From contig JAHQWH010000210.1 of the NCBI GenBank assembly GCA_029856105.1, positions 1-64,000 on the forward strand: a stretch of 64,000 nucleotides of DNA. The letters are read 5' to 3'. The DNA is from Promethearchaeia archaeon. Lineage in GTDB: Archaea; Asgardarchaeota; Lokiarchaeia; Sigyniarchaeales; SOKP01. Under the pieces are notes generated by a model. That model saw nothing but the letters and a program-made list of their open reading frames with translations, was not told where the DNA came from and did no database searches. Position 1 is the stretch's first letter. The number at the start of each line of letters is the position of its first letter. The position numbers and the translations under genes are program-made. Of the stretch, positions 1 to 64,000 are shown one piece after another.

Positions 1-2
1 CA

Positions 3-728
3 ATTGTTGGAATAGTTACGAATGGCTGGTTCCTTCCAGATAAAATCAAAGAATTTGGAGATGATATAGATTTTATTCTTATATCTCTGGACTCCCCTAA
101 ACCTGAAGAACATGATCAGATTAGAGGGTTGCCTGGATTGTATGATAAAATAATGGATTCTGTTGCTATTGTTAAAGAAAGCTATCCCTTGATTTCACTA
201 CAATTTAGCTTTTCAATCAGTAAATATAATATAAATCGTGTTGAGGAAATGATAAATTTATCAGATAAAATTGGAATTCCCGTTGCTTTTAATGTAATAA
301 ATACTGTCCGCCATTATTCACATGGTGATGTAGATGAGAAAGGCATACTTTCTGCGAACGATAACGATATTAGTAAAACATTTGAAAGAATTTTAGACGC
401 TAAGAAGAACGGTTCGAAAATATTAAATTCAGAAATGTATCTAAACCATTTTATTGGTGGTAAAAAGCAATACCTATGCCACGCAAAAAAGGTTTTCATG
501 TTTGTAAACTATAACGGAGACATTGAAAATTGTCTTCAAATTGATAAACCTATAGCTAATTTACGACAAACATCTGTTAGTGAAGTGTTACAACTTCCTC
601 AATTTGTTAAATTCATTAAAGAGACCGAGAAATGTTATAGCTGTAATTCTCCCACAATGATCGACACAAGTTATTTATGGGATGATCTGAGATTGTTAAC
701 AAAATCAGGAGGTATTTCATTTGGTTAG
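3..728 (+). CDS. Radical SAM protein with C-terminal SPASM/Twitch-like domain (5' part lies outside the window)
   Basis: Frame is open from nt 3: IVGIVTNGW...ISLDSP..EEHDQIRG (TNG, SLD, HDxxRG radical SAM barrel motifs). C-terminal Cys: CHAK...NGDIENC...CYSC. The CxxxCxxC motif would lie upstream of the window. Confidence 0.8.
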   Translation: MVGIVTNGWFLPDKIKEFGDDIDFILISLDSPKPEEHDQIRGLPGLYDKIMDSVAIVKESYPLISLQFSFSISKYNINRVEEMINLSDKIGIPVAFNVINTVRHYSHGDVDEKGILSANDNDISKTFERILDAKKNGSKILNSEMYLNHFIGGKKQYLCHAKKVFMFVNYNGDIENCLQIDKPIANLRQTSVSEVLQLPQFVKFIKETEKCYSCNSPTMIDTSYLWDDLRLLTKSGGISFG

Positions 729-744
729 ATTTTTATTATCTCAT

Positions 745-2724
745 CTAATAGTATTTCTCTATCAAAAGATTTATTTCTTTCTCTTCCAAACCAAATAATT
801 CAAAAAGGAGTTTATCAATAATTTCTTGAACTAATTGTTGATTATTTTGTTTTGTGGATTCGAATATTTCATTTAATAAAGACCTATTCCTGTCGTTAGA
901 AAAAAGTTCTAATTCAAGAATTCTTTCCTGGATTTCTTTTAATTTATGAGGTTTCTTGACATTAGTGAAGTGAATCATCCATATAGCTAAGAGTTTTATT
1001 AAGGATATTTTAAAAACTTCTTCGTCAGATTGAAATAATTGTAAATTTGGAACATATAATTGGTCTTCTAATTTCGTTTTACTTCTTTTGATTGAAATGT
1101 TATTAGCTTTAAATAAGAAATTAACTAATTTGGAGTTTAAATAAGCAATAAAAAATATATAATCGACTTTTGTCTCGTCATCTTTCGGCCATAAGAAGTA
1201 AGTATCAGAAGTTGCGTAATATATATCTTCTGAATAGCCAAATATGTTCTCTTTTGAGATGTATTTGAAGAAAATTTTTTGGTTTTTATCATATAAAGGC
1301 TCAAGATTAGCTATACTTCGCTTGTTGTCAATTCCATTTCTAATTATAAAACTACCCCTTCGAGGAAAATATAAATCTTTAACGTTTTCTTTTGCGTTTG
1401 TTAATATCTTTTCCAGTTCCTCTTTGTATTGATGTAAATAAGACGTTAATACGGGATATTTTTTTTTTAAGAGCTCATTCCTTCTGTTCTTATCTCGATT
1501 TTTAAATTCTTCCTTATTGAAGTATATAATATATCCATGAAAACCTTCCATTTTATAGCCATAAGACCTAATGGAACTACTTTTATAAATTTTTTTCAGT
1601 CTTTTCTTCTCTTCCTCGTTTAATTTAACAAATTCACCTTTGATTTTGACGAATACTTCGTTATACCTAAATTTTAGATTCTCGTTAGGGTTTAAAATAA
1701 AAATCTCGTCTTTAATTAATATCAGTCCATTTCTGATAATAAAATAATCTTTTAAGAAACTAGTTTTACCTTTAACTACACAAAAGAACTTAATTTTATC
1801 AACGATATTTTTTACTTCTATTGGATACAAAAGATTCCAACTGCCTTTACTATCTAGTTCTCTGTTAGTTAAAGCAGATTGATATCGCGTAACAAAATTG
1901 TGATTTAAGGAGTGTTTCAAGGAATGGTTCAACGTGTCAAAAATAGCCTTATTAGAGTTATTATTAAATTGATTTTGGGTTTTAGAACTTGTAATTTGTA
2001 CTACTTCTATTTTCCTATTTGTTTTTTTTAGCTTATCGTTTTCTGTCTTCTTTTGAAGCGAAAAAATACAGTTATGCTGTCCAAGAGCATCTCTAAATAC
2101 TCTTATCCTCGATAAATCAATATATTGAATTAAAAAACACTCGTCTAATATGTGTGGTTTCAATAATTTAATACCAGTTTTTTTGGATTTAGTAATCCAA
2201 TAATTTGTTGTAATATAAGTAAGAATTCCACCAGGTTTCAACTTAGCTATTCCAAGATGGATAAAAAAATAAAACAAGTCCATATTGCCAACGAAATATT
2301 CGTGACAAAAGGGATAATTTTTTATTAAGTTCTGAAAAACTTTTGCGTTATAATTTTGACCTAAGTAAGGCGGGTTTCCAATTATAACATCGAATTTTTC
2401 GTTAATATCAGAACCTAAAAAATTTTCAAAACGAAAATGAACGTTAGGATAATTTTTAACCAATTGCGATTTTAAACAATTATCAATTTCATACGCAGTA
2501 ATGTTTGTGAGATTATATTCTAATAAATTTTTTAAAAAAATGCCCTCCCCTGTTGCAGGATCGAGAACCTTTAAATCGTTAATTGCAATACTAAATTTAT
2601 CTTCATAGTTTAAAGTTTTAATTAGCTCGAGAACATTTGAAACCATAAACTTAGCGATATGGCTAGGCGTAAAAATTTGTCCAATTATGGCGTTTTGTTG
2701 TTCTATATCCTTTTTTGTATCCAT
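745..2724 (-). CDS. N6-adenine DNA methyltransferase, gamma class (M.TaqI/Eco57I-like) with C-terminal target-recognition domain
   Basis: GQIFTP, motif I LDPATGEGIF, motif IV GNPPY, C-terminal YLNSKLV; no nuclease domain recognised. Confidence 0.85.
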   Translation of the reverse strand: MDTKKDIEQQNAIIGQIFTPSHIAKFMVSNVLELIKTLNYEDKFSIAINDLKVLDPATGEGIFLKNLLEYNLTNITAYEIDNCLKSQLVKNYPNVHFRFENFLGSDINEKFDVIIGNPPYLGQNYNAKVFQNLIKNYPFCHEYFVGNMDLFYFFIHLGIAKLKPGGILTYITTNYWITKSKKTGIKLLKPHILDECFLIQYIDLSRIRVFRDALGQHNCIFSLQKKTENDKLKKTNRKIEVVQITSSKTQNQFNNNSNKAIFDTLNHSLKHSLNHNFVTRYQSALTNRELDSKGSWNLLYPIEVKNIVDKIKFFCVVKGKTSFLKDYFIIRNGLILIKDEIFILNPNENLKFRYNEVFVKIKGEFVKLNEEEKKRLKKIYKSSSIRSYGYKMEGFHGYIIYFNKEEFKNRDKNRRNELLKKKYPVLTSYLHQYKEELEKILTNAKENVKDLYFPRRGSFIIRNGIDNKRSIANLEPLYDKNQKIFFKYISKENIFGYSEDIYYATSDTYFLWPKDDETKVDYIFFIAYLNSKLVNFLFKANNISIKRSKTKLEDQLYVPNLQLFQSDEEVFKISLIKLLAIWMIHFTNVKKPHKLKEIQERILELELFSNDRNRSLLNEIFESTKQNNQQLVQEIIDKLLFELFGLEEKEINLLIEKYY

Positions 2725-2812
2725 CTAATCTTAATATTAGTTTATAACCTCTAAAAAGGTGATGTTTTTCTAAAAAGAAAGGAAAAAAAAGAAAAAGCTT
2801 TTTGTATTACTG

Positions 2813-4339
2813 TTAATGGTCGTGATTATGCCCGTGTTGCTCCATTTTTACGTTAACTGGTTTTAGAGAACCGATAGCCCAGCCAGTGACTTCGTTTAAT
2901 GAAGGATGAATGACCATGGATCTGTAAATAGGCATAAAAGATCCTCCTTCTGGACACGCGCGCGATAATTTAGGGATATCTTCCTCCCTAGAAGATTCTG
3001 GTAAGACACATGTAAATCCAGAATTCATTAAATAGACGAAAGGTTGCACCAAGATCGCTGCGTGTGGTCCAACAACATGAGCGCCTAAAATTCTATAGGA
3101 CTTATCGACAACTAATTTGACGAATCCGTCGTCGTCATCGTTATTACTGAAGCCCATAGCGTAGCCCTTTGCTACCGTGGAATATTGTTTTATAGCAATG
3201 TAAATTTCGTAACCTTTATCAATAGCTTCCTTTTCCGTCATCCCTACGTGGCCAACTTGAGGATAAGTAAAAATTGCCCAAGGGACTGCCGAATAATCTA
3301 CAGATTTTCTCTGTTCTTTTGGAGCAAAAATATTATTAGTACATACCTCTGCTTCGTAATTCGCTTTGTGTCTAAACTGATAACGCCCATTAGCATCACC
3401 TATGCACCAAATATTCTTTTTATTCGTTTCTAGATATTGATTGGTTGTTACCCATCCGCGATTATCTATCTGAACGCCAGTTTCTTCGACATTTAGGATG
3501 TCTGCGTTTGAGCGTCTCCCCGTAGCTACGAAAATTTCCTCGCCCTTAACTTCTTTCGTCTCACCTGTATTAACATTTTCTACAACAACAACTTTTAAAT
3601 TACCCTCTTTTCTGACTTTAACTGCCTTGTGATTTGTTAAAACAGTCATGTGTTTTCCAAAGCTCTTTTCGAGAAGCACACTAATTTCTGGTTCTTCGGT
3701 TGCTACTAATCGCGGTAGCATTTCTATTATAGTAACATTAGTCCCCATAGCTGAGAAAATATGGGCGAATTCAGCAGCAATTACACCCCCTCCGATAATT
3801 ATGAGAGTTTTCCAAGGCTTTACGGGGAATTTTTCGCCAAAAAAGCTTCTATTGGTTATGTATCCTATTTCTTCTAAATCATCTATTGAAGGGATAAAAG
3901 ACCGACTACCGGAAGCGATAACGAATCGTTCTCCTTTAAATTTTCCAAGGCTCTCCTTTCCATCGATCGATTTTACTTCCATCTTGTAATCTCCAATAAA
4001 TTCTCCAACTCCACGATACAACTTAAGATTTGGAACATGCGCCAATCCCTGCTCCATTTCCTTACTCTCGTCGATTTGTGTCCACATTCTTTTAGCTATT
4101 AAATCCCAATCTATTCTTTCTACTTTAAATTCTACACCAACTTTGCTAGCATGTTGAGCTTCACGAATTAAATCAGCTGGATGGACCAAAACCTTCGATG
4201 GAATACAACCGCGCGTTAAACAAGTACCACCTAGTTTGGTATCTTCTATTAAAGCACATTTTAGCCCCATTTGCAGACCCGTGTTTAAGACGTTTAAACC
4301 GGCTCCAGACCCAATAACAACTAAATCATAATTCTCCAT
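2813..4339 (-). CDS. Pyridine nucleotide-disulfide oxidoreductase (dihydrolipoamide dehydrogenase / mycothione reductase-like)
   Basis: GSGAG FAD motif, GGTCLTRGCIPSK redox disulfide, GGGVIAAE, HPSLNE C-terminal His-Glu pair. Confidence 0.88.
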   Translation of the reverse strand: MENYDLVVIGSGAGLNVLNTGLQMGLKCALIEDTKLGGTCLTRGCIPSKVLVHPADLIREAQHASKVGVEFKVERIDWDLIAKRMWTQIDESKEMEQGLAHVPNLKLYRGVGEFIGDYKMEVKSIDGKESLGKFKGERFVIASGSRSFIPSIDDLEEIGYITNRSFFGEKFPVKPWKTLIIIGGGVIAAEFAHIFSAMGTNVTIIEMLPRLVATEEPEISVLLEKSFGKHMTVLTNHKAVKVRKEGNLKVVVVENVNTGETKEVKGEEIFVATGRRSNADILNVEETGVQIDNRGWVTTNQYLETNKKNIWCIGDANGRYQFRHKANYEAEVCTNNIFAPKEQRKSVDYSAVPWAIFTYPQVGHVGMTEKEAIDKGYEIYIAIKQYSTVAKGYAMGFSNNDDDDGFVKLVVDKSYRILGAHVVGPHAAILVQPFVYLMNSGFTCVLPESSREEDIPKLSRACPEGGSFMPIYRSMVIHPSLNEVTGWAIGSLKPVNVKMEQHGHNHDH

Positions 4340-4471
4340 AAATTCAATTTTACCTATATCACTTTTAAAGTTTTTACTAATTTTTTATTGATTACTCGAA
4401 AAATTAGACTTATTAGGACATTTTGCTCCTATTTGAATAGTTTTAAAGCGGTAATAAAAGAAGATTATAAT

Positions 4472-5662
4472 TTACTTTCGCATTTTAATAAAACCGCCAG
4501 ATTTCATTAACGCACAAGGTTTAAGGTATTTTTTACCGCTTATTTTAACAAACTCTTCTAACATTTCAGACCATTTTTCGTAATTTCTTTTTCCAGGACC
4601 AAAAGGTCCGGGGATGCTCGTTCCAGTCAACATCACATCATCAATAATTTTGTATCCAGAAACAATACTATCTTCTAAAAGCTTGCATCCCTCATTTAAC
4701 ATTATGGCCATTGACATTTCAGGATTATAAATGCCTGCTTTTCTATCTAAATTTATTTTTGGTTTCCCACTCGTCCAATTGTAAAACCCTCTTCCTGTTT
4801 TTCTCCCCAAATTCCCCTCCCTTACGAGATTTGTTAGAACTTTACCAGGGCTAAAATCGGGAGAGAAAACTTTTTCATAACTTTTCAAAACATTGTAAGA
4901 AACATCTACGCCAAGATAGTCGGTCAACTCGCACGGCCCCATTGGAACTAATTTCCTTGCTTCAGCATCGGCATCAATTTGTTCCCATGGAATACCTTTC
5001 TCGAAAGCTTGATCAACCACCCAATTAAAATATATAATTTGTGGAGTGAGTAATCTATTTGCAATAAATCCGGGACTCTCTTTCTGAATTCTCACGGAAA
5101 GACGTTCTCCTTTGAGACAAGGTAGCTTTTTACCAATTAGTACTCCAATATCCAAAGCTTCTTCATTTGTTTTTTCACCTCTCATTACTTCAACGCAGCA
5201 TTGAAGGATAACCGGAAGGAAAAAATGCATTCCTATAACTTTTTCGGGTCTATTTGAATCTTCGGCGATCTCTGTTATTCTAAATGTAGATGTATTTGAG
5301 GCCAAAATACAGTGAGGAGGCGAGTTTTCCATAATAATTTTACAAACTTTTTTTTTAATTTCTATTTTTTCAACGACCGCTTCAAATACGAAATCAACCC
5401 CTTTAACCGCAGATGTTAAATCTATTGATTTCTTGCATCTTGCCATGATATTCGAAACGGATAATCCTTCTCCTAATTTGCCTTTTGCTTCAACTTTTTT
5501 TAAACCTTCTTCAATTTTAGCTAAGCCATTGTTAACAATATCGTCTTTAATATCAACTAAAGTTACATTATATCCAGCCATTAAAGCAACTTGGGCAATG
5601 CCATAACCCATAACTCCCGCTCCAACAACAGCAATGTTTTTTATATTACTTATATCAACCAT
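4472..5662 (-). CDS. 3-hydroxyacyl-CoA dehydrogenase
   Basis: GAGVMG, EAVVE, ASNTS, GMHFF, PGFIANR, GRKTGRGFY; duplicated C-terminal domain. Confidence 0.92.
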   Translation of the reverse strand: MVDISNIKNIAVVGAGVMGYGIAQVALMAGYNVTLVDIKDDIVNNGLAKIEEGLKKVEAKGKLGEGLSVSNIMARCKKSIDLTSAVKGVDFVFEAVVEKIEIKKKVCKIIMENSPPHCILASNTSTFRITEIAEDSNRPEKVIGMHFFLPVILQCCVEVMRGEKTNEEALDIGVLIGKKLPCLKGERLSVRIQKESPGFIANRLLTPQIIYFNWVVDQAFEKGIPWEQIDADAEARKLVPMGPCELTDYLGVDVSYNVLKSYEKVFSPDFSPGKVLTNLVREGNLGRKTGRGFYNWTSGKPKINLDRKAGIYNPEMSMAIMLNEGCKLLEDSIVSGYKIIDDVMLTGTSIPGPFGPGKRNYEKWSEMLEEFVKISGKKYLKPCALMKSGGFIKMRK

Positions 5663-5922
5663 TTTTTTTTCTAACTCTTAAAATTGAGATATCTATTTTA
5701 AATATACTCATAAATATTAAACATTTATGTTAATGAATTAAATCTGGAAATGTTCTCTTTGAAAAATAGATTAAAGTTTATTTCCTCTTTTTCTGAGATA
5801 AGTACACATATCTCAGCATTAGGATTACCATTATGCCTTATAGTAAAATGCAATTATATAACGATGAAAATTAAAAAAAAAGAATGAATAAGACAAAAAA
5901 AATAAGAAAGATTTATTAAATT

Positions 5923-6852
5923 CTATCCTTCGATAATATCCTTTAGTTTAGGGAATATTCGGGGGTAATGTACAGCCATGCAATGGATTCCATCAATAAG
6001 ATTTTTCCGCTTAAGCTCACCAATGAATGGTTTGAAAAGTTCATAATTGTATTGGTCATACAACTCCTTTTTCTGTTTTTTGTCGGTGACATCCTTCTTT
6101 ACGCTCTTCCACTTAGCCAGAATCTCCTTAGGGACGCTAACGCCTGGAACAAAAGTATCGAAACCTTTAGCAATTCCATACGACTTCATTGGAAAGATTC
6201 CGAGCAGGATAGGTACTTTATACTTCCTGATTCCTGTTAGAAATTCTATCGTGCGATCAAGATCGTATACTACTTGAGTTTGTATAAATTCACAACCCGC
6301 TTCTGCTTTTCTACCAATTTTCAAGACTTCTGGCCCCATTGGATCAGAATTAGGATTTGCTGCGCCCCCCACATGCAGTTTTGGAGGATCTTCAATCTCG
6401 TAGCCATTGATAGAACCTTTATCAACCATTTCTCGTACAAGTTTAATTAAAGTTGCTGAATCAAGATCGAAGACTGGTTTAGATTCGGGCATGTCACCCA
6501 TTGCCGTGTGATCTCCAGTGAGAGAGAGAATATTGTGAATACCTAGAGCCTGAGCGCCCATGATCATACCGGCAATACCTAATTTATTAACATCTCTCAC
6601 GGTCATCTGCCAAACGCATTCCAAGCCGGCAGCTTTTTGAATTAAATGTGTGGCTGCCATAGAATTTATTGTCACGATTCCTAAAGGACTATCTGTTACA
6701 TTTGCAGCAATAACATACGGAGCCATCTGCTTCGCTTCTTCGATCGTATGGGAAAGGTCACAAGTCTTTTCTGGTTCGAGTTCGCCGGTCAATATGAAAT
6801 CGCCCTTTGCGAGAGCTTCTCCTAACTTTGAATATGATTTTACTTCTGTCAT
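5923..6852 (-). CDS. metF: Methylenetetrahydrofolate reductase catalytic subunit MetF (copy 1)
   Basis: TGELEP, ANVTDSP, QMTVRDVN, LTGDH, FIQTQ. Start placed at ATG 6852, 10 nt after GGAGGT; the ORF track start is 6870. Confidence 0.88.
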   Translation of the reverse strand: MTEVKSYSKLGEALAKGDFILTGELEPEKTCDLSHTIEEAKQMAPYVIAANVTDSPLGIVTINSMAATHLIQKAAGLECVWQMTVRDVNKLGIAGMIMGAQALGIHNILSLTGDHTAMGDMPESKPVFDLDSATLIKLVREMVDKGSINGYEIEDPPKLHVGGAANPNSDPMGPEVLKIGRKAEAGCEFIQTQVVYDLDRTIEFLTGIRKYKVPILLGIFPMKSYGIAKGFDTFVPGVSVPKEILAKWKSVKKDVTDKKQKKELYDQYNYELFKPFIGELKRKNLIDGIHCMAVHYPRIFPKLKDIIEG

Positions 6853-6860
6853 TTTCACAT

Positions 6861-7532
6861 CTACCTCCATACTACCTCTCTTTGATGACCAATATCACTC
6901 CAATCTAAGGGGTCTCTTAATTTTGCGAACAAATCTAAACGTCCTAATTCTTTTAAGCGATTATAAATCAATACCCATCCACAATCCTTCTCGTAATTGC
7001 CCACTTCACATTTTCCGTCTACCATTCCGCCACAAGGCCCATTCATAAGCGATTTAGCGCAGGTTGTTATCGGACAAATTCCACCAGTTTCGTTTAATAA
7101 ACATTGTCCACACCCCTGGCAGCGCATATAGAAACGTCCGATGCGTTCTGTCTCGCCTATAAACTCCGTGTTATTAGCCGTGAAAACTGGTATTGTTGGG
7201 TGAGTTTTTGAAAGAACTGTAATAATTGACTGTACTCCTAAACCGCAAGCTAGCGTTAAAATAGCGTCAGATTTCTTAACATCATCATCAATAACTCGTA
7301 AATCTTTTTTCATCACACGGTTATCACAAACATCGTCGCTCACTATTGCATTAGTAACATTAAAGCCTCTTTCTTTTAGTTTTGCCGACCATTCTTCAGC
7401 CCCTTCAGATCCTCCAGTTTGACAGAGAGCCGCGCAAACCCCACAGCTCACGACTAGTATGTTTTTAACTTTAAAATTGTTAAGTGCTTCAAAAACTTCT
7501 TCCTCTGGTTTTTTCGTAGTTATTACAACCAT
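6861..7532 (-). CDS. metV: Methylenetetrahydrofolate reductase Fe-S/Zn subunit MetV (copy 1)
   Basis: CGVCAALCQTGG, ACGLGVQ, CQGCGQC..ETGGICPITTCAKSLMNGPCGG...CEV...CGW; directly upstream of metF. Confidence 0.88.
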   Translation of the reverse strand: MVVITTKKPEEEVFEALNNFKVKNILVVSCGVCAALCQTGGSEGAEEWSAKLKERGFNVTNAIVSDDVCDNRVMKKDLRVIDDDVKKSDAILTLACGLGVQSIITVLSKTHPTIPVFTANNTEFIGETERIGRFYMRCQGCGQCLLNETGGICPITTCAKSLMNGPCGGMVDGKCEVGNYEKDCGWVLIYNRLKELGRLDLFAKLRDPLDWSDIGHQREVVWR

Positions 7533-7640
7533 AATTCTTAACTCTTTTTTATAATTTTATTAGATTTTAAATTTAAATTACTTGTGATAAATAAATTAAT
7601 GAAATTATTAAAATTTAATTTTTTTAGATCAAAGGTAAAC

Positions 7641-7714
7641 ATTTTTTATGACTAAATTTATTGTCATATTGATAATTATTATATTTTTTATGACGATTTT
7701 CTAAATAATCGTCA
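7641..7714. promoter_or_regulatory. Candidate regulator sites upstream of metV1: inverted repeat TGACGATT-N8-AATCGTCA (7691-7714) and direct repeat ATTTTTTATGAC (7641, 7683)
   Basis: Repeats read directly in the intergenic region 5' of metV1; function is inferred. Confidence 0.45.
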
Positions 7715-7929
7715 AAAATATCAACATAATGATCAGATTTAAAAATTATTATTATTAAAATTGATGAATTTAAGAAGATAAAAACTTAAAGATAAGAAAG
7801 ATGTGGATTCAAATACAAAAAATCCATACCCATTTTTAAAGAAACGATGTAAAATGTTATTAAAAAAAATAAAATAAGAAAAAATAATATTTTCTATTGT
7901 TAAATTAAACCCATATATAAAAAAGACCA

Positions 7930-9426
7930 TTAACCAATCAAGTAGGGAAACATTTTGGCTAATGGAACCGCTAAACCGCCAAGTAAAGAGCCGATAGAGG
8001 TCAATTTTTTTAAATAGGTTTTCATATCTTTAGTAACTTTTATTGTCCTCGTTTTTCCTTCAATAATCGTGCCATCAGAAGACATTAAGAATATTTGAAT
8101 CGTTTGTTCTCCCGTTTGTCTTGGCTCTAAAGTTAACCAAGTCGAGTCTCCGTTTTCTATCATGGTTGATAACACCCCTACGATATCAGTACCTTCAGAA
8201 GAGATTAAAGGAATGGGTTTCTCTGGGATTAAGAAGACCCCTCTACCTTCAACCTTGATTGCTAAATTTAATTCGCTAGGTTCAAAGCCGGGAGCAACTA
8301 CTTTTATAGTGTATTTTTTATCTTCTGGGGCATTGTTGTAGAGAAAGATCATAATATTTAGTTCAGCATTCAAAAATACCACTTCTTGGGCTGAGGAATC
8401 CATATATATCGGATCCTTTGAAACGCGTTCAATATTATCAGCGAGTTCTAATTGAAGTCTATCAATGATGTTGAAGAAGCCCGGATTGTATTTTTTGATA
8501 TAAGCAAATAGTTTATAGACATCGGTAGTAGAAAAATACCACGAATTCTCAATTAGTAGTCCCTTTTCGACGTCAAAATCCAGCGAGTTAACGTCAATAA
8601 TTTCTGCCAGTTCTCGGGTAAATTGCTCTTTGGCTAATACATTTTGATATCTTAAATAATATAAAAACAAAAGCGATTCAATTGCAAAAGTTACTGGGAT
8701 TTCTCCTTCTTCTTGCTCTTTGATTTTTTGAATAAAGGAGGGCGTCAAAATTTTGTTAATCCCTGCTAAATATTCGTCCCATTTGAGGAATGTAACAGGA
8801 TCTAAATGATCGGAAAATACTTCTCCAAAAAAATTGTCCAAAAATATACTATGAGACGTGGGCTTGTAGAAGTCTTGTAGGCCGTTTACATCGTGGATGT
8901 TCAAATTCAGACTTCTAATTAACAGCGCTAATCCAAAACCTACTAACGACAATCCAACAGCGGCAAAACCGATATCAAAAAGCGTAGGCACTAATAACAT
9001 GACAACGAATAGAACCAGTGAGAGTATACATACGAATCCTATTATTTTAATTAAGTTTGTGACTCTCTTGACGCTGTTAAAGAGTAAAACAAAACCATCA
9101 AGGCTGTCAATTGGTCTCCCTCTTTTTCTCTCGAAATTCAATCTTGCCTTAAGAGACGCAGTAGTTTTAATTCCACCTAAGATAAGGATAGCCGAGTTTA
9201 CGCCATAAATTGATAGTATAATTATAAACACATATCTTAGGGTTAAATCAAGAAGAGCAATGTTAAGCAATGCTAACAAAGCCATTAGAACGAGTACGAT
9301 AGGTAAGACATATAGAAGTAATTTTCCCCATTTAGTCATATATCTTACTAATTTCCCTTGAGTTCTCTCTTTTTTAACTATTTTAACTAAATCTTTATCT
9401 AATCTTCTTTCCATTTTATAAATCAT
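7930..9426 (-). CDS. Hypothetical membrane protein (about 4 N-terminal TM helices, soluble domain, beta-rich C-terminal domain)
   Basis: 498-aa ORF with hydrophobic segments in the first ~175 aa; no family recognised. Confidence 0.75.
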   Translation of the reverse strand: MIYKMERRLDKDLVKIVKKERTQGKLVRYMTKWGKLLLYVLPIVLVLMALLALLNIALLDLTLRYVFIIILSIYGVNSAILILGGIKTTASLKARLNFERKRGRPIDSLDGFVLLFNSVKRVTNLIKIIGFVCILSLVLFVVMLLVPTLFDIGFAAVGLSLVGFGLALLIRSLNLNIHDVNGLQDFYKPTSHSIFLDNFFGEVFSDHLDPVTFLKWDEYLAGINKILTPSFIQKIKEQEEGEIPVTFAIESLLFLYYLRYQNVLAKEQFTRELAEIIDVNSLDFDVEKGLLIENSWYFSTTDVYKLFAYIKKYNPGFFNIIDRLQLELADNIERVSKDPIYMDSSAQEVVFLNAELNIMIFLYNNAPEDKKYTIKVVAPGFEPSELNLAIKVEGRGVFLIPEKPIPLISSEGTDIVGVLSTMIENGDSTWLTLEPRQTGEQTIQIFLMSSDGTIIEGKTRTIKVTKDMKTYLKKLTSIGSLLGGLAVPLAKMFPYLIG

Positions 9427-9968
9427 CTGTTTAAATTCTGTAATACTTAATAATTATATAGTTAGAATAATAGAAAACGTACTTTAAAATTTTAATGAAA
9501 ATATTTCTTTTGATTTCTTACAATATTATCGTTATTAAAAACTAAATACCAATTAAGGTATTGATCAAAAAAGAAAAATTAAAAAAAAGAATTAGTAAAT
9601 AAGCTATAAAAATTCTTTAAGTTGTAAGTTTTTGATCATTTTTTACCAACATTTTTTAGTATTTTTATAACCTTTTCCTTACAATTTTTTAATAATAGTG
9701 CGGAAAAAATCGTAGAAAATCTGGAAAATGTCGTTTTTCAATCGTTTTTAAATCCTCAAAGTTAATAGGAGGGATTTTTTTCCCCCAAAAAGTAAGGATT
9801 CCTTTTTCAATCGTTATATGTTCAGAAAAAGTTAGATTTTCAAAGATTCGCCCGATCTCGTAAAATGGGGTAAGGAAATTTTCCCATTATATTTATATAC
9901 TAATTTATTCTTAAAGTAATTAATAATAAAAAAATAAAAATAAAACAAACTCGGAGTGAAAAAAAAAT

Positions 9969-10307
9969 ATGGAAATATTAAACCTTCAAGAAAAAGTTTT
10001 AGACCTTTCTAACGATCAACTAAAAAGTATTTATTCAGCAGCTAGTAGAATAAGTCAAGATAGTATTGAGGAATTAACACCTATCCTATTGAGAATATGC
10101 TTAAACTGCGAGACAGGTGTTTTAAAAGACGAGCTCGGGCGAGTTATCTTTCATTTACAGAAGACAGAGAGATTGGATACTCGAATTGGTCTTGAAAAAC
10201 TTTTACATGGAGCATTAAAAGTAAACGCTAAAGAAGTATTTAGTCTTCTTGAATCTGGTGCGCCAGATGCTAAAGATTTGTCTGAAAGAATAAAATCAAT
10301 TTTATAA
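9969..10307 (+). CDS. Hypothetical helical protein
   Basis: 112-aa ORF, ATG start with GGAGTG upstream. Confidence 0.75.
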   Translation: MEILNLQEKVLDLSNDQLKSIYSAASRISQDSIEELTPILLRICLNCETGVLKDELGRVIFHLQKTERLDTRIGLEKLLHGALKVNAKEVFSLLESGAPDAKDLSERIKSIL

Positions 10308-10346
10308 TGAAAAACCTTTTTTTTCTAATCTTATTTTATTTTAATA

Positions 10347-10628
10347 ATGTCTAATAAAGATAATCAATCTGATTTAGATAAAGCTTGGGAGCATTACAAG
10401 AAAATACGAGAAGCTCTTACGGGTTTATACGAAATTTTGGATTTTAATTTAGAAAAGGACAATATTTTTTACCAATGTGCGCTCGACAACTTAGAAAATT
10501 TAAAAGACACGATTATCGACTTATTAAAAAAGGATTATAATCCCTCCGAAATTAAAATAAAATTGAGAGAGTTAGAATTCGATATGAAGAAAGAGCTTTT
10601 TTTTGAAAAAAAAGAAAAACAAAAATAA
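10347..10628 (+). CDS. Hypothetical small helical protein
   Basis: 93-aa ORF, co-oriented with the previous gene. Confidence 0.7.
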   Translation: MSNKDNQSDLDKAWEHYKKIREALTGLYEILDFNLEKDNIFYQCALDNLENLKDTIIDLLKKDYNPSEIKIKLRELEFDMKKELFFEKKEKQK

Positions 10629-10809
10629 ATCGTTATAGAGAAAGAGTATTTAGATTAATCTTAAGTTTATTTTTGACAATTTGGTATTATTGTTTAATAG
10701 TTCAATATTTCGCATTCAATTTTATTTATAAAGACTGTTGAGTTTTTTTAATATTAATATTAATTAAAATTAATATTAAAAAATTAAATATTAATGAAGT
10801 GAATGTGAA

Positions 10810-11514
10810 ATGCTTATTCTAGAAGGATGGATAGATGGCATAACTGCGTCCGGAGTTGTTATTTTTGGATTAATATTTGGATTATTCTTCTTATTTAAAT
10901 CGCAAAAATCTGGTGCTAGGATTTTAACTTTTTTAGGTTTAGTAAATATTTTAGCAGGACTTATGTATTTAGGTGTCTTTACAGATTTTTTAGTTGTTCT
11001 TGCAACGGAAAACAATTTAGATAATACTACTGGCTTAGTTGGAATATTAAGTTACATTTGGTTCGCACCTGCGATGATAATCGCCCTTTATATCGGTGCT
11101 GAACTCCTAGTACCAAAGAAAAAGTGGTATCTTATGTTCATAATCTTCATTTTAAGCGTTATATTTGAAGTGTTTTTCATCTTAGATCCAATGGGCACTT
11201 TTAATTTCGTTGATCCAGAATTTCCAGGGGAGACATTAATTGATTATAACGTAAACATGTTTACTCCGGCAGGTATTATAATGGCAATTTTATTATTAGC
11301 CGTTTTAGTAATACTTGGCTTTGGGTTCTTAATAAAAAGCATCAAGTCTGGTGGTGTATTAAGGAAAAGATTTTTTCTCTTATCAATGGGATCTATATGC
11401 TTCTGTATTTTCGGATTAATGGAAGGATTAACTGCTCCAGGATTGATGGTAATTTTTGTTAGAATCGGATATTTAACTAGTTTTTGGCTAATGTATTACG
11501 GGCTAAAAACTTAA
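10810..11514 (+). CDS. Stand-alone seven-transmembrane protein of unknown function
   Basis: Seven hydrophobic stretches in 234 aa; no soluble output domain. Confidence 0.75.
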   Translation: MLILEGWIDGITASGVVIFGLIFGLFFLFKSQKSGARILTFLGLVNILAGLMYLGVFTDFLVVLATENNLDNTTGLVGILSYIWFAPAMIIALYIGAELLVPKKKWYLMFIIFILSVIFEVFFILDPMGTFNFVDPEFPGETLIDYNVNMFTPAGIIMAILLLAVLVILGFGFLIKSIKSGGVLRKRFFLLSMGSICFCIFGLMEGLTAPGLMVIFVRIGYLTSFWLMYYGLKT

Positions 11515-11697
11515 ATTTCTTTTTTTTCATTTTTTCATATTAAAATGCAAAAATTATTTGTATTGTATTCAGTTTTTTTCTATTAAATTACAAAAATTGG
11601 TCTATAGTTGTTTTTTATTAGAAAGAATCATTAATTTTATTAGGACTTACAGTCTAAAATATATTTAATGACACTCAATTATAATTATTGTTAAAAT

Positions 11698-12696
11698 ATG
11701 AGTAAAACAAGTTTAAAAAAAGAATTTCAAATAAATAATGATTCTACCATTATTGATATTCAAGACATTAAGAAGTATTTCAAAGATGTTAAAGCCGTAG
11801 ATGGACTCTCTTTAAAAGTAAAGAAAGGAGAATTATTTAGTATTCTGGGTCCCAATGGTGCTGGAAAAACAACCTTAGTTCGAATGTTAACAACTATCTT
11901 AACCCCAACCTCAGGGAATGCTTACATAAAAGGGCACAGCTTAAAAACAGAAAAAAGTGCAATTGTTAGATTTATTGGTGTTTCCCCTCAAGAAGTTGTA
12001 TTATATGATGTTTTAAGAGCTGAAGAAAACGTAGAGTTTGTTGCTCATATGCATGGAATATCAAACAAGGAGACTAAAGAAAAAGCAAAAATCTTATTAG
12101 AAAAATTTGGTATTGCAGGTCGTAAGACTTGGTCAAAAAATTTCTCAGGTGGAATGAAGCGCCGATTGAACCTTGCTATGGCTTTAGTATTCGATCCTGA
12201 AATTCTCTTTCTTGATGAGCCTACTGCTGGTCTTGATCCTCAAGCAAGGCGATTTGTTTGGGATTATATTCGTGAATTAAAGAGTAAAGATATTACGATT
12301 ATTCTTCTGACACATGATATGGTGGAAGCAGATTCTCTTAGTGATCGTGTGGCAATAATCGATCGTGGTAAAATAATTGCTCAAGGAACACCTACCGAGT
12401 TGAAAGAAAAACATGGAAGTGACAATGTGTTAGAGATATCATTTATTGAGCAAATAGATTTGAATAATGTAAAAAATAGTTTAGGAAAAATCTCATTTGT
12501 AACTAATTCAAAAGAAATTATTAAAAAAGGAAGAAAAACACTCCTAATATCTTTCAAAGGTGGTTTGAAAGAATTTATCCACATTCTCCAGTCGGGATTT
12601 ATTAATAATATTAATGAGGTTGAAAATCTGAAATTTCGCCAGAATTCTCTTGAAGATGTATTTTTAAACTTAACAGGAAAGAGGTTAAGAGATTAA
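11698..12696 (+). CDS. ABC-2 type exporter ATP-binding subunit (DrrA/NodI-like)
   Basis: GPNGAGKT, FSGGMKRRL, LFLDEPT, THDM. Confidence 0.95.
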   Translation: MSKTSLKKEFQINNDSTIIDIQDIKKYFKDVKAVDGLSLKVKKGELFSILGPNGAGKTTLVRMLTTILTPTSGNAYIKGHSLKTEKSAIVRFIGVSPQEVVLYDVLRAEENVEFVAHMHGISNKETKEKAKILLEKFGIAGRKTWSKNFSGGMKRRLNLAMALVFDPEILFLDEPTAGLDPQARRFVWDYIRELKSKDITIILLTHDMVEADSLSDRVAIIDRGKIIAQGTPTELKEKHGSDNVLEISFIEQIDLNNVKNSLGKISFVTNSKEIIKKGRKTLLISFKGGLKEFIHILQSGFINNINEVENLKFRQNSLEDVFLNLTGKRLRD

Positions 12697-13497
12697 ATGA
12701 AATTACTGGATAATAAAGCAATTCAAATTGCTATTAAAAATTTCAAGGATAAAATTCGTCATTGGCAATATGTATTTTTTTCTCTCGTACTTCCAATCAT
12801 GTTTACTATTATGTTTTACTTTATGCTTGGAACGGAAGAGCTCCCCTCAGGTAAAACGGCTTTCGATTATGGTTTTCCTGGCATGATAACTTATGCAACT
12901 GCCATTGGAACTATGAACGCAGCAATTATGTTTGCAGGAGAGAGAAGTTCAGGTATGCTTAGTCGATTAGACACAATGCCAACTGGTAGAAAAAATATGT
13001 TCTTAGGAGCTTTAATTTCTGAATCTATCTTTTTATCGCTTCAAATCATCATTATGTTCGTTATTGGATATGCAATTCTTGGTTTATATTTTGAAAGTCC
13101 GCTAGCTTTACTTTTTGGTTTCTTAATTGCAGTTCTTTTTGGTATTTCCTCTGTAGGTTTAGGTATAATAATTGCTAGTATGTCAAAAACAGTTGAAATA
13201 GCAAATGCATTTTCATTGTTGTTTTTTATGGTAATTATTTTCCTTTCAGGAAGTTTGATGCCGTTCGATAGTCCAATCGTCTATTTCACGCCTCCATTCT
13301 GGGCAAAACAAGTATATTTGCAAATTGTTGTAATGGGACACGGATTAGGTGAGAATTTGTACAGCAGCTCATTAATAGGCTCTTCTGCTGAGGTCATCCC
13401 AATTTCTTTATTAGGTGGATTATTGATTGTCGTAGCCTATACAATTGTATTTATAATAATAGGTATTATCATATTCCAGAAAAAAACCAAATTTTAG
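12697..13497 (+). CDS. ABC-2 type exporter permease
   Basis: About six TM segments, ERSSGMLSRL motif, abuts the ATPase gene. Confidence 0.9.
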   Translation: MKLLDNKAIQIAIKNFKDKIRHWQYVFFSLVLPIMFTIMFYFMLGTEELPSGKTAFDYGFPGMITYATAIGTMNAAIMFAGERSSGMLSRLDTMPTGRKNMFLGALISESIFLSLQIIIMFVIGYAILGLYFESPLALLFGFLIAVLFGISSVGLGIIIASMSKTVEIANAFSLLFFMVIIFLSGSLMPFDSPIVYFTPPFWAKQVYLQIVVMGHGLGENLYSSSLIGSSAEVIPISLLGGLLIVVAYTIVFIIIGIIIFQKKTKF

Positions 13498-13515
13498 TAT
13501 GAAAACTTCAAAAAC

Positions 13516-13890
13516 CTATTCCTTTATTTTCCATTTCTTAAGTTTATCAACAGGCTTAGGTAGATGCCCTTCTAACCATTCAGCCGCATCATCTGGGATA
13601 AAGTCCTTTGATTCACACTCTATCACCCAAGATAAAAATTCTTGAGGTCCACCATTCATATATGGTGGGGGAGAAACGGGTTTAAATGATGTAGGTAACC
13701 TCTCCTCTACAGATACATAATTTAATACGTGACCAAGCTCTTGAACAACATTCCACGCTAAAGCATGTTCTATATCAATTGTAAATTTAACCCACCAAAA
13801 ATCCCCTTCAACGCCACTTCCAATAGAATTACCAATCGAGGGGACTTTCTTGAGAAATTGGAGCAATTTGTCAAACAATTTATCTTCCAT
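13516..13890 (-). CDS. Hypothetical protein
   Basis: 124-aa ORF rich in Trp/Pro (WWVKF, PVSPPPYMNGGP, LSWVIE); function not recognised. Confidence 0.75.
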   Translation of the reverse strand: MEDKLFDKLLQFLKKVPSIGNSIGSGVEGDFWWVKFTIDIEHALAWNVVQELGHVLNYVSVEERLPTSFKPVSPPPYMNGGPQEFLSWVIECESKDFIPDDAAEWLEGHLPKPVDKLKKWKIKE

Positions 13891-13957
13891 ATTGACTTGA
13901 AAACGCCCTAATATTTAAAATTATTTGGAGAGTGAAGATATTATTTAACGTACTTTA

Positions 13958-14116
13958 TTATTCACCATTATGTTCATTGAACTCGTTAGGTTTAGCTCCA
14001 CAAAATACCTCAATTTTAAAGAATTTCATCTCTTTATTACAATTTTCGCATTAATATGTACCTGGTTCTTTATTTTCAATAACTAAATTACATTCCTTAC
14101 ACGCGATTGCTTTCAT
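13958..14116 (-). pseudogene. Small zinc-ribbon ORF (CxxC...CxxC) interrupted by an in-frame TAA
   Basis: Manual translation MKAIACKECNLVIENKEPGTY*CENCNKEMKFFKIEVFCGAKPNEFNEHNGE*; internal stop at 14051-14053. Confidence 0.6.
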
Positions 14117-14216
14117 ATTAAATCTATCTATTTTTTTTTTTTCTTTTAATAATTTTAAAAGGCAAATTAAAAATTGCTTTCTTAATTTTTTCAAACAAGT
14201 ATTAATTATCGATTAC

Positions 14217-15251
14217 TTGGTACTAATTTTGTACAAATTTAAATCTGAAGTCAATAAAATTGACGATGTCTATCGAATTAAAATTGACGTTCCATTTGCC
14301 GTAAAGTTCGTTTGTCTTTACCTTTTTAAATTTAATGATCAATACATTCTAATAGATGCTGGTTTAAATATGGGAAATTGGAGTAAACTTCTTTTTTCAG
14401 CGCTTAACGATTTAAATATAACAATTGGAGATATTGATTATTGTTTTATAACACATATTCATATGGATCACATAGGATTAGTAAAAACCCTTAAACGCAA
14501 AAACCCAAATCTGAAAATAGTGATGAACGATATAACTCATAAAGTTTTGAGATGGGAAACAAACGATTCAACTATGGAAGAGGTAAAAGCCGAAGCTAAA
14601 AAAGTTGCAAATCTGATGATAAAATATGGAATTAGCGAAGAAAAAGGGAAAAGAGTGGTTCAATTTTTTACTTTTTGGCCGAAACTTCTGCGCTACCAAA
14701 AACCAGATGTAATTGTGCGCGATAACGATAGATTTTTGGATGATTTAGAAATAATTTGGACACCAGGTCATAGTTTTGGCCACACTTGTATCTTTAATGC
14801 TAAAAAGAAATATCTCTTTGCTGGAGATCACATCTTATCGAGAATTACTCCACACATCGGGAATTTCTTGATTCCTAATACTCTTAAGGAAGAATATGAG
14901 AAGTACGATTTTGATAACATTTTAGAACATTATCTAAACTCGCTGGATCGAATTGATAAGTTAAATACAAAGATAATTTTCCCTGCTCATCAAAACATAA
15001 TATATAATCCACACGAGCGTATTTTAGAGATAAAGAGACATCACGAGAATAGGTTATCTGAAATCTCGAATTTAATTAAAGACAAGCCTATGACGCCATT
15101 CAAGATTTCTCAAATTCATTTTGGAACGGATTTAGACGAATTGAATTCATTTATGGCTTTAAGCGAAGTATTAGGGCATCTTTTTTATCTGGAAAAGCAA
15201 GGAACTGTGCAAAAATTTGAAAAAAGCGGAAAAATTTATTATAAAAATTAA
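14217..15251 (+). CDS. Metallo-beta-lactamase-fold hydrolase with C-terminal winged helix
   Basis: THIHMDHIG, TPGHSFGH, AGDH, PAH. Confidence 0.9.
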   Translation: MVLILYKFKSEVNKIDDVYRIKIDVPFAVKFVCLYLFKFNDQYILIDAGLNMGNWSKLLFSALNDLNITIGDIDYCFITHIHMDHIGLVKTLKRKNPNLKIVMNDITHKVLRWETNDSTMEEVKAEAKKVANLMIKYGISEEKGKRVVQFFTFWPKLLRYQKPDVIVRDNDRFLDDLEIIWTPGHSFGHTCIFNAKKKYLFAGDHILSRITPHIGNFLIPNTLKEEYEKYDFDNILEHYLNSLDRIDKLNTKIIFPAHQNIIYNPHERILEIKRHHENRLSEISNLIKDKPMTPFKISQIHFGTDLDELNSFMALSEVLGHLFYLEKQGTVQKFEKSGKIYYKN

Positions 15252-15377
15252 ATTAGTTTAGAAGTAGTAATCATTAAAATATCAAAACTACATTATTGTA
15301 TAAAATTTTAAATTGTATCCTTTCTAAGTTATTTAATAAGTAAATAAAGATAATTTTATAAATATTATAGAGGGTGA

Positions 15378-16577
15378 TTGTTGATTTCAATATTATTTTC
15401 TCCAATTAAAATTGGAGATTTGGAACTTCAAAATAGATTTGTGCGATCCGCTACCTATGAAGCCATGGCTAAAGAAACAGGAGAAATAACCAACGATTTA
15501 ATTACAATGTATCAAAGATTGGCTAAAGCTGATATAGGCTTAATAATATCCGGTTATATGTTTATTCATCCCAAAGGAAAGGCAATGAAACTGCAAGTTG
15601 GAATTCATAACGATGATATGATGCCCGGATTGAAAAATTTGGTCGATAATGTTCACTCTAATGGAGGGAAAATAGCATTTCAGATAGTTCATGCAGGGAT
15701 GCAGTCTTATAAGGAAATATTAGGAATGCCTCCAAAAGGTCCTTCTGCTGGAATTAGAAGTCCAATAACACTTAAAAAATCAAAAGAAATGAATGAAGAT
15801 GAAATAAATGAATCAATCCAAGCTTTTCCCAACGCAGTTGAAAGAGCAATACAAGTTGGGGTTGATGTAATTCAACTTCATGCTGCTCATGGGTATTTAA
15901 TAAATCAATTTCTATCTCCTTATTTCAATAGGAGAACAGATAAATGGGGTGGCTCTGATGAAAATAATTTTAGGTTTTTTAAAGAAGTAATAATAAAAAC
16001 TAAAAAAACATTGCCAAAAGAAATTCCACTCATAGTAAAACTAAATGTAAATGATTTTAAAGAGGAAGGAATAACACCAGCACTCGCAATTAAATATACA
16101 AAATGGCTTGTTGAGTTGGGAATTGATGGATTGGAAATCAGTTGCGGTTCGCCTCATTATGCTACATATAATATGTGTCGTGGAAGAGTTCCCCTTGAAG
16201 AATATCTCCAGTTTCTACCAAGTTGGCAGAAACCTTTAGCTAAATTAATGTTTAAGAAAATGATCGGAAAATTTGGATTTGATAAACCATATAATGTTGA
16301 TGCCGCAAAAGCTATCAAAACAGCGCTTAATAGTACTCCACTCATGGTTGTTGGAGGCATACGAACATTAAAAGAAATGGAAAATATTTTGGATAATAAT
16401 TATGCAGACATGATTTCTATGTCTCGACCATTTATTAAAGAACCGTTCCTGGTAAAAAATCTAAGAGAAGGAAAGATAAATAAAACTAGTTGTGAATCTT
16501 GTAATCGCTGCTTAGCTGCTGTAGCATGTCATATTCCCGTTAAGTGTTATGTAAATTCATTTCCTAATAAAAAGTAA
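15378..16577 (+). CDS. NADH:flavin oxidoreductase (Old Yellow Enzyme family)
   Basis: NRFVRSAT, QIVHAG, HAAHGYLINQFLSP, NRRTDKWGGS, C-terminal CESCNRC. Confidence 0.92.
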   Translation: MLISILFSPIKIGDLELQNRFVRSATYEAMAKETGEITNDLITMYQRLAKADIGLIISGYMFIHPKGKAMKLQVGIHNDDMMPGLKNLVDNVHSNGGKIAFQIVHAGMQSYKEILGMPPKGPSAGIRSPITLKKSKEMNEDEINESIQAFPNAVERAIQVGVDVIQLHAAHGYLINQFLSPYFNRRTDKWGGSDENNFRFFKEVIIKTKKTLPKEIPLIVKLNVNDFKEEGITPALAIKYTKWLVELGIDGLEISCGSPHYATYNMCRGRVPLEEYLQFLPSWQKPLAKLMFKKMIGKFGFDKPYNVDAAKAIKTALNSTPLMVVGGIRTLKEMENILDNNYADMISMSRPFIKEPFLVKNLREGKINKTSCESCNRCLAAVACHIPVKCYVNSFPNKK

Positions 16578-16680
16578 TGATATAGATAAATAGCTTTTAT
16601 TGAATATAGAAAGAGAACTGGTATGTTAATTACAAAAGTTAAATGTTAGTCAAAAAAGTAATTTGATGGAAAAGATCTCT

Positions 16681-17142
16681 TTAAATAGGCAACCATTCGT
16701 CGCGATTGGTCGTCTTTATCGGCTTTAAAACCACACAAATTCTTTCTACGCTTTTTACATCGTTACGCCCTCGAAAATTTTCAACAAGCGCATCTAATTC
16801 GCTAATCTCTGGAACGTTAACCTTTATTAAAACGCCACATTGGCCTGCGAGAAAATAAACCTCCTCGCATTGAGGGATAATCTGCGTTTCTCTTATCAAT
16901 TCTTTAATTTCCGATTCGTTATTGGGAATTACCGTTAGGAAAGCAATTATACATCTCTCGTCATCTCTACATATTCGAATCGTAAATTTTTCGATAACTT
17001 TTTCGTCTTGTAATTTAATAACGCGTTTTCTTACCGTTGATTCGGATAAGTCAACCTCTTCGGCAATTTCTCGATAAGGACGCCGTGAATCTTCGATAAG
17101 CATTTCTAAAATACGTTTGTCTTTCTCATCTAGGTTTTTCAT
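16681..17142 (-). CDS. Lrp/AsnC family transcriptional regulator
   Basis: LDEKDKRIL...DSRRPYREIAEEVDLSESTVRKRV wHTH plus RAM domain. Confidence 0.92.
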   Translation of the reverse strand: MKNLDEKDKRILEMLIEDSRRPYREIAEEVDLSESTVRKRVIKLQDEKVIEKFTIRICRDDERCIIAFLTVIPNNESEIKELIRETQIIPQCEEVYFLAGQCGVLIKVNVPEISELDALVENFRGRNDVKSVERICVVLKPIKTTNRDEWLPI

Positions 17143-17237
17143 TTCTATTCTTTCCTATTATTTTTTTTTGTTTACAAAGTATAAAAAAATTTTTAATTAA
17201 AATTTTAAAAAAATTATATTATTAGTTTTACTTTGAA

Positions 17238-18191
17238 TTATTTTACGTATTCTGGGTATTCTCCGAGCAAAGGTGCGAAAAGTCTTTCGTACTCAACTGC
17301 CATACAATGAATACCTGCTGCTTTAGTAGTTTTCTTGATCTCTGCAATAAAAGGCTTGAAAAATTCGATGTTTATCTTGTCAATAGCTGCATATTTACCA
17401 GGCTTATTTCCTTTATTATCCTTTTCTGCTTTTTTAAGAGCTTTCAAAAGATCTTTTGGAACGCTAACTCCAGGAATATAGTTATCAAAGTACCAAGCTA
17501 TTCCGTGACTTTTTAATGGAAAGAGTCCAAGAAGCACTGGAACATTGTATTGTTCTAGATCTTTTAGAAAATCTTTTGCGTCGTCAATATCAAACGCTGT
17601 TTGCGTTTGGATAAAATCAACACCACGACCAACCTTACGACCAACCTTCAGGATTTCAGGTTCGCGAGGGTTACTGTTAGGGTTAGCTACGCAACCAAAA
17701 TTCATTTCTATTTTGCCTCCTATTAACTCGTTTCCCTCGTAGTCAGTTCCTTCGTCAATCATAATAGAAAGCATTTCACAGAACTGTGTGCTATCAATGT
17801 CGTAAACTGGGCGGCCTTTTTTGTGATCTCCAAGAGCCGTATGATCCCCTGTGAGAGTGAGAATGTTTTTTAGCCCCAAAATTGCTCCAGATATTACATC
17901 CCCAAAGAGTGCGACTCGATTTCGATCCCTAACTGTGACTTGCCATACTGCTTCAATTCCCGCTTCTTCTTGGACTTTAAAGCTTGGAACCAATGACGAC
18001 ATATAAGCATCGCCTTGTGGACCGTCCGTTACGTTTGCTGCTACGATTCTTTTAGTTTTTTTCATTTCCTTTGCGGAATGGATAATCTCACTAAGATCCA
18101 GAATTTTCTTTGGCTCTAGCTCACCAGTGAAAACAAAATGACCCGCTTCGATCGCTTTGCATAATTGACTATACGCCTTTCTTTTTGCCAT
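17238..18191 (-). CDS. metF: Methylenetetrahydrofolate reductase MetF (copy 2, in the hdr cluster)
   Basis: TGELEP, ANVTDGP, QVTVRDRNR, LTGDH, FIQTQ. Confidence 0.88.
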   Translation of the reverse strand: MAKRKAYSQLCKAIEAGHFVFTGELEPKKILDLSEIIHSAKEMKKTKRIVAANVTDGPQGDAYMSSLVPSFKVQEEAGIEAVWQVTVRDRNRVALFGDVISGAILGLKNILTLTGDHTALGDHKKGRPVYDIDSTQFCEMLSIMIDEGTDYEGNELIGGKIEMNFGCVANPNSNPREPEILKVGRKVGRGVDFIQTQTAFDIDDAKDFLKDLEQYNVPVLLGLFPLKSHGIAWYFDNYIPGVSVPKDLLKALKKAEKDNKGNKPGKYAAIDKINIEFFKPFIAEIKKTTKAAGIHCMAVEYERLFAPLLGEYPEYVK

Positions 18192-18896
18192 TTAATTTTC
18201 CACCTCATTTTTTTCTTCTTCGTTAGTATATTCCTTATTGATAACTAAGTATCCAGGACTGGTAGACGTGCGAAAGTCCCTTGGAGGTCTGTACTTTTTA
18301 AAGAGATCAAGTCTATTAAATTCTTTTAACCTTTCCCAAATGCGCACCCAAGCGCAAGGAATCGTGTAACCGCCTACTTCACACATTCCGTCGACCATTC
18401 CTCCACAGGGTCCGTTACTTAAATGTTTAGCACATCCAGCCCGTGGACATAATCCCCCCGTCTCTCCAATTATACAATCTCCGCACTCTTCACAGTATTC
18501 AATGAAATTATTCTCACCGCTGTTTTGTACGCCTCCAAACATGCTATTTTGGGCGGGGAAAGTTAACTTACTGGGAAGTACTTTATTCAGCATTACGACA
18601 CCAAGGCCACAAGCAAGAGAAACTATAGCTTCGTAGTCGTCGATGTAAGGTCGCACTGTTGTTGCTGCGATTCTATCGTCACATTGTCTTAATACCGTTA
18701 TTGCTTTCCATATTAACTCCTTACCTTCAGTTCGGGCTTTTAATTCTAAAAGTTGTCCAAGAACTTTTGCTTCATTTATGGATCGAGGAGGTTGACAGCA
18801 ACCATCGCATCCAGCTATTAATATCTTGTTATAGCTCTTAACCATTTCATAAATTTCGTTTATGTCTTTTAGTTGTGTAATTATCATATCATACAC
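18192..18896 (-). CDS. metV: MetV subunit (copy 2, in the hdr cluster)
   Basis: GCDGCC, RQCD, ACGLG, CEECGDC..ETGGLCP..CAKHLSNGPCGG..CEV..CAW; abuts metF2. Confidence 0.88.
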   Translation of the reverse strand: MYDMIITQLKDINEIYEMVKSYNKILIAGCDGCCQPPRSINEAKVLGQLLELKARTEGKELIWKAITVLRQCDDRIAATTVRPYIDDYEAIVSLACGLGVVMLNKVLPSKLTFPAQNSMFGGVQNSGENNFIEYCEECGDCIIGETGGLCPRAGCAKHLSNGPCGGMVDGMCEVGGYTIPCAWVRIWERLKEFNRLDLFKKYRPPRDFRTSTSPGYLVINKEYTNEEEKNEVEN

Positions 18897-18970
18897 GCTT
18901 TTTTATTATTGTTTTTTCAGATTTTATTAGATTTTTATTATTTTGTTTAAATCGTAAAAAAATTTTAGTA

Positions 18971-19855
18971 TTATATTTTTAATTTTTCCATTAATTTCGT
19001 TGGTTTTACGCTTCGTTGTTTCAAAGATAGCTTTGCTGTATCGACTCCAAAAGCGATTGCCATTAATTCTGCTAGATATAGAACTGGAATATCGAGTTCT
19101 TTCTCACTTTTTCTGGAGACTAATTTTTCTTTTCTGTCATATTGACTAGCACAAGCGGGACAAACAGCAACCATTCCATCTACTTCTTTGTCGAGATTTT
19201 TTAAGTCTGTCATTTTTTCTTCGACTAAGTTCATTCCTATCTCGTCTTGTAATCTAGCGCAGAACCCACAGCATTCGAGTTTAGCTGCAAATTCTAGGGG
19301 CGAAGCTCCTATAGCTTTTAGTATTTTATCCATGCTTTCAGGCCGTTCGGGATGATCAAATTGCATTATTTTTGAAGGTCTTATAAGATGACAACCATAA
19401 TGTGAAGCAATATTTAAACTATCTAACGGTTTAACAACTTTGCTTTTAATCTTCTCAAGCATCTCATCTTGGCTAAACAATTCTGCGAAATGAAAAACTT
19501 TTGAAGTCCCCTTATATTCGATTCCAAGCTTGCTTAGAACAGTATTAACTCTATCAAATGCTGCCTTATCTTCTTCTAATAAAACATGGACTGTTTTTAA
19601 GGTCTCAAAACATCCAGAACATACGGTCATGATGTCTAATCCAAGTTTTTCGGCAATAGCTAGATTTCTCGCTCCTAATGTTAACCAAGTATCAATATTG
19701 AGCGATTGAGTTGCTACAGGATCGGGACAACAACCCGCTCCCTCCATTTCCTTATACTCTATTCCTAAGATTTTAGAGATTTCTCGAAAGGCTTTTTCAA
19801 AGTGTGGCATTTTCAAAGGGATTGTACACCCTAAATACAACGCATATTCCATCAT
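18971..19855 (-). CDS. hdrB: Heterodisulfide reductase subunit B
   Basis: Two CCG domains: YLGC...GCCPDP...CSGC and HYGCH...ECCGF...CPAC. Confidence 0.92.
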   Translation of the reverse strand: MMEYALYLGCTIPLKMPHFEKAFREISKILGIEYKEMEGAGCCPDPVATQSLNIDTWLTLGARNLAIAEKLGLDIMTVCSGCFETLKTVHVLLEEDKAAFDRVNTVLSKLGIEYKGTSKVFHFAELFSQDEMLEKIKSKVVKPLDSLNIASHYGCHLIRPSKIMQFDHPERPESMDKILKAIGASPLEFAAKLECCGFCARLQDEIGMNLVEEKMTDLKNLDKEVDGMVAVCPACASQYDRKEKLVSRKSEKELDIPVLYLAELMAIAFGVDTAKLSLKQRSVKPTKLMEKLKI

Positions 19856-20388
19856 TTTTCATCCTCCTCTGATTTTTTTATTAAGTTTCCTAGTCCAGTC
19901 TCCCTAATTATGAATTGAATCTCATCTAAGTTAGGACCTACGATTTGTGGTAAATCCATCTTGTTTCTTCTTCTGTCTATAGTAGTTTTCATTCCGCCCG
20001 TATAAGGTACTACAAATCCATTATTATAAATCGTATTTATCGTAGCAGAATATTCTATTGGCACGTTTCCTTCTTTCACTGCCAAATTTCTTAAAAGCGC
20101 TAAGATAAACGAATAATCTACATTCTTTGGACATCTTTCTGTGCACCGATGACATAGTGAGCATGTCCATATAGCGTTGCTCGATAAAACTTCTTCTCTC
20201 AATCCTAGAAGGCATGAAGCAACAACTCTATGAGGTTGTAAATCGACGTATTCCGTTACTGTGCAACCAGAGCTACATACTCCGCATTGAATACACTTTA
20301 ATAAAGATTTTGTCCCCACTTTTTCGCTAATTTCGTACCTAAAATTGTGATCTAAATCTTTAGATTGTTTTACAACTTTATCAGACAT
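19852..20388 (-). CDS. hdrC: Heterodisulfide reductase subunit C
   Basis: CIQCGVCSSGC and WTCSLCHRCTERCP; 4-nt overlap with hdrB. Confidence 0.92.
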   Translation of the reverse strand: MSDKVVKQSKDLDHNFRYEISEKVGTKSLLKCIQCGVCSSGCTVTEYVDLQPHRVVASCLLGLREEVLSSNAIWTCSLCHRCTERCPKNVDYSFILALLRNLAVKEGNVPIEYSATINTIYNNGFVVPYTGGMKTTIDRRRNKMDLPQIVGPNLDEIQFIIRETGLGNLIKKSEEDEK

Positions 20389-20391
20389 CTT

Positions 20392-23300
20392 TTAAGCACC
20401 CTCCTTAGCTTTTTCTTTTTTTTCAATTTTATCACCTGTTTTACTAAGTGGTCCAAATGCTTTCACTTCATTAACAAAATCGGTAATAACTTGAGAGAAA
20501 CGTTTACCTTCGCTAGCTGATACCCATTCAAGTCGGTAACGTTCGGGATTAATTCCTACACTTTCTAAAGTTTCTTGAATCTCATTGTAACGCCTTAACA
20601 TGTCGTAATTGCCTTCTATATAGTGACAATCTCCAATGTGGCATCCACCAACAATCACTCCGTCAGCACCTTCCAAAAATGCTTGTAATATGAAACTTTT
20701 TGGAATTCTTCCAGTACACATAACTCTAATAGGCCTAATATTAGGAGGGTATTGAAATCTACTTACACCACAAGTATCTGCTCCCGCATAGCTACACCAA
20801 TTGCATAAGAAAGCTACAATCCTAGGTCTTTCGTCTATAAAGTCTCCTTTAACTGCTTCTGTAATCATTGGGTATATTTGATCATCGGCAAAATGTTGCA
20901 TAGTAATAGCCCCTGCAGGGCACGCTGCCGAACAATCTCCACACCCTTTACACAATAAAGGGTTAGACTCTGAAACCAAAACTTCGTTATCGAAATTGAC
21001 TCCAATAGCTCCGAAGTTACATACCTCCTCGCATTTTTGACATGCTATACATAATGCCGGGTTAACAACTGAAACCAGGGGTTCGTTTTCTACTTCTCCA
21101 GAAATCAACGGGATTAGCGCGTGAGCAGCAGCAGCTCTTCCTTGAGATATTGAATCAGCAATACCTTTTGGTCCGTGAGCAGTCCCAGCTAAATAAATTC
21201 CATCAGTCGCAAAATCAACGGGTCTTAATTTTATGTGAGCTTCTAAAAAGAACCCTTTTTGGTCTCTGGCGCACTTTATGAATTCTCCAAGTTTTTTAGT
21301 ATCATGAGGTATTAAAGGTGTTGACAAGACTACCTTGTCGGCTTCGATGTTAAGATTTATTTGAGTTAAAATATCGTTAACATTGACATTAATTTTTCCA
21401 TTGACAAGATCAACTTCGGGGTAATCGTTGAATCGAATGTAGTTGATATTTTCACGAGCTTTCCAGTAAAATTGTTCTTCATCAGTTCCTACGCGTATAT
21501 CTCTATAGAGAACGTAAATTTGCGAATTAGGGTAATTTTCTTTTACATATAAAGCGTGTCTTATAGATTCAGAACAACATATTAAGGAACAGTATGTAAC
21601 TCCATTACCGCCCTCAGGTTGTCGCGAAGCAACGCAGTGAATAAAGACGAAAGTCTCGCCATCCTTTAGTTCATCGTCTCTTAACTTTTGAGATAGTTCT
21701 AGTTGAGTCATTATTCTCTCGTCTTCCCCGTAATGGTACCAACCTTTTGGTTTATATTCGTAAGCGCCAGTAGCCGCGATTATAACTCCTACGTTTAAAT
21801 CTATGGTTTTCTCATCAGTTAAATTTTTAACTTTGATGTTAAAATCTCCTATTGAACCCTTAACCTCTACAACTTCGGAATTTAAGTAAGCCGTGAGATT
21901 TTTTAACCCGTTAAATTCTTTAAGTTTCTCTTCTAAAAACTGTTTTGAGTCAATTCTATCGAAATTAAGCTTATATATAAGGTTTAATTGCCCACCTAAT
22001 TTGTCGTCTTTCTCTATAAGGTGTACTTTGAAGCCTTTTTTGGCAATTTCCATAGCAGCAGACATTCCAGCGATACCCCCGCCGATTATTAACGCCTCTG
22101 GGACAACATCTCCCTTAATTCTAATTTCTGATTTTTGAAATCGTACACGCGCTACGCCCATTCTTATTAGATCTTTTGCTTTATCTGTCGCCTTTTCATA
22201 TTCCTTCATATGAACCCAAGAATCTAATTCTCGAATACTTACGAAATTAAATAAATATTCGTTTAGTCCTGCTTCTCGAATAGTTTTTTGAAATAATGGT
22301 TCGTGAGTTCTTGGTGTGCACGCAGCAACTATTACCCGGTTTAAGTCTAATTCCACAATCTTTTCCTTAATAATGTCTTGTGTGAGACTTGAACAACTAT
22401 ATTTATTGTCCATCGAGAAAACTACATTTGGAAGCGTTTTGGAATACTCAACAAGCGCCGGAACATCCATATACCCCCCTATATTAACCCCACACATACA
22501 AACAAATACTCCTATTCTTGGTTCGTCTCTGGGATTTACTACTTTTAAGGGAGGTAAAACAACCTCTAATTCTTCAGGACTTAAAGGAACGGCATGTAAA
22601 GCGCCTAACGCCGCTGCCCCTCCAGCTTTTGCTACCGAATTAGCTATGTCGTCAGGGGATTGGCAAGAACCGCTTACATAAATCCCATCCCGAGTAGATC
22701 GTAGATCTTCGGTTGAATTTTTTGTTTTAAAAAACCCTAATTCGTTTGTTTCAATCCCCAACATTTCGGCAAGCTTTTCGGTTCCCTTACGGGGGATCAC
22801 TGCGTTTGCCAATACAACCAAATCAAATTCACTAGTTTCAACGTCTCCCGTATCTAGGTTCGCGTGTTTTACAAAAAGGTTATGATTCTCGGGATTTTCT
22901 CGAATATCACCGGGAATGCCGCGAAAATAAATTAATTTGTATTCATCTTTTGCTCTTTCAATGAATTCTTCTTGGTTTTTTCCGATTACACGAGTATCGT
23001 TGAAAAAGATCGTAACATTTGTGTCTGGAGCGTGTTCTCGAGTGACTACCCCTTCTTTGGCCATATACATGCAACAGAATTTCGAACAATAAGCACATAG
23101 ATCCTCATTTCGAGAACCAACGCACCCAATAAAACCAATTTCGATAGCATGTTTTTTATCTGAAGGTCTAAGCAATTGTCCTTCAGTAGGACCAGACGCG
23201 CTTAATAAACGTTCATATTGCATTGCTGTAATAACATTAGGATATTCTCCGTAATGATATCTATCTATTGGTGTTGGATCTAATAAGTCTATTCCTGTAG

Positions 23301-23877
23301 CAACAATAATTGATGCCACATCATACTCAACTATTTCGTCTTTCATATCCCAATTAATAGCTTCAGCTTCACACTCTTTTTCGCATATTTGGCACGCATT
23401 TTTCGTTAGATATAGACATTTTTCAGCATCAATGACTGCCTTTCTTGGCACGGCTTGTGGAAAAGGTATATATATTGCTGTGCGGTTTCCCATTTCTTCT
23501 TCGAACTCACTCGGAATCTTTTTCATGGGACACTTTTCCATGCAAGCGCCACAACCTGTACATTTATCCCAATCAACATATGTTGATTTTTTTAATACTT
23601 TTACTTTAAAATTACCTGCTTCGCCAGATACTTCTTGAACTTCCGAATACATGAGAAGTTCTATGTTAGGATGTCTAGCTACTTCCACCATTTTTGGTGC
23701 TAAAATACAAATCGAACAATCTAAGGTTGGAAATGTTTTATCAAGTTGAGCCATACGTCCACCGACCGAGGATGTTTTTTCGACTAGAATTACCTTATAA
23801 CCTTGTTCACCCAAAGTAAGGCTGGCTTCAATTCCCGAAATTCCTGCTCCTATTACCATTATATTACTATTTGGCAT
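20392..23877 (-). CDS. hdrA: Heterodisulfide reductase subunit A with two FAD modules, fused to a C-terminal MvhD domain
   Basis: GAGISG...QLDKTFPTLDCSICIL, inserted ferredoxin, RIGVFVCMCG, ACTPRTHE, second GGGIAG module, C-terminal 2x[4Fe-4S], MvhD motifs FLCNWCSYAGAD, RVMCTGR, GCHIGDCHY. Confidence 0.93.
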   Translation of the reverse strand: MPNSNIMVIGAGISGIEASLTLGEQGYKVILVEKTSSVGGRMAQLDKTFPTLDCSICILAPKMVEVARHPNIELLMYSEVQEVSGEAGNFKVKVLKKSTYVDWDKCTGCGACMEKCPMKKIPSEFEEEMGNRTAIYIPFPQAVPRKAVIDAEKCLYLTKNACQICEKECEAEAINWDMKDEIVEYDVASIIVATGIDLLDPTPIDRYHYGEYPNVITAMQYERLLSASGPTEGQLLRPSDKKHAIEIGFIGCVGSRNEDLCAYCSKFCCMYMAKEGVVTREHAPDTNVTIFFNDTRVIGKNQEEFIERAKDEYKLIYFRGIPGDIRENPENHNLFVKHANLDTGDVETSEFDLVVLANAVIPRKGTEKLAEMLGIETNELGFFKTKNSTEDLRSTRDGIYVSGSCQSPDDIANSVAKAGGAAALGALHAVPLSPEELEVVLPPLKVVNPRDEPRIGVFVCMCGVNIGGYMDVPALVEYSKTLPNVVFSMDNKYSCSSLTQDIIKEKIVELDLNRVIVAACTPRTHEPLFQKTIREAGLNEYLFNFVSIRELDSWVHMKEYEKATDKAKDLIRMGVARVRFQKSEIRIKGDVVPEALIIGGGIAGMSAAMEIAKKGFKVHLIEKDDKLGGQLNLIYKLNFDRIDSKQFLEEKLKEFNGLKNLTAYLNSEVVEVKGSIGDFNIKVKNLTDEKTIDLNVGVIIAATGAYEYKPKGWYHYGEDERIMTQLELSQKLRDDELKDGETFVFIHCVASRQPEGGNGVTYCSLICCSESIRHALYVKENYPNSQIYVLYRDIRVGTDEEQFYWKARENINYIRFNDYPEVDLVNGKINVNVNDILTQINLNIEADKVVLSTPLIPHDTKKLGEFIKCARDQKGFFLEAHIKLRPVDFATDGIYLAGTAHGPKGIADSISQGRAAAAHALIPLISGEVENEPLVSVVNPALCIACQKCEEVCNFGAIGVNFDNEVLVSESNPLLCKGCGDCSAACPAGAITMQHFADDQIYPMITEAVKGDFIDERPRIVAFLCNWCSYAGADTCGVSRFQYPPNIRPIRVMCTGRIPKSFILQAFLEGADGVIVGGCHIGDCHYIEGNYDMLRRYNEIQETLESVGINPERYRLEWVSASEGKRFSQVITDFVNEVKAFGPLSKTGDKIEKKEKAKEGA

Positions 23878-24474
23878 AATTATTTCTTCAGTTTTTGTTT
23901 TTTTTTTAATATTTTTTATTAATTTTCGTTGCTTATCTTAAATTAATTGTCCTTTTTGAAAATAATTGTTTATATTATAAACTTATATTTTTATAATTTA
24001 CTTAATAGGTTAAAAGTATATATAAATATTTCTCTATTTGACGAAAAAGAAAAGTTTTATGTTGAAAATTTATAAAAAAAAAGTTTCTTTGATCAAAATT
24101 ATGATTTTATTATTCTTATTTTAATAAATTTTTGCTCAAAAAGTGTCAATTTGGCAATAGAGCATTTCTTCTCTAAGTAGATTGATGACATTTTCGTTAA
24201 TTTTACGATTTTTAAGATTTCAGATATCTAAATAGTTAAAAATAACGATAAATAATAACAAGTAGATAGTGCTTATCAAAATGTTATAAAAATTAATAGA
24301 AGATTGTAGAAATCGATTTAATTTTTTCTAAAAATATAAAGTCATATTATATAGATATTAATCAATATAATAAAATAAAACAAGTTAATAATCAAATAAT
24401 AAACAATTAATACAATAAGAATCCGACGAAAGCTTTATTGATACTTGTGGGATTCTAAAAACGTACTGAAAATC

Positions 24475-25155
24475 ATGAAAATAGTTGTATCTGGCCCTCT
24501 TCAGTGTGGAAAATCAAGTTTTATCAGAAATTTAGACGAAAAAGCTTTAAATGTCGAAGCAAAAGCTAGGGATAATAAGTTTTATACGGTTGGAATGGAC
24601 TTAGGTATTGTTAGATTAAATGGGTTTGATGTTTTTCTATTTGGAACTCCAGGTTTATTAAGATTCAATGTTATGAGAGATGTAATCATTCAAGGGGCTG
24701 ATGGGGTTATTTTTATTTTTGATGCGGCTCATCCTGAAAAAGATGAAGATGCATTAATCATATTAAATGCCCTTAGAAAAACAATAGGGGTTGATACGCC
24801 AATAGTTTATTTAGCAAACAAGCAAGATATTGCTGGTGCGAGACACGCTGAGGTGGTAAGATCACAGAATTACTTACGCGATGACGCTGTAATTTTTCCG
24901 ACAAGCACAAGGACAGGAGAAAATTTAAAAGAATCTTTAAAATATCTTGTAAATCTGATATACGACAATTATTCTTCCCTTCTCACAGTACTTCGTTCAT
25001 ATGAAACAAATATCGATGGATTGGCCGAAAAATTAGAAAAAAATCCTGTTGAGATGAGAGATTTGTTAAACAACCTTGAAATAAAGAGATTTATTGAGGT
25101 TGACAGGACCTCAAGAAGTTACAAAGTAAAACATGGCTTAAAACTCTTGTTATAA
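24475..25155 (+). CDS. Small GTPase (MglA/CvnD-like) with C-terminal winged-helix domain
   Basis: G1 GPLQCGKS, G2 TVGMDLG, G3 FGTPGL, G4 NKQD, G5 ST. Start placed at ATG 24475; the ORF track start is 24445. Confidence 0.88.
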   Translation: MKIVVSGPLQCGKSSFIRNLDEKALNVEAKARDNKFYTVGMDLGIVRLNGFDVFLFGTPGLLRFNVMRDVIIQGADGVIFIFDAAHPEKDEDALIILNALRKTIGVDTPIVYLANKQDIAGARHAEVVRSQNYLRDDAVIFPTSTRTGENLKESLKYLVNLIYDNYSSLLTVLRSYETNIDGLAEKLEKNPVEMRDLLNNLEIKRFIEVDRTSRSYKVKHGLKLLL

Positions 25156-25206
25156 AGAATTTTATTTATTAGCCATATAGTTTGTTTTTTGATAATTAAT
25201 TAACTT

Positions 25207-27099
25207 TTACGGCCAATCAGAGGGCAAGATTTCGTCTTTTCCATATTTCTTTAATAACTCATTTAATTCCGATCTTTGTTTAGAATGTACTTCCCAGAAA
25301 AAATTTGGAATGTCTTTTTCTGCCTTATACATTTCTTCCATGCGATCCAATTTGTTAAGTATGTTTTTGATTCTTAGTTTAAATTGCTCTGTGTAATCTT
25401 CTTGAGAATAATTTTTATCTAATTCTAATTTAAACAATGCTTTCAGATCTTCATATTTCGGAAGATATCCAATCGGGGTTTCAATCGCGTCGAAGTCTCC
25501 TTGAGTACGACCTTCCGCCCAAATAACCCATACTTTCTTATCCAATATTTCATTTAAGTATTTGCCTTCTTTGCTTTTAAGAAAGTAATTAGTAGAGAAT
25601 ACTTGAGGACAATGTTTTAATTTCTTGCCAAATTTTTGGTGGTTTTTTAAGTATTTTCCCAATGGCACGACTAGAAAATCTAAATTAGCCATTGGACTAG
25701 CTTTTCTAACACCTACCGCACCAAGAGTGGCTGATGTTGTTTCAGATTCGATAGTAGCCCCTAAGAAGACTCCGTGCTCCCAATTTAGACTTTCAACGAC
25801 AGGAGGCATAGTATCTGAATCTCTACCGCCATAAAAAATTCCATGGATTGGTACGCCATTAGGGTCCTCTAGTTTGGGATCGCAATTAGATAGGTCAGAA
25901 AGATTTATTGTGTACCGGGCATTTGGATGGGAGTGAAGGATATTATTCCCATTTTCGTCAGTTTTTCCTTCAAACCAATTACCAGAATAATTAAAGCCTT
26001 CTTTAGGGTGATCTTTACCCATCCCAAGCCAATATGGCTTTCCGTCCTTTATGAGAACATTAGAATAAATTAATTCTCTTGGCGTTATAAGCGCTTCGTA
26101 AATTACGGGATCGTCTTTAGGATTTACATCTTTTATAATTCCAAATATTCCCTTTTCTATGTTAACGGCGTGAGTAAATCCGTCATTCCAAGCGCGTAAA
26201 TAAGCAATGTCATCCCCTACAATTAGTTGTTCTGGAAGCATAGCAGTTGATGTTTTTCCACAAGCGCTTGGAAAAGCTCCAGTAAAATAAGTAGTGCGCT
26301 CTTTTCCTGTAGGACGAACCCCCAATATAAAATAATGTTCTGTGAGCCAATCTTCATTATTTGCCTTATTTATTGCTAATCGTAGAGCTAATTTCTTTAA
26401 TCCTAGAGAGTTACCAGCGTATTGATTATTTACAGACAAAACCCGATCTTCTTGTAAGTCTACATATATACGACGTTTACCGATATTTTTAGTAACTGGA
26501 GGATTTCCATCGAGTTCACCAGCAGAATGAATGAAGTAAAAGAAATCATCAGAACCATTAAGATCTTTGAATTCTTCGTAGCCGACACGATACAAAAGGT
26601 CTTCTGAATGTGCGACATAAAACGAATCAGTGAGTTGTAGAGCTCCGATTGTAAATTTAGAATTTAGTGGACCAAGGCAGAAAAATCTTACAAGACATTC
26701 TTTTCCTTTCATGCATCCATCCATAATTTCTAACACTTCTTTGAGTGCTTCATCCCTATCCATTGTATTTATCCAGGGGCTCCTATATTCGCTTTTAGGA
26801 ATTAACACTTTAGTGTTTTCTTTATCTCTTGCTTGATCGTAATAGCTATCGTAATGGATAGTATGTCCATTTATCTGAAGTTTAGTTTCTTCGTTAATGT
26901 CTATGGTTTTTTGTCTCACATATTCGATATCTTCTTTAGAATCAGAAATTACTGTAACCTTACTAGGTTTACATAAGTCAATAAATTGTTTTATAATCTT
27001 TAAGACATGCTCATTCTTCAAATTAAACAATTTTTCGACATCATCTTGAGATATTAAATCTCTGTCCACAAAATTCGCAAAATCTTTTTTTTTGTCCAT
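25207..27099 (-). CDS. pckG: Phosphoenolpyruvate carboxykinase (GTP)
   Basis: GAFPSACGKTS, VGDDIAY, HPNARY, GGRD. Confidence 0.95.
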   Translation of the reverse strand: MDKKKDFANFVDRDLISQDDVEKLFNLKNEHVLKIIKQFIDLCKPSKVTVISDSKEDIEYVRQKTIDINEETKLQINGHTIHYDSYYDQARDKENTKVLIPKSEYRSPWINTMDRDEALKEVLEIMDGCMKGKECLVRFFCLGPLNSKFTIGALQLTDSFYVAHSEDLLYRVGYEEFKDLNGSDDFFYFIHSAGELDGNPPVTKNIGKRRIYVDLQEDRVLSVNNQYAGNSLGLKKLALRLAINKANNEDWLTEHYFILGVRPTGKERTTYFTGAFPSACGKTSTAMLPEQLIVGDDIAYLRAWNDGFTHAVNIEKGIFGIIKDVNPKDDPVIYEALITPRELIYSNVLIKDGKPYWLGMGKDHPKEGFNYSGNWFEGKTDENGNNILHSHPNARYTINLSDLSNCDPKLEDPNGVPIHGIFYGGRDSDTMPPVVESLNWEHGVFLGATIESETTSATLGAVGVRKASPMANLDFLVVPLGKYLKNHQKFGKKLKHCPQVFSTNYFLKSKEGKYLNEILDKKVWVIWAEGRTQGDFDAIETPIGYLPKYEDLKALFKLELDKNYSQEDYTEQFKLRIKNILNKLDRMEEMYKAEKDIPNFFWEVHSKQRSELNELLKKYGKDEILPSDWP

Positions 27100-27261
27100 C
27101 TTAATTCAAGTGAATAAATTTTTTAAGTTTATGGATAAAAAAGTGAAATTTTTATTAAAAATCTTTTTGAAGTTAGTGAAAAATTGAAAAACTTTTAGAT
27201 AATATTCTAAAATCAACAAAAAGAAGAAAAAAATTAAGAAAAAAATAAAGTAATTTACATT

Positions 27262-28848
27262 TTACATTCCAGGAGGTCTAGAGCCTTTAGCGCTGATAAT
27301 TCGATCTACTCTTAAAATTAAATTTGCTAATTCACTTCCCGCTTTGATTACGTGGCTAACAAGAGCAGCGGGTTCAACTATCCCCTTTTTAAAATTATCT
27401 TCGATCTTATTGGATATAGTATCAATTCCAACCCATTTTTCGTTATCTGTTTTGTGAGCAGCGCGTAATTCCGTCATATTCTCAATTTCATCTAATCCAG
27501 CGTTTTTGATTAGAGTTTTTGGAATTTCTTCTAATGCTATAGCAAAGGCGTTTACGGCAAGTTGTTCTTTCCCGCTAATTTGATTTGCAAATTCTCTAAG
27601 TCTCTTCGCAAGCTCGATATATATAGCACCACCACCAGCAACCACGGTTTCTGTGTCCATTACTTTAGCAACTACAGAGAGGACATCGTTTAAGGTAATT
27701 TCTGCGGAATCTAGAAGTTTCTCTAAGCCTCCTTTTAGTATTATTGATACTGACTTAGGGTTTTTACATCCACTGAATAAAACATAATCGTTGTTAGCAA
27801 GTTTTTCAAATTTTACATTTTCTGCAAACCCTAAATCTTCTTCGGATAAAGAGTGGAGATCAGCAACTTTTTCTGCTCCAGTAGCTTTTGTAACGGCTTT
27901 TATGTCTGAATCGCCGAGATTTTTTATCGCAACGATTCCTTCTCTCGCTAGAAATGCACCGAATTTATCGGAAATGTCTTGATTATTAACGATCATATTC
28001 ACTCCTAGATCTTTAAAGATTTTTAAGTAATCTAGCAGGATTTTATCTTCTTGATCGAGAAACTTTTGAATGTCAGCTGGGTTAGATATTCTAATTTGGG
28101 AATCGAATTCTGTTTTAACAACATCTAATTTTCTTTTAATAACGGCTATTTTCGCGTTTTTTACTACTTCTGGCATGGCGGGATTGACTCGTTCTTTCGC
28201 AATGTAGACTCCATTTATAAGCTCAGATTCTTGGAGCGATTTTCCGGGCACCTTAACAATTAATACATTCCCTACTTTCGAAAAAGTATCTTTGGCATCT
28301 CCCTTTACGTGTTTTATGGCTTGTAAAGTTAATTCTGAAAAATGATCTTTTACACCTATAATATCTTGAGCATTCATAGCAGTTTTAGCGATATTAATAA
28401 GAATTTTATCATCGTCTGGAGATATTTTAACAGCGATATCATTTATAATCTCTAAAGATTTTTTTGCTGCCATGCGGAATCCATGAGTAATAGGTTTTGG
28501 ATGTATATCTTGTTCAATTAATTCTAGAGCGTTTCCCAATAAAGCAGCTGAGAAGATGACAGCTGTAGTAGTACCATCACCGATATCATCATCAATCGAT
28601 TTGGCGATATTTACCATCATATTCGCAGCAACATTATCAATATCAAGCTTCTTTAATATTTCGGCGCCATCGTTCGTTATTGTTACGTCCCCTATAGAAT
28701 CTACAAGCATTTTATTCATGCCTTTTGGTCCAAGAGTAGATTTTACGGATTCAGTAATTGCTATAATCGCATTTATGTTTTGCATCCGAGCTTCTTTCTC
28801 TTTAGTTTCCTCAGTTCCTTCTTTTAATATTATTATTGGTACAGACAT
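27262..28848 (-). CDS. ths: Group II chaperonin (thermosome) subunit
   Basis: STLGPKGM, TITNDGA, GDGTTT, AGGGA, LILRVD. Confidence 0.95.
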   Translation of the reverse strand: MSVPIIILKEGTEETKEKEARMQNINAIIAITESVKSTLGPKGMNKMLVDSIGDVTITNDGAEILKKLDIDNVAANMMVNIAKSIDDDIGDGTTTAVIFSAALLGNALELIEQDIHPKPITHGFRMAAKKSLEIINDIAVKISPDDDKILINIAKTAMNAQDIIGVKDHFSELTLQAIKHVKGDAKDTFSKVGNVLIVKVPGKSLQESELINGVYIAKERVNPAMPEVVKNAKIAVIKRKLDVVKTEFDSQIRISNPADIQKFLDQEDKILLDYLKIFKDLGVNMIVNNQDISDKFGAFLAREGIVAIKNLGDSDIKAVTKATGAEKVADLHSLSEEDLGFAENVKFEKLANNDYVLFSGCKNPKSVSIILKGGLEKLLDSAEITLNDVLSVVAKVMDTETVVAGGGAIYIELAKRLREFANQISGKEQLAVNAFAIALEEIPKTLIKNAGLDEIENMTELRAAHKTDNEKWVGIDTISNKIEDNFKKGIVEPAALVSHVIKAGSELANLILRVDRIISAKGSRPPGM

Positions 28849-28957
28849 AATTTTATGTGTTTTTTTAATTTTTAATATAAAGAAATATAAGAAGAATTCA
28901 ATAATAATTTTATGATTTGGAGATCATTTAAATGTAAAAAACTTCAATAACAAAAAT

Positions 28958-29022
28958 TATAAATTTTACAATAAATATTGAATTGTTGTAATATAAATTT
29001 TACAATAAATATTGAATTGTTG
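28958..29022. repeat. Perfect 31-bp direct repeat x2 (TATAAATTTTACAATAAATATTGAATTGTTG), period 34
   Basis: Copies at 28958-28988 and 28992-29022; each contains the dyad CAATA-AA-TATTG. Confidence 0.9.
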
Positions 29023-29066
29023 AACAATTTTAAAGAATATATCACTTTTTTTGGTCTCGTTTAAAA

Positions 29067-29525
29067 ATGAAAAAAGAAAAAATCTTGGACGATATCGACA
29101 AGGAAATCTTAAAAATCTTGCAAAATAACTCTAAAACATCTTATCGAGTTATTCAAGACAAGTTAAATATCTCTATCGGTACTATTCATAATAGAATAGC
29201 AAAACTCGAAAATAATGGTATAATAGAGGGTTACACTCTTAAACTCAACAACGAAAAGCTCGGTTACAAGTTAACATTTTTAATAAGAATACAAATTGAT
29301 GGTAAACACACACCTGAAATTTTGGACCAAATATCAAAAATACCTGAGGTTTGTTCTGTCTTTCATACTACTGGGGAGCAGTCCGCAGCTTTAATTTGCC
29401 GTTTTAAAGAAGCAGAAGATGTCCATCATTTTATTAGGGTGTTAAATGAGAAAGAATACGTAACGAAGACTATTTCTAATATGGTTCTAAAAGAATACCG
29501 CCCTCGTTCAAGTATTCAATTTTAA
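29067..29525 (+). CDS. Lrp/AsnC family transcriptional regulator
   Basis: LDDIDKEIL...SIGTIHNRIAKLENNGII, VFHTTGE. Confidence 0.93.
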   Translation: MKKEKILDDIDKEILKILQNNSKTSYRVIQDKLNISIGTIHNRIAKLENNGIIEGYTLKLNNEKLGYKLTFLIRIQIDGKHTPEILDQISKIPEVCSVFHTTGEQSAALICRFKEAEDVHHFIRVLNEKEYVTKTISNMVLKEYRPRSSIQF

Positions 29526-29691
29526 GACTGTAGAGTAATTAAAAAATTCACAATTTTTATTCTATAGTTAAAGTAAAGACTATTTTATCTAATCTTTTTT
29601 ATCTTCTGGGAGAGATTTAATTTATAATAAATTTAATATATAATGTAATATCTTCGAGTTATGCCTTTTGATGCCATATTTGTGCCACATA

Positions 29692-30321
29692 TCAAATAGA
29701 ATTGACATTTTTACCTATTAATAACCACATTGTATGACATTCTGTATCTTTAGAATAGTTTTTGTGAAAATATTCAAATAGGTCAACAATATTCAAAAAT
29801 TTAAAGTCCTCCCGAAGCTCCTCTTCTGAACAGAAATGAATGAAGAACTCACTTTGAAATGAATTTGGATCATTTTTTACGGATACGCCTTTTCCATAAT
29901 ATTGTTTATCATTTGAGGAAAGTGTACTCAAGAAAAAAAAACCATTTGTTTTTAAAATCTTCTTGATTTTAAGAAAAAATGTGGTTCTATCAGCTATATT
30001 AAAGAAATGGTACACACCTGAAATGTAAATTATATCATATTGAGTATCATCTAAATCCTTCCAATCCATGCATTCAAATGTGACATTATCTTTGTTTGAA
30101 TTAAGCTCAATTGCATTTTCTATAGCTTTTAATGAAATATCAATTCCTTGTATTATGAGATTATCTAAATTCGAAGATAAAAAGTCGATATCGCGTCCAT
30201 CGCCACATCCAATGTCTAGAAATGTGAATTGATTAGATTTAATCAATTTTTTTTGAAGAAAACTTAAAGCTACACTAGCAGTTTTACTAACTTTATCATC
30301 GCCACTTGGTATATGGTTCAT
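29692..30321 (-). CDS. Class I SAM-dependent methyltransferase
   Basis: LDIGCGDGRD, GIDIS, YHF, LKTNG. Confidence 0.85.
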   Translation of the reverse strand: MNHIPSGDDKVSKTASVALSFLQKKLIKSNQFTFLDIGCGDGRDIDFLSSNLDNLIIQGIDISLKAIENAIELNSNKDNVTFECMDWKDLDDTQYDIIYISGVYHFFNIADRTTFFLKIKKILKTNGFFFLSTLSSNDKQYYGKGVSVKNDPNSFQSEFFIHFCSEEELREDFKFLNIVDLFEYFHKNYSKDTECHTMWLLIGKNVNSI

Positions 30322-30406
30322 ACATTTACTTAATCAAAGGAGAGTTAAAAAATTGAATGAAAAACTTGGCATTTATTTTGTAAGACTTTGCATTTATTTG
30401 GAAAAT

Positions 30407-30820
30407 TTAGCATTTATTTTGGAAATTCACAGGTTTAAAATCTAAAGAAATTGAATTGATACAATATCGTAATCCTTTGGGTTTAGGACCGTCGTCAAAT
30501 ACATGCCCCAAATGACCTCCACATTTGTTGCATAATACTTCCTCTCTTTCCAGGTCTAAACTGAGATCTGGCTTTATATCGACGTCTTTATCGCTTATAG
30601 GAACTGAAAAGCTAGGCCAACCGCAACCAGATTCAAATTGGGCGTTTGAATCAAATAGAGGCCCCCCACACCCAGCACAATAATAAACGCCTTTTTCGCG
30701 ATTATTCCAATATTTTCCTGAGAATGGTCGTTCGGTTCCTTTTAACCTTAACACGCGATACTGTTCTTTAGTTAATTTTTGCTTCCATTCGTCTTCAGAT
30801 TTAGAATCTTTCGCTGTCAT
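30407..30820 (-). CDS. msrB: Peptide-methionine (R)-S-oxide reductase
   Basis: GTERPF, CAGC, SGCGWPSF, CNKCGGHLGHVFDDGP, RYCINS; start placed at ATG 30820. Confidence 0.95.
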   Translation of the reverse strand: MTAKDSKSEDEWKQKLTKEQYRVLRLKGTERPFSGKYWNNREKGVYYCAGCGGPLFDSNAQFESGCGWPSFSVPISDKDVDIKPDLSLDLEREEVLCNKCGGHLGHVFDDGPKPKGLRYCINSISLDFKPVNFQNKC

Positions 30821-31038
30821 AACAATAAAAGAGTAAAATGTAGATTTAATATACTTAGTGGTTATATCCACTTAATTAAATTCATATTCTATTAACAAAA
30901 AGAAGTTGAAAATTAAAAAAAGTGTTTGAAATATTATTCGAGCACTTAAATAGTTCTTTAAGTATCAAAATTTTTATTTGGTTTCTATTTTTATAATTAT
31001 CAATAATATACCTAAAAAAGCAAAAAAGAGAATTAAAA

Positions 31039-32127
31039 ATGCTTGATCCTTGGGGTTCCTCTGGTCCTACAAACGATGAGGATTACGAGAGAATAAAAAG
31101 AGAGTTTGGAATTGAAGAGATTGACGAATTAGTTCGCCAAAAATTAATTAGAAATAGATTTATTCGGAGAAAAATCATTTTTGGGCATCGTGATTTGGGT
31201 TTAGTATTAAATGCAATCGAAAAAAAACAACCATGGGCTGTAATGAGTGGAATAAAACCATCTGGGCCATTTCATCTAGGAACCTCAACTACTGCCTTAG
31301 AAATTATTGAATTTCAAAAAATGGGAGGGAAGGCGTATTATTGTATAGCAGATATTGAATCTTGGGAGGATAATGGAATTACGTACAAAGAGGCGGAACC
31401 AATTGCTGTTGATAATCTTGCAGACATATTAGCACTTGGTTTAGATCCTTCGCCTGATAAAGCATATATTTGGAGGCAATCAAAAGAACCTATTGTTAAA
31501 GATGTATGCTTTAAAGTAAGTAGATTAGTAACTCAAAACATGTTAAAGGCAATTTATGGAGAGAAGACATTTGGGCTTTATTTATCCGCGCTAGTTCAAA
31601 CCGGAGATATTATAATTCCTCAAATTTTAGAGGGGCCACAACCAGTTATAGTCCCCGTAGGGATCGATCAAGATCCACACATAAGACTTACTAGAGATCT
31701 TACGCGACGATATTACAAAACATTTTTCATACCAGGAGCTACTTATCATTATTTATTGGCAGGCATAGACGGATCAGAAAAAATGGCAAAAAGAAATCCT
31801 AATAGTTATTTTACATTTAACGAACCTTTAGAATCTATAGAGAGAAAGGTTAAAGGAGCTCTTACGGGTGGACGTAAAAACAAGAAGGAACAACAAGAAC
31901 TTGGCGGTGAACCTAAAAATTGTATGATTTATAAAATGTTAATGTACCACTTTGAAGATGATGATGCGGTTTTAGCTGATGAATTTGAAAGGTGCATTAA
32001 AGGTGAGTTAATGTGCGGAGAGCATAAAGCACAATGCGCCGAAAAGGTTTTGAAATTTATTAAACAACATCAAAAGAAAAAGGAAAAACTAATTGATAAA
32101 GCTAGAGAGCTTTTAGATATCGAATAG
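31039..32127 (+). CDS. trpS: Tryptophanyl-tRNA synthetase (archaeal type)
   Basis: DPW N-terminus, RRKIIFGHRD, SGIKPSG, PVGIDQDPHIRLTRD, ALTGG, CGEHK. Confidence 0.9.
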   Translation: MLDPWGSSGPTNDEDYERIKREFGIEEIDELVRQKLIRNRFIRRKIIFGHRDLGLVLNAIEKKQPWAVMSGIKPSGPFHLGTSTTALEIIEFQKMGGKAYYCIADIESWEDNGITYKEAEPIAVDNLADILALGLDPSPDKAYIWRQSKEPIVKDVCFKVSRLVTQNMLKAIYGEKTFGLYLSALVQTGDIIIPQILEGPQPVIVPVGIDQDPHIRLTRDLTRRYYKTFFIPGATYHYLLAGIDGSEKMAKRNPNSYFTFNEPLESIERKVKGALTGGRKNKKEQQELGGEPKNCMIYKMLMYHFEDDDAVLADEFERCIKGELMCGEHKAQCAEKVLKFIKQHQKKKEKLIDKARELLDIE

Positions 32128-32171
32128 TTCTTAATTCCCTACCTACTATATGATGTAGATTTTGTGGAAAT

Positions 32172-33098
32172 CTATAATAAAGCTTTTAAAATCTCTGTTA
32201 AATCAGAAAGGAAATCTGAAACTTTTTCTATAAATTGTTCTTTTAATTTTTCTTTCATAACAACTGAGACAAATAAAGATTCTTCTTTGAGTTTTATTCG
32301 ATGTAGATATGATATTAATTCATTTCCAATCGTTGAAAAGGTAGAATCAGTCTCATAAGTTTCCTCTTGCATTCTTTTAAGTAAAAAGAGGTGTTCCTTA
32401 ATCGATTCGAGAAGTTCAATGTATATTTCTGGTTCTATAACATCGTTGTAGAACTCACTCATAATAATACCGTTTTTATCGAATACTATTAACGACTTAC
32501 TATCGAATTCCTTGATGTACTTTTCTAAAAGCTCAGAAAGTTCAAAGAATTTTTCATCAAATACTGATAACCCATAAGAAATAAGTTGAACTATTGAAAT
32601 AATATCGTAAATTGATGTTTGTTGGAATAAGATTTTAAATGAGTGATATTTTTTTAGAATATTTTCTCTTAATTCTTCAATCTGATCAACCATTTCCTCG
32701 TTCCCACGAAATTCGGGGTCGAATTTATGAAAGCTAATTAATAAAGGAACATCCATTTTATGCTTCTTGAAATTATGCAAAATCATATCTAAATAAGCGA
32801 GAGTAGTTCCAATTCTTTCCGTATCTTGAATGTCAATGATATATACTAGCAAATCAGTATCCGCAAAATAAAGCTCTTGCTTCTCTTGATATAACTTTCG
32901 ATATTGCTCTTGCCCACCCATATCCCAAAATACAATTCTGTTATTTAGAAACTCGGTTGCTTGATATTCAACTCTAATCGTTGGCGTAAGGGAAATTATA
33001 TCTTTATGAAAGTCATATTTCTTATTTAACGCTGTTAATATCGATGTTTTACCCGCGTTATCTAAACCAGCTATAATTATCTTGATAAATCGTTCCAT
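32172..33098 (-). CDS. Arf/Rag-like small GTPase with C-terminal roadblock/longin-like domain
   Basis: GLDNAGKTS, PT, WDMGGQ, HKFD, TSI; C-terminal SLIVFDKNGIIMSEF. Confidence 0.88.
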   Translation of the reverse strand: MERFIKIIIAGLDNAGKTSILTALNKKYDFHKDIISLTPTIRVEYQATEFLNNRIVFWDMGGQEQYRKLYQEKQELYFADTDLLVYIIDIQDTERIGTTLAYLDMILHNFKKHKMDVPLLISFHKFDPEFRGNEEMVDQIEELRENILKKYHSFKILFQQTSIYDIISIVQLISYGLSVFDEKFFELSELLEKYIKEFDSKSLIVFDKNGIIMSEFYNDVIEPEIYIELLESIKEHLFLLKRMQEETYETDSTFSTIGNELISYLHRIKLKEESLFVSVVMKEKLKEQFIEKVSDFLSDLTEILKALL

Positions 33099-33358
33099 TC
33101 TTATAAACCAATACTTATTGTAAAAACTTATTAAAAAATATCGATAAAACCTTTTTTAAACGAAGTTTATAATGAAATTTTTTAATAGTAAGTGAAATTC
33201 ATTATTTTTAATCTTATGGTCTTTTTCAATTTTGCCTCTAATTCGTACCAATTTCTCAAATTTCTAATATTACTTGAAAAATACATACATGACACTTTTA
33301 TTTTATAATAAGAACTATTTTAATTTCGTTAAATAGTAATTTATAAAAGTGGATTGAA

Positions 33359-33580
33359 TTGAACGAAGAGGAAAACCAATTTTTGGAATTTTTACATTAT
33401 CAAATAAACCAGAAAAATAAATTTGAGAACGTGGTACGAAAGATTCCCATGTTTAAAAGCATGATACAAGATGGTCATAAAACTATCTTAAAGATGATAG
33501 ATAAATTCGAAAATATTCGCCGCCGAGAAACATATGACAAGTTAGTGCACGAATTTAATAATATGAACCAAAAAAATTAA
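33359..33580 (+). CDS. Hypothetical small protein
   Basis: 73-aa ORF with TTG start filling an intergenic gap. Confidence 0.55.
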   Translation: MNEEENQFLEFLHYQINQKNKFENVVRKIPMFKSMIQDGHKTILKMIDKFENIRRRETYDKLVHEFNNMNQKN

Positions 33581-33607
33581 TTATTTTTTACTTTTATTAT
33601 TTCACAA

Positions 33608-34030
33608 TTATTCTCCTATAATGGAACAGTAAATTTTTCTATGCCTAGATTTTTCGTCATTTTCAACGAAAATTACATTTTGCCAACTCCCTAGTATTAA
33701 TTCCTCGTTTTTGAATGGAAATGTTTGAGATGTTTTAAGGAGAAAACTCCTTAAATGACCGGCACCGTTATGATCGTGCCATGTTTTATGATGTGCATAA
33801 TTTTTATCGTATGGAATTAGTTTTTCAAGTAGATCTTTAATATCATGCTTAACAATCCCGGGCTCATACTCAGTTGTGGAAATAGCTCCAGTAGATCCGG
33901 CAACATGTACGTTTACAATTCCATCTTTCAATCCACTTCTCTCAACCGCACTTTGAACTTGAGGTGTAATATTTATTACATCGCAATAAGCTTTCGTTTT
34001 TATTTCAAATGTTTCTAATACAACCGTCAC
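33608..34030 (-). CDS. YjbQ / UPF0047 family protein
   Basis: GSTGAISTTEYEPG, HNGAGHLRS, LGSWQ, END. Confidence 0.9.
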   Translation of the reverse strand: MTVVLETFEIKTKAYCDVINITPQVQSAVERSGLKDGIVNVHVAGSTGAISTTEYEPGIVKHDIKDLLEKLIPYDKNYAHHKTWHDHNGAGHLRSFLLKTSQTFPFKNEELILGSWQNVIFVENDEKSRHRKIYCSIIGE

Positions 34031-34129
34031 GATTTCTTCTCCTTTTTCTTTCTTTTCAATAATAAATTTAATTAATTATCTTAATTTAAGCTATTTATAA
34101 CTTAGCACTTTTTATCGTTTTGAATCAAA

Positions 34130-34549
34130 ATGAATGACAAGCTAAAGGAATTTTTAAAAAAAATACACGATCCTAAAAATAATCTTCCAATTTATGCTAC
34201 AATAATTGTACGCCCCGGTAAGAACATACTTGAATTCAAAATTAAAAAAGAAGAAGCAAATATTTTAAAAATAATTGCTCACGAAGAAAAAACTACAGGC
34301 TGGTTTACTCATTCTTTTCATATCCCAATAAAAAATTTAGGACTTTCGGTTGACTCTAAAAATAAAGATATTCTAGCACATTTATCTAATCCAAACAAGA
34401 TACCAACTAAAGCAACCAAAGCTTATGTTGAAGATATTTTAAGGAACTACATTGATATTTTACCTGAGAAAAAGAAACACTACTTTAAAACACAGAGGTA
34501 TAAGAAAAAGAAAGAAATGCAAACTGGCGTTAAATTAAAAGGATTTTAA
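34130..34549 (+). CDS. Hypothetical basic protein
   Basis: 139-aa Lys-rich ORF; no family recognised. Confidence 0.7.
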   Translation: MNDKLKEFLKKIHDPKNNLPIYATIIVRPGKNILEFKIKKEEANILKIIAHEEKTTGWFTHSFHIPIKNLGLSVDSKNKDILAHLSNPNKIPTKATKAYVEDILRNYIDILPEKKKHYFKTQRYKKKKEMQTGVKLKGF

Positions 34550-34888
34550 TTATTTTATTTTGCTCCTTGGCGGGATAACTTTTCCATTTCGCTCATCTAT
34601 TTTTAACAAAAAAGGTTCGTTATTAAAATCCGCAGCTAAAAGCATTCCTTGGCTTTCTAAGCCCATAATTTTTTTTGATTTAAGATTCGTTAAGATAACA
34701 ATCTTCTCGTTAACTAATTCCTCTGGCGAATAATAGCTGGAAATTCCTGTTATAATCTGTCTCAACTTATCCTCTCCACAATCTACTGTTAGTCTATAAA
34801 GAGTCTTAGACTTTGTAATACATTCACAAGTTTTAATTAATCCGACTTTTAAATCTAATTTAGTAAAATCTTTGTAATCAATTACCAT
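34550..34888 (-). CDS. tRNA-binding OB-fold protein (Trbp111 / MetRS C-terminal-like)
   Basis: DFTKLDLKVG, RQIITGI, NLK..KIMGLESQGMLLAA. Confidence 0.9.
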   Translation of the reverse strand: MVIDYKDFTKLDLKVGLIKTCECITKSKTLYRLTVDCGEDKLRQIITGISSYYSPEELVNEKIVILTNLKSKKIMGLESQGMLLAADFNNEPFLLKIDERNGKVIPPRSKIK

Positions 34889-34894
34889 TATTTA

Positions 34895-35761
34895 TCAACC
34901 TCGTAAGGGCATTCCATTCAATTCGACGAACTCGTCTCGCTTTGGTTTTTTTTCTCGATATGGATTTCTAACATCTTGAATTTTTCTAGCAAATGTCATG
35001 TAGCCCGTATGCCCAATCATTCGAACTTCAGGATGAGTTGCATTTTCTTTCACTTGAAATTTTCTTTTACTCAATTCGTATGTATTTATTTCATAAAATC
35101 CGTTTTCTTGTAGAGCAAAAGTTGTTTTTTTAACTTGTTCTATAGCAGGTGAAAATGACACAAAGGTTCCACTAAGTTTTAGATAACTCTTAATTTTTTC
35201 AACAGCCTTCCAGGGTTGTGGCATATCTAAAACAACTGAGTCAACATTAGTATGGCCAAGATCGTCATTTAAAATATCTCCGAATTGGATTGAGACAAAA
35301 TCTTGTAAATTTGCGTTAATAACATTCCTTTGAGCTCGTTTTAGACTTTTTTCTCTGATATCATACGAAAATATATGTCCCTCTGGTCTCACATAATTTC
35401 CTAAAATACATGTTAATGCTCCCGAACCACACCCAGCTTCAACAACCTTACTGCCCGGACCAATCCCTGTGTATATTAAAATTAATCCTGCGTCTTCCGG
35501 ATAAATTATTTGAGTTTTACGGCTCATGTAAGTTACATAATCAGAAGGTAAAGGTTTAAAAATGTAAAATTTATATCCTTGAGTTTCATAAGGTCGAGAA
35601 AAGATTACAGAACCAAAAGATTTTCCTATTAGATCATCAAACTTTATGATTCCTTTATGTGTGTGGAATTCCCCCCCAGATTCTACCTTGACCAACCACT
35701 TCCTTCGGTCATCAAGAATTAGGTAGATTAAATCATTTTCTTTTATTATCTCTTCAGTCAT
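34895..35761 (-). CDS. trmI: tRNA (adenine-N1)-methyltransferase (m1A57/58)
   Basis: HTHKG, TQIIYPED, EAGCGSGALT, LDMPQPW, HTGY. Confidence 0.93.
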   Translation of the reverse strand: MTEEIIKENDLIYLILDDRRKWLVKVESGGEFHTHKGIIKFDDLIGKSFGSVIFSRPYETQGYKFYIFKPLPSDYVTYMSRKTQIIYPEDAGLILIYTGIGPGSKVVEAGCGSGALTCILGNYVRPEGHIFSYDIREKSLKRAQRNVINANLQDFVSIQFGDILNDDLGHTNVDSVVLDMPQPWKAVEKIKSYLKLSGTFVSFSPAIEQVKKTTFALQENGFYEINTYELSKRKFQVKENATHPEVRMIGHTGYMTFARKIQDVRNPYREKKPKRDEFVELNGMPLRG

Positions 35762-35955
35762 AATTAATCTCTTTTCTAAAACTCTAGTTTTTCCAATAAT
35801 ATTTAAATTGTTCTAATAATTTCGGCGCCATTAATTTTACAAAATTGTATCTTTTTTATAACATTTAACAAAAAATATAAAATATATGCATAATTGATAG
35901 AATCTATCATTGTTTATGTAACCTTTTTTATAAATACTCGTTAATGATTTAATCT

Positions 35956-36876
35956 ATGAGTAGTGCCAACAAAAATACATCTCAAATTTCAAAAATCTCT
36001 TTTAAAGAACTTCAAATTCAAATTGAAGAATTTAGGCAAAAACGAGATGATTTAAACAAAAAAACTAAAAAATATATTACCGAATTACAAGAAATTGACG
36101 GTAAAATCGAGGACTACTTAAAAGTTGTGAAAGATGATTATAAGAAAAAGCGCGATTATTGGAACGATAAGGTAAAGAAATTAAAAGACAAAAAAATAGA
36201 ATACAAGCAATTATTAGATAAATGCATCGATGAAGGAAAAGTCCTTTTGAAAAAAAGCAAAAAGGGAAAAGATACAAAGAAATTTATCTCTATTAAACAA
36301 ATCGATAAGAAGATAGATAATCTTGAAAGAAGAATTGAAATTGAAAATTTAGAGATTGTAGAAGAAAATGCAATTGTTGACAAAATTAGAGAATTAGCTA
36401 AAATTAAACATGACTTCTTTGATGAGCAACAGAACAGTGATTACCTTAGAATTGAGCGTAAAATCAAAATTGTTAAAATTAATTTAAATAAGATTTATGA
36501 GCAACTAAGTAAATGGTCTAATAAATCTCAAAATTACCATGCCAAAATGCATGAAACCTATGAAACAATTAACGAATTAAGAGAGAAAAAGAAAACTCTT
36601 GAAGAAGAGTTGATCGAAAATAAAAAAGCAGCAGACGGATACCACGAACAATTATTGCGAGTTATGGATAAGAGAAAAAAAATATCAAAAGGAAAACGAC
36701 CAAATTATTCCACTAAAAGTAAGTCAAAAACGCCGTATAGAAAGAATACAAGAAAAAACTATGAGCTTGAAAAGTTAAAGCGAGACAAACTAGCTGTTGC
36801 GTTAGAAAAACAAAAGGCGGGTAAAAAACTAAACCTTTTTGAAGCTCGATTAATCCTCGAGCAACCTAAAGATTAA
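35956..36876 (+). CDS. Archaeal coiled-coil protein (COG1340-like)
   Basis: Heptad-rich; KRDDLN, EENAIVDKI, ADGYH, C-terminal GKKLNLFE. Confidence 0.75.
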   Translation: MSSANKNTSQISKISFKELQIQIEEFRQKRDDLNKKTKKYITELQEIDGKIEDYLKVVKDDYKKKRDYWNDKVKKLKDKKIEYKQLLDKCIDEGKVLLKKSKKGKDTKKFISIKQIDKKIDNLERRIEIENLEIVEENAIVDKIRELAKIKHDFFDEQQNSDYLRIERKIKIVKINLNKIYEQLSKWSNKSQNYHAKMHETYETINELREKKKTLEEELIENKKAADGYHEQLLRVMDKRKKISKGKRPNYSTKSKSKTPYRKNTRKNYELEKLKRDKLAVALEKQKAGKKLNLFEARLILEQPKD

Positions 36877-37137
36877 TTTAAGATTTAGGTTAAAAATTAT
36901 TCATTGTTATGATTACTTTTAATTGATTATGGAACAAATTCATAAATAGATTTATTTTTTCACTTTGTTTATCTTAATTTTCTAAATATTTTTTTGACAA
37001 ATCTAATTGTAATATAATCCAAATTTCAAACATATAGATAAAGTTCTTAGAAATTTGTCGTAAGATTTAAAATTATTTGCATTTTATTATAATTCAATAA
37101 CTACTTTAAAATTCCAAAAAAAAAGATTTGATAAAAT

Positions 37138-38466
37138 TTGAAAAAGAAAGCCGAAGAAATTAGAAATATATTAATTAAACATGGTGAGTTCTTTCAAAAT
37201 GCAATTCCACTCATAGCTTCCGAAAATATCACTAGTCCTGCCGTAGATGAAGCTTGTAATTCTGATTTTTCTCATAGATACGCAGAGGGGTGGGTTGGAC
37301 AACGCGTTTACGCGGGATGTAAATATATCGATATGGTTGAAGACATCTGTATGGAACTTGCAAAGGAATATTTTAAATGCGTCCATGCCGATGTAAGGCC
37401 TATTTCGGGCGTTGTTGCTAACCTAGCAATGTATAACGCATTTACATCAGATAATAATGGTAAAATGTTAATAATGCCAATTCCAAAGGGGGGGCACATC
37501 TCTCACGCACCCAAATTCACAAAAAGTGGGATGGCAATTTATGGAACTGCGGGAACCGTACGAGGGTTGAATATTGAATACATGGCTTTTGATAACGACG
37601 AGATGAACATAGATCCTGATGCAACTGCAAAAATTATAAGGGAGGTTAAACCCGAAATGGTTTTATTTGGTGGTTCAGTGTTTCTTTTTCCCCATCCTGT
37701 CAAGGAACTTAGTGATGTAGCAAAAGAAGTGGGCGCTAATGTAGGTTATGACGCTGCTCATGTGGCAGGCTTGATTGGTTCAGGTTACTTTCAAGATCCT
37801 TTGAATGAAGGGGCGGATGCAATGACGTTAAGCACGCATAAGACCCTTCCAGGGCCTCAACATGGCGCTCTTCTATCAAATCGAGAAGATTTAATCGATA
37901 CATTAAGATTGTGTACCTTTCCTGCTTTATTATCTAACCATCACTTACATAACGTGGCTGGATTAGCTATAACATTAGCGGAAATGCTAGAATTTGGTAG
38001 AGAATATCATAAAAATGTTATTGATAACGCTAAAGCTTTAGGTCAAGCTTTATATGAAAGGGGTATAAATGTAATAATGGAACATAAAGGTTTCACGGAA
38101 TCTCATCAAATAGTTGTCGATATAACTAATTTTGAGAAAACTATAGGTTTAGGAGGAGATATTGAAAGATTAGTAGAAGAAGCAAATATCGTCATTAATA
38201 GAAACCTCTTACCGTGGGATATCGCGCAAGGACGTCACTATCAAAACCCAGGCGGTTTAAGATTAGGAACTTCAGAAGTTACCCGTCTTGGAATGGGCAA
38301 AAGTGAAATGGTAGATATAGCAGAATTTTTCAAAGATTTGTTGATTGACAAAAAGGATCCTAAGAAAGTCAAACAAGATGTATTGGAGTTTAGAAAAGAT
38401 TTTCAAGAAATTAAGTATTGTTTTCAATCTCCAAATAAAGCGCATGAATACATGAAATTTTACTAA
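37138..38466 (+). CDS. glyA: Serine hydroxymethyltransferase
   Basis: LIASEN, RYAEG, GGHISH, DAAH, STHKTLPGPQ (PLP lysine), GLRLGT. Confidence 0.96.
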   Translation: MKKKAEEIRNILIKHGEFFQNAIPLIASENITSPAVDEACNSDFSHRYAEGWVGQRVYAGCKYIDMVEDICMELAKEYFKCVHADVRPISGVVANLAMYNAFTSDNNGKMLIMPIPKGGHISHAPKFTKSGMAIYGTAGTVRGLNIEYMAFDNDEMNIDPDATAKIIREVKPEMVLFGGSVFLFPHPVKELSDVAKEVGANVGYDAAHVAGLIGSGYFQDPLNEGADAMTLSTHKTLPGPQHGALLSNREDLIDTLRLCTFPALLSNHHLHNVAGLAITLAEMLEFGREYHKNVIDNAKALGQALYERGINVIMEHKGFTESHQIVVDITNFEKTIGLGGDIERLVEEANIVINRNLLPWDIAQGRHYQNPGGLRLGTSEVTRLGMGKSEMVDIAEFFKDLLIDKKDPKKVKQDVLEFRKDFQEIKYCFQSPNKAHEYMKFY

Positions 38467-38666
38467 TTATTTTTTTATTTTATAAATGTTTAATTACTCA
38501 AGACTTAATTCCATTTCTTTGTCTGAATTCCCCGAGTATTAGTCTTTTATCATTTTAAAACCTTTTTGATTGTAAACTTCTAAACACATTTTTCAATATG
38601 CGAAAATATTTATAAAGCAATTTAAAATAATATAACTTATAATGAAATCCGGGTTATAATGAAATT

Positions 38667-39650
38667 ATGATCTCTAATCAACAAGATAATATTGAAGATT
38701 ATTATATTTGGACAAATAAATTCACAAAAGTTTATGGAACTGGTACAAAAAGAATAGTAGCTGTAGATGGAATTGATTTTAGTATGAAATCAGGAGTTCA
38801 TGGATTTTTAGGCCCAAATGGTGCTGGAAAGACATCAACAATTAACATGTTAATTGGAGCTATTTCAATTACTGAAGGAGATGCTTTCCTAATGGGTAAA
38901 AAGGCTGGTACTAAAAAAGCTAGAGAATTTATAGGATTTCTTCCACAAGATCCTGCTTTTTATGAAAAACTTTCGGGATTAGAATATCTAATTTTTTTAG
39001 CACGTTTGAATTCGATTCCTAAAAACATTGCAAAACAAAAAGCACTGAATTTACTGAAGTTTTTTGATTTGATGGAAGAAAAGGATAGGAAAATCAAGAC
39101 TTATTCTATGGGCATGAAACAGAAAATTGGATTAGCAGCCGGATTAATACATAATCCTAAACTCTTAATTTTAGATGAACCTACTAGCAACTTAGACCCT
39201 CTCGTAAGAAAAAAAATTATTGATTATGTGAGGAAAATCTCAAAAGATATGAGTATTTTTATTTCAAGTCATGTACTTTCTGAAGTCGAACAAATGTGTG
39301 ATAGAGTCACCATCATCAATAAGGGGAAGATCATATTAACTGATACTGTACAAAATGTTAAAAATTGGTTTTCTAGTTCTACTAATCTCTATGTAATTGA
39401 TACCAATTCTAATGAGACATTCCTATCCGTGATTAAAGGATTAGAAATGGTTACAAATGCTTGGATTGATGAAAAAGAAAAAAAAATTTATATCAATACT
39501 AATGATGTCAAACAATTTCAAAAGGAAATACCAAAATTAATTATCGAAAAGGAATTAATTCTAAAATCTTTTTATCAACCCGAATCAAGTCTTCAAGATG
39601 TATTTTTGGAAATTATAAATAAGGACGAGGGAAAACATAATGGGTTATAA
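38667..39650 (+). CDS. ABC transporter ATP-binding subunit
   Basis: GPNGAGKT, YSMGMKQK, ILDEPT, SSH. Confidence 0.94.
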   Translation: MISNQQDNIEDYYIWTNKFTKVYGTGTKRIVAVDGIDFSMKSGVHGFLGPNGAGKTSTINMLIGAISITEGDAFLMGKKAGTKKAREFIGFLPQDPAFYEKLSGLEYLIFLARLNSIPKNIAKQKALNLLKFFDLMEEKDRKIKTYSMGMKQKIGLAAGLIHNPKLLILDEPTSNLDPLVRKKIIDYVRKISKDMSIFISSHVLSEVEQMCDRVTIINKGKIILTDTVQNVKNWFSSSTNLYVIDTNSNETFLSVIKGLEMVTNAWIDEKEKKIYINTNDVKQFQKEIPKLIIEKELILKSFYQPESSLQDVFLEIINKDEGKHNGL

Positions 39651-40641
39651 AATTATAAGAGCTGAAATGGGGGAAGAAACAACGAATAATGTAAATATGA
39701 AGGGCGAGAAATCGGGGAAAATAATGAATTTAACAACAACAACAGCCGTTATTCTTTTTAAAAAAACATTATTTAAAGACATGTTTAAAATTCCTAAAGT
39801 ACTCGTTTCTATCTTTCTCATGATTTTTGGTCCTTTAATGGCTATTCTTACTATTCCTACAGGTATTGAATTTTATTACAATTCATTAAATGATTTTCTT
39901 GGTTTAACTTATAGCTTTTACACATACTGTATGATGTTTCCAATTATACTTACTGTTGTTGGTGCTCCCCTTATTGCAGAAGAGTTGAAATCTGGAACAA
40001 TGTTAACACTCATAAGTAAACCAATTTCAAGAGGAGGAATTTTGATTACAAAATATTTAGCACTTACTTGTTTCGGGTTTTTAATTAATATAGTATCGTT
40101 ATCTCTAATAACATTAATCGCTCCATTGAAATATGCCTTTGAGGGTGTAGCAGATTTCTTCATTATAAATCTACTCTTTTCTCTAATAATTCAATTCTTC
40201 TTTCAGAGCATCGCATTTAGTTTTTCTTGTTTATTTAAAAAGACACGAAATGCAATATTAATGCCTTTATTGATTATTATTATTACTTTTTTTGTATTAA
40301 TGACTTTTCGACCTCTATTTATGTATATGTATTTGGATGATAGTGAAGTTCCAATATATATCCAATTTCAATTGTTCCATTTTGATTTGGGCTATCATTT
40401 GTTTAATGCATATATAGGGCTTATAAATATCATTTCAGGGGGGGTTTCTGAGAATATGATGTATTTCCTTTACATGTTTGGTTTATATACTCAAGAAATT
40501 GATTTTGACACATGGGAGTACACTTTTACTCGCAATGATTTTTATTCACCTTTAGGATCCTTAATTTTTTTACTCTCAATAGCTATTGGGTTAATGTTTT
40601 TAGGATACTTCCTCTTTAAAAAGCGAGATATCTCGAGATAA
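39640..40641 (+). CDS. ABC-2 type permease
   Basis: IAEELKSGT...SKPISR, several TM segments, C-terminal FKKRDI. Confidence 0.88.
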   Translation: MGYKIIRAEMGEETTNNVNMKGEKSGKIMNLTTTTAVILFKKTLFKDMFKIPKVLVSIFLMIFGPLMAILTIPTGIEFYYNSLNDFLGLTYSFYTYCMMFPIILTVVGAPLIAEELKSGTMLTLISKPISRGGILITKYLALTCFGFLINIVSLSLITLIAPLKYAFEGVADFFIINLLFSLIIQFFFQSIAFSFSCLFKKTRNAILMPLLIIIITFFVLMTFRPLFMYMYLDDSEVPIYIQFQLFHFDLGYHLFNAYIGLINIISGGVSENMMYFLYMFGLYTQEIDFDTWEYTFTRNDFYSPLGSLIFLLSIAIGLMFLGYFLFKKRDISR

Positions 40642-40791
40642 TAATTTTTTCTTATTTAAATTAATTAATCATATGAAATTTTTTTAATTATTTTATTTAC
40701 TTTTTTTAACTTAAATAGTAAAATTTATCTTAAATTACATATTTCTACAAGTAATTATACAATATTTACAAAAGTATGAGATATAAGTACT

Positions 40792-41631
40792 ATGAGCCCT
40801 CTAAAACTCGATGTTCTTAAAGAAAGTGAGCATAAAATAGTATTTTTAACAGAAGGTATTTCTATTGAAATGATTAATGCTATAAGGCGAATATTACTAA
40901 CTGAGATTCCTGTTATGGCAATTGATGAAATTATCATCTTAAAAAATGATAGCCCGCTTTACGACGAGATTCTTTCTCATAGGCTGGGTTTAATTCCTCT
41001 GAAAACAGATTTAGAGGCATATAAGCTACCTCACGAGTGCGATTGTTTAGGATATGGATGTCCCTTATGCCAGGTCTCTTTAACGTGCGAAATTACAAAT
41101 ACTACTAATGCGCCATTAGAGATTTACTCGGGTGATTTAAATTCGAACGACCCTAAGATCGTACCAGTTGATCCATACATCCCAATTGTCAATATTGATA
41201 AGAACGGTAAAGTTATTATTGAAGCTTACGCAATCTTAGGTTTCGCTAAAAACCACGCAAAGTGGCAAGCTGTATCAAATGTGGCTTACAGATATTATCC
41301 CATAGTTGAGTTTGATGCAAATGAGCTAAAGGACTCAGAGGAGAAAAAATTAATAGTTAAAATGTGCCCAGAAAAGCTATTTGAATTAAGTAACAATGAT
41401 TCTTTAAAATTAAAAGAGGATTATTGGAAATCTTGCACTTTATGTATGTCTTGTGAGAAAAATAGTAATGGTAAGATTAAAGTAGTTCCAAAGAAAGACA
41501 CTTATATCTTTTCAATAGAGAGCGATGGTGTTTTACCTTTTAATGTATTAATCAGAAAGGTTTTCGAGATTTTTAACGAAAAAACTGATGAATTTGTATT
41601 AAAATTAGAGGAACTTGAGATAGAACCATAG
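40792..41631 (+). CDS. rpoD: DNA-directed RNA polymerase subunit D (Rpo3)
   Basis: NAIRRILL, NDSPLYDEILSHRLGLIP, HAKWQ, Cys clusters CDCLGYGCPLC and CP...CTLCMSC. Confidence 0.96.
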   Translation: MSPLKLDVLKESEHKIVFLTEGISIEMINAIRRILLTEIPVMAIDEIIILKNDSPLYDEILSHRLGLIPLKTDLEAYKLPHECDCLGYGCPLCQVSLTCEITNTTNAPLEIYSGDLNSNDPKIVPVDPYIPIVNIDKNGKVIIEAYAILGFAKNHAKWQAVSNVAYRYYPIVEFDANELKDSEEKKLIVKMCPEKLFELSNNDSLKLKEDYWKSCTLCMSCEKNSNGKIKVVPKKDTYIFSIESDGVLPFNVLIRKVFEIFNEKTDEFVLKLEELEIEP

Positions 41632-42013
41632 TCAATCAAGAAATTATTAAAAAATCATAAACCTTACAGATTATATTTAAATAATTAATGTTTTCGATTC
41701 TTTTTTACTTATTTTGATGTCACATTTGTAATCTATATTTAGTCTTAATTATTCTACTTAAATTATTGTAGATTTGTTTTAGTTAAGATAACCCATACTA
41801 TTTTGAATTAAAAAAATATTTTTTCTATTTGATTTCATAGAATGGACTGAATTTTGCCATCAAATAACCAAACAAATCGAGCTTTTGAAAAATTAGAACT
41901 TTAAATTTTATCTAAGCACTAATGGAAAAGACTTTCAAATTAATCGATAAAATATTTAAGTTTTGAGCAATTTTCAAGATTAATATTCTAAAATTTCAAT
42001 AATTGAGCATAAA

Positions 42014-42370
42014 ATGAGTCATCGTATAAGCGGCCCTTCAAATTATTATAATAGAAGGTTAATTCGTGATTTATGGAAGACAAAAAGGCGAATTTGGAGA
42101 AAGGTCTCAAAAAAGCTGTCAGGACCTAGGAGTAATAGAGTAGAAGCAAATCTCTACCGAATCAATAAGAAAACTAAAGAAAACGATGTTATAGTGATTC
42201 CAGGTAAGGTATTGTCACTTGGTGATTTAGATCATAAATTAACTATTGCGTGTTTAGATTGTTCTAAAACTGCTCGAAAAAAAATTGAAATTTCAGGGAG
42301 CAAACTCTTGTCAATTGAAGAATTGCTTAAACAAAATCCTGAAGGAAAAGAAGTAAAGGTATTTTACTGA
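42014..42370 (+). CDS. rpl18e: 50S ribosomal protein L18e (eL18)
   Basis: VEANLYRIN, VIPGKVL, NPEG; conserved position after rpoD. Confidence 0.93.
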   Translation: MSHRISGPSNYYNRRLIRDLWKTKRRIWRKVSKKLSGPRSNRVEANLYRINKKTKENDVIVIPGKVLSLGDLDHKLTIACLDCSKTARKKIEISGSKLLSIEELLKQNPEGKEVKVFY

Positions 42371-42394
42371 ATATTTAAAACGAGAGAGATTTTA

Positions 42395-42865
42395 ATGCAA
42401 GAATATCTGTTAATAGACGCGAAAAACAAGATTTTGGGAAGATTGTGTAGTCAGGTAGCTAAGAAAGCGCTATTAGGTGAGCAAATTATTATAATTAATG
42501 CTAAAGAAGCAATAATTAGTGGTACTAAACGAAATATTCATGAAAAATATTTATCTAAACTCAATATTAGCACTGCTACAAATCCTAGAAGAGGCCCCTT
42601 CTGGCCAAGGCGACCTGATACTTTCATGAGAAATATAATTAAAAAAATGCTCCCAACAAAGAAAATCCGAGGTAAAGACGCTCTTAAAAGGGTTCATGTA
42701 TATATCGGAGCTATTCCACACCGCTTCCAGAACAGATATCAAAAGTTAATTCCTACAGAGATACCTAATGCAGATAAGCAAAGACTCTCGTACTATAACA
42801 AATTTATAACCTTAGAAAACCTTTGCTCTCGAATTGGATGGAAAAATACACAAATTGAGGCTTAA
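42395..42865 (+). CDS. rpl13: 50S ribosomal protein L13 (uL13)
   Basis: IDA..KILGRL, GPFWPRRPD, MLP. Confidence 0.95.
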   Translation: MQEYLLIDAKNKILGRLCSQVAKKALLGEQIIIINAKEAIISGTKRNIHEKYLSKLNISTATNPRRGPFWPRRPDTFMRNIIKKMLPTKKIRGKDALKRVHVYIGAIPHRFQNRYQKLIPTEIPNADKQRLSYYNKFITLENLCSRIGWKNTQIEA

Positions 42866-42870
42866 ATACT

Positions 42871-43287
42871 ATGTCTGAAAGAACAAAAATAATTCAATCT
42901 TCTGGTAAAAGAAAAACGGCGATTGCTCGAGCCGTATTAAAATATCCTGCGAAAGGACAGATTAAAATTAACAACGTCCCTCTAAAAAATTATGAACCGG
43001 ATATTGCTAGAATGAGAATCCAAGAAGTTTTCGAAGTTATCGATCATCCCAAGTTAGAAAAATGTGATATCACTATACATGTAAAAGGTGGTGGGACAAT
43101 GGGTCAAACAGATGCCGTCCGTATTGCTATTGCTAAATCCATAAATAAATTTATTGGAACAAAAACTATTGAAAAAACCTTTAGAGAATATGACGAATCG
43201 TTGCTTTCGGGGGATTCAAGACGCACGGAGCCCAAACACTTCGGTGGAAAAAAAGCTCGCGCTCGAAGGCAAAAATCATTCAGATAA
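42871..43287 (+). CDS. rps9: 30S ribosomal protein S9 (uS9)
   Basis: GKRKTAIARA, VKGGG, ARARRQKSFR. Confidence 0.96.
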   Translation: MSERTKIIQSSGKRKTAIARAVLKYPAKGQIKINNVPLKNYEPDIARMRIQEVFEVIDHPKLEKCDITIHVKGGGTMGQTDAVRIAIAKSINKFIGTKTIEKTFREYDESLLSGDSRRTEPKHFGGKKARARRQKSFR

Positions 43288-43307
43288 TTTATAATTCGTT
43301 TTACAAT

Positions 43308-44630
43308 TTATTTTAATTCTACTTTTGCTCCTAATTTTACAATATCTTCAATAAAATTTGGATAAGAATCCTTCACAATTTCGATATCCTCTATCTGAGA
43401 ATTACCTTCAGCACATAAACACGCAACGGTAAACGCCATAGCAACTCTGTGATCGTTTTCGTGATTTATGTTAGCACCTTTTAAGTTATCACAATGATAT
43501 ATGGTAAGTTTATCTTCCTTTTCTTCTACTAAAACTCCCATTTTACCTAATTCTCTAGCAATTATTAATATTCTATCGCTTTCTTTATCTCTTAGGCTTG
43601 AAGCATTATATAATTCAGTCTTACCCTTAGCAAATGCGCCAATAATTGATAATATGGGGAATAAGTCGGGATTTTCGCGGATATCAATGTCCAAACCAAT
43701 TAACGGATATTTTTTTAGATTGCCATTAACGGTAATAGAATTTTTATCTCGATTAACTTCGATATCTGCTCCCATCTCTTGTAAAATCTTAATTATTTTT
43801 TGATCCCCTTGAGGTTTGTCAAAATTAAGATTGGTTATAATTATCCTAGAATCTTCGGGAGATAGTATAGCCGCAGCTATAATAAAAGATATTGAAGAAA
43901 AGTCACCAGGTATTTCGTAAGTTTGGGCTCTATATTTCTGTCCACATGTGATTAGGTATTTACCAACTTTCAGTTCGTCTAAACTTTCTTGAACGTTAAT
44001 TCCAAATGAGTTTAAAACATCTAAAGTTATATTTATATATGGATAGGAAATAAGAGGAGTTGTAATTTCAACTGTAATATGATTGGTTTTTTTACAAATT
44101 AACAATGGGCACACCATCAATAGAGCTGAAACAAACTGAGAGCTAACATCTCCCTGAATTTTAACAGTACTACATTTTTTACTTTTCCGCTTGATAGTTA
44201 ATGTTTCTTCAGTTAAGTCATAGCTACCGCCAATATTTTCCAAAGCGTTTAATAATGGAAGAAGTGGTCTCCTTCTTTTAATAAATTCACCCGAAAAAGA
44301 AAGACCCCCTTTAATAATCATAGCTAACGCGCTAAATATTCTAATAGAAGTACCTGAATTTTTACAGTCGAATAATGGATTAATTTGTTTAATTAAACCT
44401 TCATATCTCTTAACTAGATATGTATCATTTGATGCTTTCGTAATTCTATGGCCCAAAGACTTTAAAAAGTCTATAGTAACCTTAACATCACCAGAAGTTA
44501 AAGGGTTTTTAATTATTGATACTCCTTCGGCAAGGCTCGCAGCTATAAAAGCGCGATGAGAATAGCTTTTAGAAGGTGGCGCAATAATCTCACCTTGAAG
44601 TCTCGTTGTAGGGGATATTCGAAGTTTCAT
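43308..44630 (-). CDS. aroA: 3-phosphoshikimate 1-carboxyvinyltransferase (EPSP synthase)
   Basis: PPSKSYSHR, SGTSIR, SSQFVSALL, LRDKESDR, DHRVAM. Confidence 0.95.
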   Translation of the reverse strand: MKLRISPTTRLQGEIIAPPSKSYSHRAFIAASLAEGVSIIKNPLTSGDVKVTIDFLKSLGHRITKASNDTYLVKRYEGLIKQINPLFDCKNSGTSIRIFSALAMIIKGGLSFSGEFIKRRRPLLPLLNALENIGGSYDLTEETLTIKRKSKKCSTVKIQGDVSSQFVSALLMVCPLLICKKTNHITVEITTPLISYPYINITLDVLNSFGINVQESLDELKVGKYLITCGQKYRAQTYEIPGDFSSISFIIAAAILSPEDSRIIITNLNFDKPQGDQKIIKILQEMGADIEVNRDKNSITVNGNLKKYPLIGLDIDIRENPDLFPILSIIGAFAKGKTELYNASSLRDKESDRILIIARELGKMGVLVEEKEDKLTIYHCDNLKGANINHENDHRVAMAFTVACLCAEGNSQIEDIEIVKDSYPNFIEDIVKLGAKVELK

Positions 44631-44822
44631 TTGGGATATTTCAACATTTAAAACTATTAGTTACTAAGTAAAAATAAAAGAAAACCTCGATTATAACTTT
44701 ATTTTTTTATAACTTAAAATTACGATGGAGAAAGCATTCATAAAAAATAATAAGTGAAAACTACTCATAATATATTAATTATATCGTATAATTGATTGTA
44801 TCCTTGAATTTTTTTAGTTGAG

Positions 44823-45941
44823 ATGATAAAATTGGGAGATAACACATTTGGAAAATTTTTTAAAATCACTTCGTTTGGAGAAAGTCATGGTAAGTTAGTA
44901 GGTGTTATTATTGATGGAACGCCTGCTGGGTTAGAATTTGATTTAGATATTATTCAAAGAGAATTAGATAAAAGAAGTCCTGGACAATCTCATTTAACAA
45001 CATCTCGAGCAGAATTAGATAAAGCCGAAGTTTTATCGGGAATTTTTAATAATAAAACGACAGGAGCTCCAATTTGTCTGATAGTCAAAAATGAGGATGT
45101 AGATTCGTCAAAATATGAGAAATTTAAAGAAATGATTAGACCGTCTCAAGTGGATTATGTTCTTTCGCAGAAATTTGGTGGTTTCGCCGATTATCGTGGT
45201 TCTGGCAGATTTTCAGGAAGAATTACAGCAGGATTCGTAATGGCGGGAGCCCTTGCTAAACAAATCTTAAATAAGGTAAATATATCAGTTTTTGCGTATA
45301 CAAAGAGTATTGGGAAAATTGAAGATTCACTAAATTATTATATTAAAGATATCAACACTTTTATCCAGAAAAGAGAAATTTCACCTGTAAGAGCATTAAA
45401 TCCAGATTTATCAAAAAAAATGGAACATGAAATTGAAGTAGTACAAAAAGCTAACGATTCGATTGGAGGAACTATTAGTTGTATAATCAATAACTTTCCC
45501 GTCGGAATTGGAGGACCTATTTTCAATAGTCTCGAATCCAATATTAGCAAGGCAATTTTTTCCATACCTGCAATAAAAGGAATTGAGTTTGGTGCTGGAT
45601 TTAAGGCTGCAAAAATGAAAGGGTCTGAGCATAACGACCCATGGACTATAAAAGAGGGGAAAATTAGAACCGTGAAAAATGATTCTGGTGGAATTATAGG
45701 AGGGATATCTACGGGTATGCCAATTAAATTCACTGTTGCAGTCAAGCCAACGCCTTCTATAGGATTAGCTCAAAAAACAGTTAATGTTAAAACAATGAAA
45801 GAAGAGGAAATTAAAATAGAAGGGCGTCATGACCCGTGTATTGTCCCAAGAGCCGTTGTAGTTGTGGAGTCTATGGCGGCTATAGTTCTATTAGATTATC
45901 TTTTAATAGAAGGAAAAATCCCTTCAGTGTTAAAAACCTAA
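44823..45941 (+). CDS. aroC: Chorismate synthase
   Basis: FGESHG, GRFSGR, GGIIGGISTG, KPTPSI, GRHDPC. Confidence 0.96.
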   Translation: MIKLGDNTFGKFFKITSFGESHGKLVGVIIDGTPAGLEFDLDIIQRELDKRSPGQSHLTTSRAELDKAEVLSGIFNNKTTGAPICLIVKNEDVDSSKYEKFKEMIRPSQVDYVLSQKFGGFADYRGSGRFSGRITAGFVMAGALAKQILNKVNISVFAYTKSIGKIEDSLNYYIKDINTFIQKREISPVRALNPDLSKKMEHEIEVVQKANDSIGGTISCIINNFPVGIGGPIFNSLESNISKAIFSIPAIKGIEFGAGFKAAKMKGSEHNDPWTIKEGKIRTVKNDSGGIIGGISTGMPIKFTVAVKPTPSIGLAQKTVNVKTMKEEEIKIEGRHDPCIVPRAVVVVESMAAIVLLDYLLIEGKIPSVLKT

Positions 45942-46084
45942 ATATTTTTATTTTTTAAAGGAACTTAGATTTCCTTATAGATGTTATAATTATCGCGTAA
46001 TAATTAAAAATGTTCTTAATTTTCTAAAAATATCTTGCTATATTTATTCAAACAATTTATGATAAAAAGGGGAGAGTAAAAATA

Positions 46085-47527
46085 ATGAAGGAAGCAAAAG
46101 AAACTTTAACAGCAATTTTACTTGGTGCCGGTAATAGAGGAATGACTGTTTATGGTGAATATGCGTTAAAATATCCAGAAAAGTTGAAATTTGTAGCCGT
46201 TGCTGAACCTATTAAGATCAGAAGAGAAAAATTTGCTGAACTTCATGAAATTCCCCCTAATAAGTGTTTTATAAGTTGGGAGGATTTATTACAAGAAGAA
46301 AAATTAGCTGAAACTGCTTTTGTTTGCACACAGGATCAAATGCACATTAAACCAACAATCAAGGCGTTAGAGATAGGGTACAACGTTCTATTAGAAAAAC
46401 CTATGGCTCACACTTTAGAAGGTTGTATCGAAATCGTCAAAAAAGTTAAGGAGACTGGTAGAATACTTGGAATTAGCCATGTTTTGAGATATACAAATTT
46501 CTTTTCGACTATTAAGGATACTATCCAAAAAGGGTTATTGGGAAATCTTGTAAATATTTCACATCGAGAAAATGTAAGTTGGTATCATATGGCGCACAGT
46601 TTTGTTAGAGGAAACTGGAGGAATGTAAGATCATCATCCCCTATGATACTGGCAAAATGCTGTCACGATCTCGATTTGTTGTTTTGGATGGTTGGTGCTT
46701 TACCAAAAAAAATAAGTTCGTTTGGAAGTTTATTACATTTTAATTCAGTTAATGCACCAAAAAACGCTCCAGAATTTTGCATAGAGGGTTGTCCTATAGA
46801 GGATACTTGTTTGTATTACGCTCCAAGAATATATATTGATATAATTCCGATTATTCAAATATTAAAAAAAAGCGAGAAAAAAGGATTTAGAATTCTCGCT
46901 AATCTGAGAAAAAATCATATAAAATTTTTAACTGGACTGAGTAAATTAATTAAACTTTTACAACGATTGAGATATTGGAGGGATTGGCCCGTGGAACCTC
47001 TTTATTCCGGTCTTCCTGAAGAAAGTACCGAAGATTACTCTGATGAAACGAAAACGAAAATTCTAAAAACAAGTCCTTACGGTAGGTGCGTCTATAAATG
47101 CGATAACGATGTAGTTGACCATCAAGTCGTTAATATCGAATTTGAAAATAAAGTTACAGTTAATTTAACAATGCATGGATTTAGTGAACGGGAGGGGCGC
47201 ACATTAAGGATTGACGGAACTAAAGCTACGCTAATTGGACAATTCTCCGATGCGGGGCAGAAAATTACCTTATTCGATCATTTTTCAGGTACTGAAAAAG
47301 TAATTTTTTCTCAACAGCTCTCTCTTGATTATTCTGGCCATGGTGGAGGCGATTTCTCATTGATCGATGCGTTTTTAGAAACTTTAGTTGGTAAGAGTAA
47401 AACCCAACCTTTAACAAACGCAAACGAAACTTTAGAAAGCCATCTCATGGCTTTCGCTGCTGACGACTCTCGCTTAAAAGGAAAAGTTATTGATATGGAA
47501 GAGTTCCGGATAAAAGCACAAAAATAG
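46085..47527 (+). CDS. Gfo/Idh/MocA family oxidoreductase
   Basis: GAGNRG, LEKPMA, HSFVRGNW, KCCHDLD, GHGGGD. Confidence 0.9.
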   Translation: MKEAKETLTAILLGAGNRGMTVYGEYALKYPEKLKFVAVAEPIKIRREKFAELHEIPPNKCFISWEDLLQEEKLAETAFVCTQDQMHIKPTIKALEIGYNVLLEKPMAHTLEGCIEIVKKVKETGRILGISHVLRYTNFFSTIKDTIQKGLLGNLVNISHRENVSWYHMAHSFVRGNWRNVRSSSPMILAKCCHDLDLLFWMVGALPKKISSFGSLLHFNSVNAPKNAPEFCIEGCPIEDTCLYYAPRIYIDIIPIIQILKKSEKKGFRILANLRKNHIKFLTGLSKLIKLLQRLRYWRDWPVEPLYSGLPEESTEDYSDETKTKILKTSPYGRCVYKCDNDVVDHQVVNIEFENKVTVNLTMHGFSEREGRTLRIDGTKATLIGQFSDAGQKITLFDHFSGTEKVIFSQQLSLDYSGHGGGDFSLIDAFLETLVGKSKTQPLTNANETLESHLMAFAADDSRLKGKVIDMEEFRIKAQK

Positions 47528-47606
47528 AATATTAAATATTTAGTTAATTTTAATTAATTTAAGTTTATAAGATACATATAGTCCAAAAAAAAAAGAATTG
47601 TTTAGG

Positions 47607-47828
47607 ATGAGTAGAAAAATTGATACTTCTGCGCAATTTATCGAGTTTTTCGTTAAAAAAGGGCACTATCTAGTTGAGCTATCAGAAAATCATTTTAAAA
47701 ATAGAGAATATAAAAAATCCCTTGAATTACTATCTCAAGCGCATACGATGTTTGAAAAGGGAGGCGCAAAAGCAGAAGCAGAAGATGTTAAAGCAAGATT
47801 TAACGATATAAAGAAAAATCACTTTTAA
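47607..47828 (+). CDS. Small helical (TPR-like) hypothetical protein
   Basis: ATG at 47607; helix-pair pattern YKKSLELLSQAHTMFEKGG. Confidence 0.65.
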   Translation: MSRKIDTSAQFIEFFVKKGHYLVELSENHFKNREYKKSLELLSQAHTMFEKGGAKAEAEDVKARFNDIKKNHF

Positions 47829-47837
47829 AAACAGTAA

Positions 47838-48332
47838 TTATTGAATATCAGCTTCATTCTTTATCTTTTTATTGATATCTATTATGTGTGGTCCGTACCA
47901 AAACACTTTATTACAGCTCGGATTATTGCACTGATAAAATTCAGTATAATTTTTGAAAGTTTCAGGTTTAACCAATTTTTTTATCGAATTTTTATTTTCT
48001 ACTTTTTTTAATATTGTATTACAAATAGAGCATCGTGCTTTTTCAATATCGAAGTTATAGTTTAATTTTAGCTTTATCTTAAGTTGGTTTAAATAGTTAT
48101 AGACACCTTTTCCTTCTAGAAATATTGCTTTATCCCTCATTTTTTGATAGAAAGGCAAATCTTTAGTTATAACTATTCTATCATACTTTTCGGCGTATTG
48201 TTTTAATTTTTCGTCCGGAACGGGATCAGCGTGATAATAGTCGATTAAATCGTTGGCATAAATTGCATCGAATCCAAAAATTCTCAAGAACCGAGATAAT
48301 TTGCCAAGCATGGCATCTACAAGAAATTTCAT
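47838..48332 (-). CDS. Mut7-C RNase domain protein (PIN-like plus zinc ribbon)
   Basis: FLVDAMLGKLSRFLR..GFD, ITKD, RCSICN, C..C.KVFWYGPH. Confidence 0.9.
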   Translation of the reverse strand: MKFLVDAMLGKLSRFLRIFGFDAIYANDLIDYYHADPVPDEKLKQYAEKYDRIVITKDLPFYQKMRDKAIFLEGKGVYNYLNQLKIKLKLNYNFDIEKARCSICNTILKKVENKNSIKKLVKPETFKNYTEFYQCNNPSCNKVFWYGPHIIDINKKIKNEADIQ

Positions 48333-48415
48333 TCCTATTATAAATATATTTAAGTCATAAAATAAATTATTTATTTGATATTTTTAATAAATCTAAAATT
48401 ATTAGCTGATTTTGA

Positions 48416-48943
48416 ATGGAAACTAGAGAATTAATGAAAAAAGCTACGATTTTTCACGGTCATTTATGCCCAGGTGTCGCTATAGGCGTATTAGTGGCTA
48501 AATATATTTTAGAACACGATTTTGAGCGTTCTTCTGACGAAGAGCTAGTAGCTGTTGTTGAGACGGATAATTGTAGCGTTGACGCGCTTCAAGCATTATT
48601 AGGTACCACATTTGGTAAAGGCAATTTAATTCATAATGATTATGGTAAGAATAATTATAAGATATACAGTAGAAAGGGCCAAAAAGGGGTTAAATTAACT
48701 TTAAAAGCTTCTGTTTTGGATAAAAAAAAATTATCAAGGGATGAAAAAATTCAAAAGCTTTTAGATCTAGAACCTGGAGATCTCTTTGATATAAAAGAAA
48801 TTGAATTTGATCCTCCAATATTGGCTCAAATAGAAGAATCGGTTCCCTGTGACATATGTGGTGAACTTACAATGGACAGCCGTATCATGAGATATCAAGA
48901 TAGAAATATTTGCATTCCTTGTTATAAAGAAATAAAAAAATGA
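48416..48943 (+). CDS. FmdE/FwdE family protein with C-terminal zinc finger
   Basis: FHGHLCPG, ETDNCSVDALQ, TFGKGNL, CDICGE...CIPC. Confidence 0.9.
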   Translation: METRELMKKATIFHGHLCPGVAIGVLVAKYILEHDFERSSDEELVAVVETDNCSVDALQALLGTTFGKGNLIHNDYGKNNYKIYSRKGQKGVKLTLKASVLDKKKLSRDEKIQKLLDLEPGDLFDIKEIEFDPPILAQIEESVPCDICGELTMDSRIMRYQDRNICIPCYKEIKK

Positions 48944-48997
48944 AGAAATTTATAGCCAATTTTTTTATCAAAAATCCGATTTAATTTGCGATTTAAT

Positions 48998-49762
48998 ATG
49001 AACGAACAATCTAAAGTTACTTTATCTGGTGCTGGACCTTTTTATTTTGATGGAAATGGTATTGGGATTATAATTATTCATGGTGGAGGGGGTGGAACCT
49101 GTGCGGACCTAAAACCATTAGGGGAGGATTTACACAAAAAAAAAGGGTATACGGTTCATATACCATTATTACCCGGATTTGGAACCTCACCCGAAGATTT
49201 ACGAATTACTACTTTAAGTGCGTGGAAAAGAGCTTTAGATAAAGAAATAATAATAGTTAGAGAAAAATGTGAAAAAATTATAGTTGGAGGTCATTCTATG
49301 GGGGGTGTTTTCTCTTTAATATTAGCAAGTAATATTAACATCGATGGTGTCTTTACTATAAGCGCCCCCATTGGAATTCGAGGATTTGCTCCCAAATTAG
49401 TTCCATTGTTAAAATTATTCGTTAAATATTATCCAACTCCGTTAAAAAAGTTTAAACAAGAAACAAATGGAAAATGGGTGGGTTACGATAAAATTCCCCT
49501 TAATATTGTTGGAAAATTTAATAAGCTAATGAAAGAAATGAAAAAAGCATTAGGAGCAATAATTTGTCCTGCTTTATTTTTTCAAGGACGTTTAGACTCA
49601 CAAATTAAAAAAAATAGTATGGATTTTATTTATGAAGTTGTTAATTCTAAAGTCAAGAAAAAAATATGGTTAGACCATAATGACCATCCAATTTTATGTA
49701 GTCCAGATCACGATGAGATTGTTTCCACACTAATAACTTTTATCGATGAGGTTTGCAATTAA
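48998..49762 (+). CDS. Alpha/beta-hydrolase (carboxylesterase / monoacylglycerol lipase-like)
   Basis: GHSMGG nucleophile elbow, QGRLD, DH; ATG at 48998. Confidence 0.88.
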   Translation: MNEQSKVTLSGAGPFYFDGNGIGIIIIHGGGGGTCADLKPLGEDLHKKKGYTVHIPLLPGFGTSPEDLRITTLSAWKRALDKEIIIVREKCEKIIVGGHSMGGVFSLILASNINIDGVFTISAPIGIRGFAPKLVPLLKLFVKYYPTPLKKFKQETNGKWVGYDKIPLNIVGKFNKLMKEMKKALGAIICPALFFQGRLDSQIKKNSMDFIYEVVNSKVKKKIWLDHNDHPILCSPDHDEIVSTLITFIDEVCN

Positions 49763-49839
49763 TTTAGAAAGATCAACAAATAATTTAAAAAAAATTAATT
49801 TATTATAATTAGATGGATGTAATTTAAAAATTTTTAAAA

Positions 49840-50283
49840 ATGCTAATTAGAGAATTTTCAGAAAGGGATACAGAGGAAATTACATTATTAATGAAGAAGA
49901 TTTGCATATTAAAGGGTCAGGAATTTGATGAAGAGAGATGGAGAAATAGTATAATCGAACATATGAAAAAAGATTCAAATTCTGAAGTAATTGTAGCATT
50001 TGATGATGAAAAAAAATCCATTATTGGAATGGCAAATTGTTCAATTAGAACATCAGATAAAGGTTATCGATTTGGTTTCATTTCTAACTTAATTGTAGAG
50101 GAAGAAAAAAGGAGATTAGGAATAGGGGAAGAAATAATGAGATATATTGTTGATTTTTTTAAAAGAAATCATGTTTATTCAATCAGATTAGCTTTAGAGC
50201 AAAACGCAGATAATGCCGCAAAAATTTTGTTTACGAAATTAGGTTTTCAAGAAACATTACGTATTTATGAATTAAAAATTTAA
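49840..50283 (+). CDS. GNAT family N-acetyltransferase
   Basis: LIV...RRLGIG acetyl-CoA motif, N..A..LFTKLGF. Confidence 0.9.
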   Translation: MLIREFSERDTEEITLLMKKICILKGQEFDEERWRNSIIEHMKKDSNSEVIVAFDDEKKSIIGMANCSIRTSDKGYRFGFISNLIVEEEKRRLGIGEEIMRYIVDFFKRNHVYSIRLALEQNADNAAKILFTKLGFQETLRIYELKI

Positions 50284-50340
50284 GATAAATGTAAGAAGAA
50301 AAATAATTATTATTTTATTATATAATGATTTGAGGAATGT

Positions 50341-51546
50341 ATGATACAAGAAGTGCAAAAAGGACATACTCTTTTAATTAAAGGTCCTACAAGGGTTATA
50401 TTATTAGAAGGAAAAATTGAAGTCTTTGGAAAAACATTAGTACCTAAAAAGGACGAGAAAAAAAACACGATAATCGTTCCAAGTGCTAATAATTATCCAT
50501 TATATGCGTTGGAGCCATCGAGGTTAGAGATTTTCACTGGTAATAAAGATAATGTAGAAATAATTGAAGAAAACACGATTAATAATGAATGGGTGAAAAT
50601 TAAGGATTCAATTATTAGCACGATTAGAAAAAACGAACCTAACAAACCATTAAAAGTAATGGTGTTAGGAGTTAGTAGTGGGAAAACTACTCTCGTAAAA
50701 TTTTTAGCGAACAATATTATTAACGAAGGATTAAAAGCAGCTTTTCTCGATTCAGATTTAGGACAACAATTGTTATACCTCCCAACAACCCTTAATATAG
50801 GGGATATTAAAGAAGGTATTGTATCAAGCGCTGAAATTGATACCGATGAAACGATTTTCATTGGAAGTACTTTCCCAAAAGCTAATTTTAAATTTGTTGT
50901 TTCACATTTTTGCAAAAATTTGATAACTAATTTTGTTGAAAGACACAAGGATACGGATGTCATTCTTATTGACAGTGATGGATGGATAAGAACTGAAGCA
51001 GGAATTATTTATAAAACCTTTTTCATAGATACTGTCGATCCTGATATTCTGATTGTATTTCACGACGATTCTATCGAAGAATTAAAAGAAATTGAAAAAA
51101 ATGCTGTTAAATCAAAGAAAAGAAAAATCTTTCTTTTAAAGGAGCACAATGAGTTTTTTTACGAAAAAGATAAAGAAGAAAGAAGATTTATTAGACAGAG
51201 TCAATTTGCAAAGGTTTTAGAAAACTATAGAAAGATTTCAATACCATTAAACGATATTAAATTCATAAAAAACGATTACGATATTGAAAACAATGAAATT
51301 ATAGAAGTAGAAATCAACCCTAATAATTTAATTAATCTGCCTTATCATTATGTAATTATTTCTTTGCTTACAGAAGATTCTAAGATGATTAAAATTGGTC
51401 TTCTTTTTCTTATCAATTTAGAGAAAAATTATATTCTATTATTTTCAGATCTGAGTTTTAAAGAACAAAGTAAAGTGAAGAAAATATTACTTGGAAGTTT
51501 ACGACTCTCGACCAAAGGCAACCATCAGGGGTATTTGTATTTATAG
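50341..51546 (+). CDS. Clp1/Grc3/Nol9-family polynucleotide 5'-kinase
   Basis: N-terminal LLEGKIEVFG, P-loop GVSSGKTT, DSDLGQ, LIDSDGW, lid ERRFIR. Confidence 0.82.
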   Translation: MIQEVQKGHTLLIKGPTRVILLEGKIEVFGKTLVPKKDEKKNTIIVPSANNYPLYALEPSRLEIFTGNKDNVEIIEENTINNEWVKIKDSIISTIRKNEPNKPLKVMVLGVSSGKTTLVKFLANNIINEGLKAAFLDSDLGQQLLYLPTTLNIGDIKEGIVSSAEIDTDETIFIGSTFPKANFKFVVSHFCKNLITNFVERHKDTDVILIDSDGWIRTEAGIIYKTFFIDTVDPDILIVFHDDSIEELKEIEKNAVKSKKRKIFLLKEHNEFFYEKDKEERRFIRQSQFAKVLENYRKISIPLNDIKFIKNDYDIENNEIIEVEINPNNLINLPYHYVIISLLTEDSKMIKIGLLFLINLEKNYILLFSDLSFKEQSKVKKILLGSLRLSTKGNHQGYLYL

Positions 51547-51690
51547 AATTTCCCCCCTTTCTGTTTGTTTTCATCAATTTATAATTTTATTAAAATCACC
51601 AAGGTTATCTTTATTTATAATTGCTATCTTTAAAAGCATAATAAGATTAATTGAAATCAGACTATCCATATTTTAAATCACGATTGAGTG

Positions 51691-53136
51691 ATGTATTTGG
51701 GAGAGAACTTACTAACCAAATTCCTTAAATTAATGTCAAAAGATATCACTGAGTCTGATTTAGAATTAATTCAATTAGGAAGTACCTTAGGACTTAACCT
51801 AATCTCGTTCGCGGAACTTCGTTCATCTCAAGAAGACAGTTTTATAGATCGAATGAGAGAAAAAGCTTTGATAAAATTAGCTAAACATGGGGATAATGTT
51901 CTAGTTAATACTGACACATTTTATGCGGGTAGCATTGATTTTATGGTGTGTGATGAGCCCGAAGGTAAGAGATTTTTTCTTCTCGAAACAAATGGAGGTT
52001 CTAATCGAGGTTTGTCTATTCTTACTAATAAGCAACAAGATATAATGTATAATGGGTACTTGCAAGCAATTAGGCAGGCAATAGAAAAATCTAAAGGAAA
52101 TAATGAAAAAGTATTAGTGTTAGTAGGCGTCCCCGTAAACGACGCTTTAATCCATGAAAAAGTAATTATGGTTGAATTTTTTAGGAAAAAAATTAAATCG
52201 ATGGGTTATTCGCTTAAAATTTTTAATTCTGATAGTTATTCCAAGGAATATAAGGCAGAAGTTGTGTTTTTAATAGCGGATTATAAAGAATTAGATCAAA
52301 CATTAACATTTTCTAAAGGATGGATTAAATATCTAGGTGAAAAAGTTAATGTTTTGATTGGAGATGGTATAGCGAGACGTCTAAACGATGAGGAATTTGT
52401 TAATCTAATTAAAAAAGACTTTCGCAGAATAAATACTATAATTGTAAATCCAATTTTCAAAATTACTGATGATAAATCTCTCACATATCTAGCAAGTTTT
52501 TACCATAAAAGTCTCCTTGAAAAGTTTAATTTGAAATATTTACTTTTCACAAAAGTTAATAATGAGAAGGAATTAAGCCAAAAAATAGACTATTTAATAA
52601 AAAAATACAATAAATCTTTTATCATTAAACCTATGGGAGGATCTGGTGGAGCAGGAGTAATCCCAATCTTAAAGAATGAAAAACCTCAACGAATTAAACA
52701 CATTATAGAAGAAAGTAAAAGAGAGTTCTTTGCAAAATTTATGAAAAATCGTAATCCATATCCTTATACAATTCAAGAGATGGCTAACTTTAATACTATC
52801 TTGTGGAAGGGCGGAAAACATACTTATGACATAAGACTCTATTTAGCCCAAAAAGAAGGTCTTATAATTCCAGTTGGTGGTCTAGCAAGAATTGCTAGAG
52901 GTGTATATAAAGGCTCTTTAAAGAAAGAAGAATTTGTAGTAAACTTATCTGGTTTCGATGGTCAAATTGAAGTTGAGCGAGGTATTGGATTCTCACAGAA
53001 AAATAGTAAACTATTAAATTTGTCTATAGATGATTTTGTTAATATGTCTTGCATTGGATGTACCTTAATCGCTAAGATATGTAAAGATTACCAACAGTTA
53101 ATTAATTTCTCAGATTGGGATAAAATTATTGGTTAG
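51691..53136 (+). CDS. Circularly permuted ATP-grasp amide/peptide ligase
   Basis: N-terminal GSIDF...FLLETN; later IIKPMGGSGGAG, TIQE, YDIRLY, GGLARIA, VVNLS. Confidence 0.78.
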   Translation: MYLGENLLTKFLKLMSKDITESDLELIQLGSTLGLNLISFAELRSSQEDSFIDRMREKALIKLAKHGDNVLVNTDTFYAGSIDFMVCDEPEGKRFFLLETNGGSNRGLSILTNKQQDIMYNGYLQAIRQAIEKSKGNNEKVLVLVGVPVNDALIHEKVIMVEFFRKKIKSMGYSLKIFNSDSYSKEYKAEVVFLIADYKELDQTLTFSKGWIKYLGEKVNVLIGDGIARRLNDEEFVNLIKKDFRRINTIIVNPIFKITDDKSLTYLASFYHKSLLEKFNLKYLLFTKVNNEKELSQKIDYLIKKYNKSFIIKPMGGSGGAGVIPILKNEKPQRIKHIIEESKREFFAKFMKNRNPYPYTIQEMANFNTILWKGGKHTYDIRLYLAQKEGLIIPVGGLARIARGVYKGSLKKEEFVVNLSGFDGQIEVERGIGFSQKNSKLLNLSIDDFVNMSCIGCTLIAKICKDYQQLINFSDWDKIIG

Positions 53137-53258
53137 AACAAGCATAAATCCTATAATATTCTAAATTTAATGAAAGTTTTCTGATGACACTGGCCCTTTT
53201 TTAGAACCTATTGGCTTTTCATAAATTTTACTATAAATAGCTAATAATACTTATTATT

Positions 53259-53432
53259 TTATGCTATTAAAAGCTCCTTCTCGTTGAGATTTTTCTCACT
53301 TAAACAATCCTTATGATAATAAAAAGTTTTGTTACCGTAAAATTTCCCGTTTATTAAATTTCCTAAAGTTATTTTGAAGTGTGAATTTAACTTTTGAAGT
53401 TTAATTTCTTCTCTACAAATAGGACAAATCAT
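53259..53432 (-). CDS. 57-aa zinc-finger protein (CxxC-x33-HxxC, PARP-finger-like); not in the ORF track
   Basis: Manual translation MICPICREEIKLQKLNSHFKITLGNLINGKFYGNKTFYYHKDCLSEKNLNEKELLIA*. Confidence 0.72.
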   Translation of the reverse strand: MICPICREEIKLQKLNSHFKITLGNLINGKFYGNKTFYYHKDCLSEKNLNEKELLIA

Positions 53433-53516
53433 TAAAATACAATTTATATACTTTAAATTAAATTAAAAAAGAAATATTTAAAGTTAACAATTTTAAAATT
53501 CTAACTTAAGATTGAG

Positions 53517-54518
53517 CTAAGAGTTAAAAAATTTTAGAGAAGCTGCGACTAAAACTATTTCGTTTTTCTTTTGAGTGTGGCCACCCTTTTTTAAAACTAA
53601 TGTGTTTTCATCTGAAAGATCTAGCAGTTTAACATTTTCCTTGAAGTTCTTAAATTTTATAATTTTATCGTTTCTAGCATGAATAAGAAATATTCTCTTA
53701 GAATAATTACGCCATATATCTTCTGATAGTAAGCGTTTAGATTTCTCGATTACGATGTATGGAGATAATTCTTCATTTTCTTCTTTATTTGGGAACAATT
53801 TTACACCCCTTAATAGATAGCTAAGCATTACTATAGGACTATATTTAGGTAAGTTTTGTTTGTAATAAGATATTGAAGAAATGGCAATTATTTTTTCAAT
53901 ATGAACATTTGAAAACCCTCCACATAGAACAGTTATAGCTCCGATGCTGTATCCAACGGAATAGATTTTTTTGTTCTTAAGCTGGTCATTATCCTTAACC
54001 CATTCTATTATTTTTCTATAATCATCTATTCTCTTTAAAAATTGACTCCTCCTTCCTACCTTTTTAGACTCTCCAATGCCACGTGCATCATACGCTAAGA
54101 TTGTATATCCTTGGTAAGCTAACGGTAAATAATAGTATTGTAGAGTTTCTTTTGTGTCTGAAAAGCCATGGCAGACAACGACAATAGTATTTTTGGATTT
54201 AACAATTTCTTGATCGTTTGAACGTATTAAACAAGCTACAATACACCTACTTTTTCCTTTTTTGTTTTTACCAACTTCGATTTTAATTTTAGAAATTATT
54301 AAACTCCCAAATTTAATAGGAGCCCATCTATCGAAGTACAAATCCCTAAAGCTCCAGTATATTTCAAATGGAGTGTAAATGATTAAAAATGTTGTTGTTG
54401 ATAATATCAAACACGGTTCAAAAGGATTACCCCACGAGGTATTTAGGTTCCAGATGTATGCACTAAAAATAATTCCAATAATGATTATAAATATACGTTT
54501 TTGATTCTTTGAGAGCAT
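53517..54518 (-). CDS. Membrane-anchored alpha/beta-hydrolase
   Basis: Two N-terminal TM segments, CHGF, YDARGIGES, GYSIGA, ND, GGH. Confidence 0.87.
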   Translation of the reverse strand: MLSKNQKRIFIIIIGIIFSAYIWNLNTSWGNPFEPCLILSTTTFLIIYTPFEIYWSFRDLYFDRWAPIKFGSLIISKIKIEVGKNKKGKSRCIVACLIRSNDQEIVKSKNTIVVVCHGFSDTKETLQYYYLPLAYQGYTILAYDARGIGESKKVGRRSQFLKRIDDYRKIIEWVKDNDQLKNKKIYSVGYSIGAITVLCGGFSNVHIEKIIAISSISYYKQNLPKYSPIVMLSYLLRGVKLFPNKEENEELSPYIVIEKSKRLLSEDIWRNYSKRIFLIHARNDKIIKFKNFKENVKLLDLSDENTLVLKKGGHTQKKNEIVLVAASLKFFNS

Positions 54519-54593
54519 TAATTATCCCTAATGTTAGTTTATGGGGCTGAATACGATAAGATTTGAATAAAAAAATAAAAGGAAATTGGTTTT

Positions 54594-54911
54594 TCATGGC
54601 TTATTGGGTTTTGGACAGCCGTGATCATGAGCAATTTTACAACCTGGTATGCTCTTTAAACCAGGACATGGATCGCATTTCACTTTTCTTAACATTTTTA
54701 CAACATCGTCAATTTCTAATCCGAATTCTTCTTCTTCTGTTTCGTCCGTTAACATATCATCTTTAATTTCACTTAGATCGTAATCAAGATCTTCTTCTAA
54801 ATTATCTTGTTCCTCATATAAATCAAGAATTTCGTCTCCTTCATCATCCATTTTTCCTTCGGGAACATCTTCACTTTCGGTTTCTGTTGGTACTTTCTTT
54901 TTTTTAGCCAT
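54594..54911 (-). CDS. Acidic low-complexity protein with C-terminal Cys/His cluster
   Basis: 105 aa from ATG 54911; about 30% D/E; ends CDPC-x8-C-x3-HDHGC. Confidence 0.75.
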   Translation of the reverse strand: MAKKKKVPTETESEDVPEGKMDDEGDEILDLYEEQDNLEEDLDYDLSEIKDDMLTDETEEEEFGLEIDDVVKMLRKVKCDPCPGLKSIPGCKIAHDHGCPKPNKP

Positions 54912-55170
54912 TGATTTCACGATTAATATTAGTTATTTTATTTAGTATTAATATAAAATAAATTAATTCAATAAAATTTAGATTTTATTATTTTATTTTC
55001 GAAAAGTGAAAATCTAATTCAATTCTTAGTTAGTGATAAATCTTAATGCCAAATAATAAGTTCAAATATATTACATTAAAATTGGTACAGAATTGAATTT
55101 CTTAAAAAAAGATACATTTAATAAAGCCAAGATATAATTTAATTTTAATTTAAACTATTTTAAAAAAAAA

Positions 55171-56589
55171 TTGGTGAATTATAAATTGGAAAATATTCAA
55201 GAAGCACCTAAATTTTCTACGAAAATGCGATTGAATTGGGCGATGGCTAGTTTTGGAGGTGCATTGATTAGCGGGATATACGCTGCGCTCCTCCCAATTT
55301 TCTACATTGATTATCTTGGATTAGTGGAAAATGCTGCTGTGATATACTGGGTACAAATTATTTATGTTTTAGTAAACGCATTCAATGATCCAATATTTGG
55401 GATAATGTCTGATAGATCCAAAGCAAAAAAGGGAAGAAGAATACCTTTTATGAGATATACTGCGCCTTTTTTAGCGCTAACATTTATCCTCATATGGTTT
55501 TCTCCGGATTCAAGCTCTGGAGAGTGGATAGTATTCTTGTGGATGGTCATTACTACTTGCCTTTATGATACAGCCTACACAATCATTTTTTTGGTTTATT
55601 CTGCATTATTACCTGAAGTAACTGAAAACGAACAAGAAAGAACTGGCCTTCAAGTGTATGCTTCGTTCTTGTCATTGATTGGTATGGTTTTGGGATTTAT
55701 AATACCTGATATGTTTAGAAATCAATCTCGCTTTCTCTTGTTAATGTCAATGATAGGCGTTGGAATTGTGGGTGCGGCGTTAATAATGTATACGACGTAT
55801 AAGTTTAAAGAGAGACCAGAATTTACAAAAGTCGATAAACCATTAGGTTTCTTTGACGCGTTAAAGTTCACATTCAAAAACCGTTCCTTTTTGAGCCTAG
55901 TTGCTGCTAATTTTATGGGAATCTTGATTCAATCGTTAATCCTTGGTTCGCTCTTCTATTTAGCAGATTACATCCTGCAAGAATCTACACTTACCTTATT
56001 AATATTCGTATTTTTACCCTTGATTATAGGTATATGGATCACGCCAAAATTAATTAAAAAGTGGGGTGTAGTTCGAAGCGACCAAATTCTTTTACTAATT
56101 GGTGGTACGGGGTTAATCCTATTGTTTTTTATTATAGGTTTAGAGAGCAATATAATGATATACATTTTTCTAGCAATAGCCGGTTTTGGATTTGTTGGTC
56201 CATTAATCTTTACAAATGTTATGTTTGCTCAAGTAGCAGACGAAGACGAATTGAAAACTGGAGTTAGACGAGAAGCAGCGTTCTTTGGGATAAACGCTTT
56301 ATTAACAAAACCAGCTCAAAGCCTTGCTATTGTAATTCCTACAATGCTCTTAGATCTCTCGAACTTTATTCCACATGCCTTAGGGCAGCCTCCAGTCCTT
56401 CCACAACCCGCTGAAGCGATATTTGCAATTAGACTTTTTATTAGTCTCATTCCAGGGATTGCTCTTATTTTAGCAGCCTTTATCTTGCAATTATATCCAA
56501 TCAAAGGAAACTACTGGGATAAAATACAAAAGGATATTTTGATTTTGCACGATCAAAAGCATAAAAAATTGAAGGAATTAGAAAGGTAA
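55171..56589 (+). CDS. MFS transporter, GPH (MelB-like) family
   Basis: NAFNDPIFG..SDR, GRRIPF, DEDELKTGVRREA, about 12 TM segments. Confidence 0.92.
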   Translation: MVNYKLENIQEAPKFSTKMRLNWAMASFGGALISGIYAALLPIFYIDYLGLVENAAVIYWVQIIYVLVNAFNDPIFGIMSDRSKAKKGRRIPFMRYTAPFLALTFILIWFSPDSSSGEWIVFLWMVITTCLYDTAYTIIFLVYSALLPEVTENEQERTGLQVYASFLSLIGMVLGFIIPDMFRNQSRFLLLMSMIGVGIVGAALIMYTTYKFKERPEFTKVDKPLGFFDALKFTFKNRSFLSLVAANFMGILIQSLILGSLFYLADYILQESTLTLLIFVFLPLIIGIWITPKLIKKWGVVRSDQILLLIGGTGLILLFFIIGLESNIMIYIFLAIAGFGFVGPLIFTNVMFAQVADEDELKTGVRREAAFFGINALLTKPAQSLAIVIPTMLLDLSNFIPHALGQPPVLPQPAEAIFAIRLFISLIPGIALILAAFILQLYPIKGNYWDKIQKDILILHDQKHKKLKELER

Positions 56590-56691
56590 AGTTCCATCTT
56601 TAATTTTTTTTTTTTCTTAATTATTACTATATTTTAATATTCTTATCTCTATTTCTTATAAAAATTAAAAGAGGTATATATCTATTAAAAA

Positions 56692-58725
56692 TTAGAATTT
56701 ATACACCAAACCTTTGTTTATTTGATCCACCAATTTGGAATTACCATATAAAAAATTAAATGAATTATTAATTTGATTTAGGTTTTCATTCACTTCTCCC
56801 TTTAAATAAGTAAGGTATTTTGGTAGAGCAAAACGACGTTTAAAATTTTTAATTTTTATATTTGGTACCGAATTATGAGAATTTAATAATTTACTTAATT
56901 CATCGTAAGGCTCGAATTGTAAATATAGTTGAGCAACTAAAGAATTTGTTAGGTTTTGATAAAAATTTAAGAGTTTTTCGATTTCTAATAATTGAATTTC
57001 ATCGTTTGGTTCTTGGAGAAGTTCAAATCTTAATTGCGATAAAAATTGATTTATTTTGCCTAAATAAGAAAGCGACGTGGGAAAAAGTTCTGGCATGGGC
57101 AGTTTTTTTATAAAACTTCCATTAAACCTTAAATAACCTCCAGACATGTGAAGAGTTCCGTATAATGCTTTAAATACTGAATTAATAATATCTGAATTCA
57201 TTATCGAAAGTAAACAAAAATAGTCGTTTGTTTTAAATGAAGGTACCCTTAAAAAATAAAGCCCCGTTAAATTAACGTAAATACCCGGATCGTACACACA
57301 AGTAATATCCTTAGCAATTTCTCTAAAAATTATTTTTTCACTATTAAGGTTATCCCAAACTTCTTTTTTCTCTGATGGAAAGCTAAAATATGATACTTCG
57401 TGATTTACTTTTGCGATTTTTATGCGTTTTTTGAAATCAATATAATATTTACCAACATTTCCGGTTCCTATCAATATTAAATCTTTATTAGAAGTCTTAT
57501 TTTTACTAATATTTTTGAAGTTTTCCGCCCATTTAATGAAACCGAAAGGACGATATGTAATTTTTAAACCCTTTATAACTTGTATCATTGGTTTGAAATA
57601 AGTATACAAGAAGTTAACTAAGTTTATATCAGGAGATATTGGTATTACAGATGATGGGAGGTTTTTTATTGAATCTTGGGGTAATTCAGTTATTTTTTCA
57701 TTTTGCAAATGCTTAAAATCTTTCATGCTCTCAAATTTTTTTATTAGAATCGTATTTCCTGTGTTAGTTCTTTTTTTAAAAGAAATAATTATTGGATAAG
57801 CAGCAGTTTTTTGAAATATCAGTAATGAGGATACATTAATAATTTCCTTAAGCTCTGTATCTCGCAATAACATCTCCCTAATTTTCAGACCATAATCGGC
57901 TGATAAAAATTTATTGGTAGTTAAAAAAGATAGGCATCCAACTCCTTTTTTCAATAATTCTATCGATTTTTCAATAAAAACAACACTAAGATCAAACAAT
58001 CTATAAGCAGATTCAAATTTTTTTTTGATTTTTTTTTTGAAATCTACATCTAATATCTTCTTATTTTCGACGTAAGGAGGATTTCCGATTATGAGGTCAA
58101 TATCAGTTGAATCAAATTTAAGAAGGTAATCTAAATTAAATATATTAAAGTTCAGATCGATTTTATCGATATAATTTTCAATTTCGTCTAAATTTGAATT
58201 GATACGAACTAAATCGTCTAAAAATGGGGACTTTACATCCGAATAAAGCCATAATATCAGTCTTAGTTTTGAAATCAAGTATGCTGACTTATCAATTTCG
58301 ATTCCGTATAAATTGTTTTGAATTATTTTTTTCTTAATATCGTAATCAGGACACCCTAACTCAAATATCTTATTGATATTAAAAAGAACTTCGGCGATGG
58401 CGATCAAAAATCTTCCCGTGCCACAAGCGGGGTCTAGAATTTTAATATTTCTTATTTTTGCTTCAAATCTATCTTTAAGACTTTCATTTTTTGCGAGTAA
58501 TTGTTTTAGACTGGCGTAATCACAGTTTGTTTGAAAAACTTTTCTTAGCTCTAAAAAATCGTCAAAAAAGATCCTAAAAATGTTTAATACCATAAAGTCC
58601 GCAATTGGTTGAGGAGTATAAACTACTCCACGATCTCGATTATTCTTCTTTTCAGTAACTATCTCATTTTCGAATTTGCTAATTATGTTTTCCAAAATTT
58701 GTATCTTGTTTTTAGATGACTGCAT
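56692..58725 (-). CDS. N6-adenine DNA methyltransferase (Eco57I/TaqI-like) with C-terminal target-recognition domain
   Basis: GVVYTP, ILDPACGTGRF, NNLYGIEID, IIGNPPY, IMNS, GGYLRF. Confidence 0.87.
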   Translation of the reverse strand: MQSSKNKIQILENIISKFENEIVTEKKNNRDRGVVYTPQPIADFMVLNIFRIFFDDFLELRKVFQTNCDYASLKQLLAKNESLKDRFEAKIRNIKILDPACGTGRFLIAIAEVLFNINKIFELGCPDYDIKKKIIQNNLYGIEIDKSAYLISKLRLILWLYSDVKSPFLDDLVRINSNLDEIENYIDKIDLNFNIFNLDYLLKFDSTDIDLIIGNPPYVENKKILDVDFKKKIKKKFESAYRLFDLSVVFIEKSIELLKKGVGCLSFLTTNKFLSADYGLKIREMLLRDTELKEIINVSSLLIFQKTAAYPIIISFKKRTNTGNTILIKKFESMKDFKHLQNEKITELPQDSIKNLPSSVIPISPDINLVNFLYTYFKPMIQVIKGLKITYRPFGFIKWAENFKNISKNKTSNKDLILIGTGNVGKYYIDFKKRIKIAKVNHEVSYFSFPSEKKEVWDNLNSEKIIFREIAKDITCVYDPGIYVNLTGLYFLRVPSFKTNDYFCLLSIMNSDIINSVFKALYGTLHMSGGYLRFNGSFIKKLPMPELFPTSLSYLGKINQFLSQLRFELLQEPNDEIQLLEIEKLLNFYQNLTNSLVAQLYLQFEPYDELSKLLNSHNSVPNIKIKNFKRRFALPKYLTYLKGEVNENLNQINNSFNFLYGNSKLVDQINKGLVYKF

Positions 58726-58890
58726 TTTCGTGGAATCCTAACAAAAAAAATCGTTTCTTTGAGATTTTTTATTAACACTAATTCTAATAATCAAATCCTT
58801 TATTTATAAGAATGCAAGATATTAATTTAAAAGTTAAAGTACAATTAATAGAGATAAATTAAAAATTATACTTGCAAATAAGATTAAAAA

Positions 58891-59793
58891 ATGATAGACA
58901 AACCGTTTTTAAATAATCTTATAAAGGAACCATATAAAATCTCTAAACTAGAGTTCAAATATATCTCAGAGATTTTACGAAAAGCAGAAGAGATTTTTAA
59001 AGAAGAAAACTTGTTATTAGAGTTTAATCTCGATGATTCCAAAAACGAAGTATGGGTTATTGGAGATATTCATGGAAATTTAGAATCTTTACAGAGATTG
59101 ATTGAAATAATAAATGTAAAAAAACCTGAGTTTGTAATTTTTCTAGGTGATATTGTTGATCGGGGTGCAAATCAGTTAGAATGTTTAATTTTGGTTCTTG
59201 CGTTAAAAATTAGATATCCAAATAGATACTATCTATTAAAAGGGAATCACGAAACTTTAGAAATTAACAAAGCTTATGGATTCTTCCAAGAATTTAAATA
59301 TAGATTTAAAGATCAAAAAAAATTTGACGAAGTTTTAGCCGTATACAATGTACTTCCCTTTTGTGCTTTAGTAAATAAAGGCATATTATGTCTACATGGC
59401 GGGATTCCCGAAGATATCGCGATTTTAAGGAAGTTGAGTGGATTAAAAACAAGAGATATTGTTTCAGTATCCAAAACAATAGCAGAAAGTCTAGTACAAA
59501 TTATGTGGAATGACCCTAAATCCGATTTAAAAGGATTCTCAGAAAGTTTTAGAGGTCCTGGAACAAAGTTTTTTGGAGAAGATGTTTTTAATGATTTTAT
59601 GAAAGAGTATAATTTAAAATATTTAATTAGAGCGCACGAAGTATTCCTTGAAGGTTATAAATGGTTTTTCAACAAGCGGTTGTTATCTATATTTTCTTCT
59701 GCTAATTATAGAGGTAAGTCATCACCAAATCCAGCGTCCTACGCCGTTATAAAAAATAATTTGGTAAAACCAAAATTAATCAAAAAATTATAA
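58891..59793 (+). CDS. PPP-family Ser/Thr protein phosphatase (PP1/PP2A-like)
   Basis: GDIHG, GDIVDRG, KGNHE, HGG, WNDP, RAHE, IFSSANY. Confidence 0.93.
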   Translation: MIDKPFLNNLIKEPYKISKLEFKYISEILRKAEEIFKEENLLLEFNLDDSKNEVWVIGDIHGNLESLQRLIEIINVKKPEFVIFLGDIVDRGANQLECLILVLALKIRYPNRYYLLKGNHETLEINKAYGFFQEFKYRFKDQKKFDEVLAVYNVLPFCALVNKGILCLHGGIPEDIAILRKLSGLKTRDIVSVSKTIAESLVQIMWNDPKSDLKGFSESFRGPGTKFFGEDVFNDFMKEYNLKYLIRAHEVFLEGYKWFFNKRLLSIFSSANYRGKSSPNPASYAVIKNNLVKPKLIKKL

Positions 59794-60231
59794 CACCAAT
59801 TCGGGAAATTTTTCAACAATCTCGGGATATTTTTTAATTTCTTCCTTCCATCGATCGATTTTATCTAATTCCAGAGATAATTTTTGTGAAGCTATTGTCT
59901 TTTTTGTAGGTATATAGATATAAGCAGACAATAATCTATTATTTTTTAAATAAACTTCGGCGATTATTCGTTCAAATAAATCATCAAAAACTCCTTCGAT
60001 TGAATCTAAAAATTCTAATTCTTGTTGGTTCACATCAAATTTTAAAGTCCAAAAGGAATTCTTTGAACGTAAAGCATAAGGAAACCAACTATTTTTAGGA
60101 AAAACTCTTGTAAAATTTTTTACAAGACATACTTCAACATTGAGTTTATCCTTCCACAGATTCCGAGTTATGAAGGTTCCATAACCAATAATTGATACGA
60201 GATTTGAATCTGAGCTTTTTTTATCAATCAA
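59788..60231 (-). CDS. Gamma-glutamylcyclotransferase-fold protein
   Basis: IGYGT, LDSIEG, FER, AYIY. Confidence 0.78.
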   Translation of the reverse strand: MIDKKSSDSNLVSIIGYGTFITRNLWKDKLNVEVCLVKNFTRVFPKNSWFPYALRSKNSFWTLKFDVNQQELEFLDSIEGVFDDLFERIIAEVYLKNNRLLSAYIYIPTKKTIASQKLSLELDKIDRWKEEIKKYPEIVEKFPELVL

Positions 60232-60312
60232 TTTAAGCTCTCAATTTATATAACTTAAGAATTAAAAATTGAGCATTTGAAACAAGGGAATTAGATGAAA
60301 TGCTTCCTATTT

Positions 60313-60570
60313 TTATATTTTTAATTGATTTGCGTCCGGTTTTATGAAAAGCAAATTATTACCGCGAATAAATATCTCGTTGTACTTAGCCACAGGGCTA
60401 CCTTCCATGATTTCTGTCGCATTTTCTAGAATCATGTTCATGTATGCATCAATTTCTTTTAAGTTCCCCTTATATTCAGTGCCATCTTTTAGTCTGAGCA
60501 ATATCTCACTGTTCTGGGCATTTTGAAGTATTGTTAAAGGGTTCTTATTTCTGATATTCTGATTTGACAT
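60313..60570 (-). CDS. Sm-like archaeal protein (Lsm/SmAP)
   Basis: Sm1 LKDG..YKGNL..IDAYMNMIL and Sm2 FIRGNN. Confidence 0.94.
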   Translation of the reverse strand: MSNQNIRNKNPLTILQNAQNSEILLRLKDGTEYKGNLKEIDAYMNMILENATEIMEGSPVAKYNEIFIRGNNLLFIKPDANQLKI

Positions 60571-60678
60571 ATTTTAACCTTTATAAAAACATTTATAATA
60601 TAATTATTGAAAAGATAATTTAAAGAAAAACTTTTTTGAATTAAAACCTTTTTATCGGATATTAATTATTCTTATATT

Positions 60679-61320
60679 TTGATCTGTTTGGTAATTTTCT
60701 TGAAACCTTTAAATAAAGATTTAGATAAGAAAAAAAATATTATTGAGAAATATAATTCAACCTCAAGCTTCTACGATAATAGATATAGCAAAATACAAAA
60801 AGAAAAGTATAAAATTCTTTTTAGAAATTGTAATTTAAATTATAAAACCATTCTAGATGCTGGTTGTGGTACAGGCCTATTAATTGAATATGTTTTTAAC
60901 ATAAATATCGATAATATAAAGAAGAAGGTCAAATATGTTGGAATAGATATCTCTTGGAAAATGCTAATGAACTTTTGTGACAAATCTAAAAAAATAAAAG
61001 ATAGTGAAGATATAAATCTAATTTTAGGAGATATCGAAAACTTACCGCTAAGACAAGAAAGTTTTAATGTAATTTTTTCAATCACATCGCTCCAAAATTT
61101 ACCGGTCATAAAGAAAGGTTTGGGTGAATTTATTCGAGTTGGTCAAAAGGATTCGCTTTTGAAATTATCAATCTTACGAAAACAATTGAAAGTAGATGAT
61201 TTAATAGCATATTTAAAAACAAATACCCTAAACCTTAAGACTGAGTTTTTAGAAAATATAGAAGATGTGATTATTCAAGGAAGTCTAAATAAAAAAAATA
61301 TTATTGAGGAAAACATTTGA
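60679..61320 (+). CDS. Class I SAM-dependent methyltransferase
   Basis: YD.RY, LDAGCGTG, GIDISWKML, GDIENLP; start uncertain. Confidence 0.87.
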   Translation: MICLVIFLKPLNKDLDKKKNIIEKYNSTSSFYDNRYSKIQKEKYKILFRNCNLNYKTILDAGCGTGLLIEYVFNINIDNIKKKVKYVGIDISWKMLMNFCDKSKKIKDSEDINLILGDIENLPLRQESFNVIFSITSLQNLPVIKKGLGEFIRVGQKDSLLKLSILRKQLKVDDLIAYLKTNTLNLKTEFLENIEDVIIQGSLNKKNIIEENI

Positions 61321-61331
61321 AAGCTTTTCCG

Positions 61332-61946
61332 TTACGTTTTAAGGTAATACTTTAAAGAAAAAGCTACTAAATTTGAAAGATATTCAACAAATTTATCATC
61401 TGTATCAAATAATTCCATTACAGATAAATGATGATATAAAATCGCATTAACAAGATTATACAAAAAGATAAATACATCAACTAATCTTTTCTCGGATATT
61501 TGTTTAAAATTTTCATTTGTATTCCTTAATTTCTGCACTTTATCTTTAAAAATATTGAAAATCTTCTCTTTGTGTGCATCATGTAATATTTTATCAGATT
61601 GTATAGCAGACCTAAAAGCTAGATTATATCCTTTATTTTCTTCGTGATTCTTAAATAAATCTAAAATAAAATGATTGAGAAAATCTCTTATATTTTCCTC
61701 ATTCATGATACTTAAATTCTGACTATCCAAAAAAGTTTCCATCGATTCACCAAAATATTTTCTTATAATATCTTCTTTCCCTTTCGGAAAATATTTATAA
61801 ATCGTACCAATACTAATCTTAGCCGATTTTGCAACATGATTTGTGCTTGTTTTGTGATATCCTTGTTTTAAAATTAGTTTAAAAAATGTATCATAAATCT
61901 TGTTAATTTTTTCTTGTTTATTTCGTGAAAATTTTTTGCTTGACAT
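61332..61946 (-). CDS. TetR/AcrR family transcriptional regulator
   Basis: GYHKTSTNHVAKSAKISIGTIYKYFP.GKEDI; start placed at ATG 61946, downstream of the operators. Confidence 0.9.
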   Translation of the reverse strand: MSSKKFSRNKQEKINKIYDTFFKLILKQGYHKTSTNHVAKSAKISIGTIYKYFPKGKEDIIRKYFGESMETFLDSQNLSIMNEENIRDFLNHFILDLFKNHEENKGYNLAFRSAIQSDKILHDAHKEKIFNIFKDKVQKLRNTNENFKQISEKRLVDVFIFLYNLVNAILYHHLSVMELFDTDDKFVEYLSNLVAFSLKYYLKT

Positions 61947-61960
61947 TATAATAATATTAA

Positions 61961-62007
61961 ATGAGTAATTACTCATAAATTTTATAAGTGAGTAAATACT
62001 CACTTAT
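61961..62007. promoter_or_regulatory. Twin palindromic operators TGAGTA-N2-TACTCA (probable TetR sites)
   Basis: ATGAGTAATTACTCAT (61961-61976, perfect palindrome) and ATAAGTGAGTA-AA-TACTCACTTAT (61984-62007), between divergent tetR and methyltransferase genes. Confidence 0.8.
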
Positions 62008-62035
62008 TTAAAAATTAAATGGTTATGACAAATAA

Positions 62036-62914
62036 ATGATTCAAGAAGAAATAATTAAATTTTACAAACCTGCTAATCAAAACGATATAGATGTTGTGGA
62101 AGATCTCATATATCCAGTATTTTCTAAGAAAAACAAAAAAAACAAGCACTATTGGAATGAGATCCAGTCATTATTTTTATCTGCCATGAAAAATGCTAAT
62201 CTAAATTTTCTTAAAAGATATATTTTTTGGTTATATGTAAACAGAACCATAACTAAAGGTCTGAAAAAAGGAATACCTCTTATTAAGGTTGAAGAAACAT
62301 TGCGAAAGTTTCTCAGAAAACGCGTCGATAATGAAAAAGATCGAAAGGCTTATGCATTCGAATGTGCTAAAAGGAGTTTTGAATTAGTAGAAGACTACAT
62401 CGTAGGAGAGAAGATACTTGATCTTGGTGCGGGAAATGGTCTTTTAGCGTTAGAAATAAAAAAACAACTTAAGAAAGAAGTCGTACTGGTTGATATTGTA
62501 GATTATAATTATACAGACTTACCATTAATCTTATATAATCCAGAGGAACAGATACCTTTAGCAGATGGGGAAGTAGATACTACTATTTTATATACCGTGT
62601 TGCATCATGCGAGTGACCCCGAACATCTATTGAAGGAAGCAACGAGAATAACCAAAAAACGCTTAGTAATTATAGAAGCCTATATTGAGGAAGATGATAT
62701 ATGTATGACTAATAGTTTTTTTGATTGGTTTTACAATCGAGTAATTGGAGACGAAGATATCAATGTACCTCTTAATTTTCTTAAGCTGGAAGGATGGAAA
62801 AAAATTCTGAAATTATATGGATTTAATGTAATTGAAAATAAATATGTTGGAATTAGTGAACCCCTTGTTCCAGAACATCAGGTATTAATTATCGCGGACC
62901 ATAATTATAGTTAA
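62036..62914 (+). CDS. Class I SAM-dependent methyltransferase with N-terminal extension
   Basis: ILDLGAGNG, VDI, VLHH, IIE. Confidence 0.87.
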   Translation: MIQEEIIKFYKPANQNDIDVVEDLIYPVFSKKNKKNKHYWNEIQSLFLSAMKNANLNFLKRYIFWLYVNRTITKGLKKGIPLIKVEETLRKFLRKRVDNEKDRKAYAFECAKRSFELVEDYIVGEKILDLGAGNGLLALEIKKQLKKEVVLVDIVDYNYTDLPLILYNPEEQIPLADGEVDTTILYTVLHHASDPEHLLKEATRITKKRLVIIEAYIEEDDICMTNSFFDWFYNRVIGDEDINVPLNFLKLEGWKKILKLYGFNVIENKYVGISEPLVPEHQVLIIADHNYS

Positions 62915-63049
62915 TTTATAATGTCAGATTATAAAATTCAATTTGACTATTGTCTATATTTAATGATCAAAACATTTAGTTACAGGTCAACAGAGAGGAT
63001 GTCCAGACGAATCCAGAATAGTAAATATAAATAAGCATTAATTCCAAAT

Positions 63050-63937
63050 TTACTTTTTTTCAAATGATTGAATAATCTCTACAGGGTTGCTTTCTATATG
63101 GTATTTCTTTTGAAAGAAGTTACACACATTTTTAATATCTCTTTCTAAAATTGATCTTGCGTTTGGGTGATCTGATGGAACCCATTGTAGCCAATCGATT
63201 ATTAATATATTTCCTTTATTATCTACTACTATATTGAATTCTCCTAGATCACCATGGATCATGTTCGCTTCTTGATAAATTACTTTAATTTGTTTGATGA
63301 TCTTGTTAAAAATCTTACTTGGATTTTTAAGATTTTGATAATACGCTAATTCTTTTCCTCTTAAGTATGACATTACTATCATATGTCGATTAAATCCTAT
63401 TGGTTTAGGGGTATCTAATTTAAGTTCGTAGATTTTACCTAAAGCGTCAAATTCTTTTTTAGCGGCAAGTCTGTTAACATACAACCAAGATAAATGTTTT
63501 CGATTACCAAGAAAGCTTCTTAACTTCTTAATGTTTTTAAAACTGGTCCTTCCCATCCTATATATTTTTAAAGCGTAAATATTTTCATTATCGTCCATAC
63601 AACCATAGACATCTGATTCTTTACCTTTACCTATTATAGGTCCCAACTGACTAATTATCTCTTTCTCAACCAAGGTATGAAGACCTAGTACATCGTAACC
63701 AATAGAATTAAGTGTATATGCTATATCATTTTTAGAAGAATCTCTTACTATTAAATCTAATTTATGTACCTTTTTAAGACGAAATAAGGTTTCTTCTATT
63801 GGATTCCTAGAGTAGAATTTTATGTTATTTACCGTAACGTATTTAGATCTTTTCATTCCGATCTCAATTCCCATTAAAATTCTTAAATCTTCCTTATCCA
63901 GTTTTTTTTTCTCCAGTAATTTTGCTGCTTCAGCCAT
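63050..63937 (-). CDS. rio2: RIO2-type atypical Ser/Thr kinase
   Basis: N-terminal wHTH (GYDVL), GKGKESDVY, K..RMGRTSF, IHGDLGEFNI, IIDWLQ. Confidence 0.92.
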   Translation of the reverse strand: MAEAAKLLEKKKLDKEDLRILMGIEIGMKRSKYVTVNNIKFYSRNPIEETLFRLKKVHKLDLIVRDSSKNDIAYTLNSIGYDVLGLHTLVEKEIISQLGPIIGKGKESDVYGCMDDNENIYALKIYRMGRTSFKNIKKLRSFLGNRKHLSWLYVNRLAAKKEFDALGKIYELKLDTPKPIGFNRHMIVMSYLRGKELAYYQNLKNPSKIFNKIIKQIKVIYQEANMIHGDLGEFNIVVDNKGNILIIDWLQWVPSDHPNARSILERDIKNVCNFFQKKYHIESNPVEIIQSFEKK

Positions 63938-64000
63938 ATTGATTATCTTATTATTTCTTTTAATTTAAGACACTTATCTAAAAATTATTAAGTTATTATT

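Follow-up and report, generated by a model that had tools for sequence, protein, structure and literature searches.

Methylene-THF reductases of the Hdr type ('type IV'), in which MetFV is combined with HdrCBA and MvhD, are attributed to Moorella thermoacetica and Sporomusa ovata (Mock et al., 2014, as cited in PMC9430772 and PMC6085437), and in S. ovata MetVF interacts physically with HdrA, HdrB, and MvhD (PMC9430772). Among archaea, Mer has apparently been replaced in ANME-1 and Syntrophoarchaeum by an archaeal type of MetF, whose clade already includes Asgard members, and in Syntrophoarchaeum MetFV is clustered with HdrA and MvhD (PMC9012536). The enzyme type is thus already known from Moorella and Sporomusa, as are archaeal clusters from Syntrophoarchaeum, and the lokiarchaeial operon described here is a predicted archaeal variant. 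Our literature search found no paper on this hdr-metVF operon.

The operon lies in a 64,000 nt stretch of contig JAHQWH010000210.1, referred to here as the window. The contig belongs to a Lokiarchaeial genome (92% complete, 6% contamination), in agreement with a preliminary description of the DNA that had presumed an Asgard host. That description reported six co-oriented genes with tight spacing, and every coordinate and spacing value matches our own calls of six ORFs, all on the minus strand. The features of the locus, from its upstream neighbour onwards, are as follows:

24445-25155: small-GTPase gene (Ras/Arf-like), divergent from the hdr-metVF operon
23878-24444, minus strand: AT-rich upstream region of 567 nt, presumed from its sequence to hold the operon promoter
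20392-23877, minus strand: hdrA(x2)::mvhD, 1161 aa, with FlpD/MvhD, two FAD/Rossmann, and Fer4 domains
19852-20388, minus strand: hdrC, 178 aa, matching Fer4_8 and TIGR03290
18971-19855, minus strand: hdrB, 294 aa, with two CCG domains and a match to TIGR03288 (275 bits)
18897-18970, minus strand: hdrB-metV spacer, 74 nt, with a T7 run and a TTTAAA-like element
18192-18896, minus strand: metV1, 234 aa, DUF5981 (PF12225 at 7.8e-29)
17238-18191, minus strand: metF1, 317 aa, MTHFR TIM-barrel family (PF02219 at 7.6e-23)
16681-17142, minus strand: Lrp/AsnC-family regulator gene, 153 aa, with an Lrp/AsnC domain

hdrA and hdrC are separated by 3 nt, hdrC and hdrB overlap by 4 nt, hdrB and metV1 stand 74 nt apart, metV1 abuts metF1, and an AT-rich gap of 95 nt separates metF1 from the Lrp gene. 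The true start of metV1 may be an in-frame ATG three codons downstream. The same window carries a second metV-metF pair (MetVF2) at 5923-7532, approximately 10 kb from metVF1, which the preliminary description omits. Its statement that mcr, hydrogenase, and formate dehydrogenase genes are missing from the window agrees with our finding none among the annotated window ORFs (most ORFs of at least 100 aa). McrA was not found across the whole genome, and NiFe hydrogenase matches lie on contigs other than that of the window.

Residues of the HdrA::MvhD fusion were placed by alignment to solved HdrA (8RVU and 5ODC) and to MvhD, and the bifurcation signature (E356/K409-type) was taken as defined in PMC9430772. 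FAD/Rossmann domains start at aa 6 and aa 595, and the MvhD part spans aa 1017-1148 (FlpD/MvhD domain match at aa 1020-1142). A TrxR-like FAD domain makes up unit 1 (aa 6-382), into which a 2x[4Fe-4S] ferredoxin domain is inserted (clusters at Cys106-116 and Cys154-169); this unit keeps the Cys197 equivalent as Cys57 and carries the bifurcation signature as E222/K274. Unit 2 (aa 450-1008) consists of an N-terminal Fe-S domain, a TrxR-like domain devoid of the insert, and a C-terminal 2x[4Fe-4S] ferredoxin domain; here S729 and R773 occupy the signature positions and the Cys197 equivalent is absent. The two halves are 29% identical to each other (E 2e-26). With its additional TrxR-like flavin unit, the protein is an enlarged form of HdrA, and one of its units has the E/K signature. 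Neither Fer4_20 nor GltD, the marks of a GltD-like NAD(P)H insert, was matched in the fusion protein, and modules for electron input from NAD(P)H, F420, or hydrogenase were found neither in HdrA nor elsewhere in the operon. With 1156 bits, the protein nominally exceeds the 1100-bit curated cut-off of the NCBIfam HdrA2 model NF040770, but this score is made up of three stretches of the 1161-aa tandem protein against a 777-position model and so does not demonstrate equivalence to HdrA2.

Both methanogen-type motifs, two CX31-39CCX35-36CXXC signatures in HdrB and two [4Fe-4S] sites in HdrC, are present. HdrC has two CxxCxxCxxxC motifs (Cys32-42 and Cys76-86), and both non-cubane cluster signatures of HdrB are intact (C10-X31-C42C43-X35-C79xxC82 and C155-X39-C195C196-X35-C232xxC235). 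Since Mcr was not found, a heterodisulfide of the CoM/CoB type is not expected as the substrate of this HdrB, and CoM-S-S-CoB is unlikely to be reduced here.

On the MetVF side, 12 cysteines of MetV1 are invariant among 50 orthologues, with one more nearly so. The LTGD and IQTQ motifs of MetF1, which align with the RGD and TQ motifs conserved in human MTHFR (6FCX), are likewise invariant in 50 orthologues.

The preliminary description had named loss of synteny in relatives as an outcome that would speak against a joint function; instead, metV1-metF1 directly follows an Hdr/MvhD gene in all 80 Promethearchaeota species loci. The full order hdrA::mvhD-hdrC-hdrB-metV-metF is found in 60 of the 80, and seven further loci are cut by contig ends. 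Nine have hdrA2x::mvhD directly before metV and a further hdrA gene set upstream, which includes hdrB where the locus extends that far, and one has hdrA2x::mvhD alone before metV. The last three (L094, L096, and L097) show only a short Fd::MvhD match in this position; L094 is cut by a contig end, and in L096 and L097 the match is the tail of a 910-aa GltD/NfnB-like, NAD(P)-binding flavoprotein that is fused to Fd::MvhD and takes the same slot before metV1. A Bathyarchaeota contig carries polyferredoxin::MvhD-metV-metF adjoining ftr. Because the modules attached to it are swapped in L096, L097, and the Bathyarchaeota contig, Fd::MvhD emerges as the constant neighbour of MetVF. The cluster of a further Asgard family, G025, has the order metV-metF-hdrA2x::mvhD-hdrC-hdrB, and two true mer genes lie at a distance of 665 nt; as Mer and the cluster coexist there, the latter does not in every case simply stand in for Mer.

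These data bear on the possibility that hdrACB and metVF are merely adjacent, as separate transcription units acting on different substrates. The spacer contains a T7 run at 18956-18962 followed by the TTTAAA-like element, a combination that, judged by its sequence, may represent either an incomplete archaeal terminator or the TATA box of an internal promoter. The median spacer length in 67 orthologous loci is 77 nt, and, with the window included, a T5-T11 run lies at most 45 nt from the hdrB stop in 67 of 68 spacers, the run having at least 6 Ts in 60 of the 68. Conservation of this T-run/TATA-like element allows for separate transcription of hdr and metVF; the genome also carries several Hdr sets and 11 genes with an MvhD domain, which makes chance adjacency conceivable. 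However, the adjacency recurs in 80/80 loci, persists despite the changed gene order in G025 and the replacement of the flavoprotein module, and spans phyla (Bathyarchaeota), and pull-down interactions are reported for the bacterial homologues. We thus regard adjacency devoid of shared function as highly improbable, and the presence of an Hdr-coupled MetVF enzyme, as predicted from the genes, is well supported.

The remaining pathway bears on the C1 carrier that such an enzyme would use. The genome carries Ftr (two copies), Mch, Mtd, and beta-RFAP synthase (methanopterin biosynthesis) together with CODH/ACS, including CdhC, and its H4MPT branch is complete apart from Mer. The top match to Mer scored 38.8 bits against a cut-off of 348.7, and true Mer was found in 0/68 genomes of the same family and 0/7 of the sister family, compared with 70 of 301 Asgard genomes; Mch is present in 67 of 70 own-family genomes. 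Of the 68 family genomes, 31 contain Mer-like genes that fall short of the threshold (E 1e-41 to 1e-50), the host genome not being among them, and published reconstructions have assigned 'mer' to Lokiarchaeon. Formyl-THF synthetase (Fhs) was not found in the genome. FolD is encoded on another contig, so a folate pool may exist, and the window contains an SHMT gene at 37138-38466.

In a quick maximum-likelihood tree, MetF1 falls in a 24-row archaeal clade (SH-aLRT 90) with lokiarchaeial MetF2, the G025 copy, and Bathyarchaeia, whereas the Clostridioides sequence, which represented the bacterial acetogen type in place of the named Moorella and Sporomusa sequences, belongs to a separate 72-row clade (support 97). 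The nearest cluster outside Lokiarchaeia, at 46% identity, is named Bathyarchaeota/Hecatellales. A MetF phylogeny had been proposed as a check on the preliminary description, and its result runs against a bacterial, Clostridioides-type affiliation.

That description proposed for the locus a folate-dependent, Moorella-type bifurcating methylene-THF reductase in a bacterial-style methyl branch. In such an enzyme methylene-H4F (-200 mV) would be the high-potential acceptor and ferredoxin the low-potential one. The Pfam and NCBIfam names (MTHFR and MetV), a gene set identical to that of Moorella and Sporomusa, FolD in the genome, and SHMT in the window are consistent with this proposal, and bifurcation would be driven more strongly by the -200 mV couple than by that of H4MPT. 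Yet neither HdrA nor the operon has a module for input from NAD(P)H, F420, or hydrogenase, MetF1 lies outside the clade of Clostridioides-type MetF, Fhs was not found, and Mer alone is missing from the H4MPT branch. In addition, MetVF of the same type adjoins ftr or mer in other archaea. We therefore consider the folate-dependent enzyme unlikely. The proposed wiring of Hdr to a C1 step is well supported, in that the Hdr-MvhD-MetVF unit is conserved in the Promethearchaeota loci; the folate carrier is not supported, and a bacterial-style branch disagrees with the H4MPT enzymes, CODH/ACS, and archaeal-clade MetF1 found here.

The regulator gene could point to a different role. An Lrp gene lies at most 400 nt downstream of metF1 in 74 of 77 loci, probably with its own promoter, and the top NCBIfam match of the window's Lrp protein is LysM-like, under the cut-off. 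MetVF1 might accordingly provide methyl-pterin for methionine and methyl-group biosynthesis, with Hdr supplying only low-potential electrons, the Lrp-family regulator coupling expression to amino-acid status, and MetVF2 serving as the pathway enzyme. MetFV is anabolic in Methanosarcina (PMC9012536), and MetF2 is the more widespread copy, found in other Asgard genomes within ~0.3 to 4 kb of Mer. However, a 1161-aa bifurcation-type HdrA with HdrBC would be an unusually heavy apparatus for supplying electrons to a side reaction of biosynthesis, linkage to folD, folP, and purN as seen in Methanosarcina is missing (FolD being on another contig), and mer adjoins the G025 cluster. An anabolic role consequently seems quite improbable to us. 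MetVF2 could fill the Mer gap as well as MetVF1.

We favour, with moderate confidence, the reading in which the product of the operon is a soluble MetVF methylene/methyl-tetrahydropterin oxidoreductase of the Hdr type, acting at the Mer step of an H4MPT-based Wood-Ljungdahl pathway. In this enzyme MetF1 (a flavin TIM barrel) and MetV1 (Fe-S) would perform the C1 chemistry, with MetVF in the place that Mvh hydrogenase holds in methanogens. Electrons would pass between MetVF and the fused asymmetric HdrA pseudo-dimer through its ferredoxin-domain::MvhD tail. A single bifurcating FAD would sit in unit 1 alongside the ferredoxin-docking insert, and HdrC and HdrB, with non-cubane cluster ligands intact, would form the third branch. 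The mid-potential two-electron partner would be the methyl-/methylene-H4MPT couple, the low-potential partner ferredoxin, and the high-potential partner a disulfide/dithiol at HdrB, in a reversible reaction that would run as confurcation in acetogenic and as bifurcation in oxidative metabolism. By textbook values, the methyl-/methylene-H4MPT couple lies at ~-320 mV, and ferredoxin (~-500 mV) and heterodisulfide (~-140 mV) average ~-320 mV, a match that we count in favour of this wiring. The proposed energetics resemble those of the F420H2-driven HdrA2B2C2 system (PMC5296606).

We put forward only tentatively the combined proposal that MetVF takes the hydrogenase's place on MvhD with methyl-H4MPT as donor, and that the Fd::MvhD tail is a general adaptor. 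If so, methyl-H4MPT, rather than H2, F420H2, or NADH, would feed the bifurcating HdrA flavin, which would reduce ferredoxin and an Asgard disulfide, reversibly for acetogenesis. Via Fd::MvhD, a single MetVF core could then accept different input modules in archaea, whether a tandem HdrA, a polyferredoxin, or a GltD-like flavoprotein for NAD(P)H, and Lokiarchaeia would gain an F420-independent, energy-coupled substitute for Mer.

Like the gene clusters of the type IV enzymes in Moorella and Sporomusa, the operon brings all six protein modules together, and, as in S. ovata, HdrA consists of tandem TrxR-like flavin units with the E/K signature in the N-terminal unit only and a canonical HdrA unit devoid of the inserted ferredoxin domain. 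It differs in that MvhD is fused to the HdrA C-terminus, in gene order, in its archaeal-clade MetF and MetV, and in its host, whose H4MPT branch lacks Mer and in which Fhs was not found. The GltD-like NAD(P)H insert of Moorella HdrA is missing, although such a module occurs in L096 and L097.

With ANME-1 and Syntrophoarchaeum the locus shares the MetF clade, an adjoining MetV, and an H4MPT methyl branch from which Mer is absent, as well as the proposal that electrons of the C1 step pass straight into bifurcation or confurcation; the clustering with HdrA and MvhD is common to it and Syntrophoarchaeum. The lokiarchaeial operon adds HdrC and HdrB, its host, in which McrA was not found, oxidises neither alkanes nor methane, and the arrangement is family-wide, with a conserved Lrp gene and the second MetVF paralogue ~10 kb away.

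HdrA core (E 1e-200), MvhD (1e-51), HdrC, and HdrB are clear homologues of their counterparts in methanogen MvhAGD-HdrABC (5ODC, 8RVU, and 7BKB), and all HdrB cluster ligands are retained; however, MetVF is attached in place of the hydrogenase, and a single fused asymmetric polypeptide replaces the HdrA homodimer. The HdrA::MvhD fusion is shared with HdrA2B2C2 of Methanosarcina acetivorans (PMC5296606), likewise a soluble, ferredoxin-linked system with a mid-potential two-electron donor (F420H2 there), but one lacking a MetVF partner. Finally, Mer, for which we propose the operon as a functional equivalent at the same pathway step, belongs to an unrelated family of luciferase-like fold and is F420-dependent and devoid of energy coupling.

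The six minus-strand open reading frames at 16681–23877 and their spacings lie exactly where the preliminary description had placed them, and a 95-nt AT-rich gap ahead of lrp was the sole addition to its list of spacings. Profile searches identified the genes unambiguously as those of an HdrA-type flavoprotein, HdrC, HdrB, MetV, MetF and Lrp/AsnC, with the following details:

hdrA product: 1161 aa, HdrA-type flavoprotein with a terminal MvhD/FlpD domain
hdrB product: two CCG domains
metV product (metV1): MetV, DUF5981
metF product (metF1): MetF, MTHFR family
lrp product: Lrp/AsnC regulator

The absence of mcr, hydrogenase and formate dehydrogenase genes was likewise borne out among the annotated ORFs of the window, which comprise most of those of at least 100 aa. 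The genome itself, a Lokiarchaeial (Promethearchaeota) MAG (3.66 Mb, 92% complete, 6% contaminated), gave no match to McrA anywhere, and its NiFe hydrogenases are on contigs other than the window's. Elsewhere in the window are two Eco57I/MmeI-type restriction-modification methylase genes (745–2724 and 56692–58725, both minus strand), a Ras/Arf-like small GTPase gene divergent from the hdr operon (24445–25155, plus strand) and a Gtr1/RagA-like GTPase gene (32172–33098, minus strand); GTPases of the latter two kinds are typical eukaryote-like signature proteins of Asgard archaea.

The operon proved genuine and strongly conserved. MetF1, its MetF, is 96% identical to the MetF of "Promethearchaeota archaeon Loki_b31", and the best 120 matches listed in a protein homologue search are all at least 87% identical and all from Loki. 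We then compared the best 80 related loci listed, one per GTDB species, all of them from Promethearchaeota and none bacterial or euryarchaeal, with MetF1 orthologues 70–98% identical to that of the window. An Hdr/MvhD gene lies immediately ahead of metV1-metF1 in all 80, and the same picture emerged from 20 loci collected independently in a separate genome search. A lack of conserved synteny in relatives had been named beforehand as grounds for refutation; with the arrangement kept in 80/80 loci, refutation on that ground fails. The full order hdrA::mvhD-hdrC-hdrB-metV-metF is found in 60 of the 80, and seven more are alike but cut by contig ends. In nine loci, a second-type hdrA2x::mvhD (48% identical) is directly ahead of metV, with a split hdrA pair upstream and with hdrB preceding that pair in the seven that reach far enough; one locus has hdrA2x::mvhD alone. 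The last three have just a short match directly ahead of metV to Fd::MvhD, the C-terminal ferredoxin domain fused to MvhD that forms the tail of HdrA. Lrp follows within 400 nt downstream in 74 of 77 loci. Across 67 loci, the median length of the hdrB-metV spacer (18897–18970 in the window) is 77 nt, and its sequence diverges among loci outside a run of 5–11 Ts, which is found no further than 45 nt from the hdrB stop in 67/68 spacers, the window's included, and comprises at least six Ts in 60/68. The run could act as a partial archaeal terminator, or it could be an internal promoter's TATA box.

The anatomy of HdrA was derived from alignment to solved HdrA/MvhD chains (8RVU, 5ODC), comparison of one half with the other and the location of motifs. 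The halves share 29% identity (E 2e-26), and the protein is an asymmetric tandem of two units plus MvhD:

HdrA unit 1: aa 6–382, thioredoxin-reductase-like FAD domain, from alignment
HdrA unit 2: aa 450–1008, N-terminal Fe-S domain and C-terminal two-cluster ferredoxin domain, from alignment
MvhD: aa 1017–1148 of the HdrA protein, fused behind unit 2, five conserved Cys present

Unit 1 retains the inserted two-cluster ferredoxin domain and the Cys197 equivalent (Cys57), and carries the residues E222 and K274 by which a bifurcating flavin is recognized (criterion from PMC9430772). Unit 2 has neither the ferredoxin insert nor the Cys197 equivalent, and its signature positions are S729 and R773. 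Both CX31-39CCX35-36CXXC signatures of HdrB and both [4Fe-4S] motifs of HdrC are kept, so the disulfide-reducing end of the machine looks intact. In profile searches, neither HdrA nor the rest of the operon matched an NAD(P)H, F420 or hydrogenase module. The NCBIfam name "HdrA2" was set aside as the identity of HdrA, as a probable artefact of the tandem architecture.

What lies ahead of metV1-metF1 is most instructive in the variant loci. Two of the three loci with a short Fd::MvhD match, from the Promethearchaeota MAGs L096 and L097, are of a GltD type; the third, L094, is cut by a contig end. In L096 (5545–8277) and L097, hdrA-hdrC-hdrB give way to a single gene, directly ahead of metV1-metF1, for a 910-aa protein in which the C-terminal Fd::MvhD piece is fused to a GltD/NfnB-like NAD(P)-binding flavoprotein. 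The chromosomal slot is that of the window, with PEPCK upstream and a metallo-beta-lactamase downstream, and no Lrp gene follows the pair. A 6.2-kb Bathyarchaeota contig (L107) carries ftr, a divergent metF-metV pair, a 394-aa polyferredoxin::MvhD gene and then metV-metF; like the window, it has two MetVF pairs, one of which, in L107, is MvhD-linked. In G025, a genome of another Asgard family, the genes run metV-metF-hdrA2x::mvhD (1206 aa)-hdrC-hdrB (L112:8441–17838), with a cofilin/ADF gene 1.6 kb upstream. Across these loci, the constant neighbour of this type of MetVF is Fd::MvhD, while the flavoprotein ahead is exchangeable, and from this, the best available argument, we infer that MvhD links MetVF to the electron-input module.

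The window contains a second pair, MetVF2, in the following setting:

5923–6870, minus strand: metF2, 46% identical to MetF1
6861–7532, minus strand: metV2
4472–5662, minus strand: 3-hydroxyacyl-CoA dehydrogenase (HADH) gene, after metF2
2813–4339, minus strand: dihydrolipoyl-dehydrogenase-like (Lpd-like) flavoprotein gene, 526 bits against a 592-bit cut-off

Upstream of metV2 is a 498-aa ORF with no Pfam match (7930–9426, minus strand). The order metV2-metF2-(HADH)-Lpd-like recurs in relatives (e.g., L014, L037, L041, L062, L072, L097 and L099) and resembles the clostridial metV-metF-lpdA arrangement.

Among representatives of 50%-identity clusters, the nearest relatives of MetF1 are the Loki MetF2 type and a Bathyarchaeota/Hecatellales cluster (46–48% identical); Clostridioides-type MetF is ~37% identical. 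We built a quick, unrooted maximum-likelihood tree of 101 sequences, representatives mostly without organism names and without named Moorella, Sporomusa, ANME-1 or Syntrophoarchaeum sequences. All Asgard and Bathyarchaeial copies fell into one clade (SH-aLRT 90), separate from a 72-sequence clade (support 97) that holds the Clostridioides representative. Within the archaeal clade, a subclade of 15 (support 98) unites the family's MetF1 (support 100), the family's MetF2 with a sister-family copy, and the Hdr-linked copy of G025. Apart from a single copy, on a 2.6-kb contig in a genome assigned to a different family, orthologues of MetF1 at least 66% identical are restricted to the window's family, unlike the widespread MetF2 type. 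Placement in this quick, unrooted tree and the family restriction argue that MetF1 is a lineage-specific paralogue of archaeal MetF and not a recent bacterial import. As a single sequence, MetF1 had no match in the PDB at 1e-5, and a MetF profile gave weak matches to human, Thermus and E. coli MTHFR. MetV had none, even with a 50-row profile, and the PDB sequence search returned no solved structure of MetV or of any Hdr-type MTHFR.

The genome encodes Mtd, Mch, two Ftr, CdhC (CODH/ACS), FolD and the beta-RFAP synthase of methanopterin biosynthesis, and has no match to formyl-THF synthetase. The preliminary description had suggested that Hdr may be wired to a folate-dependent, bacterial-style C1 step. 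The Hdr–MetVF link stands, given the 80/80 synteny; the suggested folate-based, bacterial-style role is probably mistaken, as formyl-THF synthetase was not found, H4MPT genes are present and MetF1 falls in the archaeal clade. At 37138–38466 (plus strand), 13 kb away from the operon, the window encodes a serine hydroxymethyltransferase (GlyA). Another contig (C225, 5138–16796) groups ftr, mtd, an 852-aa MvhD-domain ORF and the gene for a NiFe hydrogenase large subunit within ~12 kb and also carries mch; this is a second Hdr/MvhD module, linked to a hydrogenase and next to genes of the H4MPT branch. Four of the 11 MvhD/FlpD-domain matches in the genome (contigs C132, C194, C11 and C175) each have two in-frame TGA codons and are probably selenocysteine-containing VhuD-like proteins.

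The best match to Mer, the F420-dependent methylene-H4MPT reductase, scored 38.8 bits in this genome against a cut-off of 348.7. True Mer was found in 70 of 301 Asgard genomes, in none of the 68 of the window's family and in none of the seven of its sister family; since Mch is present in 67/70 own-family genomes, the absence of Mer is a family-wide trait rather than a gap in the MAG. Of the 68 family genomes, 31 carry Mer-like genes that score below the threshold (E 1e-41 to 1e-50), a possible source of the "mer" that published Lokiarchaeon reconstructions list; the window's genome has none, and its low best score led us to reject such matches as its Mer. Other metabolic reconstructions leave the Mer step open, and some Bathyarchaeia papers, finding Mer missing, state that "an alternative and unknown complex" must act. 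The whole family is thus without true Mer, yet retains the remainder of the H4MPT branch and a strictly conserved Hdr-MetVF operon. MetVF2, which is possibly linked to NAD(P)H, could also serve the Mer step as an alternative to MetVF1. G025 has both the Hdr-MetVF cluster and Mer, as neighbours: two genes above the Mer cut-off (398 and 430 bits) lie 665 nt beyond the cluster.

By analogy with Mvh-Hdr, the MvhD-docked module would exchange a mid-potential electron pair, in either direction, with the bifurcating flavin, ferredoxin would be served by the inserted ferredoxin domain of HdrA, and HdrC with HdrB would serve the high-potential acceptor. By textbook values, the methylene/methyl-H4MPT couple (~-320 mV) is midway between ferredoxin (~-500 mV) and heterodisulfide (~-140 mV). 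F420H2 is likewise mid-potential in HdrA2B2C2 of M. acetivorans (PMC5296606); the folate couple, at -200 mV (PMC9430772), would require a more positive third partner. Thermodynamics and pathway context thus favour reading the operon enzyme, on the Mvh-Hdr analogy, as a reversible methyl-H4MPT : ferredoxin + disulfide oxidoreductase, of which we infer the C1 carrier, the reaction direction and the existence of a complex. Chadwick et al. (2022) proposed the same idea for ANME-1 and Syntrophoarchaeum (PMC9012536).

If MetVF1 is the missing reductase, a Wood-Ljungdahl step would be coupled to ferredoxin and a thiol/disulfide pool, and the assumed ATP and redox balance of Lokiarchaeia would change. 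Few known organisms are as closely related to eukaryotes as Lokiarchaeia, and it is debated whether they live as hydrogen-dependent acetogens or syntrophic fermenters. To our knowledge, an Hdr-type MTHFR has been purified intact from no organism, and the archaeal version here, with five genes and a ready-made MvhD fusion, might lend itself to purification and structure determination. The operon also offers a concrete route to the Asgard Hdr substrate, which Asgard papers, too, call unidentified (PMC11291895).

In the literature searched, in which coverage of key Asgard papers was incomplete, we found no description of the Lokiarchaeial operon; it is an archaeal variant of a kind of enzyme already known. 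Hdr-type MTHFR was proposed in Moorella in 2014 (as cited in PMC9430772 and PMC6085437), and in S. ovata its subunits interact, but the complex resisted purification (PMC9430772). A 2018 survey had one archaeal case, Methanomassiliicoccus, and Chadwick et al. (2022) reported that Syntrophoarchaeum has MetFV-HdrA-MvhD clusters and assigned Asgard MetF to the ANME-1-type clade (PMC9012536). The Loki HdrA has the same "complementary loss" architecture that those authors described for Moorella HdrA and ANME HdrA3/4 (PMC9012536), and its layout is very close to that of Sporomusa ovata HdrA, from which it differs by the fused-on MvhD.
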